From Candidatus Thorarchaeota archaeon (lineage in GTDB: Archaea > Asgardarchaeota > Thorarchaeia > Thorarchaeales > Thorarchaeaceae), in NCBI GenBank assembly GCA_963726195.1, contig CAVSBO010000003.1, positions 192,001 to 256,000 of the forward strand: 64,000 nucleotides of DNA. The letters are read 5' to 3'. A program made the translations under genes and the position numbers. The notes below the pieces were generated by a model, which searched no databases, was not told where the DNA came from, and saw nothing but the letters and a program-made list of their open reading frames with translations. The number at the start of each line of letters is the position of its first letter. Position 1 is the stretch's first letter. Shown here one piece after another: positions 1 through 64,000 of the stretch.

Positions 1-1
1 C

Positions 2-313
2 AACTCATCCGACGAAAGCGTGTTTGACAGAGTGCCCTCCTTCTCAAAGAAGGAACTTATGTCGAGATGGGCAGAGCTGGATTGACGACTCGGCCGCTTG
101 GTAGAAGAGATACCTCAGGGGAAAATCAGCGTGAGCCATATCTCCGAGAAACCCTTTGAACTGGACGCACTAGACTTCTACCTTCAGTACGTGATTCATA
201 CAACACACCATCGGGGACAGCTTGCCATGACGCTCAGGGCCTTAGGCATAGATGTCATTGGTACTGACTATATTCTGTTCCTGTCAAGAGATGCTGAAGA
301 CTGGGTCCATTAG
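2..313 (+). CDS. DinB/YfiT-like protein, 5'-truncated by the window edge, with an in-frame TGA at 83-85
   Basis: C-terminal YVIHTTHHRGQL..LR.LG motif typical of DinB family; the frame from base 2 reads ...KELMSRWAELD*RLGRLVEE. Confidence 0.75.
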
Positions 314-459
314 AGGAATTCGTAGACGAGCATTGTTGTTGCGTCCACTGGTGGACACAAGCTGCGGTCTCATTCCAACTGAATCTCTGCGGAAAACGTC
401 ATTGCGGTCTCCTTATCTGTGAATCTGAAGACGAACAGATATTCTGAGCGGTGAGCTCT

Positions 460-1427
460 ATGAAAGTCGGAATACTAACGAGCGGTGGAGATTCCCCCGG
501 AATGAACGCTTGCATCCGAGCGATTGTCAGAATCGGGTGTGCACGCGGCTTGAATATCACAGGAATCTATGGAGGCTTTCAAGGCATTCTCAATGAAGAC
601 TATGTTGACCTCACCGCAAGATCAGTGGCTCACATCATCCAACGCGGAGGCACCTTTCTCACTACTGGAAGGTCTGAGGAGTTCAAGACCGAAGAGGGGC
701 TGAAGAAAGCTGCTCACAACTTGGACAAGGCGGGTTTCAATGCGTTGATTGCGCTTGGCGGTGATGGAACAATGCATGGTCTTGCTGCATTGACCAAGTA
801 CTGGCCGCATCAGACACTCGCAATACCAACAACCATAGACAATGATGTGTACGGTACGGATTTCACAATTGGATTCGACACCGCAGTAAACAATGCAATC
901 GAGGCAATCGACAAGATACGTGATACCGCAGAAGCGTTCTCGCGAGTCTTCCTCATTGAGGTCATGGGACGCGACTGCGGAGCCATAGGCGCACACGTTG
1001 GTATTGCTTCCGGCGCCACCGCTATCGCCTTGCCAGAGACCAAAACAGACCTCAATGCCATGGCGAAGAAGCTGAATAGAAGGCCGGGTCCGGGGTAAGT
1101 CAAGTGCGATTGTAATTGTGGCCGAGGGTGACGACGAGGGCCCAGCAGCTGCGATGGCTGAAAAGCTCTCCAAGCTGATTAATGAGAGATGTCGTGTGTC
1201 AGTTCTTGGGTACATTCAGCGTGGCGGTAATCCGACTCGCATGGACAGGATTCTGGCAACCAGGCTCGGTGCGTTTGCAATCGAGTGCCTCCAGAAAGGA
1301 ACCAAGGGAGTCATGCTTGGCGAAATGGGAGGTAGACTCACAACAACCCCGTACGAGCAGACTTGGTCAAAGAAGAAACCGCTTGACGAGTACCTGTTGG
1401 GTTTCATTGATGAGCTTGCAGGCATAG
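460..1427 (+). CDS. pfkA: 6-phosphofructokinase, PfkA family (probably ATP-dependent); two apparent +1 indels (~1078, ~1421)
   Basis: TSGGDSPGMN, GGDGT, PTTIDND, GFDTA, EVMGR in ORF 451-1098; continues as IVAEG..LGYIQRGG..DRILA in the 1118 frame; removing one base near 1421 gives a stop TAG at 1425-1427 at the usual PfkA length. Confidence 0.9.
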
Positions 1428-1471
1428 TTCTTCCTGTTGGTGTTTATCAGTCCTGCCCAGTACTACATAGT

Positions 1472-1957
1472 GTGAGAGATGATACCAGACAAACCAATCT
1501 AGAGGACTTCGATCAGTCTGATGATAGCAAACCTCAGATTGAGTCGCTCCCGCCTCCAGCTGAGAGAAGGACAAGAGCCAAGGTACATCTCTGGCAAAAG
1601 ACTAGACAAGAAGGGGAAGAATGGTGTGTCTGCAATTTTGATGGTACTGTCTTCTTTGCGCAGCTGACAGATGGTGAGATTCATGCCTATGGCATGAAGG
1701 CAGTCTGTAGATGGTGCGGAGACGACCTCGCTGTTCGCGAGGACAAGGTCTTTTGTAATGGAAGATGTGGCAGATACCAAGGACAGTTCTCTCTCGACCC
1801 GAACATGTACCTTCAATGGGAAGGGGCGAAATCCTACACACTAAGGAAGGAAATCGCCCAAGTCGAAGGATTGGAGCTGGAACCTAGAGACCTTGAGCCC
1901 ATCCAATATGCACCCAACTGGTCCGTATTCGATGAGTATGATGAAGACCAAGAATGA
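1472..1957 (+). CDS. Hypothetical Zn-ribbon protein with N-terminal PIP-box-like motif (fused to pfkA in the ORF track, probably artefactually)
   Basis: GTG at 1472; QTNLEDF near the N-terminus; CRWC...CNGRC; acidic C-terminus; unrelated to PfkA. Confidence 0.6.
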   Translation: MRDDTRQTNLEDFDQSDDSKPQIESLPPPAERRTRAKVHLWQKTRQEGEEWCVCNFDGTVFFAQLTDGEIHAYGMKAVCRWCGDDLAVREDKVFCNGRCGRYQGQFSLDPNMYLQWEGAKSYTLRKEIAQVEGLELEPRDLEPIQYAPNWSVFDEYDEDQE

Positions 1958-2018
1958 GAGGCATCTGCACACTCGCTAACATTCATAAACCGGCTTGACG
2001 CCGGAATATCGACACACT

Positions 2019-2717
2019 ATGAGTGAACCAAGGCTCCATCACAGCATGGGCACCTTTTCCATTTTCATAATGCTTGGTGTTTTGATTCTGGCGTTGTTCT
2101 TCCTCCAAGCAGTTGGCTATGCATTCATTCGATTGGGACTGCCTACTTGGCTGGCAATGATTATCGTGCCCGGATCGCTGTTGGGCAGTATCATCAATAT
2201 CCCTCTCGCCACAGTAAACTCGGATGCGACTCCTTGCACAGAGTCGCAGTTTGTTAGTGTGTTTGGTCTTGGCTACAGAGTCGTTTCACCGGATTGCCCA
2301 GGAAAGCTGCAGCTTAGCATAAACGTTGGTGGGGCCATCATCCCCATAGCCGTAAGTGCATACCTGCTTTGGGCGAATCAGAACGTGCTCGTTCCCGCGT
2401 TGATAGCCATCGTCGTTGTGTCGCTATTCGTGCACGCAGTTGCTAAGGTTGAACCGAACGTGGGTGTCGTCACTCCTGCTATTCTACCAGCTCTCGTCGC
2501 AGCGTTTACCACATTCTTACTGATACAGTTCATCCCGAGCTTGACTGCTACGTATGTTGTTGCATATGTTTCTGGCACGTTGGGCTCTCTCATCGGAGCT
2601 GATTTGCTCAATATTGGCAAGTTAGGGATGCTGAGAAGCGGTCGCGCTTCGATAGGTGGAGCCGGGACGTTTGATGGCGTCTTCATCGGCGGGTTACTAG
2701 CGATGTTCTTCATTTAG
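2019..2717 (+). CDS. DUF1614 family membrane protein
   Basis: GSIINIPL, INVGGAIIP, GSLIGADLLN, ASIGGAGTFDGVF motifs; multiple TM segments. Confidence 0.85.
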   Translation: MSEPRLHHSMGTFSIFIMLGVLILALFFLQAVGYAFIRLGLPTWLAMIIVPGSLLGSIINIPLATVNSDATPCTESQFVSVFGLGYRVVSPDCPGKLQLSINVGGAIIPIAVSAYLLWANQNVLVPALIAIVVVSLFVHAVAKVEPNVGVVTPAILPALVAAFTTFLLIQFIPSLTATYVVAYVSGTLGSLIGADLLNIGKLGMLRSGRASIGGAGTFDGVFIGGLLAMFFI

Positions 2718-3600
2718 ACCGGGTTTTCTGTGGGTCTAGCTGAAACAGATGGTAGCTTGCGTCCACATATTCATCTGGCACCACGCCTAGGCTCACAGCC
2801 CACTGCTTGGTTCCAGGTCTAACGAAGAACACCCCTCTGTCAGAATCAGAACCTTCCAGTTTGTCAAGGGCTCTTGCCATGATGTCTATGAATGTCGCCT
2901 GATCGGTACTGAAAATCGAGAATGTCATTATCTTCATGTCGGTTCGTGGCACCGTATTGCCATAGAACAACCCGATGCATTGTCCCTCTTCGTCAATGAT
3001 AGCGCTGAATTCTGTCTGAGCCGCAAGTCGTCTCAAGCCATCCCGTGTCTTGAACTCAAAGTCCCACGCAAAGGGAAGAGTGTCGGTCTCAACGAGCTCC
3101 GGGTTTCGCTTGAGCATATCTTCGAGCCTGTCTGGAGACACAGCCAGAGGAGTGATGAGTGGGCTAGGCTTGGGGTGTGGGGGGAAAGGTTTCTCAATTC
3201 GGAATATGCCAACTGTGTCCGCCATTGCGAACCCGGCTTTGCCTGCGAGGCCCATTGACGCCTCATTCCTGCTGCCAGTTGAATACCACAGCGTTGTTAC
3301 CCGATTGCGTTTGGCTAACCCTATGATATTCAAGACAACGGCCAGACCTAGTCCTTGGCGGTGATGGTCGGCTCTGACTCTGAGACCATTGACCCAGCCG
3401 ATATGAGAATTCGGTACGAGATTGAGAGTGGCGATGGCCACAAGCTCGTCTCGCTCAAACACACCCATTGGGATAGAATCCTTAGAAGTGGCCCATTGCG
3501 GAAACACGTCTGGCACATAGTCATGTTCTTCCAGCGTGGCACAGAGCGCGGTCACCTGTGCATGGTCGGCAAGCTTGAGCCGTCTCAGCGAATTGGTCAC
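2710..3600 (-). CDS. GNAT family N-acetyltransferase
   Basis: GLRVRADHHRQGLG acetyl-CoA motif, N.AS..LA.K.GF. Confidence 0.85.
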   Translation of the reverse strand: MTNSLRRLKLADHAQVTALCATLEEHDYVPDVFPQWATSKDSIPMGVFERDELVAIATLNLVPNSHIGWVNGLRVRADHHRQGLGLAVVLNIIGLAKRNRVTTLWYSTGSRNEASMGLAGKAGFAMADTVGIFRIEKPFPPHPKPSPLITPLAVSPDRLEDMLKRNPELVETDTLPFAWDFEFKTRDGLRRLAAQTEFSAIIDEEGQCIGLFYGNTVPRTDMKIMTFSIFSTDQATFIDIMARALDKLEGSDSDRGVFFVRPGTKQWAVSLGVVPDEYVDASYHLFQLDPQKTRSK

Positions 3601-3693
3601 GTTCCCGGACGCGACCAGTCCACCTTATGAAATGTCCTAATGCGGATTGTTGCCGCACGAAGGAGACGATTCTCGACCATGGACCAAGCTTGG

Positions 3694-4530
3694 CTAGTTG
3701 CCCGAATTTTGCAGTATCAGGCAATAGTGGTGGTGCGTGTTCGAAACATATGTTGTCGGATAGCCCCAGCATCCGAGACGCTTGTTGTCTTGACACCAGA
3801 TTTGCTCCTGCCTGAGCCGATAAAGCCGAGACAGTCTTCGAGCCAAGTCCCAAGCGATGGGTCGCATGATGCCATCAGAATCTAGCATGTTCTGTGCCAC
3901 TACCGTAAGATATGCGCCCTGTTTGAGAAAAGTGTGGACGCAATCGAGAACCTGTCCAACTGCTTCGAGATAATCATCGTATGAAATGATGTTGCCAATG
4001 TCGGTGGACGCCGCGCCATAGACTAGGTCCAAACCTCTTCTACGCCGCTCCTTGTGCGCCGAGTCATTGCCGCCTCTAGACTTGTGAAGCATGTTCCAAT
4101 ATGGGGGTGACGTAATGAGATAGTCGAACTGTGGCGGATTCGCATCAAATGCGCTCTCCAACAGAGATGCCATATGACTAGAGTCACCATTGATGATGTG
4201 GTGCTGTCCCGACCCCGGTGTTCGTTCTACATCCGACTGCCCGATAGAGGCATACTGGTGGTTTAGCTCAATGCCAACGGAGTTCCTACCCAGTGTTTTG
4301 CACGCTACCGATGTGCTGCCCACTCCGGCAAATGGGTCAATCACCCATGCGCCTTCTCTGGTGAAGTATCTCACGAAGCGCGTGACTAGGTCTTCAGGGA
4401 ATTTAGCAGGGTGTTCCATCTGATCCTTACTACGTGAAGGTGGGTTGACAACGAACCAAGACTTGGTCGACTTCACCCATTCCTTTCCTTCCAGATCATT
4501 AAGCCTCGGCCGTGGACTATTGGTGACCAT
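3694..4530 (-). CDS. DNA amino-methyltransferase (N4-C/N6-A type), orphan
   Basis: HPAKFP, motif I DPFAGVGST, motif IV TSPPYW. Confidence 0.85.
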   Translation of the reverse strand: MVTNSPRPRLNDLEGKEWVKSTKSWFVVNPPSRSKDQMEHPAKFPEDLVTRFVRYFTREGAWVIDPFAGVGSTSVACKTLGRNSVGIELNHQYASIGQSDVERTPGSGQHHIINGDSSHMASLLESAFDANPPQFDYLITSPPYWNMLHKSRGGNDSAHKERRRRGLDLVYGAASTDIGNIISYDDYLEAVGQVLDCVHTFLKQGAYLTVVAQNMLDSDGIMRPIAWDLARRLSRLYRLRQEQIWCQDNKRLGCWGYPTTYVSNTHHHYCLILQNSGN

Positions 4531-4568
4531 GTTGTAGCCGCCGAGGCATACTCGCTCCAGAGGATAAA

Positions 4569-6486
4569 TCAAGCTTGCGTTGTTGGAAGCTCAGGAACGG
4601 CGGAGGCTTTGTCGACCATCCTCTGACGTAGTGCAAGCACAACATGAGACACGAGCGCGAAGATGACCAAGAAGACCCCGATAGAAGGCAAAAGCCCTAC
4701 AGAGAGTCCCCAGACTAGCAAGAACACAGCAAAGACTGTTAGAATCGACAACTCTCCATTGACAATGTACCTCTGTGTAGTCTTCTTTTCCCCAATCCTC
4801 GAAAACCAAACCACTAGAGGAAGCCAGAACAGAAGTACAATCCAAAAAGACGCTACGATGCCGAGATTCAACTTCAGTGCAGGACCTGATTTCATCTGAT
4901 CAATTCCGATCAGGAGGGGTATCATGATTGAACCCTGACCCGAAGCGCCATTGCCCCAGATTTGACTAGCGAACTGACTACGCAGGTCGTAAGTGAACCA
5001 TGGAAAGAAGGCACTAGCGAGAACAAGCAAGAATGCAAAGGCATCGGGGTCAGGATATGACCCGTACCTCTTTCGGTCTAACAGAATGGGAAAGGCTGTC
5101 GCTGCTAATCCTATTAGGAACACAGAGATTAACAAATCCCCGATGAAGTCTGCATCCGTCAAGGCTAAACCCAGAATCACAGCGGATGGATATGCTGTGC
5201 TTACCACGATATTGACTGAACCGCCCTGCTCCGAAAGACTTAGCCACATGTACTCGCTAGCATGCCAAGTAATCTCTTGGATGAAGACACAATCGAATTT
5301 CGTCTCCTCTCCGGGCAGGTAAAGGATGAGTGGCGGTCCAATGTAGAAGCTTTCGATGTCATAGTAATCATAGTAGCTTCCGAAACCGTTGAAATAGTTC
5401 ACTTCGTTGCTGGACCCGCCAATAGTGAAAGTTGTGATTCGAAATTCAGGCTGTGAGTCGAACTCTACACTAATGGTTGGTATCCTTGCAGCCACGAAAA
5501 TCGTTCTGTTCTCGCGCAGCTGGAAATAGAAGGAATATGGCGCCCACGGTCCGAAACCTGAGTATGATCTCGGCCAACCCACATTCGCCGAGTAGTTATC
5601 GGGAGGAAAGGTAGAGCGTGTCATTCGCAGACCTTGGCGTGAACACAGCAGACTTCCCATCGCTCTTTCGCGTCAGATTCACGATTGGCGGCTTGACTAA
5701 GTACGCTGAGAACGGGTTGCTGTATATGCTGGAGCCGCTCTCTGTCTGAACATCGATGCGTACGGGACTAAGGTACTCGGAGGAGAAGGCCTCGTAAGTG
5801 AGATTGTGGATGAGCAGAGAGGCCTCGCCTGCATTTGGATTGTTCGGCCCGATGATGACATACAATCGCGTGGCAACGATGAATGAACTCGCGGTCATCT
5901 GAATAGTGCCGGTAGGCATATCCAGCGACATATGCTGCTCCTGTCCGGCCGTAACGTTGATTGAGTACGCTCCGTACTCCAAGTAGTTCCAAAGACTACC
6001 GCTCTTCCATGAAGCATCGAACCGTATGCTGAAGCTGCCAGAAATCGATTTGAGCGCCATTGAAGCAGAGAGCCACATGAGATTCCCGACGGCGATATCC
6101 AACGGGGCACAGTATACGGCCGAACCGCTTTCGAAGTCGGAATAGATTACCCCGTTGGGCCAGCGCAAGTCCACGCGGAGCCCCTGAGCGGTTTCGGTAG
6201 TATTCATGACATAGTTGTCACCGGACACCAAATGCAAACTCGAGGCTAGACAAGTTGGTGAGCCGGTCGTCAAGTAGAAGTGACTGCTCGAGTCACATGA
6301 TGCTTCTTGGACGCTTACTCCTGCTGTGCCCGTCACAGCATCGCCGGCATGAACAAGCACCGCGGGGCTAACGCTGGCATCCAGACCAATTGTGACGAAC
6401 AATCCGATGAAAAACAGTGCTACTAGTATCGGAAATGGGATGTTAAGTGCACGACCGTGACCCGATGTCCAGAAACCCCCTGTCAT
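4569..6486 (-). CDS. Hypothetical exported protein with C-terminal multi-TM domain; +1 indel near 5607
   Basis: ORFs 5596-6594 and 4569-5660 join as NDTLYL-PPDNYSANVGW when one T of a T-run is removed; N-terminal hydrophobic signal, Ser/Thr-rich beta region, about 5 C-terminal TMs. Confidence 0.6.
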
Positions 6487-6773
6487 ACATCCACGTTTCA
6501 ACAGATGCTCAGTCAGGATATAATCAATTCGACTTCTCTGGAGCATATCGATTCCGAGGAGCCGACAGCGTGTTGCGAGATGGAGGAAAGTCATTCGCGA
6601 GCAGATTACGATAATGCATGAATCCTCAGAACCACAACTTAGATGACGAACACAGGGTGGTGTCAGCCTTTACGGGCGGGCCATCGAATGGCGGACAGTG
6701 CGTTTTCCGAACTGGATTTAAGCGACCTCTCTTCAAACCATCACATCAGTCAGGTATGGGAGAAAGCGTCATA

Positions 6774-7622
6774 ATGACGTCAACGGAAAGAGATGATACA
6801 ACTACGCCCGAAAGCGGTATGCCGCCGGGGCGTCCCTCCGAGCATCGTGAACACCATCGCACGCACAGAGAACGAGCAAGAATCAACATATACGGGACCG
6901 TCACCGCATTCATCTTGTGGATAGCGTTCGTCGCGGTCTGGCTTTTCCTGTTTGCAGTGCATTATGACATTTTCAGAAACATTACTCTTAACGCGGCCTC
7001 ATTTCTCCTGATGGGAGGGCTAATTGGTCTCATATGGGCTCCCGGAGAAGCAGGACCGAGAAAATGGGCTTGGAGGATACGGGGCTCGATTGTTTCTGCC
7101 GTTGGCTGGTTGGCATTCGTAATCCTTTGGATACCTTGGCTTGCACACAGATTCGCCCTTTATACAAACGCGGCAATCCTGTTGGCTTCGTCCTTTGCTT
7201 TCATAGCCTTCAACGCGGTCGCATGGGTAGGGGTAATACCAGGTGAAATGGGCACGGGACTGAGAAGAAGAATGGCCGGCAGCTTTGTTGTTGCCCTCGC
7301 GTGGCTTGCTTTCATGGTCATATGGCTGTCCCTCTACGCCGAAGCCTACGGCTATGCTTGGGAGCAGAATCTAGCCATCTTGATCCTTGGTGGACTCCCT
7401 GTCTACCTCATCTTGGCAGGTCTGTGGATACCCTACGCAAAGAGATTCGGAGGTCTCCGCAGGACAGCACCCGAGATTCCGCTTCTATTCGCGTGGCTGG
7501 TCGTGCTTTTCGTGTGGTTCTGGTTCTACGGGAAACCCTTCAATTTCTACCAGAATGCAGCCATCACGCTAGTCACGTTGATCCTGTTCGTTGGAATAGC
7601 CAGAGCTATTGCGAGGAGATAG
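6774..7622 (+). CDS. Membrane protein built of four ~60-aa two-TM repeats
   Basis: Repeated W.(A/V)F...W....A...(Y/F)...N unit four times. Confidence 0.7.
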   Translation: MTSTERDDTTTPESGMPPGRPSEHREHHRTHRERARINIYGTVTAFILWIAFVAVWLFLFAVHYDIFRNITLNAASFLLMGGLIGLIWAPGEAGPRKWAWRIRGSIVSAVGWLAFVILWIPWLAHRFALYTNAAILLASSFAFIAFNAVAWVGVIPGEMGTGLRRRMAGSFVVALAWLAFMVIWLSLYAEAYGYAWEQNLAILILGGLPVYLILAGLWIPYAKRFGGLRRTAPEIPLLFAWLVVLFVWFWFYGKPFNFYQNAAITLVTLILFVGIARAIARR

Positions 7623-7720
7623 CCAAGGACACGTAACCATGCATAACTCTGCTTGATGTATCGGTATTTCCTTGCAGAATTAGGCGCGATTGGGTGCAGC
7701 ACTTTCATTAAGTTTGCCGC

Positions 7721-8302
7721 TCAGCGTTCCATATGCTTGGGACTGACGCTATGCTTCTTTGCAGGGTTCGCTTTTCGTGTTCTTGCTCTTGACAGGATTT
7801 CCCGTGTCATCTTTGTGAAGGCTTCTTCAACATTGAGGTCGTCTTTGGCACTGGTCGACACGACATCGACCTTAAACTTCTGGGCTAATTGCTTCTTCAC
7901 ATCGTCTCCTATGTGACTTGGGAGGTCAACCTTGTTCTCCACCAAGACGAGCGGTATCTTGCCGGTGACTGCAAAGAGCGTAGAGATCCAATCATCGACT
8001 CGGCGGATGGTCTCCGCTCGTGTTGTGTCGAACACGAAGAAGGCCCCTGATGCATTGGAGTAATAGGCTCTTCTTAGCAGAGCGAAATCATCTTGGCCAC
8101 CGATGTCCCAGATGACCAGCTTGATTTGCAGGTCATCAATCTTCACCATCTTCACGTGTACATTTGTCCCGATTGTCGACAGGTAATCGCCCTCGAAGCT
8201 GTCATAGACATACCTGCCCACAAGACTGGTCTTTCCTACGGCCGGCTCGCCTAGAAATACAATCTTGAAGAGGTAATCAACGACATCGGGCAGCGCGAGC
8301 AC
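7721..8302 (-). CDS. Rab-like small GTPase (eukaryotic signature protein)
   Basis: DYLFKIVFLG, G1 GEPAVGKTS, G2 STIG, G3 WDIGGQ, YY..A.G, G4 NKVD, G5 TSAK. Confidence 0.95.
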   Translation of the reverse strand: MLALPDVVDYLFKIVFLGEPAVGKTSLVGRYVYDSFEGDYLSTIGTNVHVKMVKIDDLQIKLVIWDIGGQDDFALLRRAYYSNASGAFFVFDTTRAETIRRVDDWISTLFAVTGKIPLVLVENKVDLPSHIGDDVKKQLAQKFKVDVVSTSAKDDLNVEEAFTKMTREILSRARTRKANPAKKHSVSPKHMER

Positions 8303-8431
8303 TCTCCGGGGACCTTTGGCTCAGAGTCGAAAGTCCGGCTAATAACATTATCGCAAAATCGCGCCAATTCATCGTTATTCGGCAGGCTACGCTCTGCAAG
8401 AACCTCTGCCGCGTTTTACCGAAAGTACAAT

Positions 8432-9259
8432 ATGCTGCATGCATTTGTCTACAACCCGTGGGTCGATATGCAAGTTGGGACGTCTGCGAGAGATAATGAG
8501 CAGGTCAAGAAAGCGGTGGAGTTTCGACCTGATTTTGTGGAGCTGAGAATGGAGACCAACCAGACGCTCGATTTTGCAGGTGCTAAGAAGATGCTATCCA
8601 ACGCCGGCATAAGGTGTACTTTGCACTTGCCGGGCAGCCCTATCTGGGGTCCAATAGATGTCCGAAGAGACATAGTGCCGTACATAGATGTCGGGAGAGA
8701 AGTCGAAGCAGACATAGTGACATTCCACACGACGCTTTCGCCCTTGTTCTATAGCGATGAGAACATAGCTGAGTTTCTTGAGGCGATGCCCATGGCGAGA
8801 GATGCAGCACGCGAGTCTGGTGTCACATTGGCAGCTGAAACCTTAGGGTTATATTCGACTGAACTGACTTTGCTGTTTGAGTCAGACCCTAGTCTGGGCC
8901 TAGCGATGGACTTGGGTCATGCTCAGATTCTTGCAGCGAGGAATCGTGCTTTCACAATAATGGAGTACTTCTTCGACAAAATCATGATGGTCAATGTCCA
9001 TGACAACCATGGAAAGGCCATGACTGATGAGATATTGCATCTCAGATCTCAACGACAAGTGCCACTGGAAGAGATGCGGGAGATTGCTCAGAGATATGAC
9101 ACACATCTACCAATCGGTGAGGGCAGCATAGACTTCAAGGCGATATTCAAGGAACTGAAGCGACATTCATACGATGGCAAGTTTCTGATGGCGTGCAGAG
9201 ACCAGTCTTCGTTCCCCAGTGAGAGAAGGAAGATGATGGATCTCTGGAACAGGACCTAA
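8432..9259 (+). CDS. Sugar-phosphate isomerase/AP-endonuclease-2 TIM-barrel protein
   Basis: FVELR, TLHLP, LAAE, DLGHA, VHDN, HLPIGEGSIDF. Confidence 0.85.
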   Translation: MLHAFVYNPWVDMQVGTSARDNEQVKKAVEFRPDFVELRMETNQTLDFAGAKKMLSNAGIRCTLHLPGSPIWGPIDVRRDIVPYIDVGREVEADIVTFHTTLSPLFYSDENIAEFLEAMPMARDAARESGVTLAAETLGLYSTELTLLFESDPSLGLAMDLGHAQILAARNRAFTIMEYFFDKIMMVNVHDNHGKAMTDEILHLRSQRQVPLEEMREIAQRYDTHLPIGEGSIDFKAIFKELKRHSYDGKFLMACRDQSSFPSERRKMMDLWNRT

Positions 9260-10332
9260 GACTCCCTTTGCAGTGAGTCCAACAGCCGCTGCACCAATGT
9301 CGTTCCGTTGCTGTCTTCAGCTTTGGTGAAAAGGGCACCCGCGATGTTGAGGACCTTCGTTGCTTCGGGATACTTACCTTGAACAATGAAGAACCTCGCT
9401 TGGGAAAGCCGTGCATTGCCCATTGCACTGTATACTTCGTGTGGGTACTCGTACATGTCGATGTTAATCACAGACCCGCAATTGCTGCAGGTCGTGACCC
9501 TCTCAACGTCATAAGCAGTTCGAGTTGATCCGGCGGTCTCCGGTTTCACTGTTACTGCCCCGCTTGGTTCCTCGTACTGCAGCTCCGCACCTTCTTGGAT
9601 CTCAGTCGGTTGCTCTGCAGGCGTTTCTTCTTCGTAACGAGATGACTGGAACTCCGAACCTGCAACGCCCATTGCGGGCCTAACAGATGCAGCCAGACGT
9701 TCGGGGGGCTGTAGCACTCTTTCGGCCTCTTCCTCGGTTTTTGAAACGAGTGCCGACTTCTGGCCTAGTATTCGGCTCTCCCTGCCAGAGGGCTCGGTCG
9801 GGACAGACGGAGCCGGGCGAGCGGCTCTAGGGGTTGCGGGATAAACGGGAGGTGAAGCCTCTGCAGGAGTCGGCGGAGCAGGAGATGGAGTTGCGGATTC
9901 TGCTTCAGAAGCTTGGAGCAAGCCACGCACCTCACTCGCCCTCATCATTCTTGTTTCAACAATATCCGTGTTTTCATCAGCAACACCGACGACCTCAGCA
10001 CGGGCAAAGGCTTCGCGGGCTTTCTGAAGCTCTGACTTCCCTCTAGACCGCTCACCCGCCCTAACACGATCTCTGGAAACGCTGCTTGGTCTGACCCATT
10101 CGTCCTTGGTTGTTGGTGATGGTGACTCCTCTTCAGGCTCCGCGGTGGCGGCCTTCGCCTTGGCGATTGTTGCTGCAGTCGTCAGCTTTCCGGTTTCGCG
10201 GGGTTCACTCGTCTGCTTCGCTTCCTTCTTGGCAAGCGGTACCAAGAGCGAAGCACCGCATCGGATGCAGAATTTCCTTGTTACCTGATTCGCCTTGCCA
10301 CACTTGGGACAGACCTGCATAACAATCACCAA
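9256..10332 (-). CDS. Zn-ribbon protein with long disordered linker and C-terminal CxxC plus TPR-like helices
   Basis: CPKCG..N.....FCIRCGASL; Pro/Ala/Glu/Ser-rich middle; CSNCG then ARFFIVQGKYPEATKVLNIA. Confidence 0.75.
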   Translation of the reverse strand: MVIVMQVCPKCGKANQVTRKFCIRCGASLLVPLAKKEAKQTSEPRETGKLTTAATIAKAKAATAEPEEESPSPTTKDEWVRPSSVSRDRVRAGERSRGKSELQKAREAFARAEVVGVADENTDIVETRMMRASEVRGLLQASEAESATPSPAPPTPAEASPPVYPATPRAARPAPSVPTEPSGRESRILGQKSALVSKTEEEAERVLQPPERLAASVRPAMGVAGSEFQSSRYEEETPAEQPTEIQEGAELQYEEPSGAVTVKPETAGSTRTAYDVERVTTCSNCGSVINIDMYEYPHEVYSAMGNARLSQARFFIVQGKYPEATKVLNIAGALFTKAEDSNGTTLVQRLLDSLQRES

Positions 10333-10607
10333 CCGCTAAGTTACGCGCGCGTATATCGTCCATGTTGTATTAACTTTGCGCATTACTGGTGAATTCCGTC
10401 AGCCTGTTCCACACGATTCGAACTTCAAATTGTGAAAGCATCTCGGAGACCCACGGGGCAGTCCTTGACACGCCATTGCTCTGCCCGAATTGCGGGCAGT
10501 GTTTGTTGCACATATGGCTTATATTCCGCCGATACCCTCAAGCGAACTGCAGGGCGCGTGCAGTAGGCCTGTGGATCCAAAGACAAGTCAAGTTCTAAGG
10601 AGACGAT

Positions 10608-10949
10608 GTGATGAGACAAGTGCATGAGTCAGCCATCACGCCAAAGAGAGTCACGGGTAGTAAGGGCTGGGTCGATGTCTTTGACGTAATAACTGAGCCA
10701 CTGACGATGGGTATACGGGTGATACCTCCGAAGAGCGAGATTCCGGCGCGTAAACACGCTCATCCCGAGGGCCAAGTCACCTACGTGGTATCGGGGAACC
10801 CGAAGATGACCAACCTCAAGGTAACTCTTCAACTCAAGCCCGGTGATTTCGTCATTCTCGAACCAGACGAGGAGCATTACGTAATTACTGAGAAGAATGA
10901 AGCTCGCCTTCTAGAAGTGAAGTTCAAGCAGGATACTGACAGCCGGTAG
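10608..10949 (+). CDS. Cupin domain protein
   Basis: HAHPEGQVTYVVSG and LKPGDFVILEPDEEH cupin motifs; AAGGAG upstream. Confidence 0.9.
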   Translation: MMRQVHESAITPKRVTGSKGWVDVFDVITEPLTMGIRVIPPKSEIPARKHAHPEGQVTYVVSGNPKMTNLKVTLQLKPGDFVILEPDEEHYVITEKNEARLLEVKFKQDTDSR

Positions 10950-11015
10950 GCGCGCAAACGAGACCGTCATCTCATGGGACTCAACGGCATTTCACTCAAT
11001 GTGTATCCGGCCGCC

Positions 11016-11294
11016 CTATTTGGATTCCAGCCTGAACAATAGGTCTGGCACTGGGATGTAGAAATTCGCAGCCTTCTTTATGACGATGCTACGGTAGTAC
11101 TGTGCCAATCCGAGGAACCCCCGTATTACTGACTCATCACCATCGAAGGCAAATGTAACGGAAGTCATTGGTCGGGATTCGTCGATTACGGCCCTGTCGT
11201 AGACCTTCTCATCGACCAGTGGAATCTTCAGTTCACTGGCGATGTCAAACACCATCTTAAGGAAGATTTCTTTCTTCGCCATCTGCATATTCAC
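11016..11294 (-). CDS. Hypothetical protein
   Basis: Compact ORF filling the gap between cupin and coiled-coil genes, globular composition. Confidence 0.6.
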   Translation of the reverse strand: MNMQMAKKEIFLKMVFDIASELKIPLVDEKVYDRAVIDESRPMTSVTFAFDGDESVIRGFLGLAQYYRSIVIKKAANFYIPVPDLLFRLESK

Positions 11295-11437
11295 TGCATT
11301 GCTAGATGTAATTCATCCATATCCATTTAGCGAATGTGACCGGTCATGTGGCCGGTGCGAAACCCCGCACCAGCTCGCGCAAAGCTTATACACAAGACAG
11401 CGGAAACTTCTATTGGACTGGTTTCTGAGGGACACGA

Positions 11438-13016
11438 ATGCCTGAAGAGAAGCTCACCGATGAAGAGAAGGCGGCCTTGCAGGAAGCACTGAAAGGTGCG
11501 TCAATTTCGGATGCCGATGTGCGAAAGCTGGCCGAAGGAGAAGATGAGTCTGGTCAGCCAACTTCGCCGGATGAATCGGGCGAGGACCTAGTCTCGGCGG
11601 CAGGTTCCGCTCTTGAGTTTGTAGAGAAGCTCGGGGGCACAGCTCCTAAGGCCGAAACAATGGCTCCAAGGGATGCCGTTGCAGGTTTTGATGCATTGCT
11701 CCGAAAGCTTGAGATCCTACGTAGCGACATCGCGGCCCTGCAGAGAGGTGTTGTCAGCGTATTTGCCGCACAGCTGCTGACTTTCAGGGGCAAAGTTGTC
11801 GAACTGAAGTCCACAATATCTAATGAGATGGTCGAGAAGCTCCATATGCAGTTCTTCAAGAGCTTCATCGAGCAGACGTTCGTGGACATAGTTGACAACG
11901 AGTTTGCCACACTTGAGAAGGAACTTGTGGACAAAATCGTTCAACAGACCCAAGAGAAGTTCAAGGAGTTTGCATCGAGAGTCAGAGAATCAGAGGTTGA
12001 TCTGCGAAGCACTATCGTCCAGCAGCAGGACGTGGTAAGGTCGTTCATGCAGAGCCTTGAAGACGATGCCGCAGCTCAGCGAGACATCCTAACAGAGAAG
12101 GACACTGAGATACAGAAGCTGAGAAGGAGAGATACGACAGCTCCAGTCCCAAATTGATAGCTCCATGGGCGTTGGCGCTGCTCGTGGAGAGATAGCGAGG
12201 AAGGTGTCCCAACTTGAGAGCGAGGTTGCTTCACTCAAACAGGACATCTTCAAGAAGGACAGTCTCATACAGACGCAAACCTCCGAAGCTGAACAGGCAC
12301 GCGCCACAGTTGAGGACCTAAGAGTCAAGGTCGGAGAACTGCAGAGCGAATTGGCTGTATACAAGACTGAGAAGGAGAGCGCAAAGGGTGCGCCGAAGAG
12401 AAGCGAGGCCGAGATTAGGACGCTTCAATCAAAGGTGGACCTTCTTGAGAAGGCTGTGGCCGAGAAGCGAAAGGAGGCTGAGGCATTAGCGGCCAAGGCA
12501 AAGAGCCTCGAACTTGAGCTCAGCAAGACTACTGCAGAGAAGGGGGCAGCGGACAAGGAATCGAGACAGCGCTTGAAAGAAATCGAGTCTGTTGAAGGTC
12601 GTTTTCGAGAAGCGAAAGACCTTGAAGATCAGGTCCACACTCTGCAGCAGGACCTCAAGGCAGCAAAGGACAGAGTTGGAATAGTCGAAATGCAGAGAGA
12701 GGCCTATGAGAAGGCTACTCGACTGATGGAGAAGGAGAGGGACCTCGCCTTGCAGGCGAGAGATTTGTCCGATGAACGAACGAGACGATACATTAAGGCT
12801 CTCGGTTTGGACAAGAACACCAAGGTCCTCGTCATGGTCGACGAAGTCGGTTCGATTTCGTTCGCAGACCTAGCGAAGTCGCTTGGAACTCAGGTCGCAT
12901 TGGTGGCTAAGGCTGCAAGGGAATTCGAGAAGCTTGGCGTGTTGAAGATTGAAGGAGACAGGGCCGTTTCCACTTTGAAGGAAGTTGAGATTCAAGAAGG
13001 CGAAGTAAAACTATAG
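11438..13016 (+). CDS. Long coiled-coil protein with C-terminal winged-helix domain (~525 aa); +1 indel near 12122
   Basis: Removing one A joins EIQKL-EGEIRQLQSQIDSSMG; long heptad E/K/Q/L pattern; C-terminal ISFADLAKSLG....VAKAAREFEKLGVLKIEG. Confidence 0.8.
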
Positions 13017-13027
13017 GAGTCGACAAT

Positions 13028-13375
13028 CTAGAAAGCGATTGCTCGGTCTCCATTGCCGAATGAATCGACCACTTCGGACCAGTACTTTGCCATTTTCTCC
13101 AAAGAACCAGCAAAGTCCTTTGTGATTCGGTATTCGCCCATGCGCTTTTCGACAATGCCTGCATCACGAAGTTTTCTCATGACCTTCACGTACAGACCCC
13201 TGCTAGAAAGGACGAACCTCTGCCATTCCTTGTCGTGAACCACCCCATCCGCCTGAACGATTTCGTTGAGTATCCTCGAGGCCTGATCAACCTGAGCCTC
13301 CGTGAAGAACAAGTAACGGAGAAGGTGCTTCGGACTGATGAGGGTTGGTCTTCGTACGAGGTCGATTTTCACCAT
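13028..13375 (-). CDS. Small winged-helix protein
   Basis: YVKVMRKLRDAGIVEKRMGEYRIT recognition helix plus wing. Confidence 0.75.
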   Translation of the reverse strand: MVKIDLVRRPTLISPKHLLRYLFFTEAQVDQASRILNEIVQADGVVHDKEWQRFVLSSRGLYVKVMRKLRDAGIVEKRMGEYRITKDFAGSLEKMAKYWSEVVDSFGNGDRAIAF

Positions 13376-13424
13376 ATCTGATAACCGAGTATGGCAATGT
13401 CAGGATAGAATATCAGAGCGGGTA

Positions 13425-14429
13425 TTACCTCCGTGCTCTCAGGAATCGGATTGGAAGTAGTATGAGAGCCAGTAGCGCAAAAACAAGAAGTGAAACGAGG
13501 GTCTGCATTGCCGGAGACATTATCGTAAGAAATGTCGGATCCGTGTATCCCTTGTACCAGAGACACGCACCAGTCAGTAAGCATGCAATAAGCGGGACTA
13601 GGTTGGCCGGAGTACGCAGCTTTGCCATTGCTGTTATCATGAAGAAGAATCCATAGGCTACACCTGCAAATGCCAACGCTAGAGTAAACATAACAGCAAG
13701 GAGCTCGAACAACCCAGGCAGAAGCCAGCCCGTCTCTGGCATAAGGATGGAGACTATCAACCAAATCAAGTCGAATCCCACTATGACCTCGAGACCGGTC
13801 TTGGCATTGGAAATGTCCACGTTCGAAGGAGCGTTGCTGAACATGATTGTCATCGCAAGGAAAGCTACAATCCAGAATATCGGGTTTATCACTGTCAGAC
13901 TGGCAAGAGTGTAGAGAAAGAGATAGACAAAACCGCCTATTCTCAGGGCAGGATAGATAGTATCGGCAAGCAGAACAGGGTTAGACTTGATGTTTATCAA
14001 ATCCTGCAGAAGTGTCAATGCTTGGCCGCCTATACCGGGAGAGCCGGGAACGAGGTAGGTTGCACCTGCCGCGAAGAGCACTAGCAGAACAAGGGACACA
14101 CCGATTGGAGCGAGATTAATCACTGCCCTCTTGAATGAACTGTCAGGGTTTCTGTACTTCACATAACCCAGAACAACATAGTTGTCTTGGACTTGGACAT
14201 TCAAGGGCTTGAACTCAACGATTGGAGTTCTTGTGAAAACGCAGCCTAACGCGTGAGAAGATTCATGGAGTGCAACCCCGGGACCGACCAAGACATACCA
14301 TGCCCTTGACCCGGGGTTACGCGTCACATCGAGTTGCGTCCGCGACAGCCGTTCGAGCACCCACCCTAAAGCCCAGACAACAAAGAACAGCACGATTGAA
14401 AGCAAGACTATCGTCGAGTACGCGTTCAC
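13425..14429 (-). CDS. Membrane-embedded zinc metalloprotease (M50-like)
   Basis: PGVALHESSH (HExxH), GYV, NLAP, APS..D, many TMs. Confidence 0.75.
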   Translation of the reverse strand: MNAYSTIVLLSIVLFFVVWALGWVLERLSRTQLDVTRNPGSRAWYVLVGPGVALHESSHALGCVFTRTPIVEFKPLNVQVQDNYVVLGYVKYRNPDSSFKRAVINLAPIGVSLVLLVLFAAGATYLVPGSPGIGGQALTLLQDLINIKSNPVLLADTIYPALRIGGFVYLFLYTLASLTVINPIFWIVAFLAMTIMFSNAPSNVDISNAKTGLEVIVGFDLIWLIVSILMPETGWLLPGLFELLAVMFTLALAFAGVAYGFFFMITAMAKLRTPANLVPLIACLLTGACLWYKGYTDPTFLTIMSPAMQTLVSLLVFALLALILLPIRFLRARR

Positions 14430-14540
14430 TTGGCCACCTCATTGCGTTCCTGTGAAGGTATCTACTCATTGAATCAGTTCAGTCGGTTTGTCCTCGGTAT
14501 GGGCGTCTAGGTCTGCACGGACTTCAATCTCATGAAGAGA

Positions 14541-15023
14541 TTACTGTTTCAGGCCCACTTCCTTCTTCTTCTGGTCCTCGACCTTTGCGACTTCCTCGGC
14601 CTTTCTTCGGTCCATTTCCCTGGCCTTGTCCCTCTTGGCTTTCTCAACAACTTTGACCTTCTCTTTCTCGATTTCGTAAACCCGATTCTGGCGGGCTCTC
14701 TCAGCGTCTCGTATCCGAAATCTCAGCTGCTCAGCGCGCTTCTTGGTGGAGTCGAGTTGCTTGCCTTTCTCGCTTTGCACCTGGCGATATGTCCTGTCTG
14801 CATCGCGGCACTCTTTCTCGGCGTCGGCCAGCTTCGCCTTAATCGAGTCTGCAGCATCCCTCTTGGCTTTTGCAGCAGCTCCGTACCGTTCGATTTCGGC
14901 AGTTACTTGCGGCCCTATGCTACCCATATCTGCTTCTGCTTTCTTGAGCTCAGACTTGAACTGCTCAATATCGGCATTGATCTTCTGGATCTTCTTGTCG
15001 TCTTGATACTGGTCCTGTGACAT
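14541..15023 (-). CDS. All-helical coiled-coil protein (160 aa)
   Basis: ATG at 15023 (MSQDQYQ...) begins a K/E/A/R-rich heptad sequence. Confidence 0.75.
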   Translation of the reverse strand: MSQDQYQDDKKIQKINADIEQFKSELKKAEADMGSIGPQVTAEIERYGAAAKAKRDAADSIKAKLADAEKECRDADRTYRQVQSEKGKQLDSTKKRAEQLRFRIRDAERARQNRVYEIEKEKVKVVEKAKRDKAREMDRRKAEEVAKVEDQKKKEVGLKQ

Positions 15024-15154
15024 TGTTATCGGGAAGAACACTGTTTGCCCAGTTATATCTCTCTTTTCTATATGGGCGTTCGGACTGAGCTCCTGCCTCA
15101 TTGCCCGCCCGCAGACACTACTGCCAACCTTCGTTCTGGCTGCGGAGTGCTGAC

Positions 15155-15276
15155 TCAGGCTGCCGGGTCTATTCTGCCTTTGCAGTACTGGCACCTTAGG
15201 AAGCCTCTTCGGGACCAGAGTATTCCTCATAGTCGTTACTGCTTTACAAAGCGAAACAACGCCTGCAATTGACCAA
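15155..15276 (-). pseudogene. Putative CxxC-x-CxxC zinc-finger microprotein, disrupted or mis-sequenced
   Basis: Reads (M)VNCRRCFAL*SSNDYEEYSGPEE then, after a 1-nt shift, (G)FLRCQYCKGRIDPAA*. Confidence 0.35.
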
Positions 15277-15411
15277 TGATAGGCTTTATCATAGTACAAA
15301 GAATGAGCTCTACCTCCCACCAAGGGAATTCACGCAATACGCAAATCCTGCCCCAACTGGCATGCGGCGCGACAACGCGTAAAACCTCTCTTGAAGTGAC
15401 ATGCGAGATTC

Positions 15412-15969
15412 GTGGAGTCAAAGGAACATGGAGTAAGGTTCATGGACTATGGCGGCCTTCGGCGTTCGGAGCTTTTCACATTCTTTCGCCTAACCGAGCA
15501 GTCACGTTCGAGGCCGTCTGATGCAGGCATTGTCACAATCTCTCTGAAGCCGGGAGGATTTCAGGAATTCATAGATATCCAAGTCCTAATCGACCGCACA
15601 GGCCTAGTCAGAGAGGCATCTCTTCTGATGGATCGTAAGTGGATTGGTGACATGGTCAATGTGAACCCTTTTGCCAAGGACATCACCAAGACGTTTCTCT
15701 CCGTGTTCATCCCGACCGAAGATGAGGACTTTGTCAAAGACATCATCCACACTATTTCGAACCTCAAGGGCACAGACGACAAAGTGTACTACCTTACTCA
15801 GCCATCGGAGGAAGAGGAATCCTATGATCCTCAAGTTCTCAAAGCGCAGCGGGTGTATCTAGGTGAAGAACAGAGATTCGAAATGGTCATGCCCAGCTCG
15901 GAGCTCGTTATTGAGAACTACGGCAGCGATGCCAAGGAGCGATTACGACTGACCATCAACTCGTTCTGA
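15412..15969 (+). CDS. Hypothetical protein
   Basis: 185-aa ORF with normal codon and amino-acid usage, no recognised motif. Confidence 0.7.
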   Translation: MESKEHGVRFMDYGGLRRSELFTFFRLTEQSRSRPSDAGIVTISLKPGGFQEFIDIQVLIDRTGLVREASLLMDRKWIGDMVNVNPFAKDITKTFLSVFIPTEDEDFVKDIIHTISNLKGTDDKVYYLTQPSEEEESYDPQVLKAQRVYLGEEQRFEMVMPSSELVIENYGSDAKERLRLTINSF

Positions 15970-16009
15970 GGCGCATTATGAATTCTAAGCTTTCTAACTG
16001 CTCGCAATC

Positions 16010-16879
16010 TCAAAGCTTCTTCACATAGTTCTTCATTGTGCCGAGACCGTCCATGGAAATCTCGACAGTGTCTCCGTCTTGAAGTGTGAACGTGTCAGGG
16101 GGAACGATTCCTACGCCTGTGAGCATGATTGAGCCGCGGGGCACTGGGTTGTCTCTGAATAGGAATCTCGAAAGCTCGTCGTATTCTCGCTTCATGTTCG
16201 AGGTGTTTGTTTCACCAGAAAAGACCACTTCGCGGCCTCTGTGTATCTTGAGCCTGATTCCCACGTTCTTCGGATTCTTGATTTCGTCGGCCGTCACAAG
16301 GTAAGGACCTATTGCACACGAGTTCTGCCAGACCTTTGCCTGAGGCAGGTAGAGCGGATTGGCTCCCTCTATGTCCCTGGAACTCACGTCGTTTCCTATC
16401 GTGTAGGCCACGATTTTTCTTTCGCCATAGATCAGGGTGAATTCAGGCTCTGGGACGTCCCACTTTGAATCGCTTCTGATGCAGATAACATCATTCGGTC
16501 CGACCGTTCTGTAGCCAAGGCCTTTGAAAAGAACCTCAGGTCTTTCTGCGGCGTAGACGCGGTCATATATCCCCTTGGCTTTGGTCTCATCCTCTCTGGC
16601 CTCAACACTTCGCTTGTAAGTTACACCTGCGGCCCAGACTTCTCCCGGTATCATTGGCATGACAAACCGGTCCTTGACCCAGTCCAGTCTGTAAACGCGG
16701 GGCTTCCTATCCTCAATTAGCGACCTGAGGAAGTCGCCAAGTGGAATCTTGTCAGGATTTCTCTGTTGGATGTACTCCCCGAAGGGATCTTGGCCTAGGC
16801 TTTCGTAGACTTGAACCTCGTCTCCGCTTATGCACCCGGCAACGGTCTTTGTACCTTCATTTAATCTCACAAGCTTCAT
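16010..16879 (-). CDS. Fumarylacetoacetate-hydrolase family, 2-keto-3-deoxy-pentonate dehydratase (KdaD/XylX)-like
   Basis: EVWAAGVTYKRS, YDRVYAAERPE, WDVPEPE, GNDVSSRDIEGANPLYLPQAK. Confidence 0.85.
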   Translation of the reverse strand: MKLVRLNEGTKTVAGCISGDEVQVYESLGQDPFGEYIQQRNPDKIPLGDFLRSLIEDRKPRVYRLDWVKDRFVMPMIPGEVWAAGVTYKRSVEAREDETKAKGIYDRVYAAERPEVLFKGLGYRTVGPNDVICIRSDSKWDVPEPEFTLIYGERKIVAYTIGNDVSSRDIEGANPLYLPQAKVWQNSCAIGPYLVTADEIKNPKNVGIRLKIHRGREVVFSGETNTSNMKREYDELSRFLFRDNPVPRGSIMLTGVGIVPPDTFTLQDGDTVEISMDGLGTMKNYVKKL

Positions 16880-16943
16880 GTCAGGGTCACAGTAGAGCGA
16901 ACACTGGAAGCCTAATGTTATCCGTTTCGGTAGAACACTTCCA

Positions 16944-17753
16944 TTACCTAAGAAAGTTCCACGTTTCCGTCTCATACTTGCTAACAGCAAGCTCGGCTGC
17001 CCGGTTTCTCTCATTCTGAGATAGGCTGCCTAGCACCAAGTTCACGTTCAAGGCTTCCGAGAAACCAACTACCATTGCATCTCTCAGCTCATTGAATCCA
17101 ACCTGTCGCCCTAACAACTCGCGAACCGATGTCATTCTCTCCCGAACCTCTCGAGTCATCTTGCCTGAAGTGTCTGCGGCACCGAGTCTCAGGACAGAGA
17201 AGACCGTAGACATGTCAAGCCCCAGCATCACTGACCCGTGCTGCAGCATACAATCATGTCTTCGAGTTTGGGCGCTCCCCGAGATCTTCTTCCCTTCCAC
17301 GTGAATGTCATTCACGTGTTTGATTGCTGCGTCAATACCGAGCTGCTTGAGACCGCGAACAACACCTTGGCATATTGTCCTGTAAGATTCCTCGATGTCT
17401 GGTGGAGATAGCCTGTGACCTTTGGGCACAACGATACTGTAAGTGATTTCTCCCTCGCTATCATGATATACCGCTGACCCGCCCGTCAGTCTTCTGACAA
17501 TACTTATGCCATGAGTCTTGCAGTAATCTAGGTCAACCTCGGTTCTGACAGACTGGAGAAAGCAGAAATCCAGATTGCCATCACTCCTAAGGGATTGGAA
17601 AGTCCCTAAAGACACTGCTGATGGTTTCCATCTATAGAGCCTGAATGTTGGAGGGGCTTCTCTCCTTTCAACGGAGATCATGACTGTTTCGTCAATGGCC
17701 ATGTTCTCGGCTGCAGTGTGAGTCTCAAGGTCAATGAATCTGAGCTTCTCCAT
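16944..17753 (-). CDS. lplA: Lipoate-protein ligase catalytic subunit (LplA family)
   Basis: NMAIDE, RLYRW, RRLTGGSAVYHD, ND....KKISGSAQ, LQHGS; no accessory domain. Confidence 0.9.
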   Translation of the reverse strand: MEKLRFIDLETHTAAENMAIDETVMISVERREAPPTFRLYRWKPSAVSLGTFQSLRSDGNLDFCFLQSVRTEVDLDYCKTHGISIVRRLTGGSAVYHDSEGEITYSIVVPKGHRLSPPDIEESYRTICQGVVRGLKQLGIDAAIKHVNDIHVEGKKISGSAQTRRHDCMLQHGSVMLGLDMSTVFSVLRLGAADTSGKMTREVRERMTSVRELLGRQVGFNELRDAMVVGFSEALNVNLVLGSLSQNERNRAAELAVSKYETETWNFLR

Positions 17754-18753
17754 TCTGTGTCATCAGGCCCGTTGTGTTGATTGCTTCTCGCACTTCGCTT
17801 TCGTTCAGAGGCCGAGCATAGTTGTATATGATGCCTCTGGGTCTCTCATTGTAGTATGGTCGATTGCACCCATGACAGCCTGATGTGCGAAAGGCCCCAC
17901 CAGAAGATAAGAATTCCTTCAGAACGTCACGGCTCATGTCTAGCTGCAGCTGACCAGACTCTGAGTAGTGGACTTGATCACGATGTATTCTATCTGCGGC
18001 GAGCAAATACCTGAGAACTTGTAGCCGCCTGTAGGACGGGAGTTCAGGAGAACTCATGCCTTCCATGGTGGTACCTCTGATGCTCGTGAAGGCGAACAAC
18101 CCGACGGATATCCCCGCGTCTTTCATGTCCAGAAGGAACTCCGATGCCTCAGGTTCTGTTTCGCCCAAACCAACGATAAGGTGCGTTGTCACATTTCCTC
18201 TTCCGAATATCTCAAGGGCACTTCGAAGCGCCGCCATATGATTCGCCCATCGATAGGGGCTTCCCCGACCCGCACCCTTCACCTTGTTGAAGAGAGCAGG
18301 CGTACATGCATCAAAAGCTATACCGATGCTGGTTGCCCCAGCCCCGTGAAGCTTGGCCATTTCATCCTTGGAAATCGGGTGAATACAAACAGAGAGCGGA
18401 ATATCACATACGCATCGAAGCTGTGTGATTATGCTTCCAACGTCGTCAACGACTTCCGGATACTTGAGCGATTGGATGCAGAACCTCTGTAGGCTGGTCA
18501 CCTGCGGGACTCTCCGCAAGAACGATTTGAAGTCAAACTCAGGCCATGATATCCTAGACAGCCTATCCGATGACGATGTGCTGTCACGAGCCTGAGGGCA
18601 GAAAGCACAATTCGCGCTGCAGCGTCCCTCAAGGTATGTCATCAAGAATGCGGTTGTGAAGAAAGCATCGCGTTCTCCTTCTACGAGACCAGTCTGGATT
18701 GCTGTCCCTAGGGAAAGCCTGACATTCTTCACCAACTCAATCGGGGTCATCAC
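17731..18753 (-). CDS. lipS2: Radical SAM lipoyl synthase subunit, LipS2-like
   Basis: CSANCAFC; C-terminal TSGCHGCNRP matches the LipS2 TxGCPxC(N/D)RP motif except at the Pro position; overlaps lplA start. Confidence 0.75.
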   Translation of the reverse strand: MMTPIELVKNVRLSLGTAIQTGLVEGERDAFFTTAFLMTYLEGRCSANCAFCPQARDSTSSSDRLSRISWPEFDFKSFLRRVPQVTSLQRFCIQSLKYPEVVDDVGSIITQLRCVCDIPLSVCIHPISKDEMAKLHGAGATSIGIAFDACTPALFNKVKGAGRGSPYRWANHMAALRSALEIFGRGNVTTHLIVGLGETEPEASEFLLDMKDAGISVGLFAFTSIRGTTMEGMSSPELPSYRRLQVLRYLLAADRIHRDQVHYSESGQLQLDMSRDVLKEFLSSGGAFRTSGCHGCNRPYYNERPRGIIYNYARPLNESEVREAINTTGLMTQNGEAQIH

Positions 18754-18822
18754 TTCTCAGGCATTCTTAATGGTGTTGCTGTGTGCGACCGGTTTCCAAC
18801 CAAGCATCCCACACATGTCGCC

Positions 18823-20211
18823 CTAGCGAGGTTCAGGTCTTGCTGACAGGCTTTTCACAGCTGTGTACATGGGACTGATACGGGTTTTCCACTTTGCCAG
18901 GTCCTTGGGAGAATCGGGATACTCCGAATAGACCCTCTGGGCTTGGTTCATCAAGTCAGAGACCTTGGCCAGCTGCATCAAAAGCGGAACCTTCCCGAGC
19001 CCGGACATCAGGCGCCTCACCTTCTCTGGCTTGCTCATCTTTATGTTGCCGGTCATGCTGGCAGCAAGCAAATCGTCTGCTTTGATGATTTCTTTCTTGA
19101 AGCCGAAATTGATCTCCTCGTTCGTGATTCCAACGAGAAACCATCTGAATATGTCCAGTGAGGCTTGCTTGAGTCCGTAGCTCTCCAAATATCTTCGATT
19201 GTATGGCCACAGTCCTCTCACGGATGTGTCTCTGCTCTCAAGAGCCTCACACGCCGTGACTCCTGCGTGGACGCCTCCTAGCATAGACGAACCAATTCCG
19301 CCTCCGTGAACCGGGTTCACCTGACAAGCAGCGTCGCCGACAACCATGAAATTGTCGTCGACCATCGTATCCATCGGCCGCCGAACCGGGGCTATGCCGC
19401 CGCCAGTGTCAACCGTCTTGATCTTGGTTTTCATGAAATCCCAAGATGTCTTTACGAAGTTGTTGAAAACCTCCTGCGGTGTCTTGTGGCCCTCCAAGGT
19501 CATGAACCCGACACCCACATTCACCCTGTTCTTGCCTTGGGGGAAGACCCATGTGTAACCACCACGAGTCTGCTGCTGGTCGTAGAAAATCTCTAGGTTC
19601 TCAGGGTGATCAAAGTCATAATCGGGAGTTTCATAGATATCTCGCCAAGCGACCATCATGTCCTCCTTGGCTACTTCTCTTTCAATCATGGTGCTGTCTG
19701 GCAGTTGGCGACGCAATAGTCCACTTGCCCCTGTAGCGTCAACAACGATTCTGGCTGTGAGTTGTTTATCCGAACCGTCAGCTTCGACTGTCAAGCCGCA
19801 TGGCTTACCATCATCAAACTTGAGCTTCTTGACACGGGTTGAGGCCACTACCTCCACCCCGGCCTTCTCAGCCAACGACACGAGCCACTGTCCCATCTTG
19901 TGCCTATTGAAGGAATAGCCCTTCACAGTCGGGCCAGCCATTCGCATCCTGTGTTCGCGGTCTGGAGCGATGAGATCGATGCTTGTCACGTCGTGTTCTA
20001 TGATGTCGCGTGGCATCTTGGGAAAAGCCACCAATCGTTCCAGTTCTAACAAGTGGTGACCACCAAGTGCGTCACCACAGGTCTTGTGCCCTATCTCATC
20101 TCTCTCTTTCTTGTCTATAAGAAGCACAGAGACCCCATGCTTCGCAGCCGTGTAAGCTGTGGTTGTACCAGCCGTACCCGCGCCTGCGACGATGATGTCG
20201 TAGTCGACCAT
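18823..20211 (-). CDS. Geranylgeranyl reductase family flavoprotein
   Basis: GAGTAG, K.CGD, DATG, GYTWVFP (YxWxFP), VNVGVG, GDAACQVNPVHGGGI. Confidence 0.85.
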   Translation of the reverse strand: MVDYDIIVAGAGTAGTTTAYTAAKHGVSVLLIDKKERDEIGHKTCGDALGGHHLLELERLVAFPKMPRDIIEHDVTSIDLIAPDREHRMRMAGPTVKGYSFNRHKMGQWLVSLAEKAGVEVVASTRVKKLKFDDGKPCGLTVEADGSDKQLTARIVVDATGASGLLRRQLPDSTMIEREVAKEDMMVAWRDIYETPDYDFDHPENLEIFYDQQQTRGGYTWVFPQGKNRVNVGVGFMTLEGHKTPQEVFNNFVKTSWDFMKTKIKTVDTGGGIAPVRRPMDTMVDDNFMVVGDAACQVNPVHGGGIGSSMLGGVHAGVTACEALESRDTSVRGLWPYNRRYLESYGLKQASLDIFRWFLVGITNEEINFGFKKEIIKADDLLAASMTGNIKMSKPEKVRRLMSGLGKVPLLMQLAKVSDLMNQAQRVYSEYPDSPKDLAKWKTRISPMYTAVKSLSARPEPR

Positions 20212-20307
20212 TGCACGTAAGCACCTTGTAGGTTCTGCCATGATTCACTGCGCATCGAGACGTGAATGACGGCGTTCTCTCCGAGCTGAAATCTGTTGGG
20301 GAGGAAT

Positions 20308-21255
20308 TCATTCCCGCTTAAGGCCTTTCTGCATAGCAAAGCCCGTGAGAATCTCCTTCACGACATCCCGTGCGGCCACCGCGGTCACATCGCCCTTGTC
20401 AACCATTGGATTGAACTCCACCACGTCTGCGTATCTCACCTTTCCTGTCGAGAACACGCTTCGCAGCAGGCTGACCAGCTGGGCCATGTCAAGGCCGCCC
20501 GATTCAGGATGCCCGACTCCCGGAACAATCTCAGGGTGTAGAATGTCAAGGTCGATAGAGACGTAGAGAACTTCTGTTCTGTCTGCTATCTTCTGCGCGG
20601 CTTTCTGGAAAGAGTCGGTTGTGTGATATTGGACTCTATTGGTACCGGAGAGTTCCATTCTCTGTTCGCTAAGAGCGGACCTCACATCATATGCGAGAAC
20701 GTCTTCAACGCGGACCAAGCCGGCATCCACGATTCTCCTCAAGGATGTTGCATGGGAAAGCTGGTATCCCCCGTAATCAAGATAGAAGTCTGCATGTGCA
20801 TCGAGCCAGACGAGACCGTACTTACCTTGGCGGCCTCGCTTGAGTCCTTTCACCAATGGGTAAGTAATGAAATGGTCACCCCCAAGGAATAGCAGGAAGC
20901 TCCGACGCCGGGCAAGCTTCTGTGCTGCGTCAGATATATCGTACATCGCTGCTTCTGGCATTCTAGTAGTGACCTCAAGGTCGCCTATGTCTTCGAGGGT
21001 AAGGACCTCGGACAGGAACCTCTGTTCTGGACTTGGAGAATCGCCAATGGTGAGCGGAGTACTATGCGATCTTTCACCGGTCGTCGCACGCCGAATGGCA
21101 TCAGGACCAAAACGACACCCCGGGAGATAGCTTGAGGTCAGATCGTAGGGGACTCCCAAGACTCCCACATCGGGCTCGCCCTCTGCGGGTGCAGGGATGT
21201 GGAAGAATGACTCAGGGAGCTTCAGAAATCCGCTGAGTTCCTTCCTGAGAGACAT
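20308..21255 (-). CDS. speB: Agmatinase/arginase-family ureohydrolase
   Basis: GVPYD..SSY.PG.RFGP, GGDH, DAHAD, SIDLD, PESGG, VEFNP. Confidence 0.85.
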   Translation of the reverse strand: MSLRKELSGFLKLPESFFHIPAPAEGEPDVGVLGVPYDLTSSYLPGCRFGPDAIRRATTGERSHSTPLTIGDSPSPEQRFLSEVLTLEDIGDLEVTTRMPEAAMYDISDAAQKLARRRSFLLFLGGDHFITYPLVKGLKRGRQGKYGLVWLDAHADFYLDYGGYQLSHATSLRRIVDAGLVRVEDVLAYDVRSALSEQRMELSGTNRVQYHTTDSFQKAAQKIADRTEVLYVSIDLDILHPEIVPGVGHPESGGLDMAQLVSLLRSVFSTGKVRYADVVEFNPMVDKGDVTAVAARDVVKEILTGFAMQKGLKRE

Positions 21256-21358
21256 AATAGTTGACCCTCGACCTCAGATTCTTCATAGATTAATCATGTC
21301 ATATAGCAAAGCTGGAGTCAGTGGCCGCTCCCGGTTGCACGGAAGCAGCCTCTGAGTA

Positions 21359-22976
21359 CTACACCTGATATGTCGGAGCACTCGGTTGTCTCTTCACGAG
21401 TTTGAAGACCTGCCATACGCCTCCGAGCGCTATCAGGGCGACTATGACTCCAGACAGGGGCATGCCATCAGATATTATGCGCAACAATGCGTTCCCGATA
21501 TTGGTTGTCACCGCGAATCCATCATCCGGCGAGTACTTTGTGTAACCAGTGCTATTGAATGTGTAATGCAGAACTGCCCCTGGAAATGTGTACGTCCCTT
21601 CATTTCGGAAGGTCACGGTGTACGCAATGGATGTGGTCTCACTAGGAGCTAGTGAGGAAACGAAAGCACTCGTGGTGCCGGATACATTGAGCGTCTTGTA
21701 GTATCCCAAGAAACCTCTGTCAGTGAGATTGAGACTTGTGATCGGTGACGTACCCTTGTTGGTCACAGTGACCGTGACTTGCGTTTGCCCACCGATACCT
21801 GTCGTGGTCGGAGAAAAGACCCTCTGAACCGTAATCAGAGGAGGGAACTGTCCAGCCGTGAAATGCAGAACATAGTCGCTCTGTTCTCCGAAAGCGGTCG
21901 CGTTCCAGAGAACCAATTGAGACACGTTGTCGTAGAATGACCAGTTGACATGCTCGGGCGTGTAAGATACGATCGGAACGCTGCTGGGCATATTGGCAAC
22001 AACAATCGACATGCCCTGAGATAGTGGCTTGAATGTCGTAGCTCCAATTAGAGAACCAATGCTCAAATCTGTCGTTGTCGATGAGACAACCTGATTCCCG
22101 ATGTAGCCCACGGCTGCAACAGCAATTGGACCGGAAAGACTGGGCATCTGTGACAACGCAAAGGGGCCGACCCCACCCATGGTTGAATTGAACAATCCGA
22201 GGAGCTCAGCAATATCAGGTATAGCCACAAGAACCGCCCCAGACGCACGGGCAGATTCGAAAATCGTCTTGTTGAATGAACTGAGAAAGCCGCCTTGGTT
22301 CATCACGCTCAGAACGGCATCCACCAACGGGCCGAACGCGTTGGTCACTTGATAGATGTAAAGGTCAAGCGACGTGAACGGTAGCGTGATGTTTGGAAGT
22401 CAGGCTCTGATCAACTCTGAGCTGGAACAAGGGTGAGAAGCCGAAGCCGAACGCCGTTTGCAGATGTCCAGCGATAGCCGACATCCTCTGTGCCGAGACT
22501 TGCTGATCAAGGTTGACAAAGCCTGCAATCATGAGGTTGAACTCGGTGCCCAGATATCCCAATCAGCTGATTGGGGTTAAAGGTGCTTGTCCCTTGCATG
22601 GGTGTAAAGCTGCTGATTGAAAGGGGACCTGACGAGCCGGAGATGTTGCCGAAAAGTGTTAGCAGGTAGTTCAGCATTTGTCCGTGTACTCCAGCGAGCG
22701 CCATCACTAGGCACCCGTCATACATGTCCGAGCTGAGCTGCACTCACTAGACGGCATCCCGAGCTGAGCATAGACAACCGCGGGCACACCGTCTCGATCG
22801 ATACTGCTGTACACCAGTTCGGCTCCATTCGTAAAGAGAACCTGAATGAACTGGTCGGGATTGAATCCCTGTGCGGGTGTGTACTTCGCTCCCTGTGGAC
22901 TTGCAGCAGCCACAGGGACTATTGCCAGAAAGACTACAAGAGCAATTGTGGCAACGTGCTTGTGTATAATCCTCAT
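21359..22976 (-). CDS. Secreted, C-terminally anchored surface protein with Ig/CARDB-like domain; about 3 indels
   Basis: Signal peptide in 22707-22976, consecutive fragments 22507-22743, 22365-22562, 21359-22348; VTVTVTNKG...L.P.E....YTV Ig-like strands; C-terminal TM plus basic tail. Confidence 0.65.
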
Positions 22977-22983
22977 TTTCCAT

Positions 22984-23550
22984 TCACTCCTTCTTTCGGA
23001 TAGTCGCGCCTATGATCGCTGCAACCGTCACGACAATCAGCGGCGTTAGGAACCATACTAGTACTGGAACTAATATGGCCGCCAAGTTGATACTACCGCC
23101 ACCGCCTGAAATCAGACCGAGCAGACTACCGATGGCGGACTGAATCAAGGGAATCGAAAGGATGTAAACCAGAGACTGGCCCGGAGGTATCGGAGGGAGA
23201 GAGCCGAAGTTCAAACCGCTGGTAAAAAGCTGAAAGGCACAAAACGCCGTCATACCGAGAAAGCACAACCAAGTCAATAGGCCCACGACAAAAGCGCCAG
23301 CTTTCTTGCCGGCGATCATTCCACCTACAAGCCCTGCAACCGCCCACACAGCTACCATTGTCAGATTGCTCAGTGGGTTCACAAGTAGCGTGTTTACCAT
23401 TACCATGGTTGGCCGGACGTAATTCCCGAGTTCGGGCCCCAACCAAGCTATTAGCGTCTCGTAGCCAATAGGCAGCAAGTACCAGCTACAAATGAGTACA
23501 ATGCTGACACATGCTAACCATCCGAAGTACTTAGAGCCAAAAGCGGTGAT
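22984..23550 (-). CDS. Hypothetical membrane protein, possibly starting at ATC 23550
   Basis: Frame stays open 24 codons upstream of the called TTG and encodes another TM; GGAGGT lies 7 nt before the ATC. Confidence 0.65.
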   Translation of the reverse strand: MTAFGSKYFGWLACVSIVLICSWYLLPIGYETLIAWLGPELGNYVRPTMVMVNTLLVNPLSNLTMVAVWAVAGLVGGMIAGKKAGAFVVGLLTWLCFLGMTAFCAFQLFTSGLNFGSLPPIPPGQSLVYILSIPLIQSAIGSLLGLISGGGGSINLAAILVPVLVWFLTPLIVVTVAAIIGATIRKKE

Positions 23551-23820
23551 ATTATGGACCTCCTGCTACAACTGCACAGTCTCTGATAGCAGGGGGTTCT
23601 TCACTATTAACCGTTGTGTGGTTTTCCCCCCACTCTTGCGTCTCTCAATGATTAAATGAGAAGAGATATGGACAGTCCGCGCCCAGAGCAATGCGCTGGC
23701 CGCGGTCATGGGGGAAGACAGAGTACAGGCACGCCCGAATTCTGTTTTGTTCGACACAACAATGAGAATACCAGGTCAACAACGACCAACTGCACCAGAG
23801 AACCATACACATGGCTCGCG

Positions 23821-24331
23821 CTATGCCACTTGCGAATGCATAAGAAGAGCACAGGTCGCTCTTGCCTCACCGCTCTGTTCAGTCGCAGGTTCAGCCTTCC
23901 CAACGGGCTTCTGCTCAGCGACAATCCTTGCTTCGACAGAAAGTATTGCACCTACCCAGCCGAGGGACTGTGCAATCTGAAAAGTGAGGTTCAGAATCGG
24001 GTCGTGAGCCATCACTGACTGAACGAGACTCATCAGGAGTCCGGCAATTCCCGTGGCCACCATAACCAATACGATCTTTCGCCCTCAGCTCGACTCGATG
24101 AGTAGTCAAGACAAGCCCTCCGGCTATGACTCCGATACCGCCAAGGCACGTCAGGACAGCAAGAATGCCCATGACAATTTCGAATGTCACCACGAAGTCG
24201 GGCCCAAACAAATGGGACAAGTCGTCGACCATCGTGCCAACGACAGCTATCGTTCCACTTGCAGCTGAGGATATGAGTAGGGCGCCGCCCGCTATACAAA
24301 GGAGGAGGGACGTTCTATTATGCATCTGCAT
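23821..24331 (-). CDS. Hypothetical 4-TM membrane protein; +1 indel near 24086
   Basis: ORFs 23915-24331 and 23821-24069 join as RVEL-GRKIVLVMVATG. Confidence 0.6.
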
Positions 24332-24410
24332 CAGGCGTTCTCATCTCCTGACCTCGGGATTTAAGGCTTCTTTGACGACTATACTACAGGAACTCCCACG
24401 GTTATGACCG

Positions 24411-25367
24411 CTAGGTCGTGGCTTCCTTTTGGTAGGGCACGCCGACAGCCTTGGGTGGGATTGACCTCCTGATGACTCCTAGCGCCACAACCACAAGAAC
24501 GTAGGGAATCATCGCTATGAAATCGAGGTAGAGACCAACGCCGGGTATGTTGAGAATTTGAATTGTGTTCTGGAGACCATTTAGGAACCCGAAGAAGGTT
24601 CCTGCCAGGAGGCATCCAATTGGTGTCCAGTTTCCAAATATGAGCGCGGCTAACGCGATGAAACCACGGCCTGAGGTCATCAGCTTGCCGAAAGTGTTCA
24701 GGAAACTGATTGAAAGGTATGCACCTGCAAGTCCAGCCATGCAACCGCTAATCAATACTCCGAGCCACCGCATTCTGTCGACACTCACCCCTGCGGTGTC
24801 TAGGGTACTGGGATCCTCCCCAGCTGCCCTGAGCCTCAGCCCGAATGGAGTGTGGTAAAGAACATAATAGCAGAGCACAACCGCGACGAACATCAGGTAG
24901 ATGATTGGAGAAAGCTCGCCAAAAGCAGTGCCGAGAACAGGAATATTGCCGAGAATCGGGGTCAACGCGACGTTCGGAATAGATGGGACAGTAGGTGATA
25001 CGCCCTGTTGATTCCAGACGACTTTCAACATCACCGTTGTAAACCCTTGTGCGAAGAGTATCACACCGGTGCCACTTACAATTTGGTTTCCCTTGAATGT
25101 GACCGACACCAACGCATGCACAGATGCGAGCAAACCTCCTGCTCCCATACCAGCAAGCAGTCCAATCCAGGGGTTCAGAGTGTACCAACTAATAGCGGCA
25201 GCAGCAAACGCTCCAATCAACATCATACCTTCAAGACCAATGTTGACAACGCCGGACCTCTCCGAGAACATGCCGCCCAGAGCTGTAAGAACCAGTGGTG
25301 TTGACCACTCAAGAGTGGTTCGGATTAGCCAACCTATGAGATCAGGTGAAAGAGCAAGTTGCATCAT
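24411..25367 (-). CDS. Nucleoside/sugar ABC transporter permease (CUT2 type)
   Basis: SERSGVVNIGLEG, TPFGLRLRAAGE, GRGFIALAA; ATGA overlap with upstream permease. Confidence 0.92.
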   Translation of the reverse strand: MMQLALSPDLIGWLIRTTLEWSTPLVLTALGGMFSERSGVVNIGLEGMMLIGAFAAAAISWYTLNPWIGLLAGMGAGGLLASVHALVSVTFKGNQIVSGTGVILFAQGFTTVMLKVVWNQQGVSPTVPSIPNVALTPILGNIPVLGTAFGELSPIIYLMFVAVVLCYYVLYHTPFGLRLRAAGEDPSTLDTAGVSVDRMRWLGVLISGCMAGLAGAYLSISFLNTFGKLMTSGRGFIALAALIFGNWTPIGCLLAGTFFGFLNGLQNTIQILNIPGVGLYLDFIAMIPYVLVVVALGVIRRSIPPKAVGVPYQKEATT

Positions 25368-26851
25368 ATCTGAATTCCACCTCCTGTTGGAGTGGTATAT
25401 GTAGCCCAAACGAACGATAGAGCAATTGCGGTGCCAGCGAAGAACATGAGAATTGAAGCGGCAAAGAGTGCGCCCCCGGAGAATAGCAAGTCGACGGCAG
25501 CAGGGGCGAGCCAGGTTGTTGTCAACGCATAGTGCAAAGCAAAAACATGATGCCGACTAAACGCATACACGAAAACTGATGATATGTTGGCGATTGCCAC
25601 AAAAAGGAAACAAACACTCAAGGAGACATTGAGCATTCCGAACATAGAGTAGGCTAGTGAAAGAAGCGCGCTTCCAACTCCGAAGAACAAAGCTACAAGG
25701 TTCCACATTTTCAAACCCAGGTGCTTCTTCATCCATGCCGCGTACTTGATGCTCTTCCTAGCGAACCAATCATTAAGCTGGGGCGCCGCCACAAAGATGA
25801 CAACCAGTCCCTGAATGACACCAATCATTTCAGGAGGGACATGCGCCACTGCGTTCATCCCAGTGCTTCCGGCCCTCAGACCACCAAAGAAAAGCGCAGC
25901 CAAGAGACAACCAACAGGATGATTCCGCCCGAGAACTGCAACAGTTACTCCGTCAAACCCAAGGCCCGATGACCAGTGGTCGATGAATCGATGGTATGTA
26001 CCAAGTACCTCCTCTGAACCAGCTAGCCCAGCAAGAGCGCCGCTTAGGGCCAAGGCCAAAACCATCTTCGTGCGAGCGTTTATCCCAGCGGTCTCAGCTG
26101 CCTCCCTGTTGAATCCGACAGCTCTCATCTCATAGCCAAGCACAGTTCTATTGATTAGAAAGTAAACGGCCACAACGGCAAGGAGCGAAACGACTATTCC
26201 CAAGTGGAGCTGACCAAAGAACTTCGGTAAGATGGCTGTCGGCAATATCGGGGGTGTTCGGTTGACCGGGTTCAATTGATTTGGTTCTATCAAAGGATAG
26301 GTAGCAAGCCACGATGTGAAGAGAATCGCAGTGTAGCTTAGCATCATCGTAGTCACAACCTCGTGCGCCCCACGGTATGCCTTGAGAAAGCCTGGTATAG
26401 CGCCCCAAACGGCACCAGCCAGAGCACCGAGTGCGAGACAGACTATAGGGTGAACGAATATAGGCAAGGCAACGGCATAGCCTATGATAGCAGCCACAAT
26501 CGACCCCATGTACACTTGGCCCTCAGCCCCGATGTTGAACAAGCCGCATTTGAAGGCCAATGCGACAGAGAGTCCGGTCAATATTAGAGGAGTGGTGTAG
26601 AAGAGTGTGAGGTCAGGCTGACGCAGCATACCGCTTAGAAGCGCCGAGTAAGCCACAAGTGGATTGTAGCCCGACAAAAGCATCATGAACGCGCCGAGGA
26701 CCAAGGACATGATGATTGAGATAATTGCCCAGACAATTGGCTTCCAGAATGCCCATGTTCCCATTTGCTGCAGTGTTGTGTCAAGCCATGTTCCCAAAGA
26801 GGCTCCTGCTTCAGAGAGCTTGTTATGACCATTTTCTGATTCGCCCAACAT
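25364..26851 (-). CDS. Nucleoside/sugar ABC transporter permease with extra C-terminal TMs
   Basis: GLFNIGAEGQ, HEVVTTMML, GYEMRAVG.N, GFDGVTVA.LG. Confidence 0.92.
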   Translation of the reverse strand: MLGESENGHNKLSEAGASLGTWLDTTLQQMGTWAFWKPIVWAIISIIMSLVLGAFMMLLSGYNPLVAYSALLSGMLRQPDLTLFYTTPLILTGLSVALAFKCGLFNIGAEGQVYMGSIVAAIIGYAVALPIFVHPIVCLALGALAGAVWGAIPGFLKAYRGAHEVVTTMMLSYTAILFTSWLATYPLIEPNQLNPVNRTPPILPTAILPKFFGQLHLGIVVSLLAVVAVYFLINRTVLGYEMRAVGFNREAAETAGINARTKMVLALALSGALAGLAGSEEVLGTYHRFIDHWSSGLGFDGVTVAVLGRNHPVGCLLAALFFGGLRAGSTGMNAVAHVPPEMIGVIQGLVVIFVAAPQLNDWFARKSIKYAAWMKKHLGLKMWNLVALFFGVGSALLSLAYSMFGMLNVSLSVCFLFVAIANISSVFVYAFSRHHVFALHYALTTTWLAPAAVDLLFSGGALFAASILMFFAGTAIALSFVWATYTTPTGGGIQI

Positions 26852-28486
26852 TCATCGCTCCTGTCCTTCCGATGGGCTACTGTGACCCGCCATCAACAGT
26901 CCGAGTTCTTGAGCAGTCGTATCATGCGGTTCCTTCACGGCCACAATGTGGCCTGCGAACATAACCGCAATCCTGTCCGAGAGGCCCATGATTTCGTCTA
27001 ATTCGGTTGAAACGAGCAATATGGCAACACCAGTGCCTCTCATCGTGACAAGGGCTTTGTGAATGTACTCTGTGGCCCCAACGTCGAGCCCTCTCGTGGG
27101 TTGAGACGCAATGAGCAGCTTTGGAGCAGCAGCCAACTCACGTGCAACTATCATTTTTTGTTGGTTGCCTCCAGAGAGGGTTCCCGCAAGAGAGGAAACG
27201 GAGGCCACCTTGATGGAGTAATCCTCGACTAGAGCCTCCGCATACTCTCTTGTTCTATTCAGATCCAGCAGGCCGTCCATGGGACCCCAGGCGAAAGGCT
27301 TCTTCTGATGTCTGCCAAGCACCAAGTTCTCCTGAACAGTGAAAGGAAGAATGAGACCCTTCTTCTGCCTATCCTCAGGAATGTGACTGATCCCTGAGTC
27401 CCGAATCTTCCGAGGACTCTTGCGAGTGATATCCCTGCCATTGACGATAATGTGACCGCTTCTAGGCTTGCGGAGACCGACTATGGCTTCTACTAGTTCA
27501 GTCTGCCCATTCCCCTGAACGCCAGCGACGCCCAGAATCTCGCCCTCTCGCACTTCGAGCGACACTTCATAGACGGCTGTGAGTCCTCGCCTATCAGTCA
27601 CAACCAAATCACTCACTGACAAGACAACGGGCCCCGGTGCTCTAGGGGGTTTCTCAACAGTGAAAGAAACTGGTCGACCGACCATCATGCGGGCGAGCTC
27701 TTCTGGAGACGTCTGTTCCCTCTCGACTGTACCAACAAGCTCGCCATCACGCAGCACACTGATTCTGTCACAGAGAATCATCGGTTCGCGCAGTTTGTGT
27801 GTAATCAGAATTATGGTTTTGTGTTGATCTTTGAACTTGCCGAGTGTCACAAACAGCTCATCAACTTCTTGTGGCGTCAGAACAGAGGTCGGTTCATCTA
27901 AGATTAGTATGTCTGCCTCGCGATAGAGCGACTTGATAATTTCAGCTCTTTGCTGCAACCCTACCGACAGGTCCATGACTCGAGCTTTCGGCTCGATGTT
28001 CATTCCGTTCTCTTCCGATATCTGGAGGATTCTCTTCTCAGCTTTGGCGAAATCAATCGGGAATAGAAGACCCAGTGTTTTTCCCAACTTGTCGCCCGGA
28101 TGATACTCCGTTCCTCGGACGAAAACCCCGGTGGGTTCGAGCCCGAGCATGATGTTCTCAGCTACAGTAAGAGGAGGAATCAGTTTGAAATGCTGATGCA
28201 CCATGCCGACTCCTCTGATGATTGCATCCTGTGGAGAAGTCATCTCGACCTCTTCACCTTTGATTATGATCTCTCCGGAATCCTTGGTCAGTAGACCATA
28301 TAGGATGTTCATCAGAGTTGTCTTGCCAGCACCGTTCTCTCCTAGTAGCCCATGGACTTCGCCCCGCCTTATTCGCAGGGTCACGTCCTTGTTTGCATGA
28401 ACCCCGCCCGGAAAGGTCTTGTTTATGCCTAAGAGTTCAACTGCATATTCGGAAGATGCATTTGGACCGGCAGAGGAGACAACCAT
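26852..28486 (-). CDS. Nucleoside/sugar ABC transporter ATP-binding protein (two fused NBDs)
   Basis: GENGAGKTT, LSVG..QR, DEPT, LSGGNQQK, QPTRGLD. Confidence 0.95.
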   Translation of the reverse strand: MVVSSAGPNASSEYAVELLGINKTFPGGVHANKDVTLRIRRGEVHGLLGENGAGKTTLMNILYGLLTKDSGEIIIKGEEVEMTSPQDAIIRGVGMVHQHFKLIPPLTVAENIMLGLEPTGVFVRGTEYHPGDKLGKTLGLLFPIDFAKAEKRILQISEENGMNIEPKARVMDLSVGLQQRAEIIKSLYREADILILDEPTSVLTPQEVDELFVTLGKFKDQHKTIILITHKLREPMILCDRISVLRDGELVGTVEREQTSPEELARMMVGRPVSFTVEKPPRAPGPVVLSVSDLVVTDRRGLTAVYEVSLEVREGEILGVAGVQGNGQTELVEAIVGLRKPRSGHIIVNGRDITRKSPRKIRDSGISHIPEDRQKKGLILPFTVQENLVLGRHQKKPFAWGPMDGLLDLNRTREYAEALVEDYSIKVASVSSLAGTLSGGNQQKMIVARELAAAPKLLIASQPTRGLDVGATEYIHKALVTMRGTGVAILLVSTELDEIMGLSDRIAVMFAGHIVAVKEPHDTTAQELGLLMAGHSSPSEGQER

Positions 28487-28579
28487 GTCAACACCCGCCT
28501 TTGTTAGGAGTCGTTACGTGCGCATCAACTAGGTCTATTTAACAATAGAGGGTGAAATCCAACTATCTGTCGATCGCAA

Positions 28580-28621
28580 GAATGCAAAAGAAAACGAGGG
28601 GAGAGGGTCACTGACCCTCTC
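28580..28621 (-). terminator. Hairpin plus U-rich tract after the BMP gene
   Basis: Perfect 10-bp inverted repeat GAGAGGGTCA-C-TGACCCTCTC (28601-28621), followed on the minus strand by CCCTCGTTTTCTTTTG. Confidence 0.6.
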
Positions 28622-28649
28622 GCCAGAGAATCGCTTGTACTTGCTCCGC

Positions 28650-29750
28650 CTAGTGGACCCAGTACTTGGTCGTCGGGACTGTCACGGTGCCTGCCTTGAT
28701 TTGGTTTCCGAGGGAGAAGACATAGGAGATGATACTGTCTGGGAGGTCGACCAACGTTGAGTTGTATTCGACTCCAACCATGTCATTTGCCAAGCTTCCT
28801 ATCTTCATACCAGCAGTCCAAGTGTCGGCATGTATGGCTGCGAACTGAGCGTAGATGGCTTTGTCGACTCTCTTCAGTGCCGAGGTCAATACGACACTCC
28901 ACGGTCCATGACCTGTTGTATTGGCAGCTACTGCCGCGGCGTTGATTCCCAAGTACATCTGTGGGCTGTCGACACCAATAGACCAGATTGGATGGGCTTT
29001 CGTGCCATTGGTAGCAACGGAGCTCTGAATGACTCCTAGACCTGAACGTCCGGCTGCAGCAAAGATGATGTCGCACCCAGCTGCATAATCTCCGTCAGCG
29101 AGGGACTTTCCTGCTGCAATATCAGCCCAGCCGTTTGTGTATCCGACCGTGACGTTGATACCAGGATGGCTCTTGTTCGCGCCCCAAACGAATCCGGCAC
29201 AGAACGCGTTGATGAGCGGGATGTCCATGCCACCAACGAAACCAGTCTTATTCGTCTTGGTCATCAATCCTGCAATTGCACCGACAAGGGCTGAGCTCTC
29301 CTGAGCATTGAACAAGAGAGATGCCACTTGAGGATAGAGCGTCTCATTGACGTACATATCCACGATTGCAAAGCGTTGGTGAGTGAATTCCGCAGCTACT
29401 GTCTGGAGAGCAGTTGCCTGATCAAAGCCTATGGATATGATCAGTTTGTAGGGGTCTGCCCACTCTGAATGAAGTGCGAAGGCTCGGATGTATCCCTCAT
29501 ATTGAGATATGTCCGTCGGCTCCACATACGTGAAGTTCATGCCAAAATCCGCTTTCGCTTCAGTGGCGCCCCTGTAGCAGCCGTCGTTGAATGACTTGTC
29601 TCCAAGTCCTCCAGTTGCGAATACTATCGCAACATCATACGGGTTCTTGGGCGCTGGCGGTGTGAGTAGGATGTAGGCACCTACACCAGCCACAGCGATA
29701 ATGACGATAACGACAGCACCCAAGAACGTCTTAGAACTACTTGAGCTCAA
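28650..29750 (-). CDS. BMP family ABC substrate-binding protein (nucleoside-binding type)
   Basis: GGLGDKSFN, GFVGGMDIPLI, DIIFAAAG.SG.G, IGVDS, TSALKRVD; N-terminal TM anchor. Confidence 0.92.
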   Translation of the reverse strand: MSSSSSKTFLGAVVIVIIAVAGVGAYILLTPPAPKNPYDVAIVFATGGLGDKSFNDGCYRGATEAKADFGMNFTYVEPTDISQYEGYIRAFALHSEWADPYKLIISIGFDQATALQTVAAEFTHQRFAIVDMYVNETLYPQVASLLFNAQESSALVGAIAGLMTKTNKTGFVGGMDIPLINAFCAGFVWGANKSHPGINVTVGYTNGWADIAAGKSLADGDYAAGCDIIFAAAGRSGLGVIQSSVATNGTKAHPIWSIGVDSPQMYLGINAAAVAANTTGHGPWSVVLTSALKRVDKAIYAQFAAIHADTWTAGMKIGSLANDMVGVEYNSTLVDLPDSIISYVFSLGNQIKAGTVTVPTTKYWVH

Positions 29751-29979
29751 TTTTCTCTCTACCTCTCTTAGTAGGTCGAGCCGGTGGGCGATGTCGCCCC
29801 TCGAGACTCTCGACTGTATTTAACGGAATACAACCTGCCTAAAAAGACATATGGCCGCACCAGCGTCAAACGTATCAAACAATGCGAGGAGAAGGCCTAC
29901 AAACGGTCAATTTGCTTCAGCAGTATCTGCCGAAAAGCCTTCGATAAGACAAAGATTGTGCATGCACAGGAACTCGAAC

Positions 29980-30776
29980 ATGAACGGCATTGATGAATCC
30001 GGCAAGAAAAACCAAGTCACCATAGTGTACGTGCATGGAGCAGGAGGTTCCTCGAGGGTCTGGTCCATGCAGCTGTCCGAGAGGGTGTCAAGCACTGGAA
30101 CGATTAGTGCGCCTCCTTCCCGGGGAGCACAGAAGACTCAGCCTAATGCACTTGCCGCCAACACCCATCAAATCGCGCTGAATCTCAACGGGCATGGAAC
30201 AACGCCCGACAGACAGCCTTCCGATGTGACAGAATCGTACCTTGAAGACATCGATGCTGTCGTGAGTTCATGCAAGAAGCCCATACTTGTGGGCCACTCG
30301 ATGGGAGGGGCTCTATCTCAGCTGTATGCTCTCAAGAATCCAGAAAAGCTTGGAGGGTTGGTCTTGGTTGGAACAGGAGCCCGTCTAAAAGTAGCACCCA
30401 TGATTTTTGATTTCTTGGACAAAGATCCAACTCATACTTCGACGCCATGCCGAAGTTCATGTTCTGCGAAAGCACTCCTAGAACCATCATCGAGGCTTCG
30501 CTGGCAGAGGCAAGGAAGTGCCCTGTGCCAGTCATACGCCGCGACTTCGAAGTGTGCAATGCCTTTGACCTGATGCAGGATGTCAGCAGGATTACAGTGC
30601 GCAGCCTGATTATTGTGGGCGATAGCGACGTCATGACACCTGTGAAATATGCGAACTACCTTCATGAAAAGATTGCGGGCTCGGAACTCCGCACGATAAC
30701 ACAAGCAGGACATGCAGTAATGCTTGAGAGACCCTCCGATTTCAACAAGGCGATTCTCGATTGGCTCAGGGTCTAG
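29980..30776 (+). CDS. Alpha/beta hydrolase; indel near 30430
   Basis: HGAGGS, GHG, GHSMGG nucleophile; second ORF supplies GDSD..TP and AGH. Confidence 0.88.
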
Positions 30777-30786
30777 ATTGATGGTA

Positions 30787-31194
30787 TCAGTGTACTAGTC
30801 CGTGGCGGCGCTTCTTGGCCTCCACTGCTGCCACAAGCTTGGTACGATCGAAGTAGACCTCGTTACGGCTCATCTTACCGTCCTTCAACATTACTACGTC
30901 AAGACCGATCTCATGGATGACTTCTCCCGCTACTGGGATTGCACATTTCCATTTCAAGGCCATGCCGCCCTCAGTCGGAAAGACCTCTACAGGCTCCCAA
31001 GTCCAGTCATGATACACCTCAAGTAAGTTTGTGAAGTACGACAGGATTGCCTTCTTCCCGCGAAGGCCTTCTCTATGCGCTGGGTCGGAGTATACTGCGT
31101 CATCGGAGTAGAACTCTGCAAGCTCAACCGGTCTATTGCCCGTCCAAGCGGCGAGCCATCTCTTGGAGAATTCAAACAATTCCTGTTTATTCAT
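30787..31194 (-). CDS. SnoaL/NTF2-like protein
   Basis: WLAAW, FYSDDAVYSDP, G.DVV....GK....VYFD. Confidence 0.85.
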   Translation of the reverse strand: MNKQELFEFSKRWLAAWTGNRPVELAEFYSDDAVYSDPAHREGLRGKKAILSYFTNLLEVYHDWTWEPVEVFPTEGGMALKWKCAIPVAGEVIHEIGLDVVMLKDGKMSRNEVYFDRTKLVAAVEAKKRRHGLVH

Positions 31195-31250
31195 GGTTGA
31201 GTCCCTACTATGTTTCCCAGTCTCAATGATACAGTTGATAGTCGCACTTG

Positions 31251-33032
31251 CTACAGTACGCGTTCCAACATCTTGATGAAATCGGCAGCTTGGTCCATGC
31301 CCTTTTGCCAGAAATCCTCCGCACTGATGTCGAATCCTATGTCTTTTCCGAGCTGAACCGGGGACTTGCTTGACCTTGCACCAAGCAGTGCCTTGAGCTT
31401 TGGAACAAATGCCTTGCCCTGTTCCTTGTAGAGTCTATAGAGAGCAAAGACGAAAAGCTGAGCGAAGACGTAAGGATAGTTGTAGAATCTGTAGTTTGCC
31501 ATGTAGTAATGTGGTTTCATAGTCCACTCCCATTTCATTACGTCCAGCCATTCGACGGCGTCGCCATAGATCTTGTCTCGGGCCTGCACCCAATACTTGG
31601 CGACCGCCTCACCGTCCAAGAACTCCCCGCGTCCAATGGCCTCGTATAGGCTCTTTTCGAAGAATACCCGTGCTGAAACTTGGAAGACGGTCATGCCAAA
31701 CTCATCCAGAATCTTGGCTAGTATGGCTTGTTTTTCCTGTTTGCTCTTGGTGCGGGAAAGCAGACGGTCCGCGAGAAGAAGTTCGCCAAAAGTCGATCCG
31801 CATTCCGCTATACATGAACCAACATCGAAGTTACTAAGTTTCTGGGCTCTTGAACCAAGATATCCGTGAACCGCGTGTCCATTCTCATGTGCGAGAGTGA
31901 ATACATCTCCAAGCTTGTTGTTGAAGCTGAGCAAAACGTAAGCGGTCTTCCCTGCAAAATAGTCCGCGCACCACGCGCCGGACCTCTTTCCATTTCTGAC
32001 TTCCCCGTCTACGTGGAACCTGTCGAACATCTCCTTCACCCAGTTTCCAACCTGTTCATCGAAAGCCATGTAGGCGGCGATCGTCTCCGCCTTGGCATCC
32101 GACCAAGTGAATTCCTTGCCGGGAGCCTTCGGGAGAGGAGCTATGATATCATAGTTAGCTAACTTGGTAAGACCCATCATCTTCGCCTTCATGCCCAAAT
32201 ACCTGCGATAGAGGGCAACGTTACCCTCGACCGTCTCAATCAGTGAGTCAATCGTCTTCTGGTCCACGTCGTTTGCCAGGAGACTCTGGGTCATGTAGGA
32301 GGGATGCTTTCTCAGCCTGCAGACTTCGAGATGGTCTGCGCATATGGAACGAAGTGCGCTCGCCCAGATGATGCTGTCCCTACCTAGTCCTTCGTACACA
32401 ATCTGATTCGCGCGGCGCCTAACATCACGGTCTCCGTGTTCATAGAGACCGACCATTTCACCATATGGAAGGCTCTTCTTCTGCCCATCCAACTCAATGT
32501 CGAACATTCGTGTGGAGAGCCAATCACCCTGCAGCTGCGTCCAAGCACGAATGCCGTTTGTGTCCTTGGCGATAATCAGGCTCTCCTGATCTTCAGAGAG
32601 CAAGTATGGTTGCCTCTTCAGCAGAAGCTCAAGTTGGTGCCTATACTCAGCTAGCATGGAGTCACTTACTAGCGAGGGCTTCTGGGCCAGAACCTTTCCA
32701 AACTCCACATCCATGAAGGCCAGAAGTTGACCTATCTTGGAAGAGTTCCTGCGGTAAGAGTCATACAGCGCTTTCGTTGTTGCACTGATTGAGTCGGCCC
32801 CGTAGCCTTGCTCGGCATACATGAATGCGCCCTCTGACTTCGTTGCAAGCTCCTCTCTCTCCTCAATCATCCGGAGCAAGTCTTTGGTCTCGAGCTTAGC
32901 AATCTTGCCTTGGTATCTCTGCCGATATCTCTCAGCATCGGTTACTGCGACTTCCATCTCTTTAATCACGGCAGGAGCGCTACTGTTCGCGACAAGTTGA
33001 GTAAGATCCCACACCATCTCTTTCTGAGCCAT
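31251..33032 (-). CDS. pepF: Oligoendopeptidase F (M3B)
   Basis: WDL, GKRSGAWC, TLAHENGHAVH, AECGSTFGE, PHYY...FYNYPY.F. Confidence 0.92.
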   Translation of the reverse strand: MAQKEMVWDLTQLVANSSAPAVIKEMEVAVTDAERYRQRYQGKIAKLETKDLLRMIEEREELATKSEGAFMYAEQGYGADSISATTKALYDSYRRNSSKIGQLLAFMDVEFGKVLAQKPSLVSDSMLAEYRHQLELLLKRQPYLLSEDQESLIIAKDTNGIRAWTQLQGDWLSTRMFDIELDGQKKSLPYGEMVGLYEHGDRDVRRRANQIVYEGLGRDSIIWASALRSICADHLEVCRLRKHPSYMTQSLLANDVDQKTIDSLIETVEGNVALYRRYLGMKAKMMGLTKLANYDIIAPLPKAPGKEFTWSDAKAETIAAYMAFDEQVGNWVKEMFDRFHVDGEVRNGKRSGAWCADYFAGKTAYVLLSFNNKLGDVFTLAHENGHAVHGYLGSRAQKLSNFDVGSCIAECGSTFGELLLADRLLSRTKSKQEKQAILAKILDEFGMTVFQVSARVFFEKSLYEAIGRGEFLDGEAVAKYWVQARDKIYGDAVEWLDVMKWEWTMKPHYYMANYRFYNYPYVFAQLFVFALYRLYKEQGKAFVPKLKALLGARSSKSPVQLGKDIGFDISAEDFWQKGMDQAADFIKMLERVL

Positions 33033-33209
33033 TCAAATCATCAGACAGTGCCGCCGCAAAGCCTCCTTATGAGACCTTCGAACACGATGCAAAACAAAGA
33101 ACCAGACGGTCCAGAGAGCGACGATGAGTCGATTTCGGTGAGCCGTAAGAGATATCTTATGGGCAAAAAGGTCTAGTAGTACGGGGAGAGCACTACTAGT
33201 CAGAAGGGA

Positions 33210-34172
33210 TTGATAACGAAATACGGCAGGGTGCTCTTCGAAGAGAAAGTCGATGAGGTCGCGTTCAAACGGATCCTATCCGACCTCCATCTTAGGCCAC
33301 CGTTGGTTGTGAAACCTAATTGGGGAACTTCGACGATATTCACAGAGGCGGAGATACTCGATTGGGTGCTACACCAGTTCAAGGGAGATGTTGTGGTAAC
33401 CGAAAGCTACGGCTGGTCGAGGAGCAAGGATATGCTAGAAGGCAGAGGGCCGGGCTCAAAGCAGAAAACCAATCTCCGTGAGAGCGACCGATGGTTCCTT
33501 GAGTACTCGGGCATCGGCAACGTGCTCAAGAAGCATGACGTTCAGTTCGTTAACATCACAGAGGAAATGTGGCGCAAGCGAACCGTTGAACCGAGAGAGA
33601 TTAAGGCTCAGGTAGACAGCAAGTTTCGTCCGGTAAAAGTTACTGACTTCTTGTTGGGAGTGCCCAAGGCACTCTACGACCTCCGCGGGGGAACCCTGCT
33701 TAGCCTTTCCAAGCTCCGACTGCTCGTGGATCCTCCTGCTCCAAGCCTTTCAATCAAGAATCTCTTTGGAATGATTCCCGGTCCGGGCAGACGCAAGTAC
33801 CACGGAAGAGAGGATTCGTTGCTCGCGCAGAGCATTCTCGATATCAACAAGGTCTACCGGGCCCTGTTCGATGTGAAGGGGATAGTCGAGGGCGTGTTCA
33901 CTGCCGTAAGCCCTGGCATGAGTCCACGTGACCAGACGATGCACAACAATCTGGGTCTCGCGTGGGGTTCGGAAAGCACACTCGACCTTGATGCATTCGT
34001 GTCGGTTCTCCTGCAGTCCGACCCTGAACAGGTGCCTTACTTCAAGATGGCTGCTGAGACCTTCGGTGCGTGGGAGGACAAGACCATAGCTTTGGCAACA
34101 ATGAGCCATATCCGCGTTTTTCCGCAAGAGGAGAAGCCAGAGAAGAGAACTAGGGCACGCAAGCCGCAGTAA
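33210..34172 (+). CDS. DUF362 family protein
   Basis: VVKPN, LSLSKL, SLSIKNLFG.IP...R.KYH, LDAF. Confidence 0.75.
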   Translation: MITKYGRVLFEEKVDEVAFKRILSDLHLRPPLVVKPNWGTSTIFTEAEILDWVLHQFKGDVVVTESYGWSRSKDMLEGRGPGSKQKTNLRESDRWFLEYSGIGNVLKKHDVQFVNITEEMWRKRTVEPREIKAQVDSKFRPVKVTDFLLGVPKALYDLRGGTLLSLSKLRLLVDPPAPSLSIKNLFGMIPGPGRRKYHGREDSLLAQSILDINKVYRALFDVKGIVEGVFTAVSPGMSPRDQTMHNNLGLAWGSESTLDLDAFVSVLLQSDPEQVPYFKMAAETFGAWEDKTIALATMSHIRVFPQEEKPEKRTRARKPQ

Positions 34173-34257
34173 GGTGCGTGCCAATCCAGTTCGTCAGAGC
34201 AAACTGGCACGCCAGTTAAACATGGGCCAAATAACGCGAACGTGAGTAGCCATCGCG

Positions 34258-34302
34258 GTGAAAGAAATAGAAGGGTCCTAGGCAATATTGCCTAGAACAC
34301 CT
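34258..34302 (-). terminator. Palindromic hairpin plus U-rich tract between convergent genes
   Basis: Perfect 18-bp palindrome CTAGGCAATATTGCCTAG (34278-34295); the minus strand continues GACCCTTCTATTTCTTT. Confidence 0.55.
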
Positions 34303-34326
34303 TTGAGGTTAGTACCTAGATTCAGA

Positions 34327-34671
34327 CTACTTCTTGAATGCAGCTCTTGTGCTGGGAATCAAGAGGTATATGACAACGATCACTGGGAATATCAGTGACA
34401 GAATACTGATGGTTGGATAGATAGCGAACAAGATGTTGAGGATGTTCACTAACAGCGCGAATATCCAGGCCCAGCCCTTCAGTGTCCACAGGCCCCAGAA
34501 CACAATTAGACCTACTATCCCGAGGATCAATGGGATAAGGCCGAGTATCATCAAGAATGGGGCCAACAAGAGCGTGACGCCTATTACTAGCGCGGCGGCA
34601 AAAATCTCTAGTAGAGCGCCCAGTAGCTGCAGAATTGCGATTATTGTAACGCCTAGCGGCCTTCCGGCCAT
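34327..34671 (-). CDS. Small 4-TM membrane protein
   Basis: RPLGVTIIAIL start, GLW.LK.WAW, IYLL.P..RAAF; GGAGGT RBS. Confidence 0.8.
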   Translation of the reverse strand: MAGRPLGVTIIAILQLLGALLEIFAAALVIGVTLLLAPFLMILGLIPLILGIVGLIVFWGLWTLKGWAWIFALLVNILNILFAIYPTISILSLIFPVIVVIYLLIPSTRAAFKK

Positions 34672-35019
34672 GTTTGTTACCTCCCACAACAAATGTTGTG
34701 TAACAGGCCGCATTAGCTAACCTGCATATAAGACAATCGAAAGCGACCGCTAGAATCCGCTCTAGACGGCAAAATGCCAATCCCGGCAAGAGAGGCCTGA
34801 AAGATACATCTCATCTTCCCAACCGCCTGAACAAGAGATAATCAACGAGGGATGTTTTCAAGATTGAATCGCACGAGGCATGTTGGTGAGTCAGTTGGCG
34901 AGCATGAAATGACTAGCACACGAGACTGTTCAATGCCCATTCCCGAAGAGAGCAAGTGCAGAAGAGCAATACGTTTGTAGTGGATTGCCGCAGCGAATGC
35001 CTGAGAGGGACTGAGCAAA

Positions 35020-35895
35020 GTGAATCTTCCCATGATTATCGTACATGGAGGTGCTGGTGACTGGAAGGAGGACAAGCTCGTTGCCGCTGCGCCCGAGGTA
35101 GAAAGAGCGGCACGGGTTGGCTTCCAGATTCTGAAAAGTGGTGGTTCATCCCTTGATGCGGCTGAGGCTTGCACACTTCATATGGAAGGATGCGGCAAGC
35201 TGAATGCCGGTGTTGGTGCACGGCCAAATCAAGACGGGATTCAGGAATTGGATGCGATGATCATAGATGGTGTCAACCTGAAGTCAGGGGCTGTGATGGC
35301 AGTTACAGGGATCCGACATCCCATATCACTGGCCAGGTTCGCGATGGAGAAGACATCCCACTCGCAGTTCGCCGGCGAAGGCGTGAAGAAGCTATACGAA
35401 AAGATGCTGGCTGAGGGATATCGAAAAGAAACAGCCCCCGGTGTAACCTCATCTCCCTTTGGAGCTCAGGGTGGGGACACTGTGGGTTGTGTCGCCATAG
35501 ACAGCAATGGTCACATCGCTGCAACATCATCCACCGGAGGAATCCCAGACAAAATGGCTGGACGCGTAGGTGACTCGCCTATCTTTGGAGCAGGAGCATA
35601 CGCAGATGACATCTGTGGGGCAACTGCGACCGGGTGGGGTGAACACATCATTCGCGTACTTCTGTGCAAGACAGTCGTGTCATATGTGGAAGATGGCATG
35701 GAGCCTCCAACTGCAGCTAGAAAAGGTATAGAGCTGCTTCGGTCCAAGACTGGCAGTCAAGCGGGAGTAGTGATCGCTGACGGAAAGGGTAGATACGGCT
35801 TGGCAATGAATACCAAAGCAATGCCCGTTGTAGTGATAAGTAGCCGGATTACAAACTTGAAACGATATATGACGATGGCTGACGTATCGCAATGA
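35020..35895 (+). CDS. iaaA: Isoaspartyl peptidase/L-asparaginase (Ntn hydrolase)
   Basis: IIVHGGAG, NAGVG, ELDA, DTVGCVA, STGG, GRVGDSP, ATG.GE. Confidence 0.9.
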   Translation: MNLPMIIVHGGAGDWKEDKLVAAAPEVERAARVGFQILKSGGSSLDAAEACTLHMEGCGKLNAGVGARPNQDGIQELDAMIIDGVNLKSGAVMAVTGIRHPISLARFAMEKTSHSQFAGEGVKKLYEKMLAEGYRKETAPGVTSSPFGAQGGDTVGCVAIDSNGHIAATSSTGGIPDKMAGRVGDSPIFGAGAYADDICGATATGWGEHIIRVLLCKTVVSYVEDGMEPPTAARKGIELLRSKTGSQAGVVIADGKGRYGLAMNTKAMPVVVISSRITNLKRYMTMADVSQ

Positions 35896-35995
35896 GCTGC
35901 ATATCTCCGCGCCTTCAACCACCGACAGGACGCGACCTGCGGCCCGGGGTTTCCTTTTGGTTCATGTTGATTGAAGAAACCTTCTTGGTGTATCA

Positions 35996-36265
35996 TCACC
36001 CGCGCTCATAGACAACGCCTTTACCTCCAGAAGGATATCGGAAGTCGATAGCGTCTGCCTCACACACCTGGTAACATGCGGCGCATTCAAGGCATTTGGA
36101 TTTGTAGTCGTCTGCGAGTTGCACCTTGCTGCCTTTCTTCCTCCACAGATTCATCGTGCACACAACAAGACAACGACCGCACACGTTGCACTTCGCCGAA
36201 TCTAATTTGATGAAGTCAACAGACCCCGGCACCCTCTTGACGAGCGAATCCATGTCGGTCCTCAA
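35996..36265 (-). CDS. FixX-like 2x[4Fe-4S] ferredoxin
   Basis: CNVCGRCLVVC and CLECAACYQVC, FRYP.GG.GV.Y..G tail; ATGA overlap with upstream flavoprotein. Confidence 0.88.
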   Translation of the reverse strand: MRTDMDSLVKRVPGSVDFIKLDSAKCNVCGRCLVVCTMNLWRKKGSKVQLADDYKSKCLECAACYQVCEADAIDFRYPSGGKGVVYERG

Positions 36266-37663
36266 GTTCCTTCCTCCTTTTCTTCAAATGAAGAGGCAAT
36301 CGCCTCCTGTAGCTCAGGCATGGATTCCATCAGTTTTCCAGGATCTGTGAGGAGCTCCATCTTATCGCCCAGTACTTTTCCCAGTAGAGGCATGACCTCC
36401 TTCATGATAAACGGTACTGCTTGCGGCAGGTACGACTTGACCTGTCGCATTACCTGCTTGACTCGGACAGCATGAGGCTGTGACCAATCGAGTATGCCGC
36501 CAAGCACTTCCATAATCATAGGAATGAACCATGACATTGTCTCTTTGGGACTAAATGGTAACGCCCTCCAGATGCGTGCGAGTTCCGGTCCAGATTTGAA
36601 ATCCTCTCCGACACTGGTCTGGGACCACTTCGTGTCATAAAGATCCAAGAACTCATTCGATGTGTCGCCTGCTGAGATGGCTTCTGCGGCGGTCTCAGCT
36701 GCTGCCCTTCCGGTTATCATAGCAGGATAGATTCCTTCAGCCTCAAGAGGACACGGAACTCCTGCAGCATCGCCGACGAGAATCACATTGTCCGTATGAG
36801 TGTTCTTTGGGGCGCCGAGCCACGGTAACAGATGAACATGATACTCTCTGGGTTTCGCATCAAGTATCCGGACGAGTCTCTTGAAGTAATCGAGGTTGAC
36901 CACTTGGTTGAGGTAGGAAAGCGGGTTCTTGTCCCACCATGTCATCCAGTTGCCTAGGCCGATGTGGAAGCCGTCATGGAAGAACACCTGATAGGCCGCG
37001 GGAAACAATGCACTCCACCACACTGCAAGCGTCTCATCACCCATTATGTCGTCAATCTTCTGGGGGTCGACAGCATAGTCGTACTGAGGCACGAGAGTGA
37101 CATGGTCTTGGTCCCACCTCTTCCTGAGACCGCTCTGCCGAGCTACCATTGAGACTACTCCATCGGCACCGATGACCAAACCCCGGTACTTCTCACCATG
37201 TTCATCGATGACACCCACAACCCGGTCATTCTCCTTCAGAAGCCCCGTCACAAGGGTAGAGGTCTTCGAGCTCTGCGCCTACATTGCTCGCGAATGCCGC
37301 CAGCCAAGGGTCGAAGTCGCTTCTGTAGACATTCATGGTTATGAAGCTCTTTGCGGGTTCATACGAGACAGATTCAGTTGGTCTCGCCATCACATATCCA
37401 GCCACGACCCCTTCCTTGTTCACGAAGTAACTTCTCGATGCGGCACCGGCTCTCATCGAGGGGCACACTTCTGGATTCAGTTCTGTCATGAACCGGAAGT
37501 CATTCCACATCCGTGGCCCAAGCCCGCAGCCGGACGAGTTTTTCTCGCCGGGCTTCCTCCCTCTTTCGAAAAAGATTGTCTTCAGGCCACGGCTCGCTGC
37601 TTCCATAGCCGCAGCTGAACCACCTGGCCCTGCACCCACAATAACAACGTCGTAGTCTTTCAC
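36262..37663 (-). CDS. FixC/GGR-like FAD oxidoreductase; +1 indel near 37267
   Basis: GAGPGG, ERG..PGEKNSSG, R..FD.WL, GADGVVS, VGDAAG; joins as GAEL-KTSTLVTGL. Confidence 0.85.
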
Positions 37664-37802
37664 CCGGGTTCACCTAACCTTCTCCGTCGAATCTGCTGCT
37701 AAATCCAGTTGCGTAGAGAAGTTACTAGCATCACAGCAGAAATGAGAGAGTCCCGAACCGTTGCGTTTCCTGAGATATAAGTGGTATCATCCCACGGGAG
37801 TG

Positions 37803-37828
37803 GACTATGGTTGCTCTGTGCCATAGTC
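37803..37828. promoter_or_regulatory. Inverted repeat in a divergent promoter region
   Basis: GACTATGG-N10-CCATAGTC. Confidence 0.3.
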
Positions 37829-37945
37829 TTCAATCGCTCTTGAGTCTAATTCGAGCCTGCCTACCCCCTCTTCCAATTCAGACAGCTCTCTTGCGTAAAC
37901 ATGATAAGTGTTGAAGACTGTATAACCGTCAGGAGCGTGGTAGTT

Positions 37946-38116
37946 GTGTTCGGTCGCAAGCAAGCAAAGACTAAGCATCCCGGGACATCGGACCCTAGCA
38001 AGCAGTTCAGTCCTCCTGATGTGGGGTTCTATTCAGAGTCTAAGTTCACGATGGCGGGCCGTGGTCAACCCATCGCTACCGGCAAGAAACAAGACAGGTG
38101 GCGGAAGAAAACCTAG
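37946..38116 (+). CDS. Small basic protein, copy 1 (56 aa)
   Basis: GTG start after AGGAG; MFGRKQAKTKHPGTSDPSKQFSPP...; paralogue of the next gene. Confidence 0.75.
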   Translation: MFGRKQAKTKHPGTSDPSKQFSPPDVGFYSESKFTMAGRGQPIATGKKQDRWRKKT

Positions 38117-38207
38117 TATTCGCAAGAAGTGAGTCCGATCAAGTCGCTTTTCTCTGGTAACCTTGATATGCGTTCAGGACCATGTATCCCTCGGGAGTGT
38201 GCTAATC

Positions 38208-38408
38208 GTGTCCGGGCATAAGAAAGCAAAGCCAAATCATGCTGGAACCTATGATCCGAATACGAAATTCAGTCCGCCCAATCCGACGGATGAGTCCTAC
38301 TACCCAGCCGTTAGGGCAGCGGGTGGACCATTTCCCGTAGGCAAGAGAAAAGAACGAAAGAAGACAGAGACGTTCGAGAGAGGCGAGTCGGGTCAAACTG
38401 ACCTGTGA
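38208..38408 (+). CDS. Small basic protein, copy 2 (66 aa)
   Basis: GTG start after GGGAG; MSGHKKAKPNHAGTYDPNTKFSPP...; synonymous changes relative to copy 1. Confidence 0.75.
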   Translation: MSGHKKAKPNHAGTYDPNTKFSPPNPTDESYYPAVRAAGGPFPVGKRKERKKTETFERGESGQTDL

Positions 38409-38453
38409 AGAATCGAGTCAGCTCTGTACTGGGTTGGACCCCACCTAGCAATC

Positions 38454-40442
38454 TCAGGAACTTCCTTCTTCTTGCTTTTCTTCCTCCTCTTCCTCCCAAG
38501 CGAATTCAACTACGCCTTCCCGTGACACGTTGACTGAGTGGACACCCTTCTGCTTTGTGTGCACATGCAACACTTGTGTCTCCTTGTCGTACTCATATGT
38601 CCCCTCGGTGAGCTTGACAGTGAAACCCTTGGGGTACTGCACCTCCGGCACATAGAGCGTGGTTTCGTCCCTGATGTTTGGGTCAGCGTCAAAATCAAAC
38701 ACGAACAAGCCGGTCTTCATGTCGAAGTCCATACGTTTGGGAGTGCCCGCGACAGTAATGAAGTGAGGACGACAGAAACCGCGAATTGCCCTTCCTCCAC
38801 TGTTGATATCGTCGGGCTCCGTCAGTTGATCGACACTGAACATGGAGAAGTCTTCGAGGTTCCATTGATCGCCCCACTCGTTTGTGTTGTCACAAGTGTA
38901 GTTCCACTGGGTGCTATGCAACAGACTCGCATCCAGAGCGTTGTAGTACTTCATGAGAGCTCTTTCGTGAGTGTTCCAGGCTTCGAGTGGATTTGTCTTG
39001 ATCTTCTCATAAGCACTCTTCTGGTCAAGGTCGTAGCATAAGCCAAACTCTCCTATGACAGTCGGTACGCTTTTGGAAACGCGAGCAGTACCCTCAGCAA
39101 TCCCCTTCAATTGCCTCACGAACATCTGAGCAACCTTCCCGGGCCCGATTACTGTGCTCCCTTTCGCGATGTCGTAACTCGCCTTTTCCATGAATCTCTT
39201 TGTGCCGATTGTGCCTACATCATACCAATGAGCTGCATGAACGGAGTTCGGAGGCACCTCTATCTGAAGAGGCTGTCCCATGATCGTTTTCTCTGTTGAG
39301 CCCTCGTAGAAGACCATAGCATCAGGCATCACGGTCCTAATCTCTTTGGCAACGCGATTAACGAAAGGCGACACGTAGTCTCTCACGAAGTCCACTTCGA
39401 CCTCCTTCTTCTTCATGAAGTGGTCATTGTCAAGTATTCGTGGTACGCCCCTCTCGAGATCCCAGACGTGCTCAGTTCGCCAGATATCTGGGCACCCTTT
39501 GAGCCATACAGCGACTCGGCCTGCGTTCATGATGTCCTTGCGAGTCTCCTTCACTCCGAATCGCTTGATTTCCCTATAGCCTACGGTCCGCGGGAACCCG
39601 GATGCCGTAGCCATCGCATCCAATGGGGAGAAAGCGTGGCCGATCACCGTGCTCACGTCAACGTTCGATCCGTCAACCTTGGCCCCAATCCATCCTTGGT
39701 CGGGTTCGTTCATCGTATCAAAGCCCAAGACATAGTCCATGTCTTTGGCAAAAGCAGCCACCTGTTTCAGAGCATCGAAGTAGTGCTCCTGCAGATACTC
39801 CTGCGCGTTCTGCCCTTCAACGACACACGAAGGTGCGAAGTCTTTTCCTCCAAAGAAGAGTGTCCACATGTTTGCGGCGGCAAAGCGGTACTTGTTCTGC
39901 GGCCAACTCATCGGTGGATATGCCTTGGGATCGTTGGGATTGAACCGGCGCTGCATCAAGAATGCCGCTTCAGATGCGTCGAGTTTTCCAATGTCGAGAC
40001 CTACGTTTTCAAGGGTCCAGCCCGGGGCGCCATCTCCGCCACACATTCGACTCCACACGTCTTGATGAGGGTCGATGAAGACGTACAGACCAAGGCCATC
40101 TGTCATCTTCAGAACCTCTTGCAAGTAGTCGAGATACTCCTTGTCATAATCACCGGGGCCGGAGTGTTCGATCCCCTCCCATGTGACCAGAAAGCGAAGA
40201 CAGTTGAACCCCCAGTGCTTGATTCTCTTGAGATGGCCCTCAGCCTCTGAAAGAGGAAATGGTCTACCTACATACGAGACCTCTCTATGGTCAAGGAGAT
40301 CAGTTTTGATATGTGTGGCACCATTGGGCGTGGCAGGGACCTTCGAGCTTCCACCAACGTTCACTCCTCTAAGGAGCACCTTACGACCCTTCTCATCCAC
40401 AAACGAGCCATTGGATATCTTGAGACGCGGACTCATGTTCAA
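38454..40442 (-). CDS. Glycoside hydrolase family 5, endoglycoceramidase-related (GH5_12-like)
   Basis: LRGVN.GGSSKVP, GRPFPL, TWE..EH.GPG.YD, DPHQDVWSR..GGDGAPGW, NEP acid/base, IGEFG nucleophile, WNY..DN...WGDQWN.EDFS; C-terminal beta domain; no signal peptide. Confidence 0.88.
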   Translation of the reverse strand: MNMSPRLKISNGSFVDEKGRKVLLRGVNVGGSSKVPATPNGATHIKTDLLDHREVSYVGRPFPLSEAEGHLKRIKHWGFNCLRFLVTWEGIEHSGPGDYDKEYLDYLQEVLKMTDGLGLYVFIDPHQDVWSRMCGGDGAPGWTLENVGLDIGKLDASEAAFLMQRRFNPNDPKAYPPMSWPQNKYRFAAANMWTLFFGGKDFAPSCVVEGQNAQEYLQEHYFDALKQVAAFAKDMDYVLGFDTMNEPDQGWIGAKVDGSNVDVSTVIGHAFSPLDAMATASGFPRTVGYREIKRFGVKETRKDIMNAGRVAVWLKGCPDIWRTEHVWDLERGVPRILDNDHFMKKKEVEVDFVRDYVSPFVNRVAKEIRTVMPDAMVFYEGSTEKTIMGQPLQIEVPPNSVHAAHWYDVGTIGTKRFMEKASYDIAKGSTVIGPGKVAQMFVRQLKGIAEGTARVSKSVPTVIGEFGLCYDLDQKSAYEKIKTNPLEAWNTHERALMKYYNALDASLLHSTQWNYTCDNTNEWGDQWNLEDFSMFSVDQLTEPDDINSGGRAIRGFCRPHFITVAGTPKRMDFDMKTGLFVFDFDADPNIRDETTLYVPEVQYPKGFTVKLTEGTYEYDKETQVLHVHTKQKGVHSVNVSREGVVEFAWEEEEEEKQEEGSS

Positions 40443-40457
40443 AGGAGACCTCCTTTC

Positions 40458-41600
40458 CTATGGCCAATGCATCATTTCGCAGTTTCTCTGAATCGCTTTG
40501 TCCAAACCATCAAGAATGCTTTTGGTGCCGCCCTTAGTTTTTGCGATTGTCGCAAGTTCGCTCATTGAAGCGGGAGTGCCTTTCTTTGCAGACAAGTACG
40601 ACAGCAGTGTTACAGCGATGGCTTGCTTGGCCTGTTCAGGCGTGAATTCAGGCGGCTGGTCGTTTAGTATGCACTGAGCGAAATGTGCATCCTCTTCTCT
40701 TGCGGATATGAGATAGTATTTGGGATATGCACCGTGTTCAACCTTCGGCGAATAGAACTCGCCCTTGACCTGTGCTTTCTCATGCGACGAGAATATGCTC
40801 ACTGGGTTGTCCCACGCATGATCCTCTAGGACTGTACCTCTTGTACCATGCAGCTCCATTCTGTTGGTCAATGGGTGTGACGTGACGGATGAGACATCAA
40901 CGGTAATCATTGCACCGTTCTTGTACCTGAGAAGAACAATGGCGTTATCCTCGCCTTTGTTTGGCGGCGAGTTTAGCGCCTTGCCCAGCCAGCACTGGGC
41001 TTTGTCAACCTCGCCGAGCATCCAATTGAGAGTGGCAAACTTGTGGCAGCCCTGATCAGCTACGACGCCTCCCCCGCCCTTGTCAAAGGTGAATTGCCAA
41101 TTGTCAGCATCGAGAAAGACGTGAGATGGCACAAAGGCACCTTCATAGGCCCGTCCCAAGAAGACATCACCAATCAGTCCGTCTTCAACCGCTTGCTTGA
41201 CGAGTTTATGTGCGGGGAGAAAGCGATGATTCTCTGCAATCATGAACTTCACCGATGCCTTGTTTGCTGCGGCAATCATCTGATCACACTCTTCCAAGGT
41301 TGTCGCCATTGGCTTCTCACATAGGATGTGTTTCCCGGAGTCAGCAACTCTCTTTTCCAAGGTTGCATGCAGGTAGTGAGGAACAGCCAACAGCACAGCA
41401 TCGATATCGCTCGCAAGGAACTTGTCCAGCTCAGAGTACGGAGTCAGCTTGTGGAGCCTTGAGAACCGAGCCAAGGCTTTGTCGTTAACATCATGAACGG
41501 CCACGTATTTGACAGATGCCTCAGGATTCTCTTTGGAAGACATGACATGGAAGCCGCCCGCATTTCCACAGCCTATTAGACCGAATTTGACTTGGGCCAT
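40458..41600 (-). CDS. Gfo/Idh/MocA NAD(P) oxidoreductase
   Basis: GLIGCG, P...H, GKHILCEKP, GGG...DQGCH. Confidence 0.92.
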   Translation of the reverse strand: MAQVKFGLIGCGNAGGFHVMSSKENPEASVKYVAVHDVNDKALARFSRLHKLTPYSELDKFLASDIDAVLLAVPHYLHATLEKRVADSGKHILCEKPMATTLEECDQMIAAANKASVKFMIAENHRFLPAHKLVKQAVEDGLIGDVFLGRAYEGAFVPSHVFLDADNWQFTFDKGGGGVVADQGCHKFATLNWMLGEVDKAQCWLGKALNSPPNKGEDNAIVLLRYKNGAMITVDVSSVTSHPLTNRMELHGTRGTVLEDHAWDNPVSIFSSHEKAQVKGEFYSPKVEHGAYPKYYLISAREEDAHFAQCILNDQPPEFTPEQAKQAIAVTLLSYLSAKKGTPASMSELATIAKTKGGTKSILDGLDKAIQRNCEMMHWP

Positions 41601-41655
41601 GAAGACCTTCTGATGCAGACCTCAGAATAAAGATTGTCACTCTATCTTGCCGTGC

Positions 41656-42453
41656 TCAAGGATTATGACTCGCCTTTCGCATCTGTTCAAGCAAGGCTTG
41701 CGGGTACTTCGCTTGGAAGAAGGGAAGACCAGAATAGAAGTGAGTAAACGTTGTAGCCAGTGGACCAGCCTTGTTTCTCTGCCTACTGTCATTTCCGAAG
41801 TATACCCGGCGATAAGCCTCTGCATACCTAGTACCCTTTACTTTGAAGCCCGAAAGAAGAGCAAGGGGTCGGACTAGATGCTTCATATTCTTCAACAGCC
41901 AAACCTGAGTCTGATGGCATTCAATCAGTTCCTCTGTCATGCGAAAACCCTCGGCCGGGAAAGGAAAGAAGACATTCGGAGCTATCGTGTTATAGAAGTA
42001 CAATGAAGGACTGAAGTCAATCATCTTGTGGTAGATGGCATAGAACACAGCGCGTCCAGTGTTCAGATGGTCCCTGTGATAGTACCAAGTGAACAAGCCC
42101 TCAGGAGCAACAACGACGTCGGGCCTATGCTGATTCATGTAGTCCGCGATTTTGCCGACAAACTCGCGATCAAATGGGACGAGCCCATCCACGTAACCCA
42201 AGAAATCAATGTGGTCGGGCGAGATTTTGTGAATTGCCGCAGCTGCGTATAGTTCCTTCGCCCTAACCCCGGCCAGGAAATCGCCCTTGAATCTGTCGTA
42301 CTTGAAGCCCGGTAGACCGAACTCTCCTTTGGTCACCGAGGCTATTCGGATGTCATGCTTCTGCGCGCTGACAACAGCAAGAGAGTGCAGGAGCTGAGAG
42401 CAATTCAGCTCTAGGTCATCGGGATGTGGCTCAAAGAATATGTATCGTTTCAT
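41656..42453 (-). CDS. PIG-L/LmbE family de-N-acetylase
   Basis: PHPDD, TKGEFG, R..EL..A, H.DH, H.TQ. Confidence 0.88.
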   Translation of the reverse strand: MKRYIFFEPHPDDLELNCSQLLHSLAVVSAQKHDIRIASVTKGEFGLPGFKYDRFKGDFLAGVRAKELYAAAAIHKISPDHIDFLGYVDGLVPFDREFVGKIADYMNQHRPDVVVAPEGLFTWYYHRDHLNTGRAVFYAIYHKMIDFSPSLYFYNTIAPNVFFPFPAEGFRMTEELIECHQTQVWLLKNMKHLVRPLALLSGFKVKGTRYAEAYRRVYFGNDSRQRNKAGPLATTFTHFYSGLPFFQAKYPQALLEQMRKASHNP

Positions 42454-42523
42454 TTTCCTACAACCAAGGCATCTTTAAATTCAGCCATATAGGTTCTTTC
42501 CAAAATCTCGAAGGCACTCATCC

Positions 42524-43441
42524 ATGTCTTATATGCTCGGAGTCACACTTGCTGTAGCATCTGGAATCTCAAACAACGTTGGCACTCTAGTACAGAAGAA
42601 GGTCGTTAACGAAGTTCCTCCAGAAGTGAGGGATGAGAGATTCATGAGAACCCTCGTGAGGAATCCGATGTGGATGTTTGGCATGATTCTTCAACTCGGG
42701 GTAGGTACAGTGTTCTTCATGCTTGCAACGAACTATATTGGTCCTGCACTAGTTCCCGGCCTGATGGCCGCAGGACTGATCGTTCTTGCGGTCGGGTCCA
42801 TCAAGCTCATACATGAATCGATCAGAGCCCCGGAAGCGGTTGGCATCACGCTCATGATTGTGGCTATCGTTCTCATTGGCGCCAGTTCTCTTGTGGTCGA
42901 TGCTTCTACCTTCAACTTTCTAGCACCTGATTTCTTGCTCCGAATATCGATCTTCACAGCGATCCTATTCCTAATCGTAGTCGTGCTCATTGTAACCGAG
43001 CGTCATTCAGTCAAACTAAAGGCTATCTCACTGGCGTTGATATCGGGGGTGATGTTCGCTCTGTCGAACTACTGGGTTAGTCCGCTCATGGGAACTATTG
43101 GGCACGTGCTGAGTGGAACCTTCGTGTTACCAGAGCTTGTGCTCTTCTCATTCGCAGCGGTGCTTCTCGTGCTAAACAATGTGGTTGGGATTAGTACTCT
43201 TCAGACTGCCTTCAAGTCCGGTCAGGCCAATATCCTAGTGCCGATTCAGCAGGTACCCATTCAAGTGACCCCGGCCCTTGTCTACTTCTTCGTGTTTGCC
43301 AAAGCTCCGCCCAATCAATTCTCATTCATGCTTTTGCTCATGGGCATTGCTGCGGTTGTCATGAGTTCGTTCCTGCTAGGCAGGCGGCAGGTCATGGTCG
43401 AGGCAACAAGACAAGAGTCGCATAGTAAACCTGAAAGCTGA
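42524..43441 (+). CDS. DMT superfamily transporter (NIPA-like)
   Basis: About 9 TMs; G..VQKK, L.RNP.W..G. Confidence 0.75.
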   Translation: MSYMLGVTLAVASGISNNVGTLVQKKVVNEVPPEVRDERFMRTLVRNPMWMFGMILQLGVGTVFFMLATNYIGPALVPGLMAAGLIVLAVGSIKLIHESIRAPEAVGITLMIVAIVLIGASSLVVDASTFNFLAPDFLLRISIFTAILFLIVVVLIVTERHSVKLKAISLALISGVMFALSNYWVSPLMGTIGHVLSGTFVLPELVLFSFAAVLLVLNNVVGISTLQTAFKSGQANILVPIQQVPIQVTPALVYFFVFAKAPPNQFSFMLLLMGIAAVVMSSFLLGRRQVMVEATRQESHSKPES

Positions 43442-43536
43442 GAGCCAAACGCCGGAGGCCCTATCAGCTCAGGTTAAGTCTAAATACCCGCCTGCGGGAT
43501 TCGAAGACCCAACGCTGACAAGGAAGGTTCCCTCAA

Positions 43537-43890
43537 TTGGCTACGAAAAAGGATGTAAAAGATGCACTACAGAAGTGGATTCAACTACTAGAGAAGAACC
43601 CCGATGTGTCGGGGCAGTTTGCTGGTTACAAGAAGACCTTCTTGATGAACTTCACGGACCTCAAGTACTCTGTCCAGATGGTGTTTGATGGGTCCGGCAA
43701 AGCGAAGCTGGTAGACGGAACGGTCGCAAAGCCAGATATGAGCTTGGATGTGGATTCGACTCTTTTTCTGAAAATATCCAATGGCGAACTCGATCCGATG
43801 GAAGCATTCATGAGCGGCCAGCTGAAACCCAAGGGCAACATGGCTGACCTTGAGAAGATGGAAGTCTTCATGGACCTGTTCGAGCAGTAG
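43537..43890 (+). CDS. SCP2 sterol/lipid carrier domain protein
   Basis: PD..L......F..I..GELDPMEAFMSGQLK.KGNM. Confidence 0.92.
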   Translation: MATKKDVKDALQKWIQLLEKNPDVSGQFAGYKKTFLMNFTDLKYSVQMVFDGSGKAKLVDGTVAKPDMSLDVDSTLFLKISNGELDPMEAFMSGQLKPKGNMADLEKMEVFMDLFEQ

Positions 43891-43917
43891 AGGTTCGCCG
43901 AACAAGGCCCCTTCATA

Positions 43918-45060
43918 ATGGAGGTGCCCTTCATGGAGCCAATCGGGTACAACAGAAAGAGAGCAAGTGAGATTCTCGACCGTTCAGGCATCGACGTACT
44001 GATTGCCTCGACGGACGCAAACGTATTCTATACAACGGGACTGCCAGTTGTCCACGTAGCGGACAACCCCATCCTTTGGGTACTGAAGAACCAATTCCCG
44101 TACATCTCGCTAGTCCGAAGGGATGGCGAGCTAAGTCTGTTCTATTGGATGGCCTATAGCAGCGCAGACAAGTTCTCATGGGTCAAGGATGCCACCGGGA
44201 TTGTCACGCCGCAGCAAGCCCTACAAGGAGTGGCAGACAAGATAAATGAGTGGCAGGGAAGCAAGAAGAAGACAATCGGCCTCGAAAGCCTGATGCCGAG
44301 GTATCAGTCAGAGTTCCTCAGGTCGAGGTTCCCCGAAGCAAACTTCGTTGAAGCAGATGATATCTTCCTTCAGATGAGGATTGTCAAATCTGACGAGGAA
44401 CTGCGTCGCATAAAGCGGTCGATGGAAGTTGCTGAGTCTGCAATAAGCGCCGTAATTGAAGCAGCTCACGAGAAAGTAACTGACAGGGAATTGCTGGAGG
44501 TAGCGCGTCAGAAAATTGTCGAATCGGGAGCACCCGGCTGGGATCACCTAACCATGGGAATTGGATCCTCGGACCCTGAGGCTCCAGGAGTCGGAACAAC
44601 GATGATGAAAGGCGACCTGAGTCGAATAGACGTGGGTGCTGTTTGGCAAGGATACGTTTCGGACCTAAGCCGCGAATTCGTAGTCGGAACCATTCCCGAA
44701 GGCGCTCAGGAAACAATGGACAGGCTCATCAAGGTGCAAGATTTCTGCGTTGAAAACATCAAGCCCGGAGTCAAGCCGGGCGATGTATTCAAGGCAGCAA
44801 TCGAATACCACAAGACTCTGAAGAAAGTATTACGACCAATTATCACATGCCATAGCTTGGGGATTGAGTGCGAAGAAATGCAGATGTTCTCTCCTATGAG
44901 AAGTGCGACAATTCCATTCCAAGAGAATATGACTGTCGATATTGAAGTCTGGCAACCTTTCCAGCAGTACCGTTTGGTTGGTATCGAGGACGCCTATCGA
45001 ATCACTTCGTCCGGGTGCGAGAGACTCTCAACTCTCGATAGAGAAATCGCAGTGAGATGA
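43918..45060 (+). CDS. M24 family (Xaa-Pro/creatinase-like) metallo-amidohydrolase
   Basis: Creatinase_N-like N-domain (NVFYTTG), RIVKSDEEL, D..G....GY.SD.SR, HSLG, IE, GIED. Confidence 0.85.
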   Translation: MEVPFMEPIGYNRKRASEILDRSGIDVLIASTDANVFYTTGLPVVHVADNPILWVLKNQFPYISLVRRDGELSLFYWMAYSSADKFSWVKDATGIVTPQQALQGVADKINEWQGSKKKTIGLESLMPRYQSEFLRSRFPEANFVEADDIFLQMRIVKSDEELRRIKRSMEVAESAISAVIEAAHEKVTDRELLEVARQKIVESGAPGWDHLTMGIGSSDPEAPGVGTTMMKGDLSRIDVGAVWQGYVSDLSREFVVGTIPEGAQETMDRLIKVQDFCVENIKPGVKPGDVFKAAIEYHKTLKKVLRPIITCHSLGIECEEMQMFSPMRSATIPFQENMTVDIEVWQPFQQYRLVGIEDAYRITSSGCERLSTLDREIAVR

Positions 45061-45069
45061 GAACAGAAG

Positions 45070-45846
45070 ATGAGAGTGAAGGACAAAGTAGTTGTGTTGA
45101 CAGGAGCTGCCTCGGGCATTGGCAGAGCTGCTGCGGTTCTTCTTGCGAAAGAGGGAGCTATTCAGGTTCTCTCAGATGTCAATGAGCAGGGACTGAAAGA
45201 AACCTTAGCCTCGATTCGTGAGGGGAAGGAGCGAACGACCACCCAGAAGTGTGATGTGACCAAGCCCGACGAAGTCAAGCGGATGGTCGATGGCGTCATA
45301 GCCAAGTACAAGCGAATTGACGTTTTGATAGCGAATGCGGGAGTCGTGAGGGTTGGGCCAATCGAAGACTTCTCGGATCAGGACTACGACCTCCTCATCA
45401 ATGTCAACCTAAGGGGTACGTTCTACACCTGCAAGTTTGCCGTTCCCTACTTGAAGAAGCAGAAGCATGGTTCAATCATCACACTTGCATCTGTGGCAGC
45501 CCACATCGGTCAAGTGAACCACGCGAATTACTGTTCGACAAAGGCGGGCATTCTTGGTTTCACACGCGCCCTTGCACTGGATCTCGCTCCCTACGGCGTT
45601 CGAGTGAACTCGGTCTCACCTGGCGCAACTGACACGCCCATGCTTGTAAGTGATGTGACGAAGCAGGCCCGTGAACGCGGCGTGGATTACGCCATTGTGA
45701 AAAAGGAGTTCGAGTCCGAAGGCGTCATGGGTCGTTGGGCTACGGCCGAAGAGGTCGCGTACGGCATCGTGTTTTTGGCCAGCGATGAGTCGTCGTACAT
45801 GACGGGGTCGGACCTAAGGATGGATGGGGGTTGGACAGCTAGGTAG
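45070..45846 (+). CDS. Short-chain dehydrogenase/reductase
   Basis: TGAASGIG, NAG, YCSTK, RVNSVSPG, DGG. Confidence 0.93.
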   Translation: MRVKDKVVVLTGAASGIGRAAAVLLAKEGAIQVLSDVNEQGLKETLASIREGKERTTTQKCDVTKPDEVKRMVDGVIAKYKRIDVLIANAGVVRVGPIEDFSDQDYDLLINVNLRGTFYTCKFAVPYLKKQKHGSIITLASVAAHIGQVNHANYCSTKAGILGFTRALALDLAPYGVRVNSVSPGATDTPMLVSDVTKQARERGVDYAIVKKEFESEGVMGRWATAEEVAYGIVFLASDESSYMTGSDLRMDGGWTAR

Positions 45847-45934
45847 TAGACGAGATTCTACGACTTTTCCTTGCCATCGCCCCCAAACCGTGCGTGCGTA
45901 GCCTTTATCTGGGACACTCCGTTGTCGACTAGCT

Positions 45935-47983
45935 ATGTCGAGGCCGCCAGTGGCAAAGAGGGAGCCGCGTCAGCTCAAGATACATGGAAAGACACTCGTT
46001 GACAATTACTTCTGGCTAAGGAACAAGGATTCTGAAGATGTTGTGAGCTACCTCACAGCCGAGAATGCCTATACCGAGGAAATGATGGCTGATACCAAGA
46101 GCCTTCAGGAGCAGCTCTTCCAAGAGATGAAAGGCAGGATCAAGGAAACTGATCAGAGCGCTCCGATGAAACACGGAGACTACTTCTACTATTATCGGAC
46201 CGAAGAGGGCAAGGACTACCGCATTCACTGTCGAAAGCATACGGCAATGAGCGCTCCCGAGGAAATCATACTCGACGAAAACGACGTGGCAAAGGGAAAG
46301 AAGTACATGAGTATAGAGAGCCTGAAGATTAGTCCTGACCACAAGAGACTCGCATACTCGGTTGATTTTACAGGAGGAACCACGTATGATATCCGAATCG
46401 TGGACCTTGATTCAAGAAGAATCATTGACACCGTCGAACAAGTTGGCGGACAGATTGAATGGGATTGGGACAGCAATGCTATCTTCTACTCAAAGCTCGA
46501 TAACATCCACCGTGACTACACTGTGTCGGTTCACATAATAGGCACCGGAAGCTCGCAAGATGAAGCTTTTACGAAGAACCAGACACTTCGTTGTTTGTTG
46601 TTCTCTCTAAGTCCAGTGACAAGAAGTACCTCTTTGCTAAGGTTGGTCAGCTACGGCTCAGAAACTTTTGACGTTCGTTACCTAGAGCTGAGCGGCCTGA
46701 CCGCAAACTTGGGACATTCTTGGCACGTAGAGAGGGTGTCGAAACCGACATTCAGCACCATCACGGATACTTCTACTTCTCCACGAATCTTGAGGATCGG
46801 ATGACGTTCAAATTGATGAGAACACCGGTCTTCGATGTTAGTCGCGCCAGCTGGGAGAGCGTCATCGACCAAAGCATCGAGGCCCGCCAACCTTGGCTCT
46901 TAGCCTTCGAAAACTACTTGGTCACAGGCAAGCGCAAGGACGGATACGCGTGCTTCATGATCTATGATTTCTCAACAGGGGAGACTCATGACATTGATCT
47001 GCCCGAGAGCATTTACGCACTCGAAGTACCCGATGATAACCACGAGTTCGAGTCGGACTCATTTCGATTCGTCTTTCAGCTCCACAGTCACACCTACAAC
47101 AGTATACGACTACAACATGGCGACCCGGAGGCTCGAAGTAAAGAAGATTGATGAAATAAGGAATCACAAACCAGTGGATTTCGTTACAGAACGTGGGTAT
47201 GCTACAGCTAAGGACGGAACAAAGGTACCAATCTCGATTGCCTACAGAAAAGGGACCAAGATGAATAGGAGAAGTCCCTTGGTCCTGTATGGATATGGTT
47301 CCTATGGATACTCATCTGACCCCGGCTTTGACTCAATGAGGTTGAGCCTTATTCAGCGGGGTTTCATCTATGCCACTGCTCATGTGCGTGGCGGCGGAGA
47401 GTATGGCAGGCTCTGGTATCATCAGGGCAAGCTCTCGAACAAAATGAACACGTTTACAGACTTTGTTGCTTGTGCAGAGTACTTGGTCCATGAGGGATTC
47501 ACGTCGAGAGATAGACTGTGCATTCTTGGAGGCAGTGCAGGCGGGCTGCTTATTGGTGCTGTCTTGAACCTTCGACCTAATCTTTTTGCATGCGCAGTAC
47601 CGCGCGTTCCTTTTGTCGATGTGATAAACACCATGCTCGACGACACGATTCCACTGACGACATTCGAGTACAAAGAGTGGGGTGACGCTAGAATCAAGAA
47701 CCAGTTTGACTGGATGATTCGCTACTCGCCCTACGACAATGTGAACGCAAGAAAGTACCCGCCGATGCTAATCACAGCGGGGTACAACGATCCGAATGTT
47801 GCTTACTGGGAGCCTGCCAAGTGGACAGCAAAACTGCGAAGCCTCAACACTGACGGAAATCTCCTGCTCCTATGGACGCGGATGGAGAGCGGCCATGCCG
47901 GCCTCAGCGGCCGATATGAAAAGATGAAGGAGGGGGCATTCATCTATGCATTCATCTTGAAGACTCTGCACATAGCGGCTTGA
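45935..47983 (+). CDS. ptrB: Oligopeptidase B (S9A); about 3 indels
   Basis: PPVAKR, DNYFWLR, ILDEN, YGYGSYG, HVRGGGE, GGSAGG, VPFVDV, D..V.YWEPAKW, GH; split over three ORFs. Confidence 0.9.
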
Positions 47984-48022
47984 ACCTCAGAGGATACTCC
48001 TTGTTACAGCTATGTGATTCTG

Positions 48023-48772
48023 CTAGACCGTCATTCCGCCGTCAACTGAAAGAATGGCTCCTGTGCAAAACCCGTCGAGAATCAAGAACAGGATTCCTTC
48101 GGCTATCTCATCAGGTTTTCCAAAACGCCCTAGAGGCTGTCGCGCTATGAATTGCTTTCGTGCTGCATCTGGGTCTGGGAGTTGGGCAATTCTCTGCTGC
48201 AGTGATGGCGTATCGGTCGTCCCGGGACATATGCAATTCACTCGAATGCGGTCCTCGACGTAGTCCGCCGCCATTGCGCGAGTGAGCGAGACCACTGCTC
48301 CCTTTGATGCAGAGTATGCCGCTCGGTCCTTCACGCCCTTTATTGCAACAGACGAGCCAGTGTTGATTATCACGCCCTGAGTTTTCTTCAGATAAGGAAT
48401 CGCGAACTTGGAAACAAGATAGGTACCCCGCACGTTCACTGCCATTGTCCTGTCCCAGTCCGAATCGGTAGCGTTGTCCACGCGTCCCGGGATCACGATA
48501 CCCGCAATGTTGCAAAGGATATCCAGCTGCTTGTAAGCGTCTACAGCCTTGCTTACTATCCTCTTTGCATCTTCGGCAACTGCGACGTCCCCCTGCTCGA
48601 AAACCGCATCTCCGCCTGCTTGTTTGATCTCCTTAGCAACTGTGGATCCCTGTTCGGAGGTGCCATTGCACACGACTCTTGCGCCTTCCTTGGCGAGCAG
48701 CTTTGCCGTCGCTTCACCGATACCCGCACTCGAGCCAGTGACAATCGCAACCTTTCCTTTCAAACGCATCAT
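48023..48772 (-). CDS. SDR, BDH2 / 2-keto-3-deoxy-sugar-acid 4-dehydrogenase-like
   Basis: TGSSAGIG, YSASK, CPGTTDTPSLQQRI...DP..AR..FIARQPLGR subfamily signature. Confidence 0.85.
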   Translation of the reverse strand: MMRLKGKVAIVTGSSAGIGEATAKLLAKEGARVVCNGTSEQGSTVAKEIKQAGGDAVFEQGDVAVAEDAKRIVSKAVDAYKQLDILCNIAGIVIPGRVDNATDSDWDRTMAVNVRGTYLVSKFAIPYLKKTQGVIINTGSSVAIKGVKDRAAYSASKGAVVSLTRAMAADYVEDRIRVNCICPGTTDTPSLQQRIAQLPDPDAARKQFIARQPLGRFGKPDEIAEGILFLILDGFCTGAILSVDGGMTV

Positions 48773-48795
48773 TACTCCTCCTCGATATCGTGATT

Positions 48796-49599
48796 CTACA
48801 ACCCGATGAGTTTCCGTGCCTCAGAGGGGTCAGCGACTTCGCGGCCTATTTCTCTAGACAGGCGGACTGCCCGGGACACAATCTCAGCATTGTTCTTCGC
48901 TGGAACACCTGACGAGATGAATGGGTTGTCTTCAGTGCCGACTCTCACATTGCCGCCAGTGGCAATAGCAAGACCTACAATCTTCATCTGCTCCTCGCCC
49001 ATCACGCTTACTGTGTGGATGCAATCACGGGGCATGTACTTCAACCGATGCAGATACTCATCCGGCGTAGGCGGAGACCAAGTACCTCCAGGCCAATTGA
49101 AGAACAATGTAAGCACATAGGGCGGCTTGAGCAGCCCTTTGTCAATCAAGTACTGGAGATTCCAGAATGAACCAGTGTGCCACACCTCCCACTCGGGCTT
49201 GATGCGCAAACCCTGGCATCGCTTGCAGTAGCGCTCTAACTCGTCAAGCGTGTGTATCTGGTTGACGGAGAGCTTGGTGAAATGCTCGTCATGGTGGTTC
49301 AGGATGATGCTCATCATGTCAGGCTTTGCCTTGAAGGTGTTTTCGCGCTGCTCAATCGGGTAGCTAGACATCCCTCCTTGGATTATTACATCGGTCTGCT
49401 CACGAATCATCTTGACTACATCCTGTTCCTGACCCAAGGGTAAGTGCACATGAGCGATGGCGGCGCCTGCTTCAGCACAATCGACTACATCCTTGACCAG
49501 GGCCTCAGTGGTCTCTGCCCAGTTCTTGACCTCAGGGTGAATCCATGAATTCGCAGTAGTGGCAGTAATGACGAGCTTGTCCTGCACCAACCAAGTCAC
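48796..49599 (-). CDS. Beta-keto acid cleavage enzyme (BKACE/DUF849, Kce family)
   Basis: KLVITA, C.EAGAAIAHVH, IKPEWE, GGNVRVGTEDN, NAEIV, GREVA.P.EAR..IGL. Confidence 0.9.
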   Translation of the reverse strand: MTWLVQDKLVITATTANSWIHPEVKNWAETTEALVKDVVDCAEAGAAIAHVHLPLGQEQDVVKMIREQTDVIIQGGMSSYPIEQRENTFKAKPDMMSIILNHHDEHFTKLSVNQIHTLDELERYCKRCQGLRIKPEWEVWHTGSFWNLQYLIDKGLLKPPYVLTLFFNWPGGTWSPPTPDEYLHRLKYMPRDCIHTVSVMGEEQMKIVGLAIATGGNVRVGTEDNPFISSGVPAKNNAEIVSRAVRLSREIGREVADPSEARKLIGL

Positions 49600-49746
49600 C
49601 TACTTACCCCCCAAGACACACTGGCTAAAAAAGCCGCGTACCAATATCATGAGTCGCTAGGCATCTCCATTCGGTCGTCGGCAACTAACTAGAACACCGA
49701 GCTGGAGCGAGTCTCCTTTAAGTGCTGACAACTGAGACGAGCAATC

Positions 49747-50817
49747 ATGGAGCTTCTTCACTCCAGTTGGGGTTCCATCGGAGGACGAACATCGAAGCTG
49801 TTTACAGTGAGAGATGATGACTCAGGTTTTCAGGTGTCCATATCTGATCTGGGGGCTTCGGTAGTTCGGGTAATCATGCCGGACCGGCATGGAAATCTCT
49901 CAGACGTAGCCTTCGGCCAAGATTCCGCAGAGCAGTTGGTCAAGCAAGGAGGCTATCTCGGAACCACTCTCGGTCGAGTGGCGGGCCGTATCGCAAACGC
50001 AAGATTCACCATGGATGGTAAAGAGCACGCTCTTTTTGCCAACGCATCGGGCGGTCACTCGCTGCACGGAGGAAAGGAAGGATTCGACAAGAAGATCTGG
50101 ACTCTGAAACTGAAGCAAGTTCTTCGCGAAGAAAACAGTGTGGCGTTATTGTTCGAGTATGTCAGTCCGGACGGAGAAGAAGGGTACCCCGGGAGACTAC
50201 AAACGCTGCTCACATACAGAATCACCCCTATGGAGCTGACTTGGGAGTATCAGGCAAAGACGGACCAGCCAACCATTGTCAATCTGACCAATCACTCATA
50301 CTGGAACTTGGACGGTCTCGACACCTTGGTGGACAATCTACGCATCAGGATCGATTCCTCTCGATACATGCCTGCTGACACGAACACGATTCCAATCGGT
50401 GAAATCAAGGACCTGAAAGGCACAACTCTCGACTGTCGCTCGCCAAAGCCTTTCTCAGAAGTCTTCTCCTCTTACGGCGATGTTGATGATGTGTTTCTTC
50501 TAGACGGGTTTGGACGCAAGAAAAAGCCCGAGGACATGGTCTTCGCCGCTGAGCTCTACTCGCCAACAACCGGGAGAAGAATGGAACTCTACACGACTGA
50601 ACCTTCTCTTGTTGTGTATACTGGCAACCATATGGCGTCACTGAAGTCATTCGGAAAGCCATGTCGAAAGCATTCAGCCGTATGCCTTGAAGACCAACGA
50701 CCACCGAATGCTATCAATGACCCTCGCTTTGCTCAGACCGTTGTCTTGAGGCCAGACGAAACCTACTATCATAGAACGTTTCTTAGATTCAGGGTTGGCG
50801 ACCGCAAATCGGCGTGA
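49747..50817 (+). CDS. galM: Aldose 1-epimerase (mutarotase)
   Basis: GR.A.RI, LHGG..GFD, DGEEGYPG, NLTNHSYWNL, YTGN, CLE.Q..PNAIN. Confidence 0.93.
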   Translation: MELLHSSWGSIGGRTSKLFTVRDDDSGFQVSISDLGASVVRVIMPDRHGNLSDVAFGQDSAEQLVKQGGYLGTTLGRVAGRIANARFTMDGKEHALFANASGGHSLHGGKEGFDKKIWTLKLKQVLREENSVALLFEYVSPDGEEGYPGRLQTLLTYRITPMELTWEYQAKTDQPTIVNLTNHSYWNLDGLDTLVDNLRIRIDSSRYMPADTNTIPIGEIKDLKGTTLDCRSPKPFSEVFSSYGDVDDVFLLDGFGRKKKPEDMVFAAELYSPTTGRRMELYTTEPSLVVYTGNHMASLKSFGKPCRKHSAVCLEDQRPPNAINDPRFAQTVVLRPDETYYHRTFLRFRVGDRKSA

Positions 50818-50871
50818 AACGCATGACCTCAAGTCTGCTAAAATTCCCTGGACCCCAGTTCTTGTGCCGCT

Positions 50872-51543
50872 TTAGAATTGCTTACGTTTGAACACATATA
50901 ATGTGAAGGCTAGACAAAGAGTCGTTACGACCAGACCTGATAGAATTGCCAACGGTATAGGATCGGCAGATGGGTCGAAGTAGTTGGGAAGCATGGGAAC
51001 TAGGATGAGCAGTTCTCCTCCGAAGATTGCTGCTATTGCCGCGAGAGCAACGGATGAAACAAACATGCCAATCAACAGAGCTGCGGCGCACGTCATCGCC
51101 ATTGCAGACAAGGTGACGACCACAGATGTCACAATCTCGTTCCACTGCGATCCAATAGCGACGCCAAGCCAAGAATCGATGAGCATGCCTGAGGCGAGTG
51201 AGATGACGGTTGCTGCAACAAGACACGTGTAGGTCGCGGCAAACTTCGCCAGAATCAGACTACTACGCCTGACCGGTCTTATCAGAAACAGTTCGTAGAC
51301 CTTCTGATTTCTCTCACTGACGACCGCCGCGCTAAGACTGACTGAGGCCAATGGCCCACCTAACCCGGCGATTGTAATGCTTACAACGTATGAGAGAGAC
51401 CAGCCTCGCAAAGCTGGTTGTATGAGAGGTTGGAGGACGTGCAGCGCAATCGTCAAGGCGGGCAGTCCAACCCATAGTGCCAGCATGACGTACGACTTGT
51501 AGAACCCCTTCATCTCGTCAGCAAACAAAAGGCCAAGGGCCAC
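50872..51543 (-). CDS. ABC-2 type exporter permease
   Basis: SER....ELFLIRPVRR...ILAKF; 6 TMs. Confidence 0.85.
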   Translation of the reverse strand: MALGLLFADEMKGFYKSYVMLALWVGLPALTIALHVLQPLIQPALRGWSLSYVVSITIAGLGGPLASVSLSAAVVSERNQKVYELFLIRPVRRSSLILAKFAATYTCLVAATVISLASGMLIDSWLGVAIGSQWNEIVTSVVVTLSAMAMTCAAALLIGMFVSSVALAAIAAIFGGELLILVPMLPNYFDPSADPIPLAILSGLVVTTLCLAFTLYVFKRKQF

Positions 51544-52499
51544 TAGAGCTCACCTCCGACGAATCTGAGATAGACTTCCTCAAGACTGGGTCTAACGAGA
51601 TTGAGATTCCGGACCTGACAGCCAGACTGAACAAGTTTGCGAAGTATCAAGGTCATGGTTGCGTCCACATCCGCATCATGGGTCATGTGAAGCAGAGTCC
51701 TGCTTGAAGTCATCTCCTCGACTTTCTCAATGCCATCAACGGTTCCAAAGCTAGGTAGAGAACGAGAACCTTTGTTCAAAACCACCTCGACAACATTGCC
51801 AACCTGAAAATGACTCTGCAACTCGTCTGGCGTGCCGACTTTGAGCATTTGACCATGATTCAGTATCCCAATACGGTCAGAGATGTCCTGAACATCATTT
51901 AGGATATGAGAAGAGAGAAAGACGGTAGTTCCGTTATTGGCCATATCCCTAATCATCACTCTGACTTGATGGCGAGCCTCTGGGTCAAGTCCCGACATTG
52001 GCTCATCAAGCACGAGGAGACTGGGACTGTGGAGTATCGCCTGAGCAAGTCTCACCTTCTGAATCATACCGCCTGATAGATGAACTACGCGCTTGTACCG
52101 GACGTCAGTCAGCCTAGTAAGCTCTAGAACCTGAGGGATTCTCTCTTTGAGTTCCTGTTGGCTAAGTCCCGACAATCTGCCGAGGGTTGTTAGGACATGG
52201 TCCACGGTGCGCCACTCTTGGAAGCCTGCTTCCTGAGGGAGGTATCCTAGCACTCTGTGAAGGCCATTTTCCTTGCTCTTGATGTCATGGCCATCGACTA
52301 TGACTGAACCTTCGAAGTTGGGAATGAGCCCGACAAGTATCTTCATGGTTGTAGTCTTGCCTGCACCATTCGGACCTATGTAGCCGAATACCTCACCTGC
52401 TCCTATCTCAAACGACACATTATCAAGGGCAACGACATCCCGATATCTCTTTGAAACGCCGTTGAATTCAATCACGTTGCTCTTGTTCACATACTTCAC
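51543..52499 (-). CDS. ABC-2 type exporter ATP-binding protein
   Basis: GPNGAGKTT, LSGG, LDEP.SGLDP, SSH, SLEEVYL. Confidence 0.93.
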   Translation of the reverse strand: MKYVNKSNVIEFNGVSKRYRDVVALDNVSFEIGAGEVFGYIGPNGAGKTTTMKILVGLIPNFEGSVIVDGHDIKSKENGLHRVLGYLPQEAGFQEWRTVDHVLTTLGRLSGLSQQELKERIPQVLELTRLTDVRYKRVVHLSGGMIQKVRLAQAILHSPSLLVLDEPMSGLDPEARHQVRVMIRDMANNGTTVFLSSHILNDVQDISDRIGILNHGQMLKVGTPDELQSHFQVGNVVEVVLNKGSRSLPSFGTVDGIEKVEEMTSSRTLLHMTHDADVDATMTLILRKLVQSGCQVRNLNLVRPSLEEVYLRFVGGEL

Positions 52500-52733
52500 C
52501 GCAAAGCGAGCCTAGATAGTCATGGCAGTGTTCTTTCACCCCTATCATTCAGCGGGATAAGGATTTGGGGCAGACACGAAGAGACGTTCTTTCGAACGAA
52601 TCAGGAACAAGCACATTCTCCCGCGACTCAGCCACCCTTAGGGTGGGCGCGCCCTCCGGAAGAAACATAACGGATATTCGAAAGACTCAGCTGCAATTCC
52701 GAATGGAATCTTGAAGCCGCGGAGTGACAAAGC

Positions 52734-54242
52734 ATGACATCGTTTGAGAAGCTCATGGAGAAACAGAAAGAACTCGCTATCTTGGGTGCAGCAACAGGTA
52801 TTCTTCAGTGGGATCTTGAAACCTACATACCTGCGAAAGGAGTGGAGTTGAGAAGCGAGGAAATGGGCCTGCTGACACGCATGTACCACGACATGGTCGT
52901 TAGTCAAGAGATGGGCCAGCTCATACGCGAAGCAGAGAAAGAGAAGCTCAATGAAGTCCAGACCCGGAATGTGTTTCTCGCCCGGAGGGAGTACGACCAG
53001 GAGACCAGAGTTCCGTCAGATTCAGTGCAGGAGCTCGCAAAGCAGCAAGCAGCTACGTTGGATGTTTGGAAGAAGGCCAAGGCAGCAAAGAACTGGAGTA
53101 TGTTCGCACCAAGTCTTCAGAAGTTGGTTGAGCTCTCAGTAAAGCGAGCCGAGTTCATGATGGAAGCAAAAGGAATGTCGAATGTGTATGACTGCATGAT
53201 TGATGACTTCGAAAGAGCGATGCCAGCAGACGACATAGCGAAGGTCTTTGGAGAACTCCGTTCGAGACTTGTCCCTCTTGTAAAGAGATGCACCGACGCA
53301 TCCAAGCAGATACGGCCTGAATCCATACGAGTGAAAGTACCCATAGATGTTCAGCGGACAATCGCCAAGGATGTTGCATCCCTCGTAGGCTATGATACTA
53401 CGTCAGACCAAGCTCGCGGTCGACTTGATGAAACCGAGCACCCCTTCACTAGCGGCTACTACGATGATGTCCGTGTGACTCTCCACTACTACGAGGACAA
53501 TCCGGTTGACCTCATTTTCACGGTCATGCATGAATGTGGTCATGGCATCTACGAGCAGAATCTGAGCCGCGAGTTCATGTATCAGCCTATAGGCCACGCA
53601 GCCAGCATGGGAGTTCACGAGTCCATGTCTAGGTTTGTCGAGAACATGATTGGAAGGTCATCAGAGTTTCTAAGGTTCTATCACCAGCGTCTCAACAAGA
53701 TTACTGGAAACGCATTCAAGTCCATGGACCTTGATACGTTCGTGAAAGCCGTGAACATGGTGAGACCTTCAAAGATACGGATTCAAGCAGACGAAGTTAC
53801 CTACTCACTGCACGTCATAATCCGGTTTGAAATCGAGAGAGATCTCTTCGGAGGAAAAGTGAAGGTCTCTGAGCTTCCGCACCTGTGGAACGAGAAGTAC
53901 AATCAGTACTTGGGCATGAAGATTGAAAACGACTCGGAAGGCGTGATGCAAGATGTTCACTGGGGGTCAGGACTCTATGGCTATTTCCCGTCATATGCTC
54001 TAGGCAACGTGTATGATGGTATGTTCCTAGACAAGCTCAACAAGTCATTGCCTTCATGGAAACAGTCTGTCACACAAGGGAAGCTCGAACCCGTACTGGG
54101 TTGGCTGAGAGAGAACATACATGCCAAGGCATCGCTCTACGACCCTCGCGACCTAGCCCAGCGAGTGACCGGCATGAAGCTCACTGCTAAGCCGTTCCTC
54201 GATTACGTGGAAAAGAAATACTTGCAGCTGTTTCCATCATAA
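52734..54242 (+). CDS. Carboxypeptidase Taq (M32)
   Basis: HPF, DVRVT, HECGH..YEQ, HESMS, IRIQADE, QDVHW, GYFPSYALG. Confidence 0.95.
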   Translation: MTSFEKLMEKQKELAILGAATGILQWDLETYIPAKGVELRSEEMGLLTRMYHDMVVSQEMGQLIREAEKEKLNEVQTRNVFLARREYDQETRVPSDSVQELAKQQAATLDVWKKAKAAKNWSMFAPSLQKLVELSVKRAEFMMEAKGMSNVYDCMIDDFERAMPADDIAKVFGELRSRLVPLVKRCTDASKQIRPESIRVKVPIDVQRTIAKDVASLVGYDTTSDQARGRLDETEHPFTSGYYDDVRVTLHYYEDNPVDLIFTVMHECGHGIYEQNLSREFMYQPIGHAASMGVHESMSRFVENMIGRSSEFLRFYHQRLNKITGNAFKSMDLDTFVKAVNMVRPSKIRIQADEVTYSLHVIIRFEIERDLFGGKVKVSELPHLWNEKYNQYLGMKIENDSEGVMQDVHWGSGLYGYFPSYALGNVYDGMFLDKLNKSLPSWKQSVTQGKLEPVLGWLRENIHAKASLYDPRDLAQRVTGMKLTAKPFLDYVEKKYLQLFPS

Positions 54243-54364
54243 ACGCATGTCAGATGCCAACGAACCCCGTGGCCAGTCGGACTACCGAGGTCACTCAGCA
54301 ATACGAAGGGATTGGCCAAGAAGCTTTATGAGACCTAGAGGCACTGTGCGGCAACGAGAGTGGT

Positions 54365-57300
54365 TTGGTATTGCCGCGCAGTGTGCTCAGGTTTTCAGTG
54401 CTACTCGTTATGATTCTACTACTCGTTGTTCCCGGCTACTCCTTTGCGTCTACAGGACCCAGTTCGTCTTCCGCAAAGGCATCGTATCAGCAAGGCATGA
54501 CCTTGTCGGACGAATATGATGATAATCCACCACAAGCCGAGTCAACATCCCATGCTTCGGTCTGGATAACGTCCACAAGTGATTTCGTTCTCCAGACGGC
54601 AGATGGACTCTCGATTGTGCTCAGCGACGTCGGACAAATCAAGTACATCCGCATAGACGGAGTAACGATCTCCTCGGGCACGCTAGACCCTCTTGGGGTC
54701 GCCGACGTCAATGCCAGGACATACGACACTATGGGTGGTTCTGTGGCGCAGGTCGGTCAGACCTATCAGCAGACTGCAACGAAACTCCAGTTCAATCTCA
54801 ATCTCACCTACATTGTTTATGACAACTACATCAAAATCATAATGCAGGCACACAACGAGGGAGCAGCGGAGAGAGCCGCAGACCTCTGTCTGAGAATGCC
54901 AATAACAAGAGGCGGGGCATACTGGTGGCAAGGACCCAACCAAGCAATCAATGTGTCTGCCAGCGGCAACTACGAATATGTCAAGCAGAGTACCTATGAC
55001 ATACCTTACGGCTATCACAAGATGTCATGGTTGCCTTGGTCGGTCGTTGGCGTGGGAGACAAGGGCCTATGCATGGCGGTGCTCCTGAACTATCCTGGCG
55101 TCTTCTTCAGTGGATACAGCGCCTCACAGCAGCAAATGTACTGCAACTATTCAGTCGGTTTCAGCAATCACCAGACAATGAAACCGGGATTCGCCCAGTT
55201 TGGACTCATTCTATACAAGGTAGATGCGAGGTGGGGCATAAGATCTGCTGCCTCCAGATACTATACGTTCTTTCCCAAATGGTTCACAACGGCAAGAGCT
55301 GTTGGAGGAACAGAAGCCATCAGTGGGCCACTCCAGGTGCCTGAATCAGGAATGCTAACATACAAACACGCAGACCTGACAGCGTTGCGTTTTCCATACG
55401 GCGGTCTCTACGGACTCGCACTGCCATATGATGGGTTTACGAACGCGGCATATGGCGTCAACAGCCTACCATACCTCAATCCAACCGGAATACGCTTGAG
55501 ATGTACCCAGTCTCAATATAATGCAAAAGACTACAATGCAGTTCTCAACATGTACGCATCGTCGCCTGATGAAATCAACAGGACTGCTGCAACATTCATC
55601 AGAAACTCTCTTGCCAAGAATAGCTCCGACCTTCTGCTGGTGCAATGGAGCAGAGACTCACTTAATGTTGATTTCGTGTGTGATCCCATTCTCATCGGCC
55701 ATTCGGCTTCCTATGAGCCCGCATCGAGCTCATCCATGCTGTCAACTCAGGGTACAAGCGAGAGCATACTTGTCAGAGACCTTCTTGACTATTACTCCAA
55801 GTGGGTGGTCATGCCTAGCTACGAGGACAACGTCCCTTACGGTGCGGGTCCAGCTGGCATATTCTTCGACAACATTGGGGCAGGGTGGGATAACAGGAAC
55901 GTGACCCACTTTGAATATACGATGATGCCGCTGTCATATGTCTGCCTGAGTAACAACACAAGAATCCCTGAGTCTAACGTTGCCCATACGCAAGTCGAAC
56001 TACTCTGGGCACTCAGGATGGGCATAGATGCGAGTCTACTACAAGAACATGACCATCTATGGCAACATAGGCAGTGCCTGGCCATATGGCATGTTCCAGG
56101 TTCCCTTCCTTGACGGAGGTCTTCAGGAGCAGGAACTTCTGAACTGGGGTTTCGGTGGGACCAGCTACGATGCATGGGGTCTTGGAATGATCTCGCGATT
56201 CCTGATGAATCAGAAGCCAATCTCCGGCATGGACTACCATGGTTCGCTAGGGACATGGACCCAGATAGCCTCTGAAAGGTACCTTGCTTACGGGATGTAC
56301 CCCTTGATGACCGGCAATTTCACAAGAGACGATGGCCTCTATCAAAAGTACCTGCCCATTGCAGACAGTCTTCAGAAGGCAGGTTGGGGAGCCGTGACGT
56401 ATGCATCCGTTTCCAACACCGGCTCCAACTATGTCACGATGGAGAGATTCGGTCACTGGTACGCCAACTCACTCCAGTTCACCGTCCATAACTGGAACGG
56501 TACGGTCCTCAATAGCGTCACCGCGAGCATTGAAGCTGATAGTCTTGCAATCGATACATCGGGGATGACCATTCGAGAGCTAATGACTGACCAGCCAGTT
56601 TCATACAGCGTTGCCTCCAATAGAATAACATTCACTTTCAGCCTCGGTTACAACGAAACGAAAGTCTTCAGACTTTACAACCCAGTCTATGGAGTGCCCA
56701 CACTCGCATACGATGTACCCAATCCCGAGTCGCCCTCTCAAGTCAAGTTGGTTGCAGCTTTTTCCACAAGCATCCCTGCGGGAGCACCATTGCCGAACGT
56801 CAGGTTCATTGACAATGGCAATCTGCTGATCGATGTTGGTTCGAACTGGGCGAACACGACATACTTGTATGCGACAACCTTGATTACACTGGGCAGCGGC
56901 TATCATGGCATCACTGTTCAGATTCTGGATACTGCAAGCATGGCGGCGCCTGGCTACATGTCAGCCCTTGCCGCAGGAGGGGGTTCAGAACTATCCTTCA
57001 CGCTACCGTTCTTCTGGCCCTACAGAATTCTGATCACGGTTGACCCAGGAAACATCCCGCGACACGCAGCCTATGCCCGCGTGCCAATCAACTTTGAGCA
57101 AGTCAGAAACACGCTTGGCATCACATCAACTGTGGATTTTGACTCACTGAGAATGGTAAATCCAAACGGTAATCCTGTTGTCCTTCAATGGTTGGCCACA
57201 CCACACAGCCCCGAGTCGGGCGTTCTGGTCTTCCCATATAGTCAGGAGGCTGTGACTGTCGGCGCTACCAACGTTTTCAAGCTCTACTTCGACACCGTGG

Positions 57301-58199
57301 CTGGCACAGCGAAACCATCGTATCTCCAGCTTCACTCCCCGTTCAAGACGGTCGGTCCGTTTGGGGTCCAACTTGCTGATTCAACAATGATTCTGCCATG
57401 GCCAGTTGGTGCGAACGTTTACTTGATTCAGAAGACGCCCGATGAGGTCGCAAGGGGGTATGCGTTGCACTCGCTAGCCCAAGGAGGATGGGCAGGCCAC
57501 CTAGGCGCGTACGAACAGTTCGCTGCGACTGTGGTGAATCAGGGCCCGTGTCTCGTCCGGTTGGCCTTTACCCACGGACCTGAGGGTTCATACTCTTCCT
57601 TTGGCTGCTATCTTGACATCTATGCCACGGGAGTGGTCGAATTCTGGGCCTACATGAACTACAGTTCTCAAGTTACCGACGCGTTCACTGTATATAGACA
57701 ATATGAATGGACTCCTCCGAATAGGACGGGCTTTTACATGGGGCCTGATGGTACACTCGTGACTTTGAGTCCCGGCGACCACAAGGACCCCATCACCGAC
57801 TTCACGGAACCGTGGTTCGGTCAGATTGACACCTTGGGCAGATACTCGTTCACGGTGGCACTCGATCCGATTCCTGCGAATGGGATGATTCATACAACCT
57901 ACAATGAGGACGCTGTTCGGTTCCAGCAAAACGTGTTCAATGTGAGCCAGCTAGCCGTCTATCATCTGGTCTATGTTGCCGGCGTCGGAACCGCCCAGTC
58001 TGCAATCGTAGCAGCGAGAGAATGGCTGAATATGTCCTACACTCTAGTTGCCGAGGCCATTACGACAGAGAAGCCAAACAACTTCACGCTATTCATCGTA
58101 GCTGGTGCCGGAGCAGCCGTGGTGGCTGCAGTGGCCGGGCTATACATCTATCGCAGACGACAAGGAACCGGAGGCAAACCCGAAGACTCGGCTGCATGA
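54365..58199 (+). CDS. Large (~1280 aa) secreted, C-terminally anchored protein with putative glycoside-hydrolase-like barrel and DUF2341-like domain; indel near 56027
   Basis: Signal peptide; beta-rich N-domain; GIFFDN; WPYRILITV...D.DSLRMV...G.PV..QW; C-terminal TM followed by RRR. Confidence 0.65.
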
Positions 58200-58270
58200 G
58201 AACACCACATAGCATCGGACTTCGAATAATCAGCTCTGTTCAAGGCGGAGTTACTGTTGGCGGCCTCGCC

Positions 58271-58840
58271 TCATGGAACATCCTCCAGTCTGCGGTTGGT
58301 GGTCGGACTCAGTCCCACAACCTTGGAGGCAATCCACTGAAGAAATCTTGTTATTCCTTCGCCTGTCCGGAAATCAACGCGTGCAATTCTCACAAATCGA
58401 GGAATGAACATCTGCCTAGCTAGGCAGAGCTCACCGCGGCTTTGACGGCTCGGTGAATCATAGATGAGGACGGCAGGCTTGGGAGCAACTCCGTAGGAAT
58501 CGAATACCTCAACAAAGCGGGCCAACTCTCTCAATGAGTATGCCTGTGCTATGTCTCCAATCATGACTATCCCCGCGTATCTTCCAAAGTACTCGTGAGG
58601 TGAGATGATGCCATACAGTTCCCACACCCAAGGGCCGTGTATCTCTAGAATCAATTCGACTGTGACGACGCGTGGCTCAGTCTCGACTGACAAGTGAGTT
58701 ACCCACTCGTCTCTGGACAGACCCGACAAGCTGTCCTTTGGTTCCATATTCACGTCAGAGACTCTCTTGCCTTCTGCAGAAAGAGCACAAAAACGGAGGC
58801 ATGATTCCGGTTCTCCGACCACCACAACTCGAAAGTGCAT
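58271..58840 (-). CDS. Degenerate Ras/Rab-fold protein (pseudo-GTPase)
   Basis: FRVVVVGEP, YF..YAGIVMIGDI....SL.EL..F, P.VLI, TGEGI..FL.WI align to the small-GTPase scaffold, while G1, G3 and G4 residues are missing. Confidence 0.7.
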   Translation of the reverse strand: MHFRVVVVGEPESCLRFCALSAEGKRVSDVNMEPKDSLSGLSRDEWVTHLSVETEPRVVTVELILEIHGPWVWELYGIISPHEYFGRYAGIVMIGDIAQAYSLRELARFVEVFDSYGVAPKPAVLIYDSPSRQSRGELCLARQMFIPRFVRIARVDFRTGEGITRFLQWIASKVVGLSPTTNRRLEDVP

Positions 58841-58848
58841 GGTCGAAG

Positions 58849-59346
58849 TCACAAAAAATGAGCCCCCACGTACTGCCAATAGTCTCTTGAATGACTGTTC
58901 AGGAAGGAAACATAGCTGAGAACAATCCCAGCCGCATCCTCAACCAAGTGGGAACAGACGTCTTGGAAGACGCCTTTTTTTTCAGCTTCCGCATGAGCTT
59001 GAGGGTCACCAACATCGAACCCTACGAGTTCCCTGCAGATCGTTGTGCCTTTCATTTCTCGGAATTCTTTGAGAAAGCGAGCGGTGAGTTCGTATGTCAG
59101 CTTTTTGTGCTCCTTGACATCAGAAGTCTTCTGAGCAGCCAGTACTCCAATCGCCATTATGGCACCCGTGACAGCTCCGCAAGTCTGTCCTTGCCGCCCG
59201 ATACCTCCGCCAAAGCCCGCAGCAAGGTAGGGAGCTTGTTTGAAGTAGCATTTCTTGGTTTCGAGCAAGGCCCTCAATGTCGATTGAGCACAATTGTAGC
59301 TGGAGCTGAAGTATTCCTTAGCCTTCGTCTTTGCTTGTTCGGGCAT
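58849..59346 (-). CDS. C-GCAxxG-C-C family redox protein
   Basis: YNCAQS, GFGGGIG..G.TCGAVTG, ICREL, C..LV. Confidence 0.9.
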   Translation of the reverse strand: MPEQAKTKAKEYFSSSYNCAQSTLRALLETKKCYFKQAPYLAAGFGGGIGRQGQTCGAVTGAIMAIGVLAAQKTSDVKEHKKLTYELTARFLKEFREMKGTTICRELVGFDVGDPQAHAEAEKKGVFQDVCSHLVEDAAGIVLSYVSFLNSHSRDYWQYVGAHFL

Positions 59347-59453
59347 GTCAAACACGACCGCGGTGGAACTGCTGAACTACGACGCATATGGTACATATCA
59401 GTCTTGCCAACAGACGAGTTCAGCCCTCTTGCTCACAGACCGCGCATAGCATG

Positions 59454-59960
59454 CTACTTCTTGGGAGTCTTTCGCGAACCGACAGCCATCTCGGACCATT
59501 TGGCGGGAAGTTCATCCCGACGAGGTTTGTAGACTTGCTCAAAGAACTTCGATTGAGAAAGGAGAACCTCGCGGTCGAAGTCGTCCATCAGATCAAGGGC
59601 TTCAGCCCAAGCCTTTTCATAGCTCGTGCCGAACCGGGACACAATCCGTGCCTTGAACTCCTCTTCGGTCTGAGTCTTGCCGCCGAACGTGAAGACCAGA
59701 GCGCCGGGTTCTGACTCGGCCTTGTACGCCTTTTCATCCCCCAAGCGGAACTCTTCCGGCGCCTCTTCAGGGACCGGTGCTTGTGCCCCGGGTTTCGGTG
59801 CAGATTTCAGGGGCGCAGTCGACTTGAACCCGCGCTTCGCCGCAGCATAGAAAATCGCACGGTTCAAGCCCCAGCTTCTAGCCGCACTGTCGTCAAGACC
59901 CAGAGTATGCGCGCGGGCTGCTTGAAGCAACGCCATGACCTGGAACCTACCAACACTCAT
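59454..59960 (-). CDS. Conserved hypothetical protein
   Basis: VGRFQVMA.LQAAR...SWGLNRAIFYAAAKRG, F...VYKP.RD. Confidence 0.75.
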   Translation of the reverse strand: MSVGRFQVMALLQAARAHTLGLDDSAARSWGLNRAIFYAAAKRGFKSTAPLKSAPKPGAQAPVPEEAPEEFRLGDEKAYKAESEPGALVFTFGGKTQTEEEFKARIVSRFGTSYEKAWAEALDLMDDFDREVLLSQSKFFEQVYKPRRDELPAKWSEMAVGSRKTPKK

Positions 59961-60078
59961 TCAGGAATCCTCCCAGACACTCGGAAACGACACAACATAT
60001 TACCTATGGTTTGACTCTATTCATTCACTGCTGAGCTTTTTGAGTCTTCGTGGATGGTTCGCCGCATGAGCTACGCAA

Positions 60079-61473
60079 TCAACCTACGACTGAGAAACCA
60101 TCAAAGAGCAGGCTTGGACAACGAGGCCCGTATGCACTAAGCTTCACATCATTTCCAATGCCTACTAGGTTCCTGAGACCGTCATAAAACTGGCCAGCAA
60201 CGGACACTGGTTGAAGTGGATACTGGATGGCTCCTCGTTCGATGAGATATGCCGATTTTGCAACTACTGAGAACTGGCCTGTACTGGGATCGCTATGAAA
60301 GATGCCAATCGGTGGATCGGTTATCAGAACTGCTTTGCGATCAACCGAGGAGACTAGCTCATCAAACGTCTTGGAACCCGGTGCGACAGTGAGACCCTTG
60401 AGAAAGACCGTGACTGACGATTCATACGGTGTTTCTCCTCCGAATATAGGCGCACCTCTTGAGCAATTCCCGGTAGACTCGACACCAAATGCTCGAGCAT
60501 AGTAGCTGTTGAACAGAAATGTCTTCAATATGCCCAGGTCAACGATTACATTCTTCTGTTGAGGCAGACCCTCGGCATCTACACTCTCCGTTCCAAGCCC
60601 GTCAACCCTCTGTCCATCATCCTCTAGATTGAAGCCCTTGCTGGCAACCGTATCCCCTATCCGGTCGCATAATGGCGAGGTCTTCTCGACTACGGAGCGT
60701 CCGAGGACACCCTGACCAATGCCGATTAGAATGCAGGATGCAGCAGCTTCTTGCTTCCACAGAGTTGGCATAACAGCGGTCGAGTCGAGCTTCTTGGCCC
60801 CATGTTGCTTGACAGCATCCTTCGCGGCCTCATCTCCCAGACCTTCTGTGTTGAACAAACGGTCGCAGGCGGCATCATATTTGCTGGCGGTCTTCCGCTC
60901 CTCGCCTTCGATTGACATGACATCGACAGCACAGGCATTGCGTCCCGATCTGGAAGCTCTTTGAACGCCGCGGGTGTTGCCGACCGCGAATCCACCCCAT
61001 GACGCACTACACTGCGCACCCGCAACCTTCACTCGCGGGTCTACCAGACGTGCCTCGTCAATCATTTCCTGGCCATGACGGAGAAGGTCTTCTACTCCTA
61101 TCGATAGGATTTCCTTCGAGAACCTACATTCGCGTCCCGGTTTCTTCGGTTCGCAAAAGCCCTGAAACCTATCATCTTCGGCTGTCACTCGGTCAGCAAT
61201 TGACAGCGCTTCCTTGACGCTCACTTTGACCCTGTCGGCGCTGGCTCCGCTCGCACATGCAAACCCTATCCGCTTTCCCTTTGCAGCTCTGACAGCATTG
61301 CCAGCAACGATGCCATCCTTCGCTGTGACCACGCCTTGGTCAATCTCGGCGCGGGCAACATTGCGATAATAAACATACACCTCATACTCTGCTGAGCCGT
61401 CTAGTTTGGTAGCAAACTTTAGGCCTGTGTCAACCGCAGATAGCATCTCATCCTTGACATTTTCATAGTCCAT
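60079..61473 (-). CDS. pmbA: PmbA/TldE non-catalytic subunit
   Basis: TldD/PmbA fold, D.EG, STGN..R, TGQFS, lacks HExxxH. Confidence 0.85.
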   Translation of the reverse strand: MDYENVKDEMLSAVDTGLKFATKLDGSAEYEVYVYYRNVARAEIDQGVVTAKDGIVAGNAVRAAKGKRIGFACASGASADRVKVSVKEALSIADRVTAEDDRFQGFCEPKKPGRECRFSKEILSIGVEDLLRHGQEMIDEARLVDPRVKVAGAQCSASWGGFAVGNTRGVQRASRSGRNACAVDVMSIEGEERKTASKYDAACDRLFNTEGLGDEAAKDAVKQHGAKKLDSTAVMPTLWKQEAAASCILIGIGQGVLGRSVVEKTSPLCDRIGDTVASKGFNLEDDGQRVDGLGTESVDAEGLPQQKNVIVDLGILKTFLFNSYYARAFGVESTGNCSRGAPIFGGETPYESSVTVFLKGLTVAPGSKTFDELVSSVDRKAVLITDPPIGIFHSDPSTGQFSVVAKSAYLIERGAIQYPLQPVSVAGQFYDGLRNLVGIGNDVKLSAYGPRCPSLLFDGFSVVG

Positions 61474-61489
61474 TCACAACGCCTCCCGC

Positions 61490-62917
61490 TCACGCTTGAC
61501 CTCCAAATGTCACACCATCAACAACCAGCTTGGGTCCGCCCAAGCCGACAGGCAAAGGACTCTGATCGCCTTTCCCACAACCACCAAAATAGCCAGATGT
61601 TATCTCGAAGTCCTTAGTAGCTCCTTCAACGTGGGAGAGGAGATCCAGTATGTTGCCAGAGAGAGCCACCTCCCTCAACGGATACTTGATTTCTCCTCCT
61701 TCGACCCAGTATCCCCTGATTGCGATGAACAGAAAGCTGCCGTCTCCTTCAACCTGACCGCCCTCACTCTGTATAGCATATACCCCTGTTCCCAGCTTCT
61801 CTATTGCCTCCTCCTCCGTAAGATCACCCGGGAGGAAGTACGTGTTGGTCATCCTCACGATCGGTGGATAGAGGAAGCTCACTGCTCTAGCATTCCCCGT
61901 GACCCTCTGGCCCAGCTTTTGCGCAGTTCCCCTATTATGGAGATAGTGAGTGAGCACGCCTTTGTCTAGCACTGTGGTAAGCCCCGTTCTGACGCCCTGA
62001 TCATCGAATGGTACCCACAGCCCACCGTAATTCTCAATGTCAGGAAGTCCAGCATCGACTATGCACGCAGCGCTGCTACCGAGACGAGTTCCGATCTTGT
62101 CTGTCAGCGGAGAAGCGCCTGTCACCACGAAATCTGCTTCACTCAAGTGACCAAACGACTCGTGCGCCAGAACACCGACAAGCCTGTTCTCTATGAGGGC
62201 TCGAAACTTACCTCCGGGACAAGCCTCTGCTTTGAGTTGTTCCTTGGCTCGGCTACCAGCTTCTCGTCCCATGTCCTCAGGGGTTCTGCCTTTCTTCCCA
62301 TAATGCTCGAGACCCACGGATCCACCGTAACCTTCTGCGCCTACTACCAGTGCCCCAGCGTCAGTCTTTGATGTAACCATGCACCGAAGATCTGTGACAA
62401 GGAAGTCCCAATCAATCTCGGATCCGTCACTGTTCGTCAGGACCTTCTTGCCATACAGCTCGCCATAAAGACCCCGAACATTCCTGATGTTCGCTCCATG
62501 CTCTCTTGCGGCCTCGACAATTCTGTTGACCAAGTCTGTCTTGAAAGCCAAGTCTCGCTGACTCGGGTGAATAGCAGGGCGAAGTGTGTCAGAGGGACGA
62601 CTCTTTACGGCTTTGGCTTTCTCGAATGGCAGCTTCAGCTTCGCGGACGGTACTGAGGCTCTGGCCATCGTGAAGGCCCTTAGGGTTGCGGCGCGAATGT
62701 CCTTCAAAGTGATACCTGATGAGAATGAATAGCCTGAGACACCTTCGATATAGCATGTGATTCCTATTCCCATACGCGACTTGACTTGTATGTCCTTCCA
62801 TGTGTCATCCGAACGGTCCAATGTTCGTAGCGTAAGGTCATCATAGCGGGCCTCCACGAAGTTCGCACCAAGCTTCTCTCCATAGTCGATGCATTTTTGA
62901 AGCGTGTCCAACATCAA
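61490..62917 (-). CDS. tldD: TldD metalloprotease
   Basis: HESFGHLSEAD, FDDQG, GNAR, RMTNT, CGKG.Q..PVG.GGP. Confidence 0.92.
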   Translation of the reverse strand: MMLDTLQKCIDYGEKLGANFVEARYDDLTLRTLDRSDDTWKDIQVKSRMGIGITCYIEGVSGYSFSSGITLKDIRAATLRAFTMARASVPSAKLKLPFEKAKAVKSRPSDTLRPAIHPSQRDLAFKTDLVNRIVEAAREHGANIRNVRGLYGELYGKKVLTNSDGSEIDWDFLVTDLRCMVTSKTDAGALVVGAEGYGGSVGLEHYGKKGRTPEDMGREAGSRAKEQLKAEACPGGKFRALIENRLVGVLAHESFGHLSEADFVVTGASPLTDKIGTRLGSSAACIVDAGLPDIENYGGLWVPFDDQGVRTGLTTVLDKGVLTHYLHNRGTAQKLGQRVTGNARAVSFLYPPIVRMTNTYFLPGDLTEEEAIEKLGTGVYAIQSEGGQVEGDGSFLFIAIRGYWVEGGEIKYPLREVALSGNILDLLSHVEGATKDFEITSGYFGGCGKGDQSPLPVGLGGPKLVVDGVTFGGQA

Positions 62918-63111
62918 GATTCGCTCCCTATACCGTGCACACTGACAGGCTGGTCAGTGACACTCCGACTGTCTCAGGGAATGCCGCTACACATTCCTCC
63001 ATTTTAACATGGTCCTTCAAGAAGAGGCCATCACTGTCTGAGAACAACGGAGTCGCGGTCTCCTGTGCCACGATAGGAAAGCCCGTTGACACCCTGCCTG
63101 GTCGGGTGTAC

Positions 63112-63504
63112 TCATTTCCTGTAGAGTATTCCTCCGGCAATCGCAAGTATAGTGCCAAGGGCCAAAGCAATCATGGGCAAGGCATCTATGTCGAACTTCG
63201 AATCCCACATCACAAAAGTGAGAAGAAGGCCCATGAAAATGACACTCAAACCGTACAAGATACCGAATGCGCTTGCGCTGTATGTTCCTTCGTCAATGAC
63301 CGTCCCGGATGTCGTCTGCATGTAAGAGTGTATGCTCTTCCCGGTCGCGGCAGAATAGATGCCGAACACGAGCAAAAAGCAAAGCATGCATCCGCCAATG
63401 TTGATTAGCATCTGCGGATATGAAGCACCGAGGAGTCGAGCCAACAATAATGACAATGCCGCGATTACGATTGCCGCAGTATACGCTTGTACTGTATAAT
63501 TCAA
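63112..63504 (-). CDS. Hypothetical 4-TM membrane protein
   Basis: Four hydrophobic segments; AGGAG upstream. Confidence 0.65.
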   Translation of the reverse strand: MNYTVQAYTAAIVIAALSLLLARLLGASYPQMLINIGGCMLCFLLVFGIYSAATGKSIHSYMQTTSGTVIDEGTYSASAFGILYGLSVIFMGLLLTFVMWDSKFDIDALPMIALALGTILAIAGGILYRK

Positions 63505-63635
63505 TGTGATAGCCCTCTCTCCTAGTTTGAAGCTGCACTGAATAAGCGGCGTGTCGAAGCGACTAATAAGTCCTCGGACAGCTTTCTGGCCATTGGCGAT
63601 ATGTGCTTTCGAAACAGGGAACCACCGATGTCATG

Positions 63636-64000
63636 CTAGCCGACAGTCTTTTCCAGAAGGTCTCGCAAATCCCTCCCTCCGAATGGATGGGAGCCGAGGA
63701 GTCTGCCGTTGTAGACCGCGCTGAACACACCGAACGGTGATGGGGCATTCGCCTGGACATCCTTTGCACTCTTCAGTTCCACATCCTGAAACTCTATTCC
63801 GAGGCTGTCTGCTGTTTTCATTAGCCCTTTGACAAATGCTTCGATGTATGGACACTGGTCTGACCGGATGACTGTCAGCCCTGCCCCATATCGAGAAGCA
63901 CGTTCATCCCAGTCCGTTGGGAAAACGGCAGCCGCACCTTGGCGGATTCTTCTAACCATAAGATCGAATGAGGGTGGCGCATAATCGACAGTTTCGAATC
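63636..64000 (-). CDS. YoaP-domain (GNAT-YoaP) protein, 5'-truncated
   Basis: S.QCPY, L.SA...Q..APSPFG.F...YNG. Confidence 0.8.
   Translation of the reverse strand, partial: FETVDYAPPSFDLMVRRIRQGAAAVFPTDWDERASRYGAGLTVIRSDQCPYIEAFVKGLMKTADSLGIEFQDVELKSAKDVQANAPSPFGVFSAVYNGRLLGSHPFGGRDLRDLLEKTVG

What the first reader, a model, noticed from the sequence alone, without database searches (positions are those of the whole stretch)
38454..45846. Divergent glycolipid-processing island: EGCrP-like GH5 + PIG-L deacetylase + SCP2 lipid carrier + NIPA-like transporter + atypical M24 amidase
Seen: PIG-L, Gfo/Idh/MocA and GH5 run leftward, and DMT, SCP2, M24 and SDR run rightward from a 70-bp shared gap (42454-42523); the GH5 has no signal peptide. 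Established: the GH5 motifs are those of subfamily GH5_12, which contains fungal glucosylceramidases and steryl-beta-glucosidases. PIG-L enzymes de-N-acetylate GlcNAc conjugates (GlcNAc-PI, mycothiol/bacillithiol precursors), and SCP2 domains carry sterols and acyl lipids. Inference: a cytoplasmic pathway that dismantles or remodels (amino)sugar-lipid conjugates, either scavenged glycolipids or the cell's own glyco-archaeols. I do not know of such a pathway described in Asgard archaea.
Basis: partly seen in the sequence, partly recalled or inferred. Interest (0 to 1): 0.7.

Follow-up and report, generated by a model that had tools for sequence, protein, structure and literature searches.

The report
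Asgard sterylglucosidase-like glucoside breakdown cluster
A Thorarchaeota (Asgard) genome carries a real gene cluster, shared in shuffled order with many Lokiarchaeia, that pairs a cytoplasmic relative of the fungal steryl-glucosidases with a lipid-carrier protein, two amide hydrolases, a transporter and sugar-oxidising enzymes; it probably breaks down a greasy glucoside whose identity is still unknown.

Summary
All seven genes sit at the stated coordinates with the stated domains, and a 70-bp divergent gap separates the two arms.

- **GH5:** it resembles the fungal sterylglucosidases SglA (E 2e-90) and Sgl1 (E 1e-86). It keeps both catalytic glutamates and every glucose-binding residue reported for Sgl1.
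- **Co-conservation:** GH5, Gfo/Idh/MocA, PIG-L, the DMT-like transporter, SCP2 and M24 recur around GH5 homologues in Thorarchaeota and in 17 of 23 Lokiarchaeia loci. A second SDR and a BKACE gene usually accompany them. Gene order and orientation differ between loci.
- **Extent:** in the window the unit therefore runs at least to 49599.
- **Distribution:** the set was not found beside any of about 66 bacterial GH5 homologues.
- **Corrections:** the M24 is not atypical at its metal site (all five ligands are present), and "NIPA-like" is weakly supported.

The lipid nature of the substrate remains an inference. It rests on GH5_12 homology, on SCP2 co-conservation, and on lipid-metabolism neighbours of GH5 homologues in other lineages. 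Sugar-type neighbours (GH20, KDG kinase, isomerase and ketohexokinase, a GPH-family transporter) keep a soluble-glycoside reading alive.

I found no paper describing this cluster. This scan has already met the same cluster in other Asgard genomes and reached the same verdict. The GH5 shows no special link between Asgard archaea and eukaryotes.

The parts
38454..40442 (-). GH5_12-like retaining exo-beta-glucosidase (662 aa, no signal peptide), with a C-terminal GH5_C beta-sandwich
   Evidence: Pfam Cellulase plus GH5_C. PDB SglA 2e-90 and Sgl1 1e-86. K34, H126, N245, E246, E465, W513 and E530 match the Sgl1 glucose-binding and catalytic residues; five are invariant and N245 and E530 are kept in 43 of 44 Asgard orthologues.
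40458..41600 (-). Gfo/Idh/MocA NAD(P)-dependent sugar dehydrogenase, starting 15 bp downstream of... upstream partner of GH5 in the same operon-like arm
   Evidence: Pfam, three domains. Best NCBIfam hits are IolG 3e-42 and archaeal UDP-GlcNAc 3-dehydrogenase 8e-33, both below cut-off. Best PDB hit is WlbA 3q2k, 1.5e-31. Co-conserved with GH5 in 22 loci.
41656..42453 (-). PIG-L/LmbE-family zinc de-N-acetylase or amidase
   Evidence: Pfam PF02585, 69 bits. The PHPDD and HRDH motifs are invariant. Best PDB hit is the Pyrococcus/Thermococcus diacetylchitobiose deacetylase, 2e-8.
42454..42523 (.). 70-bp divergent intergenic region with TATA-like elements; probable shared promoter region
   Evidence: Sequence read directly; gap confirmed from ORF coordinates. 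Promoter function is inferred, not shown.
42524..43441 (+). Membrane protein of about 10 helices with a DMT-superfamily-like fold; probable carrier
   Evidence: No Pfam hit. ArnE 5e-5. AlphaFold model with pLDDT 83. Best fold matches are LicB, the triose-phosphate translocator, Vrg4 and PfCRT at Z 7.9-8.5. The family is multi-copy in Asgard archaea. The copy linked to the cluster is conserved in 17 loci.
43537..43890 (+). Stand-alone SCP2 lipid-binding domain protein (117 aa)
   Evidence: Pfam SCP2 6.9e-13. PDB AF_1534 and the MFE-2 SCP2 domain, about 3e-5. Conserved in the cluster in 13 or more loci. One of six SCP2 genes in this genome.
43918..45060 (+). M24B-type (Creatinase_N plus pita-bread) metallohydrolase with an intact two-metal site
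   Evidence: Pfam. PDB Pyrococcus prolidase 1.5e-26. D238, D249, H312, E343 and E357 are invariant in 20 orthologues. In Lokiarchaeia it lies next to a Gfo/Idh/MocA gene in two paralogous pairs.
45070..45846 (+). Classical SDR (3-hydroxy-acid or sugar dehydrogenase type)
   Evidence: Pfam adh_short_C2 1e-65. NCBIfam hits are all below cut-off. 71-91% identical orthologues lie in the cluster in Thor and Loki loci.
45935..47983 (+). S9 prolyl oligopeptidase read as two ORFs (frame change near 46700-46800); an insertion specific to this genome, not part of the conserved set
   Evidence: Pfam S9_N and S9. Three-frame translation shows the frame change. Absent between the two SDRs in G003 (L008) and in L041.
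48023..48772 (-). Second SDR, which reaches the NCBIfam glucose 1-dehydrogenase subfamily cut-off
   Evidence: Pfam. NF005559 scores 217.5 bits against a cut-off of 215. 59-85% identical orthologues lie beside BKACE in Thor and Loki loci.
48796..49599 (-). BKACE (beta-keto acid cleavage enzyme) family protein
   Evidence: Pfam PF05853 2e-50. PDB Kce 9e-23. NCBIfam Kce 2e-42, below cut-off. Conserved in 14 loci.
49747..50817 (+). Aldose 1-epimerase (mutarotase), divergent from BKACE; a neighbour in this genome but not part of the widely conserved set
   Evidence: Pfam 7e-72. NCBIfam galM scores 234.6 against a cut-off of 240. A singleton in the locus clustering.

Best explanation
This is an Asgard-specific, cytoplasmic catabolic cluster for an amphiphilic beta-glucoside, that is, a glycolipid-type conjugate taken from the surroundings.

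Proposed steps (all substrate assignments are inferred):
1. The DMT-like carrier brings in the compound or a fragment of it, or handles a product.
2. SCP2 keeps the hydrophobic part soluble and presents it to the soluble enzymes.
3. The GH5_12-type enzyme removes one beta-linked glucose from the hydrophobic aglycone by the usual retaining two-glutamate mechanism (E246 acid/base, E465 nucleophile).
4. PIG-L and the M24 metallohydrolase, both with intact metal sites, cut amide bonds (N-acetyl, N-acyl or peptidyl) elsewhere in the head group or aglycone.
5. The Gfo/Idh/MocA enzyme, the two SDRs, the mutarotase and BKACE oxidise the released sugar or hydroxy-acid pieces towards central metabolism. 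Lokiarchaeia add a KDG kinase to this set.

Shown here: the homology, the intact active sites, the absence of signal peptides and the co-conservation of the genes.
For: **GH5 is a glucosidase of the steryl-glucosidase type**
- SglA 2e-90 and Sgl1 1e-86, covering the enlarged catalytic domain that forms the cap in Sgl1.
- All Sgl1 glucose-binding residues (K47, H142, N269, E270, E520, W570, E587 in PMC8497620) align with K34, H126, N245, E246, E465, W513 and E530. Five are invariant in 44 Asgard orthologues; N245 and E530 are kept in 43 of 44.

**The genes are co-conserved**
- tblastn of the window proteins on 45 loci of about 20 kb around Asgard GH5 homologues finds PIG-L in 22, GFO in 22, M24 in 18, DMT in 17, BKACE in 14 and SCP2 in 13 or more, with different orders and orientations.
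- By family: every Thor (f1) locus; 17 of 23 Loki (f9) loci; and partial sets in f18 (L055 has GH5 with PIG-L; in G092 the DMT gene ends about 130 bp from GH5).
- The GH5s linked to the cluster form one subclade (support 0.86) inside a single Asgard clade (0.996).

**Lipid links**
- SCP2 is kept inside the cluster.
- Elsewhere, GH5 homologues sit next to an alpha/beta-hydrolase, an acyl-CoA synthetase and a KAS-III-like gene (f12).
- One overlaps a UbiA prenyltransferase gene (f18), and one lies next to an alpha/beta-hydrolase (f27).
- In one Anaerolineaceae sublineage the GH5 lies between genes for glycerol-3-phosphate oxidase, an FGGY kinase and a phosphodiesterase on one side and a fatty-acid-hydroxylase-family protein, an alpha/beta-hydrolase and an MFS carrier on the other.

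**Catabolic direction**
- SDR2 reaches the glucose 1-dehydrogenase subfamily cut-off, and a mutarotase is adjacent.
- A KDG kinase sits beside BKACE in 11 Loki loci.
- KDPG aldolase and a KdgK-like gene occur elsewhere in this genome.
Against: - No assay or structure shows a lipid substrate.
- Only one of the four tested Sgl1 pocket residues has a hydrophobic counterpart here (Sgl1 L458 aligns with I412, a position that varies among orthologues). The others align with T or E, or fall in an insertion missing from this protein. The aglycone is therefore not ergosterol-like in detail.
- A secondary carrier of the DMT type is an odd importer for a membrane lipid.
- Several Loki neighbours are of the sugar or peptide type: GH20, KDG kinase, amino-acid racemase, a Pab87-type beta-lactamase-fold peptidase, a sugar isomerase with a ketohexokinase, and a GPH-family MFS_2 carrier.
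- The best structural relatives of PIG-L act on soluble chitobiose.
- SCP2 genes are common in this genome (six copies).
- Putative operon partners of bacterial GH5_12 homologues show no consistent theme (at most 3 of 77 share any Pfam family).
Confidence: 0.45

Rival explanations
1. The cluster breaks down a small, soluble, decorated glucoside or amino-sugar glycoside, for example an N-acetylated glycoside, glycopeptide or oxidised chitin-type fragment. The DMT carrier imports it. GH5 (and GH20 in Lokiarchaeia) remove sugars. PIG-L and M24 remove acetyl or aminoacyl groups. Gfo/Idh/MocA, the SDRs, BKACE and KdgK convert the sugar or amino-sugar acid to KDG-type intermediates. This would resemble in logic the bacterial Ong pathway for GlcNAc1A or the Thermococcales Dac/GlmA chitobiose route. 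In this reading SCP2 binds a modestly hydrophobic aglycone or has an unrelated role.
For: - GH20 lies next to GH5 in 7 Loki loci, a KDG/KDGal kinase next to BKACE in 11, and an amino-acid racemase between the two SDRs in 6.
- In Loki loci without the cluster, a sugar isomerase plus a ketohexokinase, or a GPH-type MFS_2 carrier, lie next to GH5.
- The best PDB match of PIG-L is diacetylchitobiose deacetylase.
- The best PDB match of GFO is WlbA, an N-acetyl amino-sugar 3-dehydrogenase.
- All enzymes are soluble and cytoplasmic, and the transporter is a secondary carrier.
- The Ong pathway uses GH20, a deacetylase, a deaminase and KdgK (PMC9537276).
Against: - SCP2 is kept inside the cluster across families.
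- The characterised relatives of the GH5 all act on lipid or hydrophobic aglycones.
- The GH5 sugar pocket is glucose-type, not glucosamine-type.
- No PLP deaminase, D-aminoacylase or GH35 glucosaminidase was seen in the cluster.
- No GH20 was found in this genome with this query (the genome is 88.9% complete).
Confidence: 0.3
2. The cluster turns over or remodels the cell's own membrane glycolipids (glucosyl-archaeol or GDGT-type, or a GlcNAc/inositol-bearing head group) from the cytoplasmic face, rather than scavenging foreign compounds. SCP2 would extract the lipid, and the DMT-like protein would act as a flippase-like partner.
For: - All enzymes are cytoplasmic.
- The only NCBIfam match of the DMT-like protein is the lipid-linked-sugar flippase subunit ArnE, at 5e-5.
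- A GH5 homologue overlaps a UbiA prenyltransferase gene in f18.
- PIG-L enzymes are known to act on GlcNAc-phosphatidylinositol (established knowledge of the family).
Against: - Distribution is patchy: GH5 was found in only 9 of 85 genomes searched in the window's own family and in 110 of 400 of the phylum. That is unlike a housekeeping function.
- The cluster carries sugar-oxidising enzymes and, in Lokiarchaeia, a KDG kinase, which are typical of nutrient use.
- No glycosyltransferase or lipid-synthesis gene belongs to the conserved set.
Confidence: 0.12
3. The neighbours are unrelated genes that happen to lie beside a stand-alone beta-glucosidase.
For: - In bacteria, and in Asgard families f12, f14, f20, f22 and f27, the GH5 homologue stands without these neighbours.
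- Each neighbour belongs to a large, common family.
Against: The same six to nine genes recur next to GH5 in rearranged order at 40-65% protein identity in different Asgard families. The GH5s linked to them form a single subclade.
Confidence: 0.03

Closest known systems
Fungal steryl-beta-glucosidases and glucosylceramidases of GH5_12: Aspergillus SglA (PDB 8EXD), Cryptococcus Sgl1/EGCrP2 (PDB 7LPO), EGCrP1
   Same: - Clear sequence homology over the enlarged catalytic domain and the C-terminal beta-sandwich (2e-90 and 1e-86).
- Both catalytic glutamates and all reported glucose-binding residues are kept.
- No signal peptide.
   Different: - The residues lining the sterol pocket are not conserved.
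- The protein is shorter (662 aa against about 780-800 aa).
- It is archaeal and sits in a multi-gene cluster, which the fungal genes do not.
- A bacterial homologue (Bellilinea) is closer to SglA (419 bits) than the Asgard protein is (307 bits), so there is no special link between Asgard archaea and fungi.
Thermococcales chitobiose route (Dac, a PIG-L-family deacetylase, plus the GlmA exo-beta-glucosaminidase)
   Same: A cytoplasmic PIG-L-family deacetylase is paired with a clan GH-A exo-glycosidase in an archaeon. Dac is the best solved relative of the window's PIG-L (2e-8).
   Different: - The similarity to Dac is weak.
- The glycosidase here is GH5_12 with a glucose-type pocket, not the GH35 glucosaminidase.
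- The cluster adds SCP2, M24, Gfo/Idh/MocA, SDRs and BKACE.
Bacterial Ong pathway for oxidised chitin (GH20 OngA, deacetylase OngB, deaminase OngC, KdgK; PMC9537276)
   Same: The logic is similar: glycosidase, then deacetylase, then a KDG-type intermediate and a KDG kinase. Loki versions of the cluster carry GH20 and KdgK.
   Different: - The enzyme families differ: PIG-L instead of a D-aminoacylase, and no PLP deaminase or RidA was seen.
- The window genome has no GH20 match.
- Its KdgK-like gene lies about 300 kb away.
Lysosomal glycosphingolipid degradation with lipid-presenting cofactors (saposins, GM2 activator)
   Same: Conceptual only: soluble exo-glycosidases (a hexosaminidase and a glucosylceramidase-type enzyme) working with a small lipid-binding protein.
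   Different: - There is no homology between the cofactors (SCP2 against saposin or GM2AP).
- The compartment differs.
- The resemblance is an analogy from general knowledge and was not tested here.

Membership tests
CAZy GH5, subfamily 12 | GH5 (beta/alpha)8 catalytic domain with the NEP acid/base glutamate and the nucleophile glutamate | tested here: met
   Pfam Cellulase 1.8e-18. N245-E246-P and E465 align with the catalytic residues of SglA and Sgl1. Both glutamates are invariant and N245 is kept in 43 of 44 orthologues.
CAZy GH5, subfamily 12 | Closer to characterised GH5_12 members than to members of other GH5 subfamilies | tested here: met
   SglA 2e-90 and Sgl1 1e-86, against endoglycoceramidases (GH5_28/29) at about 1e-12 and other GH5 enzymes at 1e-4 or weaker. 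That the fungal enzymes belong to GH5_12 rests on Aspeborg 2012 (PMC3526467) and on my own knowledge of CAZy.
CAZy GH5, subfamily 12 | Assignment by the dbCAN/CAZy subfamily model | not tested
   No dbCAN model is available among the tools.
CAZy GH5, subfamily 12 | Hydrolysis of beta-glucosides with hydrophobic aglycones (steryl glucoside, glucosylceramide, flavonoid glucoside) | not testable with these tools
   This needs an enzyme assay. Only the conservation of the glucose subsite was checked.
PIG-L / LmbE (CE14) de-N-acetylases | Pfam PF02585 domain with the zinc and general-base motifs (A/P)HPDD and HxDH | tested here: met
   69.1 bits against a cut-off of 28.2. PHPDD at residues 9-13 and HRDH at 126-129 are invariant in 21 orthologues.
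SCP2 lipid-transfer domain | SCP2 fold domain above the Pfam threshold | tested here: met
   49.2 bits against a cut-off of 21.3. PDB matches to archaeal and peroxisomal SCP2 domains at about 3e-5. Lipid binding itself cannot be tested here.
Peptidase family M24B (prolidase, aminopeptidase P, creatinase fold) | Creatinase_N plus the pita-bread domain, with the five ligands of the two-metal centre (D, D, H, E, E) | tested here: met
   Pfam. Alignment to Pyrococcus prolidases 1WY2 and 1PV9. D238, D249, H312, E343 and E357 are invariant in 20 orthologues. Xaa-Pro specificity was not tested; all NCBIfam equivalog scores are far below cut-off.
DMT (drug/metabolite transporter) superfamily, NIPA-like | 10-TM fold built from two 5-TM repeats, with a significant match to an EamA, NIPA or other DMT model | tested here: inconclusive
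   No significant Pfam match (EamA E 3.4). ArnE 5e-5 over the first half. The model has about 10-11 helices. Best fold matches are the DMT members LicB, TPT, Vrg4 and PfCRT, but only at Z 7.9-8.5. A NIPA hit (1.6e-5) was seen only on a fragment of a Loki paralogue.
BKACE (beta-keto acid cleavage enzymes) | PF05853 TIM-barrel domain | tested here: met
   172 bits against a cut-off of 24.8. Kce structures at 9e-23. It is not a Kce equivalog (145 against 382). The substrate is unknown.
Conserved catabolic gene cluster (glycoside utilisation locus in the broad sense) | The same gene set is retained next to the glycosidase across distant genomes despite rearrangement | tested here: met
   The set is present in Thor (f1), Loki (f9) and partly in f18. 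It is absent beside the bacterial homologues.
Ong oxidative chitin pathway | GH20 OngA, D-aminoacylase-type OngB, PLP deaminase OngC and KdgK in one cluster | tested here: not met
   No GH20 match in the own genome. The deacetylase belongs to a different family (PIG-L). No PLP enzyme lies in the cluster. The KdgK-like gene lies elsewhere.

The most novel reading that the evidence does not exclude
Asgard archaea possess a dedicated cytoplasmic pathway for taking apart glycolipids, possibly eukaryote- or plant-type ones such as steryl glucosides, glucosylceramides or inositol/GlcNAc-bearing sphingolipids, which are abundant in peat and sediments. A soluble SCP2 protein would act as the lipid-presenting cofactor for a steryl-glucosidase-like enzyme. 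That would be a prokaryotic counterpart of activator-assisted glycolipid degradation, in the lineage closest to eukaryotes.
Probability: 0.2. Interest if true: 0.8.

Novelty: new variant of a known kind. Interest (0 to 1): 0.5.

Why it matters
Asgard archaea are the closest known relatives of eukaryotes, and how they handle lipids is an open question. Here a relative of the fungal steryl-glucosidases is locked into a conserved cluster with a lipid-transfer-domain protein and about seven other enzymes, in roughly a quarter of the Asgard genomes sampled. This gives a concrete set of proteins that can be expressed to test whether these organisms eat or remodel glycolipids.

Even if the substrate proves to be soluble, the cluster would still be an undescribed pathway. 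Its members (GH5_12, PIG-L, M24, Gfo/Idh/MocA, BKACE) have not been reported working together. It may also be a significant route of carbon use in peat and sediments.

The GH5 does not support a link to the origin of eukaryotes, because the fungal enzymes are closer to the bacterial homologues.

Tried and rejected
- **Foldseek against the PDB with the DMT model.** Nothing at E <= 0.001. Only the wider VIA search gave DMT-type matches, at middling Z.
- **Expression.** No RNA holder was listed for the stretch, so nothing can be said about expression.
- **Bacterial context as a guide to the substrate.** Of 77 putative operon partners of bacterial GH5 homologues, at most 3 shared any Pfam family, so no general inference is possible. 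Only one Anaerolineaceae sublineage shows a lipid and glycerol theme, and its six loci are close relatives.
- **A signature protein shared between Asgard archaea and eukaryotes.** Rejected. A Bellilinea homologue scores higher against SglA than the Asgard protein does, and the Asgard and bacterial sequences form separate clades. No fungal sequence was in the tree.
- **Recent horizontal transfer of an "island".** Not supported. GC content is flat across the window. The Thor GH5s are monophyletic and sister to an f18 sequence, not nested within Loki. Patchy presence in the family (9 of 85) fits loss or old transfer.
- **GH5 as an exo-glucosaminidase working after PIG-L (the Thermococcus scheme).** Judged unlikely, because the glucose-binding residues of Sgl1 are all kept.
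- **Lysine-fermentation Kce, inositol Iol, ectoine Doe/Eut and deoxyribonate pathways.** I considered each for the BKACE/SDR/M24/racemase genes. In each case key enzymes are missing from the cluster and the NCBIfam scores are far below cut-off.
- **Literature.** Searches for GH5_12, steryl glucosidase or endoglycoceramidase together with Asgard, and for SCP2, PIG-L or BKACE together with Asgard, found no description of this cluster.

Full report
**Observation**

The window is contig 3, positions 192001-256000, of a 2.9-Mb genome in 19 contigs, 88.9% complete. Named close homologues place it in Thorarchaeota.

- GH5, 38454-40442(-): Cellulase plus GH5_C.
- Gfo/Idh/MocA, 40458-41600(-).
- PIG-L, 41656-42453(-).
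- A 305-aa membrane protein, 42524-43441(+).
- SCP2, 43537-43890(+).
- Creatinase_N plus M24, 43918-45060(+).
- An SDR, 45070-45846(+).

The divergent gap 42454-42523 is 70 bp long and contains AT-rich elements that look like TATA boxes. The leftward genes are separated by 55 and 15 bp, so they probably form an operon. None of the soluble proteins has a hydrophobic N-terminus.

**The GH5**

- Against all solved structures, the best matches are Aspergillus sterylglucosidase A (8EXD, 2e-90) and Cryptococcus Sgl1 (7LPO, 1e-86). Endoglycoceramidases follow far behind, at about 1e-12.
- The Sgl1 structure paper (PMC8497620) names K47, H142, N269, E270, W570 and E587 as the glucose contacts, and E270 and E520 as the catalytic pair.
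- In the HMMER alignment these align with K34, H126, N245, E246, W513, E530 and E465 of the window protein. Five of the seven are invariant in 44 Asgard orthologues, and N245 and E530 are kept in 43 of 44.
- The enzyme is therefore very probably a retaining exo-beta-glucosidase that takes a single glucose in its sugar-binding pocket.
- The sterol-pocket residues tested in Sgl1 are not conserved. L458 aligns with I412, a position that varies among orthologues. L290 and L431 align with T and E. A470 falls in an insertion that is absent here. The aglycone is therefore unlikely to be ergosterol as such.

**The other enzymes**

- *PIG-L:* it has the PHPDD and HRDH zinc motifs, invariant in 21 orthologues. 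Its best solved relatives are the Pyrococcus and Thermococcus diacetylchitobiose deacetylases, at a weak 2e-8.
- *M24:* it aligns with the Pyrococcus prolidases (1.5e-26). It keeps all five metal ligands (D238, D249, H312, E343, E357), invariant in 20 orthologues.
- *Gfo/Idh/MocA:* its best solved relative is WlbA, an N-acetyl amino-sugar 3-dehydrogenase (1.5e-31). Glucose-fructose oxidoreductase, inositol dehydrogenases and glycoside 3-dehydrogenases follow. No NCBIfam equivalog cut-off is reached.
- *Membrane protein:* it has no significant Pfam hit. An AlphaFold model (pLDDT 83) gives its best matches to the DMT-superfamily carriers LicB, the triose-phosphate translocator, Vrg4 and PfCRT, at Z about 8. 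That is suggestive but not decisive.

**Is it a unit?**

- *Distribution of the GH5.* A GH5 homologue is present in 110 of 400 Asgard genomes searched. It is common in one Lokiarchaeia family (f9, 63 of 135) and rare in the window's own family (f1, 9 of 85).
- *Neighbours.* I fetched about 20 kb around 45 of these genes and searched them with the window's proteins. ORF clustering found PIG-L in 22 loci, Gfo/Idh/MocA in 22, M24 in 18, DMT in 17, BKACE in 14, the SDR pair in 14 and SCP2 in at least 13.
- *By family.* The set is present in every Thor locus and in 17 of 23 Loki loci. Gene order and orientation differ, for example BKACE-DMT-PIG-L-SCP2-M24-GFO-(GH5)-SDR2-SDR in L042, against the divergent arrangement in the window. 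Partial sets occur in a third family, f18: L055 has GH5 with PIG-L, and in G092 the DMT gene ends about 130 bp from GH5.
- *Loci without the set.* In f12, f14, f20, f22 and f27 the GH5 stands without these genes. None of about 66 bacterial loci, mostly Chloroflexota/Anaerolineae, has them.
- *Tree.* In a GH5 tree the Asgard sequences form one clade (support 0.996), apart from the bacterial ones. The GH5s linked to the cluster form one subclade (0.86), in which the Thor sequences plus one f18 sequence are sister to the Loki sequences.

The cluster is therefore real, old and specific to Asgard archaea. In the window it extends beyond the reported span to SDR2 (48023-48772) and BKACE (48796-49599). 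The S9 prolyl oligopeptidase between the two SDRs is an insertion specific to this genome, and the aldose 1-epimerase at 49747-50817 is a local neighbour only.

**What the extra neighbours say**

In Loki versions of the cluster:
- BKACE is preceded by a PfkB kinase that matches KDG/KDGal kinases (5e-67, and 1e-161 to the kinase half of a KDPG-aldolase/kinase fusion).
- An amino-acid racemase sits between the two SDRs.
- A GH20 hexosaminidase often flanks GH5.
- A Pab87-type beta-lactamase-fold peptidase sometimes flanks GH5.
- M24 and Gfo/Idh/MocA occur as two paralogous adjacent pairs, which suggests that they act on the same intermediate.

SDR2 reaches the NCBIfam glucose 1-dehydrogenase subfamily cut-off (217.5 against 215). 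These features point to a catabolic role, with oxidative handling of the released sugar.

Lipid-type contexts also recur:
- SCP2 lies inside the cluster.
- An alpha/beta-hydrolase, an acyl-CoA synthetase and a KAS-III-like gene flank the f12 GH5.
- A UbiA prenyltransferase gene overlaps the GH5 gene in f18, and an alpha/beta-hydrolase lies beside it in f27.
- In one Anaerolineaceae sublineage the GH5 sits among genes for glycerol-3-phosphate oxidase, an FGGY kinase, a phosphodiesterase, a fatty-acid-hydroxylase-family protein, an alpha/beta-hydrolase and an MFS carrier.

Sugar-type contexts recur as well. In Loki loci without the cluster, an isomerase plus a ketohexokinase, or a GPH-family carrier, lie next to GH5. 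Bacterial operon partners as a whole show no theme.

**Interpretation**

The best-supported reading (about 0.45) is a cytoplasmic pathway that strips glucose from an amphiphilic glucoside:
- SCP2 holds the hydrophobic part.
- PIG-L and M24 cut amide bonds elsewhere in the molecule.
- The oxidoreductases and BKACE feed the pieces into metabolism.

The main rival (about 0.3) is a soluble decorated glycoside or amino-sugar glycoside. Its logic would resemble the bacterial Ong route for oxidised chitin (PMC9537276) or the Thermococcales Dac/GlmA route, although the defining enzymes of both are missing. Remodelling of the cell's own glycolipids (about 0.12) fits the cytoplasmic location but not the patchy distribution. 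Chance adjacency is excluded by the synteny.

**Comparison and novelty**

- The GH5 is a new archaeal member of the GH5_12-like family. Aspeborg et al. listed that family for Bacteria and Eukaryota only (PMC3526467).
- The family is large, with 570 clusters at 50% identity scoring E <= 1e-30.
- A bacterial homologue (Bellilinea) is closer to fungal SglA (419 bits) than the Asgard protein is (307 bits). There is thus no sign of a special relationship between Asgard archaea and eukaryotes.
- The cluster itself was not found in the literature searched. A preprint on Asgard lipid-transfer proteins notes one SCP2 homologue in MK-D1 without following it up.
- Earlier notes of this scan describe the same cluster in other Thor and Loki genomes, with the same verdict. 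I read them after my own synteny analysis, and they agree with it.

**Other points**

- Near-identical DNA is held by two peat metagenome runs of one study (word shares 0.60 and 0.49). One of these may be the source sample. No RNA run was listed.
- The assembly shows frame changes in at least three genes: the S9 peptidase, an FAD oxidoreductase that is intact in the sister genome, and a KdgK-like gene about 300 kb away. Apparent pseudogenes here may therefore be sequencing errors.

Noticed in passing
window 45935-47983 (+): An S9 prolyl oligopeptidase reads as two ORFs (289 and 339 aa). The reading frame continues in another frame near 46700-46800, so there is a frameshift or an assembly error. 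The gene is absent from this position in the same-genus genome G003 (L008) and in L041, where the two SDR genes are adjacent.
   Followed up: partly
window 36262-37663 (-): An FAD-dependent oxidoreductase is split into overlapping ORFs in different frames (37226-37663, carrying the FAD-binding N-terminus, and 36262-37251). In the sister genome G002 it is one 466-aa ORF (L007:8042-9442). This suggests an indel in this assembly.
   Followed up: partly
G000:C3 about 535000-545000 (locus L161:6847-16826), outside the window: This is a second sugar-acid locus in the same genome. It holds an aminotransferase, a glycyl-radical (PFL-like) enzyme, a KdgK-like gene read in three frames (two frame changes), a KDPG/KHG aldolase, a TnpB (IS605 OrfB), another SCP2 gene, an FAD-linked oxidase with an Fe-S/CCG subunit, and a myo-inositol-1-phosphate synthase.
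   Followed up: partly
window 35020-35895 (+): An Asparaginase_2 gene (isoaspartyl peptidase / glycosylasparaginase family) lies about 2.5 kb from the GH5. It is kept near the cluster in the two same-genus genomes (L007, L008) but not in Loki loci.
   Followed up: partly
L098, L104, L109, L130, L132, L137 (Anaerolineaceae MAGs), around position 10000: The bacterial GH5_12 homologue is embedded among genes for glycerol-3-phosphate oxidase, an FAD-linked oxidase, an FGGY kinase, a type I phosphodiesterase, a fatty-acid-hydroxylase-family protein, an alpha/beta-hydrolase and an MFS carrier. It looks like a glycero(glyco)lipid breakdown locus. The six loci are close relatives, so this counts as one observation.
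   Followed up: partly
L056:6551-10862 (Asgard family f18, G105): The GH5 gene overlaps by 8 bp a downstream UbiA-family prenyltransferase gene, which is followed by an Rce1-like CAAX protease gene on the same strand.
   Followed up: no
L075:3138-4322 (Loki, G265) and other c21 members: This ORF has an N-terminus that is a copy of the first half of the DMT-like transporter (54% identical; a weak NIPA Pfam hit). Its C-terminal half is URO-D-like. It may be a fusion or a remnant beside the intact DMT gene.
   Followed up: no
L055:7705-9009 (f18, G110) and L161:8649-10001: TnpB/IS605 OrfB genes lie directly beside the GH5-PIG-L pair in G110. In the window's genome one lies beside the second SCP2 locus.
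   Followed up: no
L046, L049 (Loki, G256 and G216): Two GH5 paralogues and duplicated M24/GFO/PIG-L genes lie within one 20-kb stretch. The two GH5 copies fall in different Loki subclades of the tree, so the duplication is old.
   Followed up: partly
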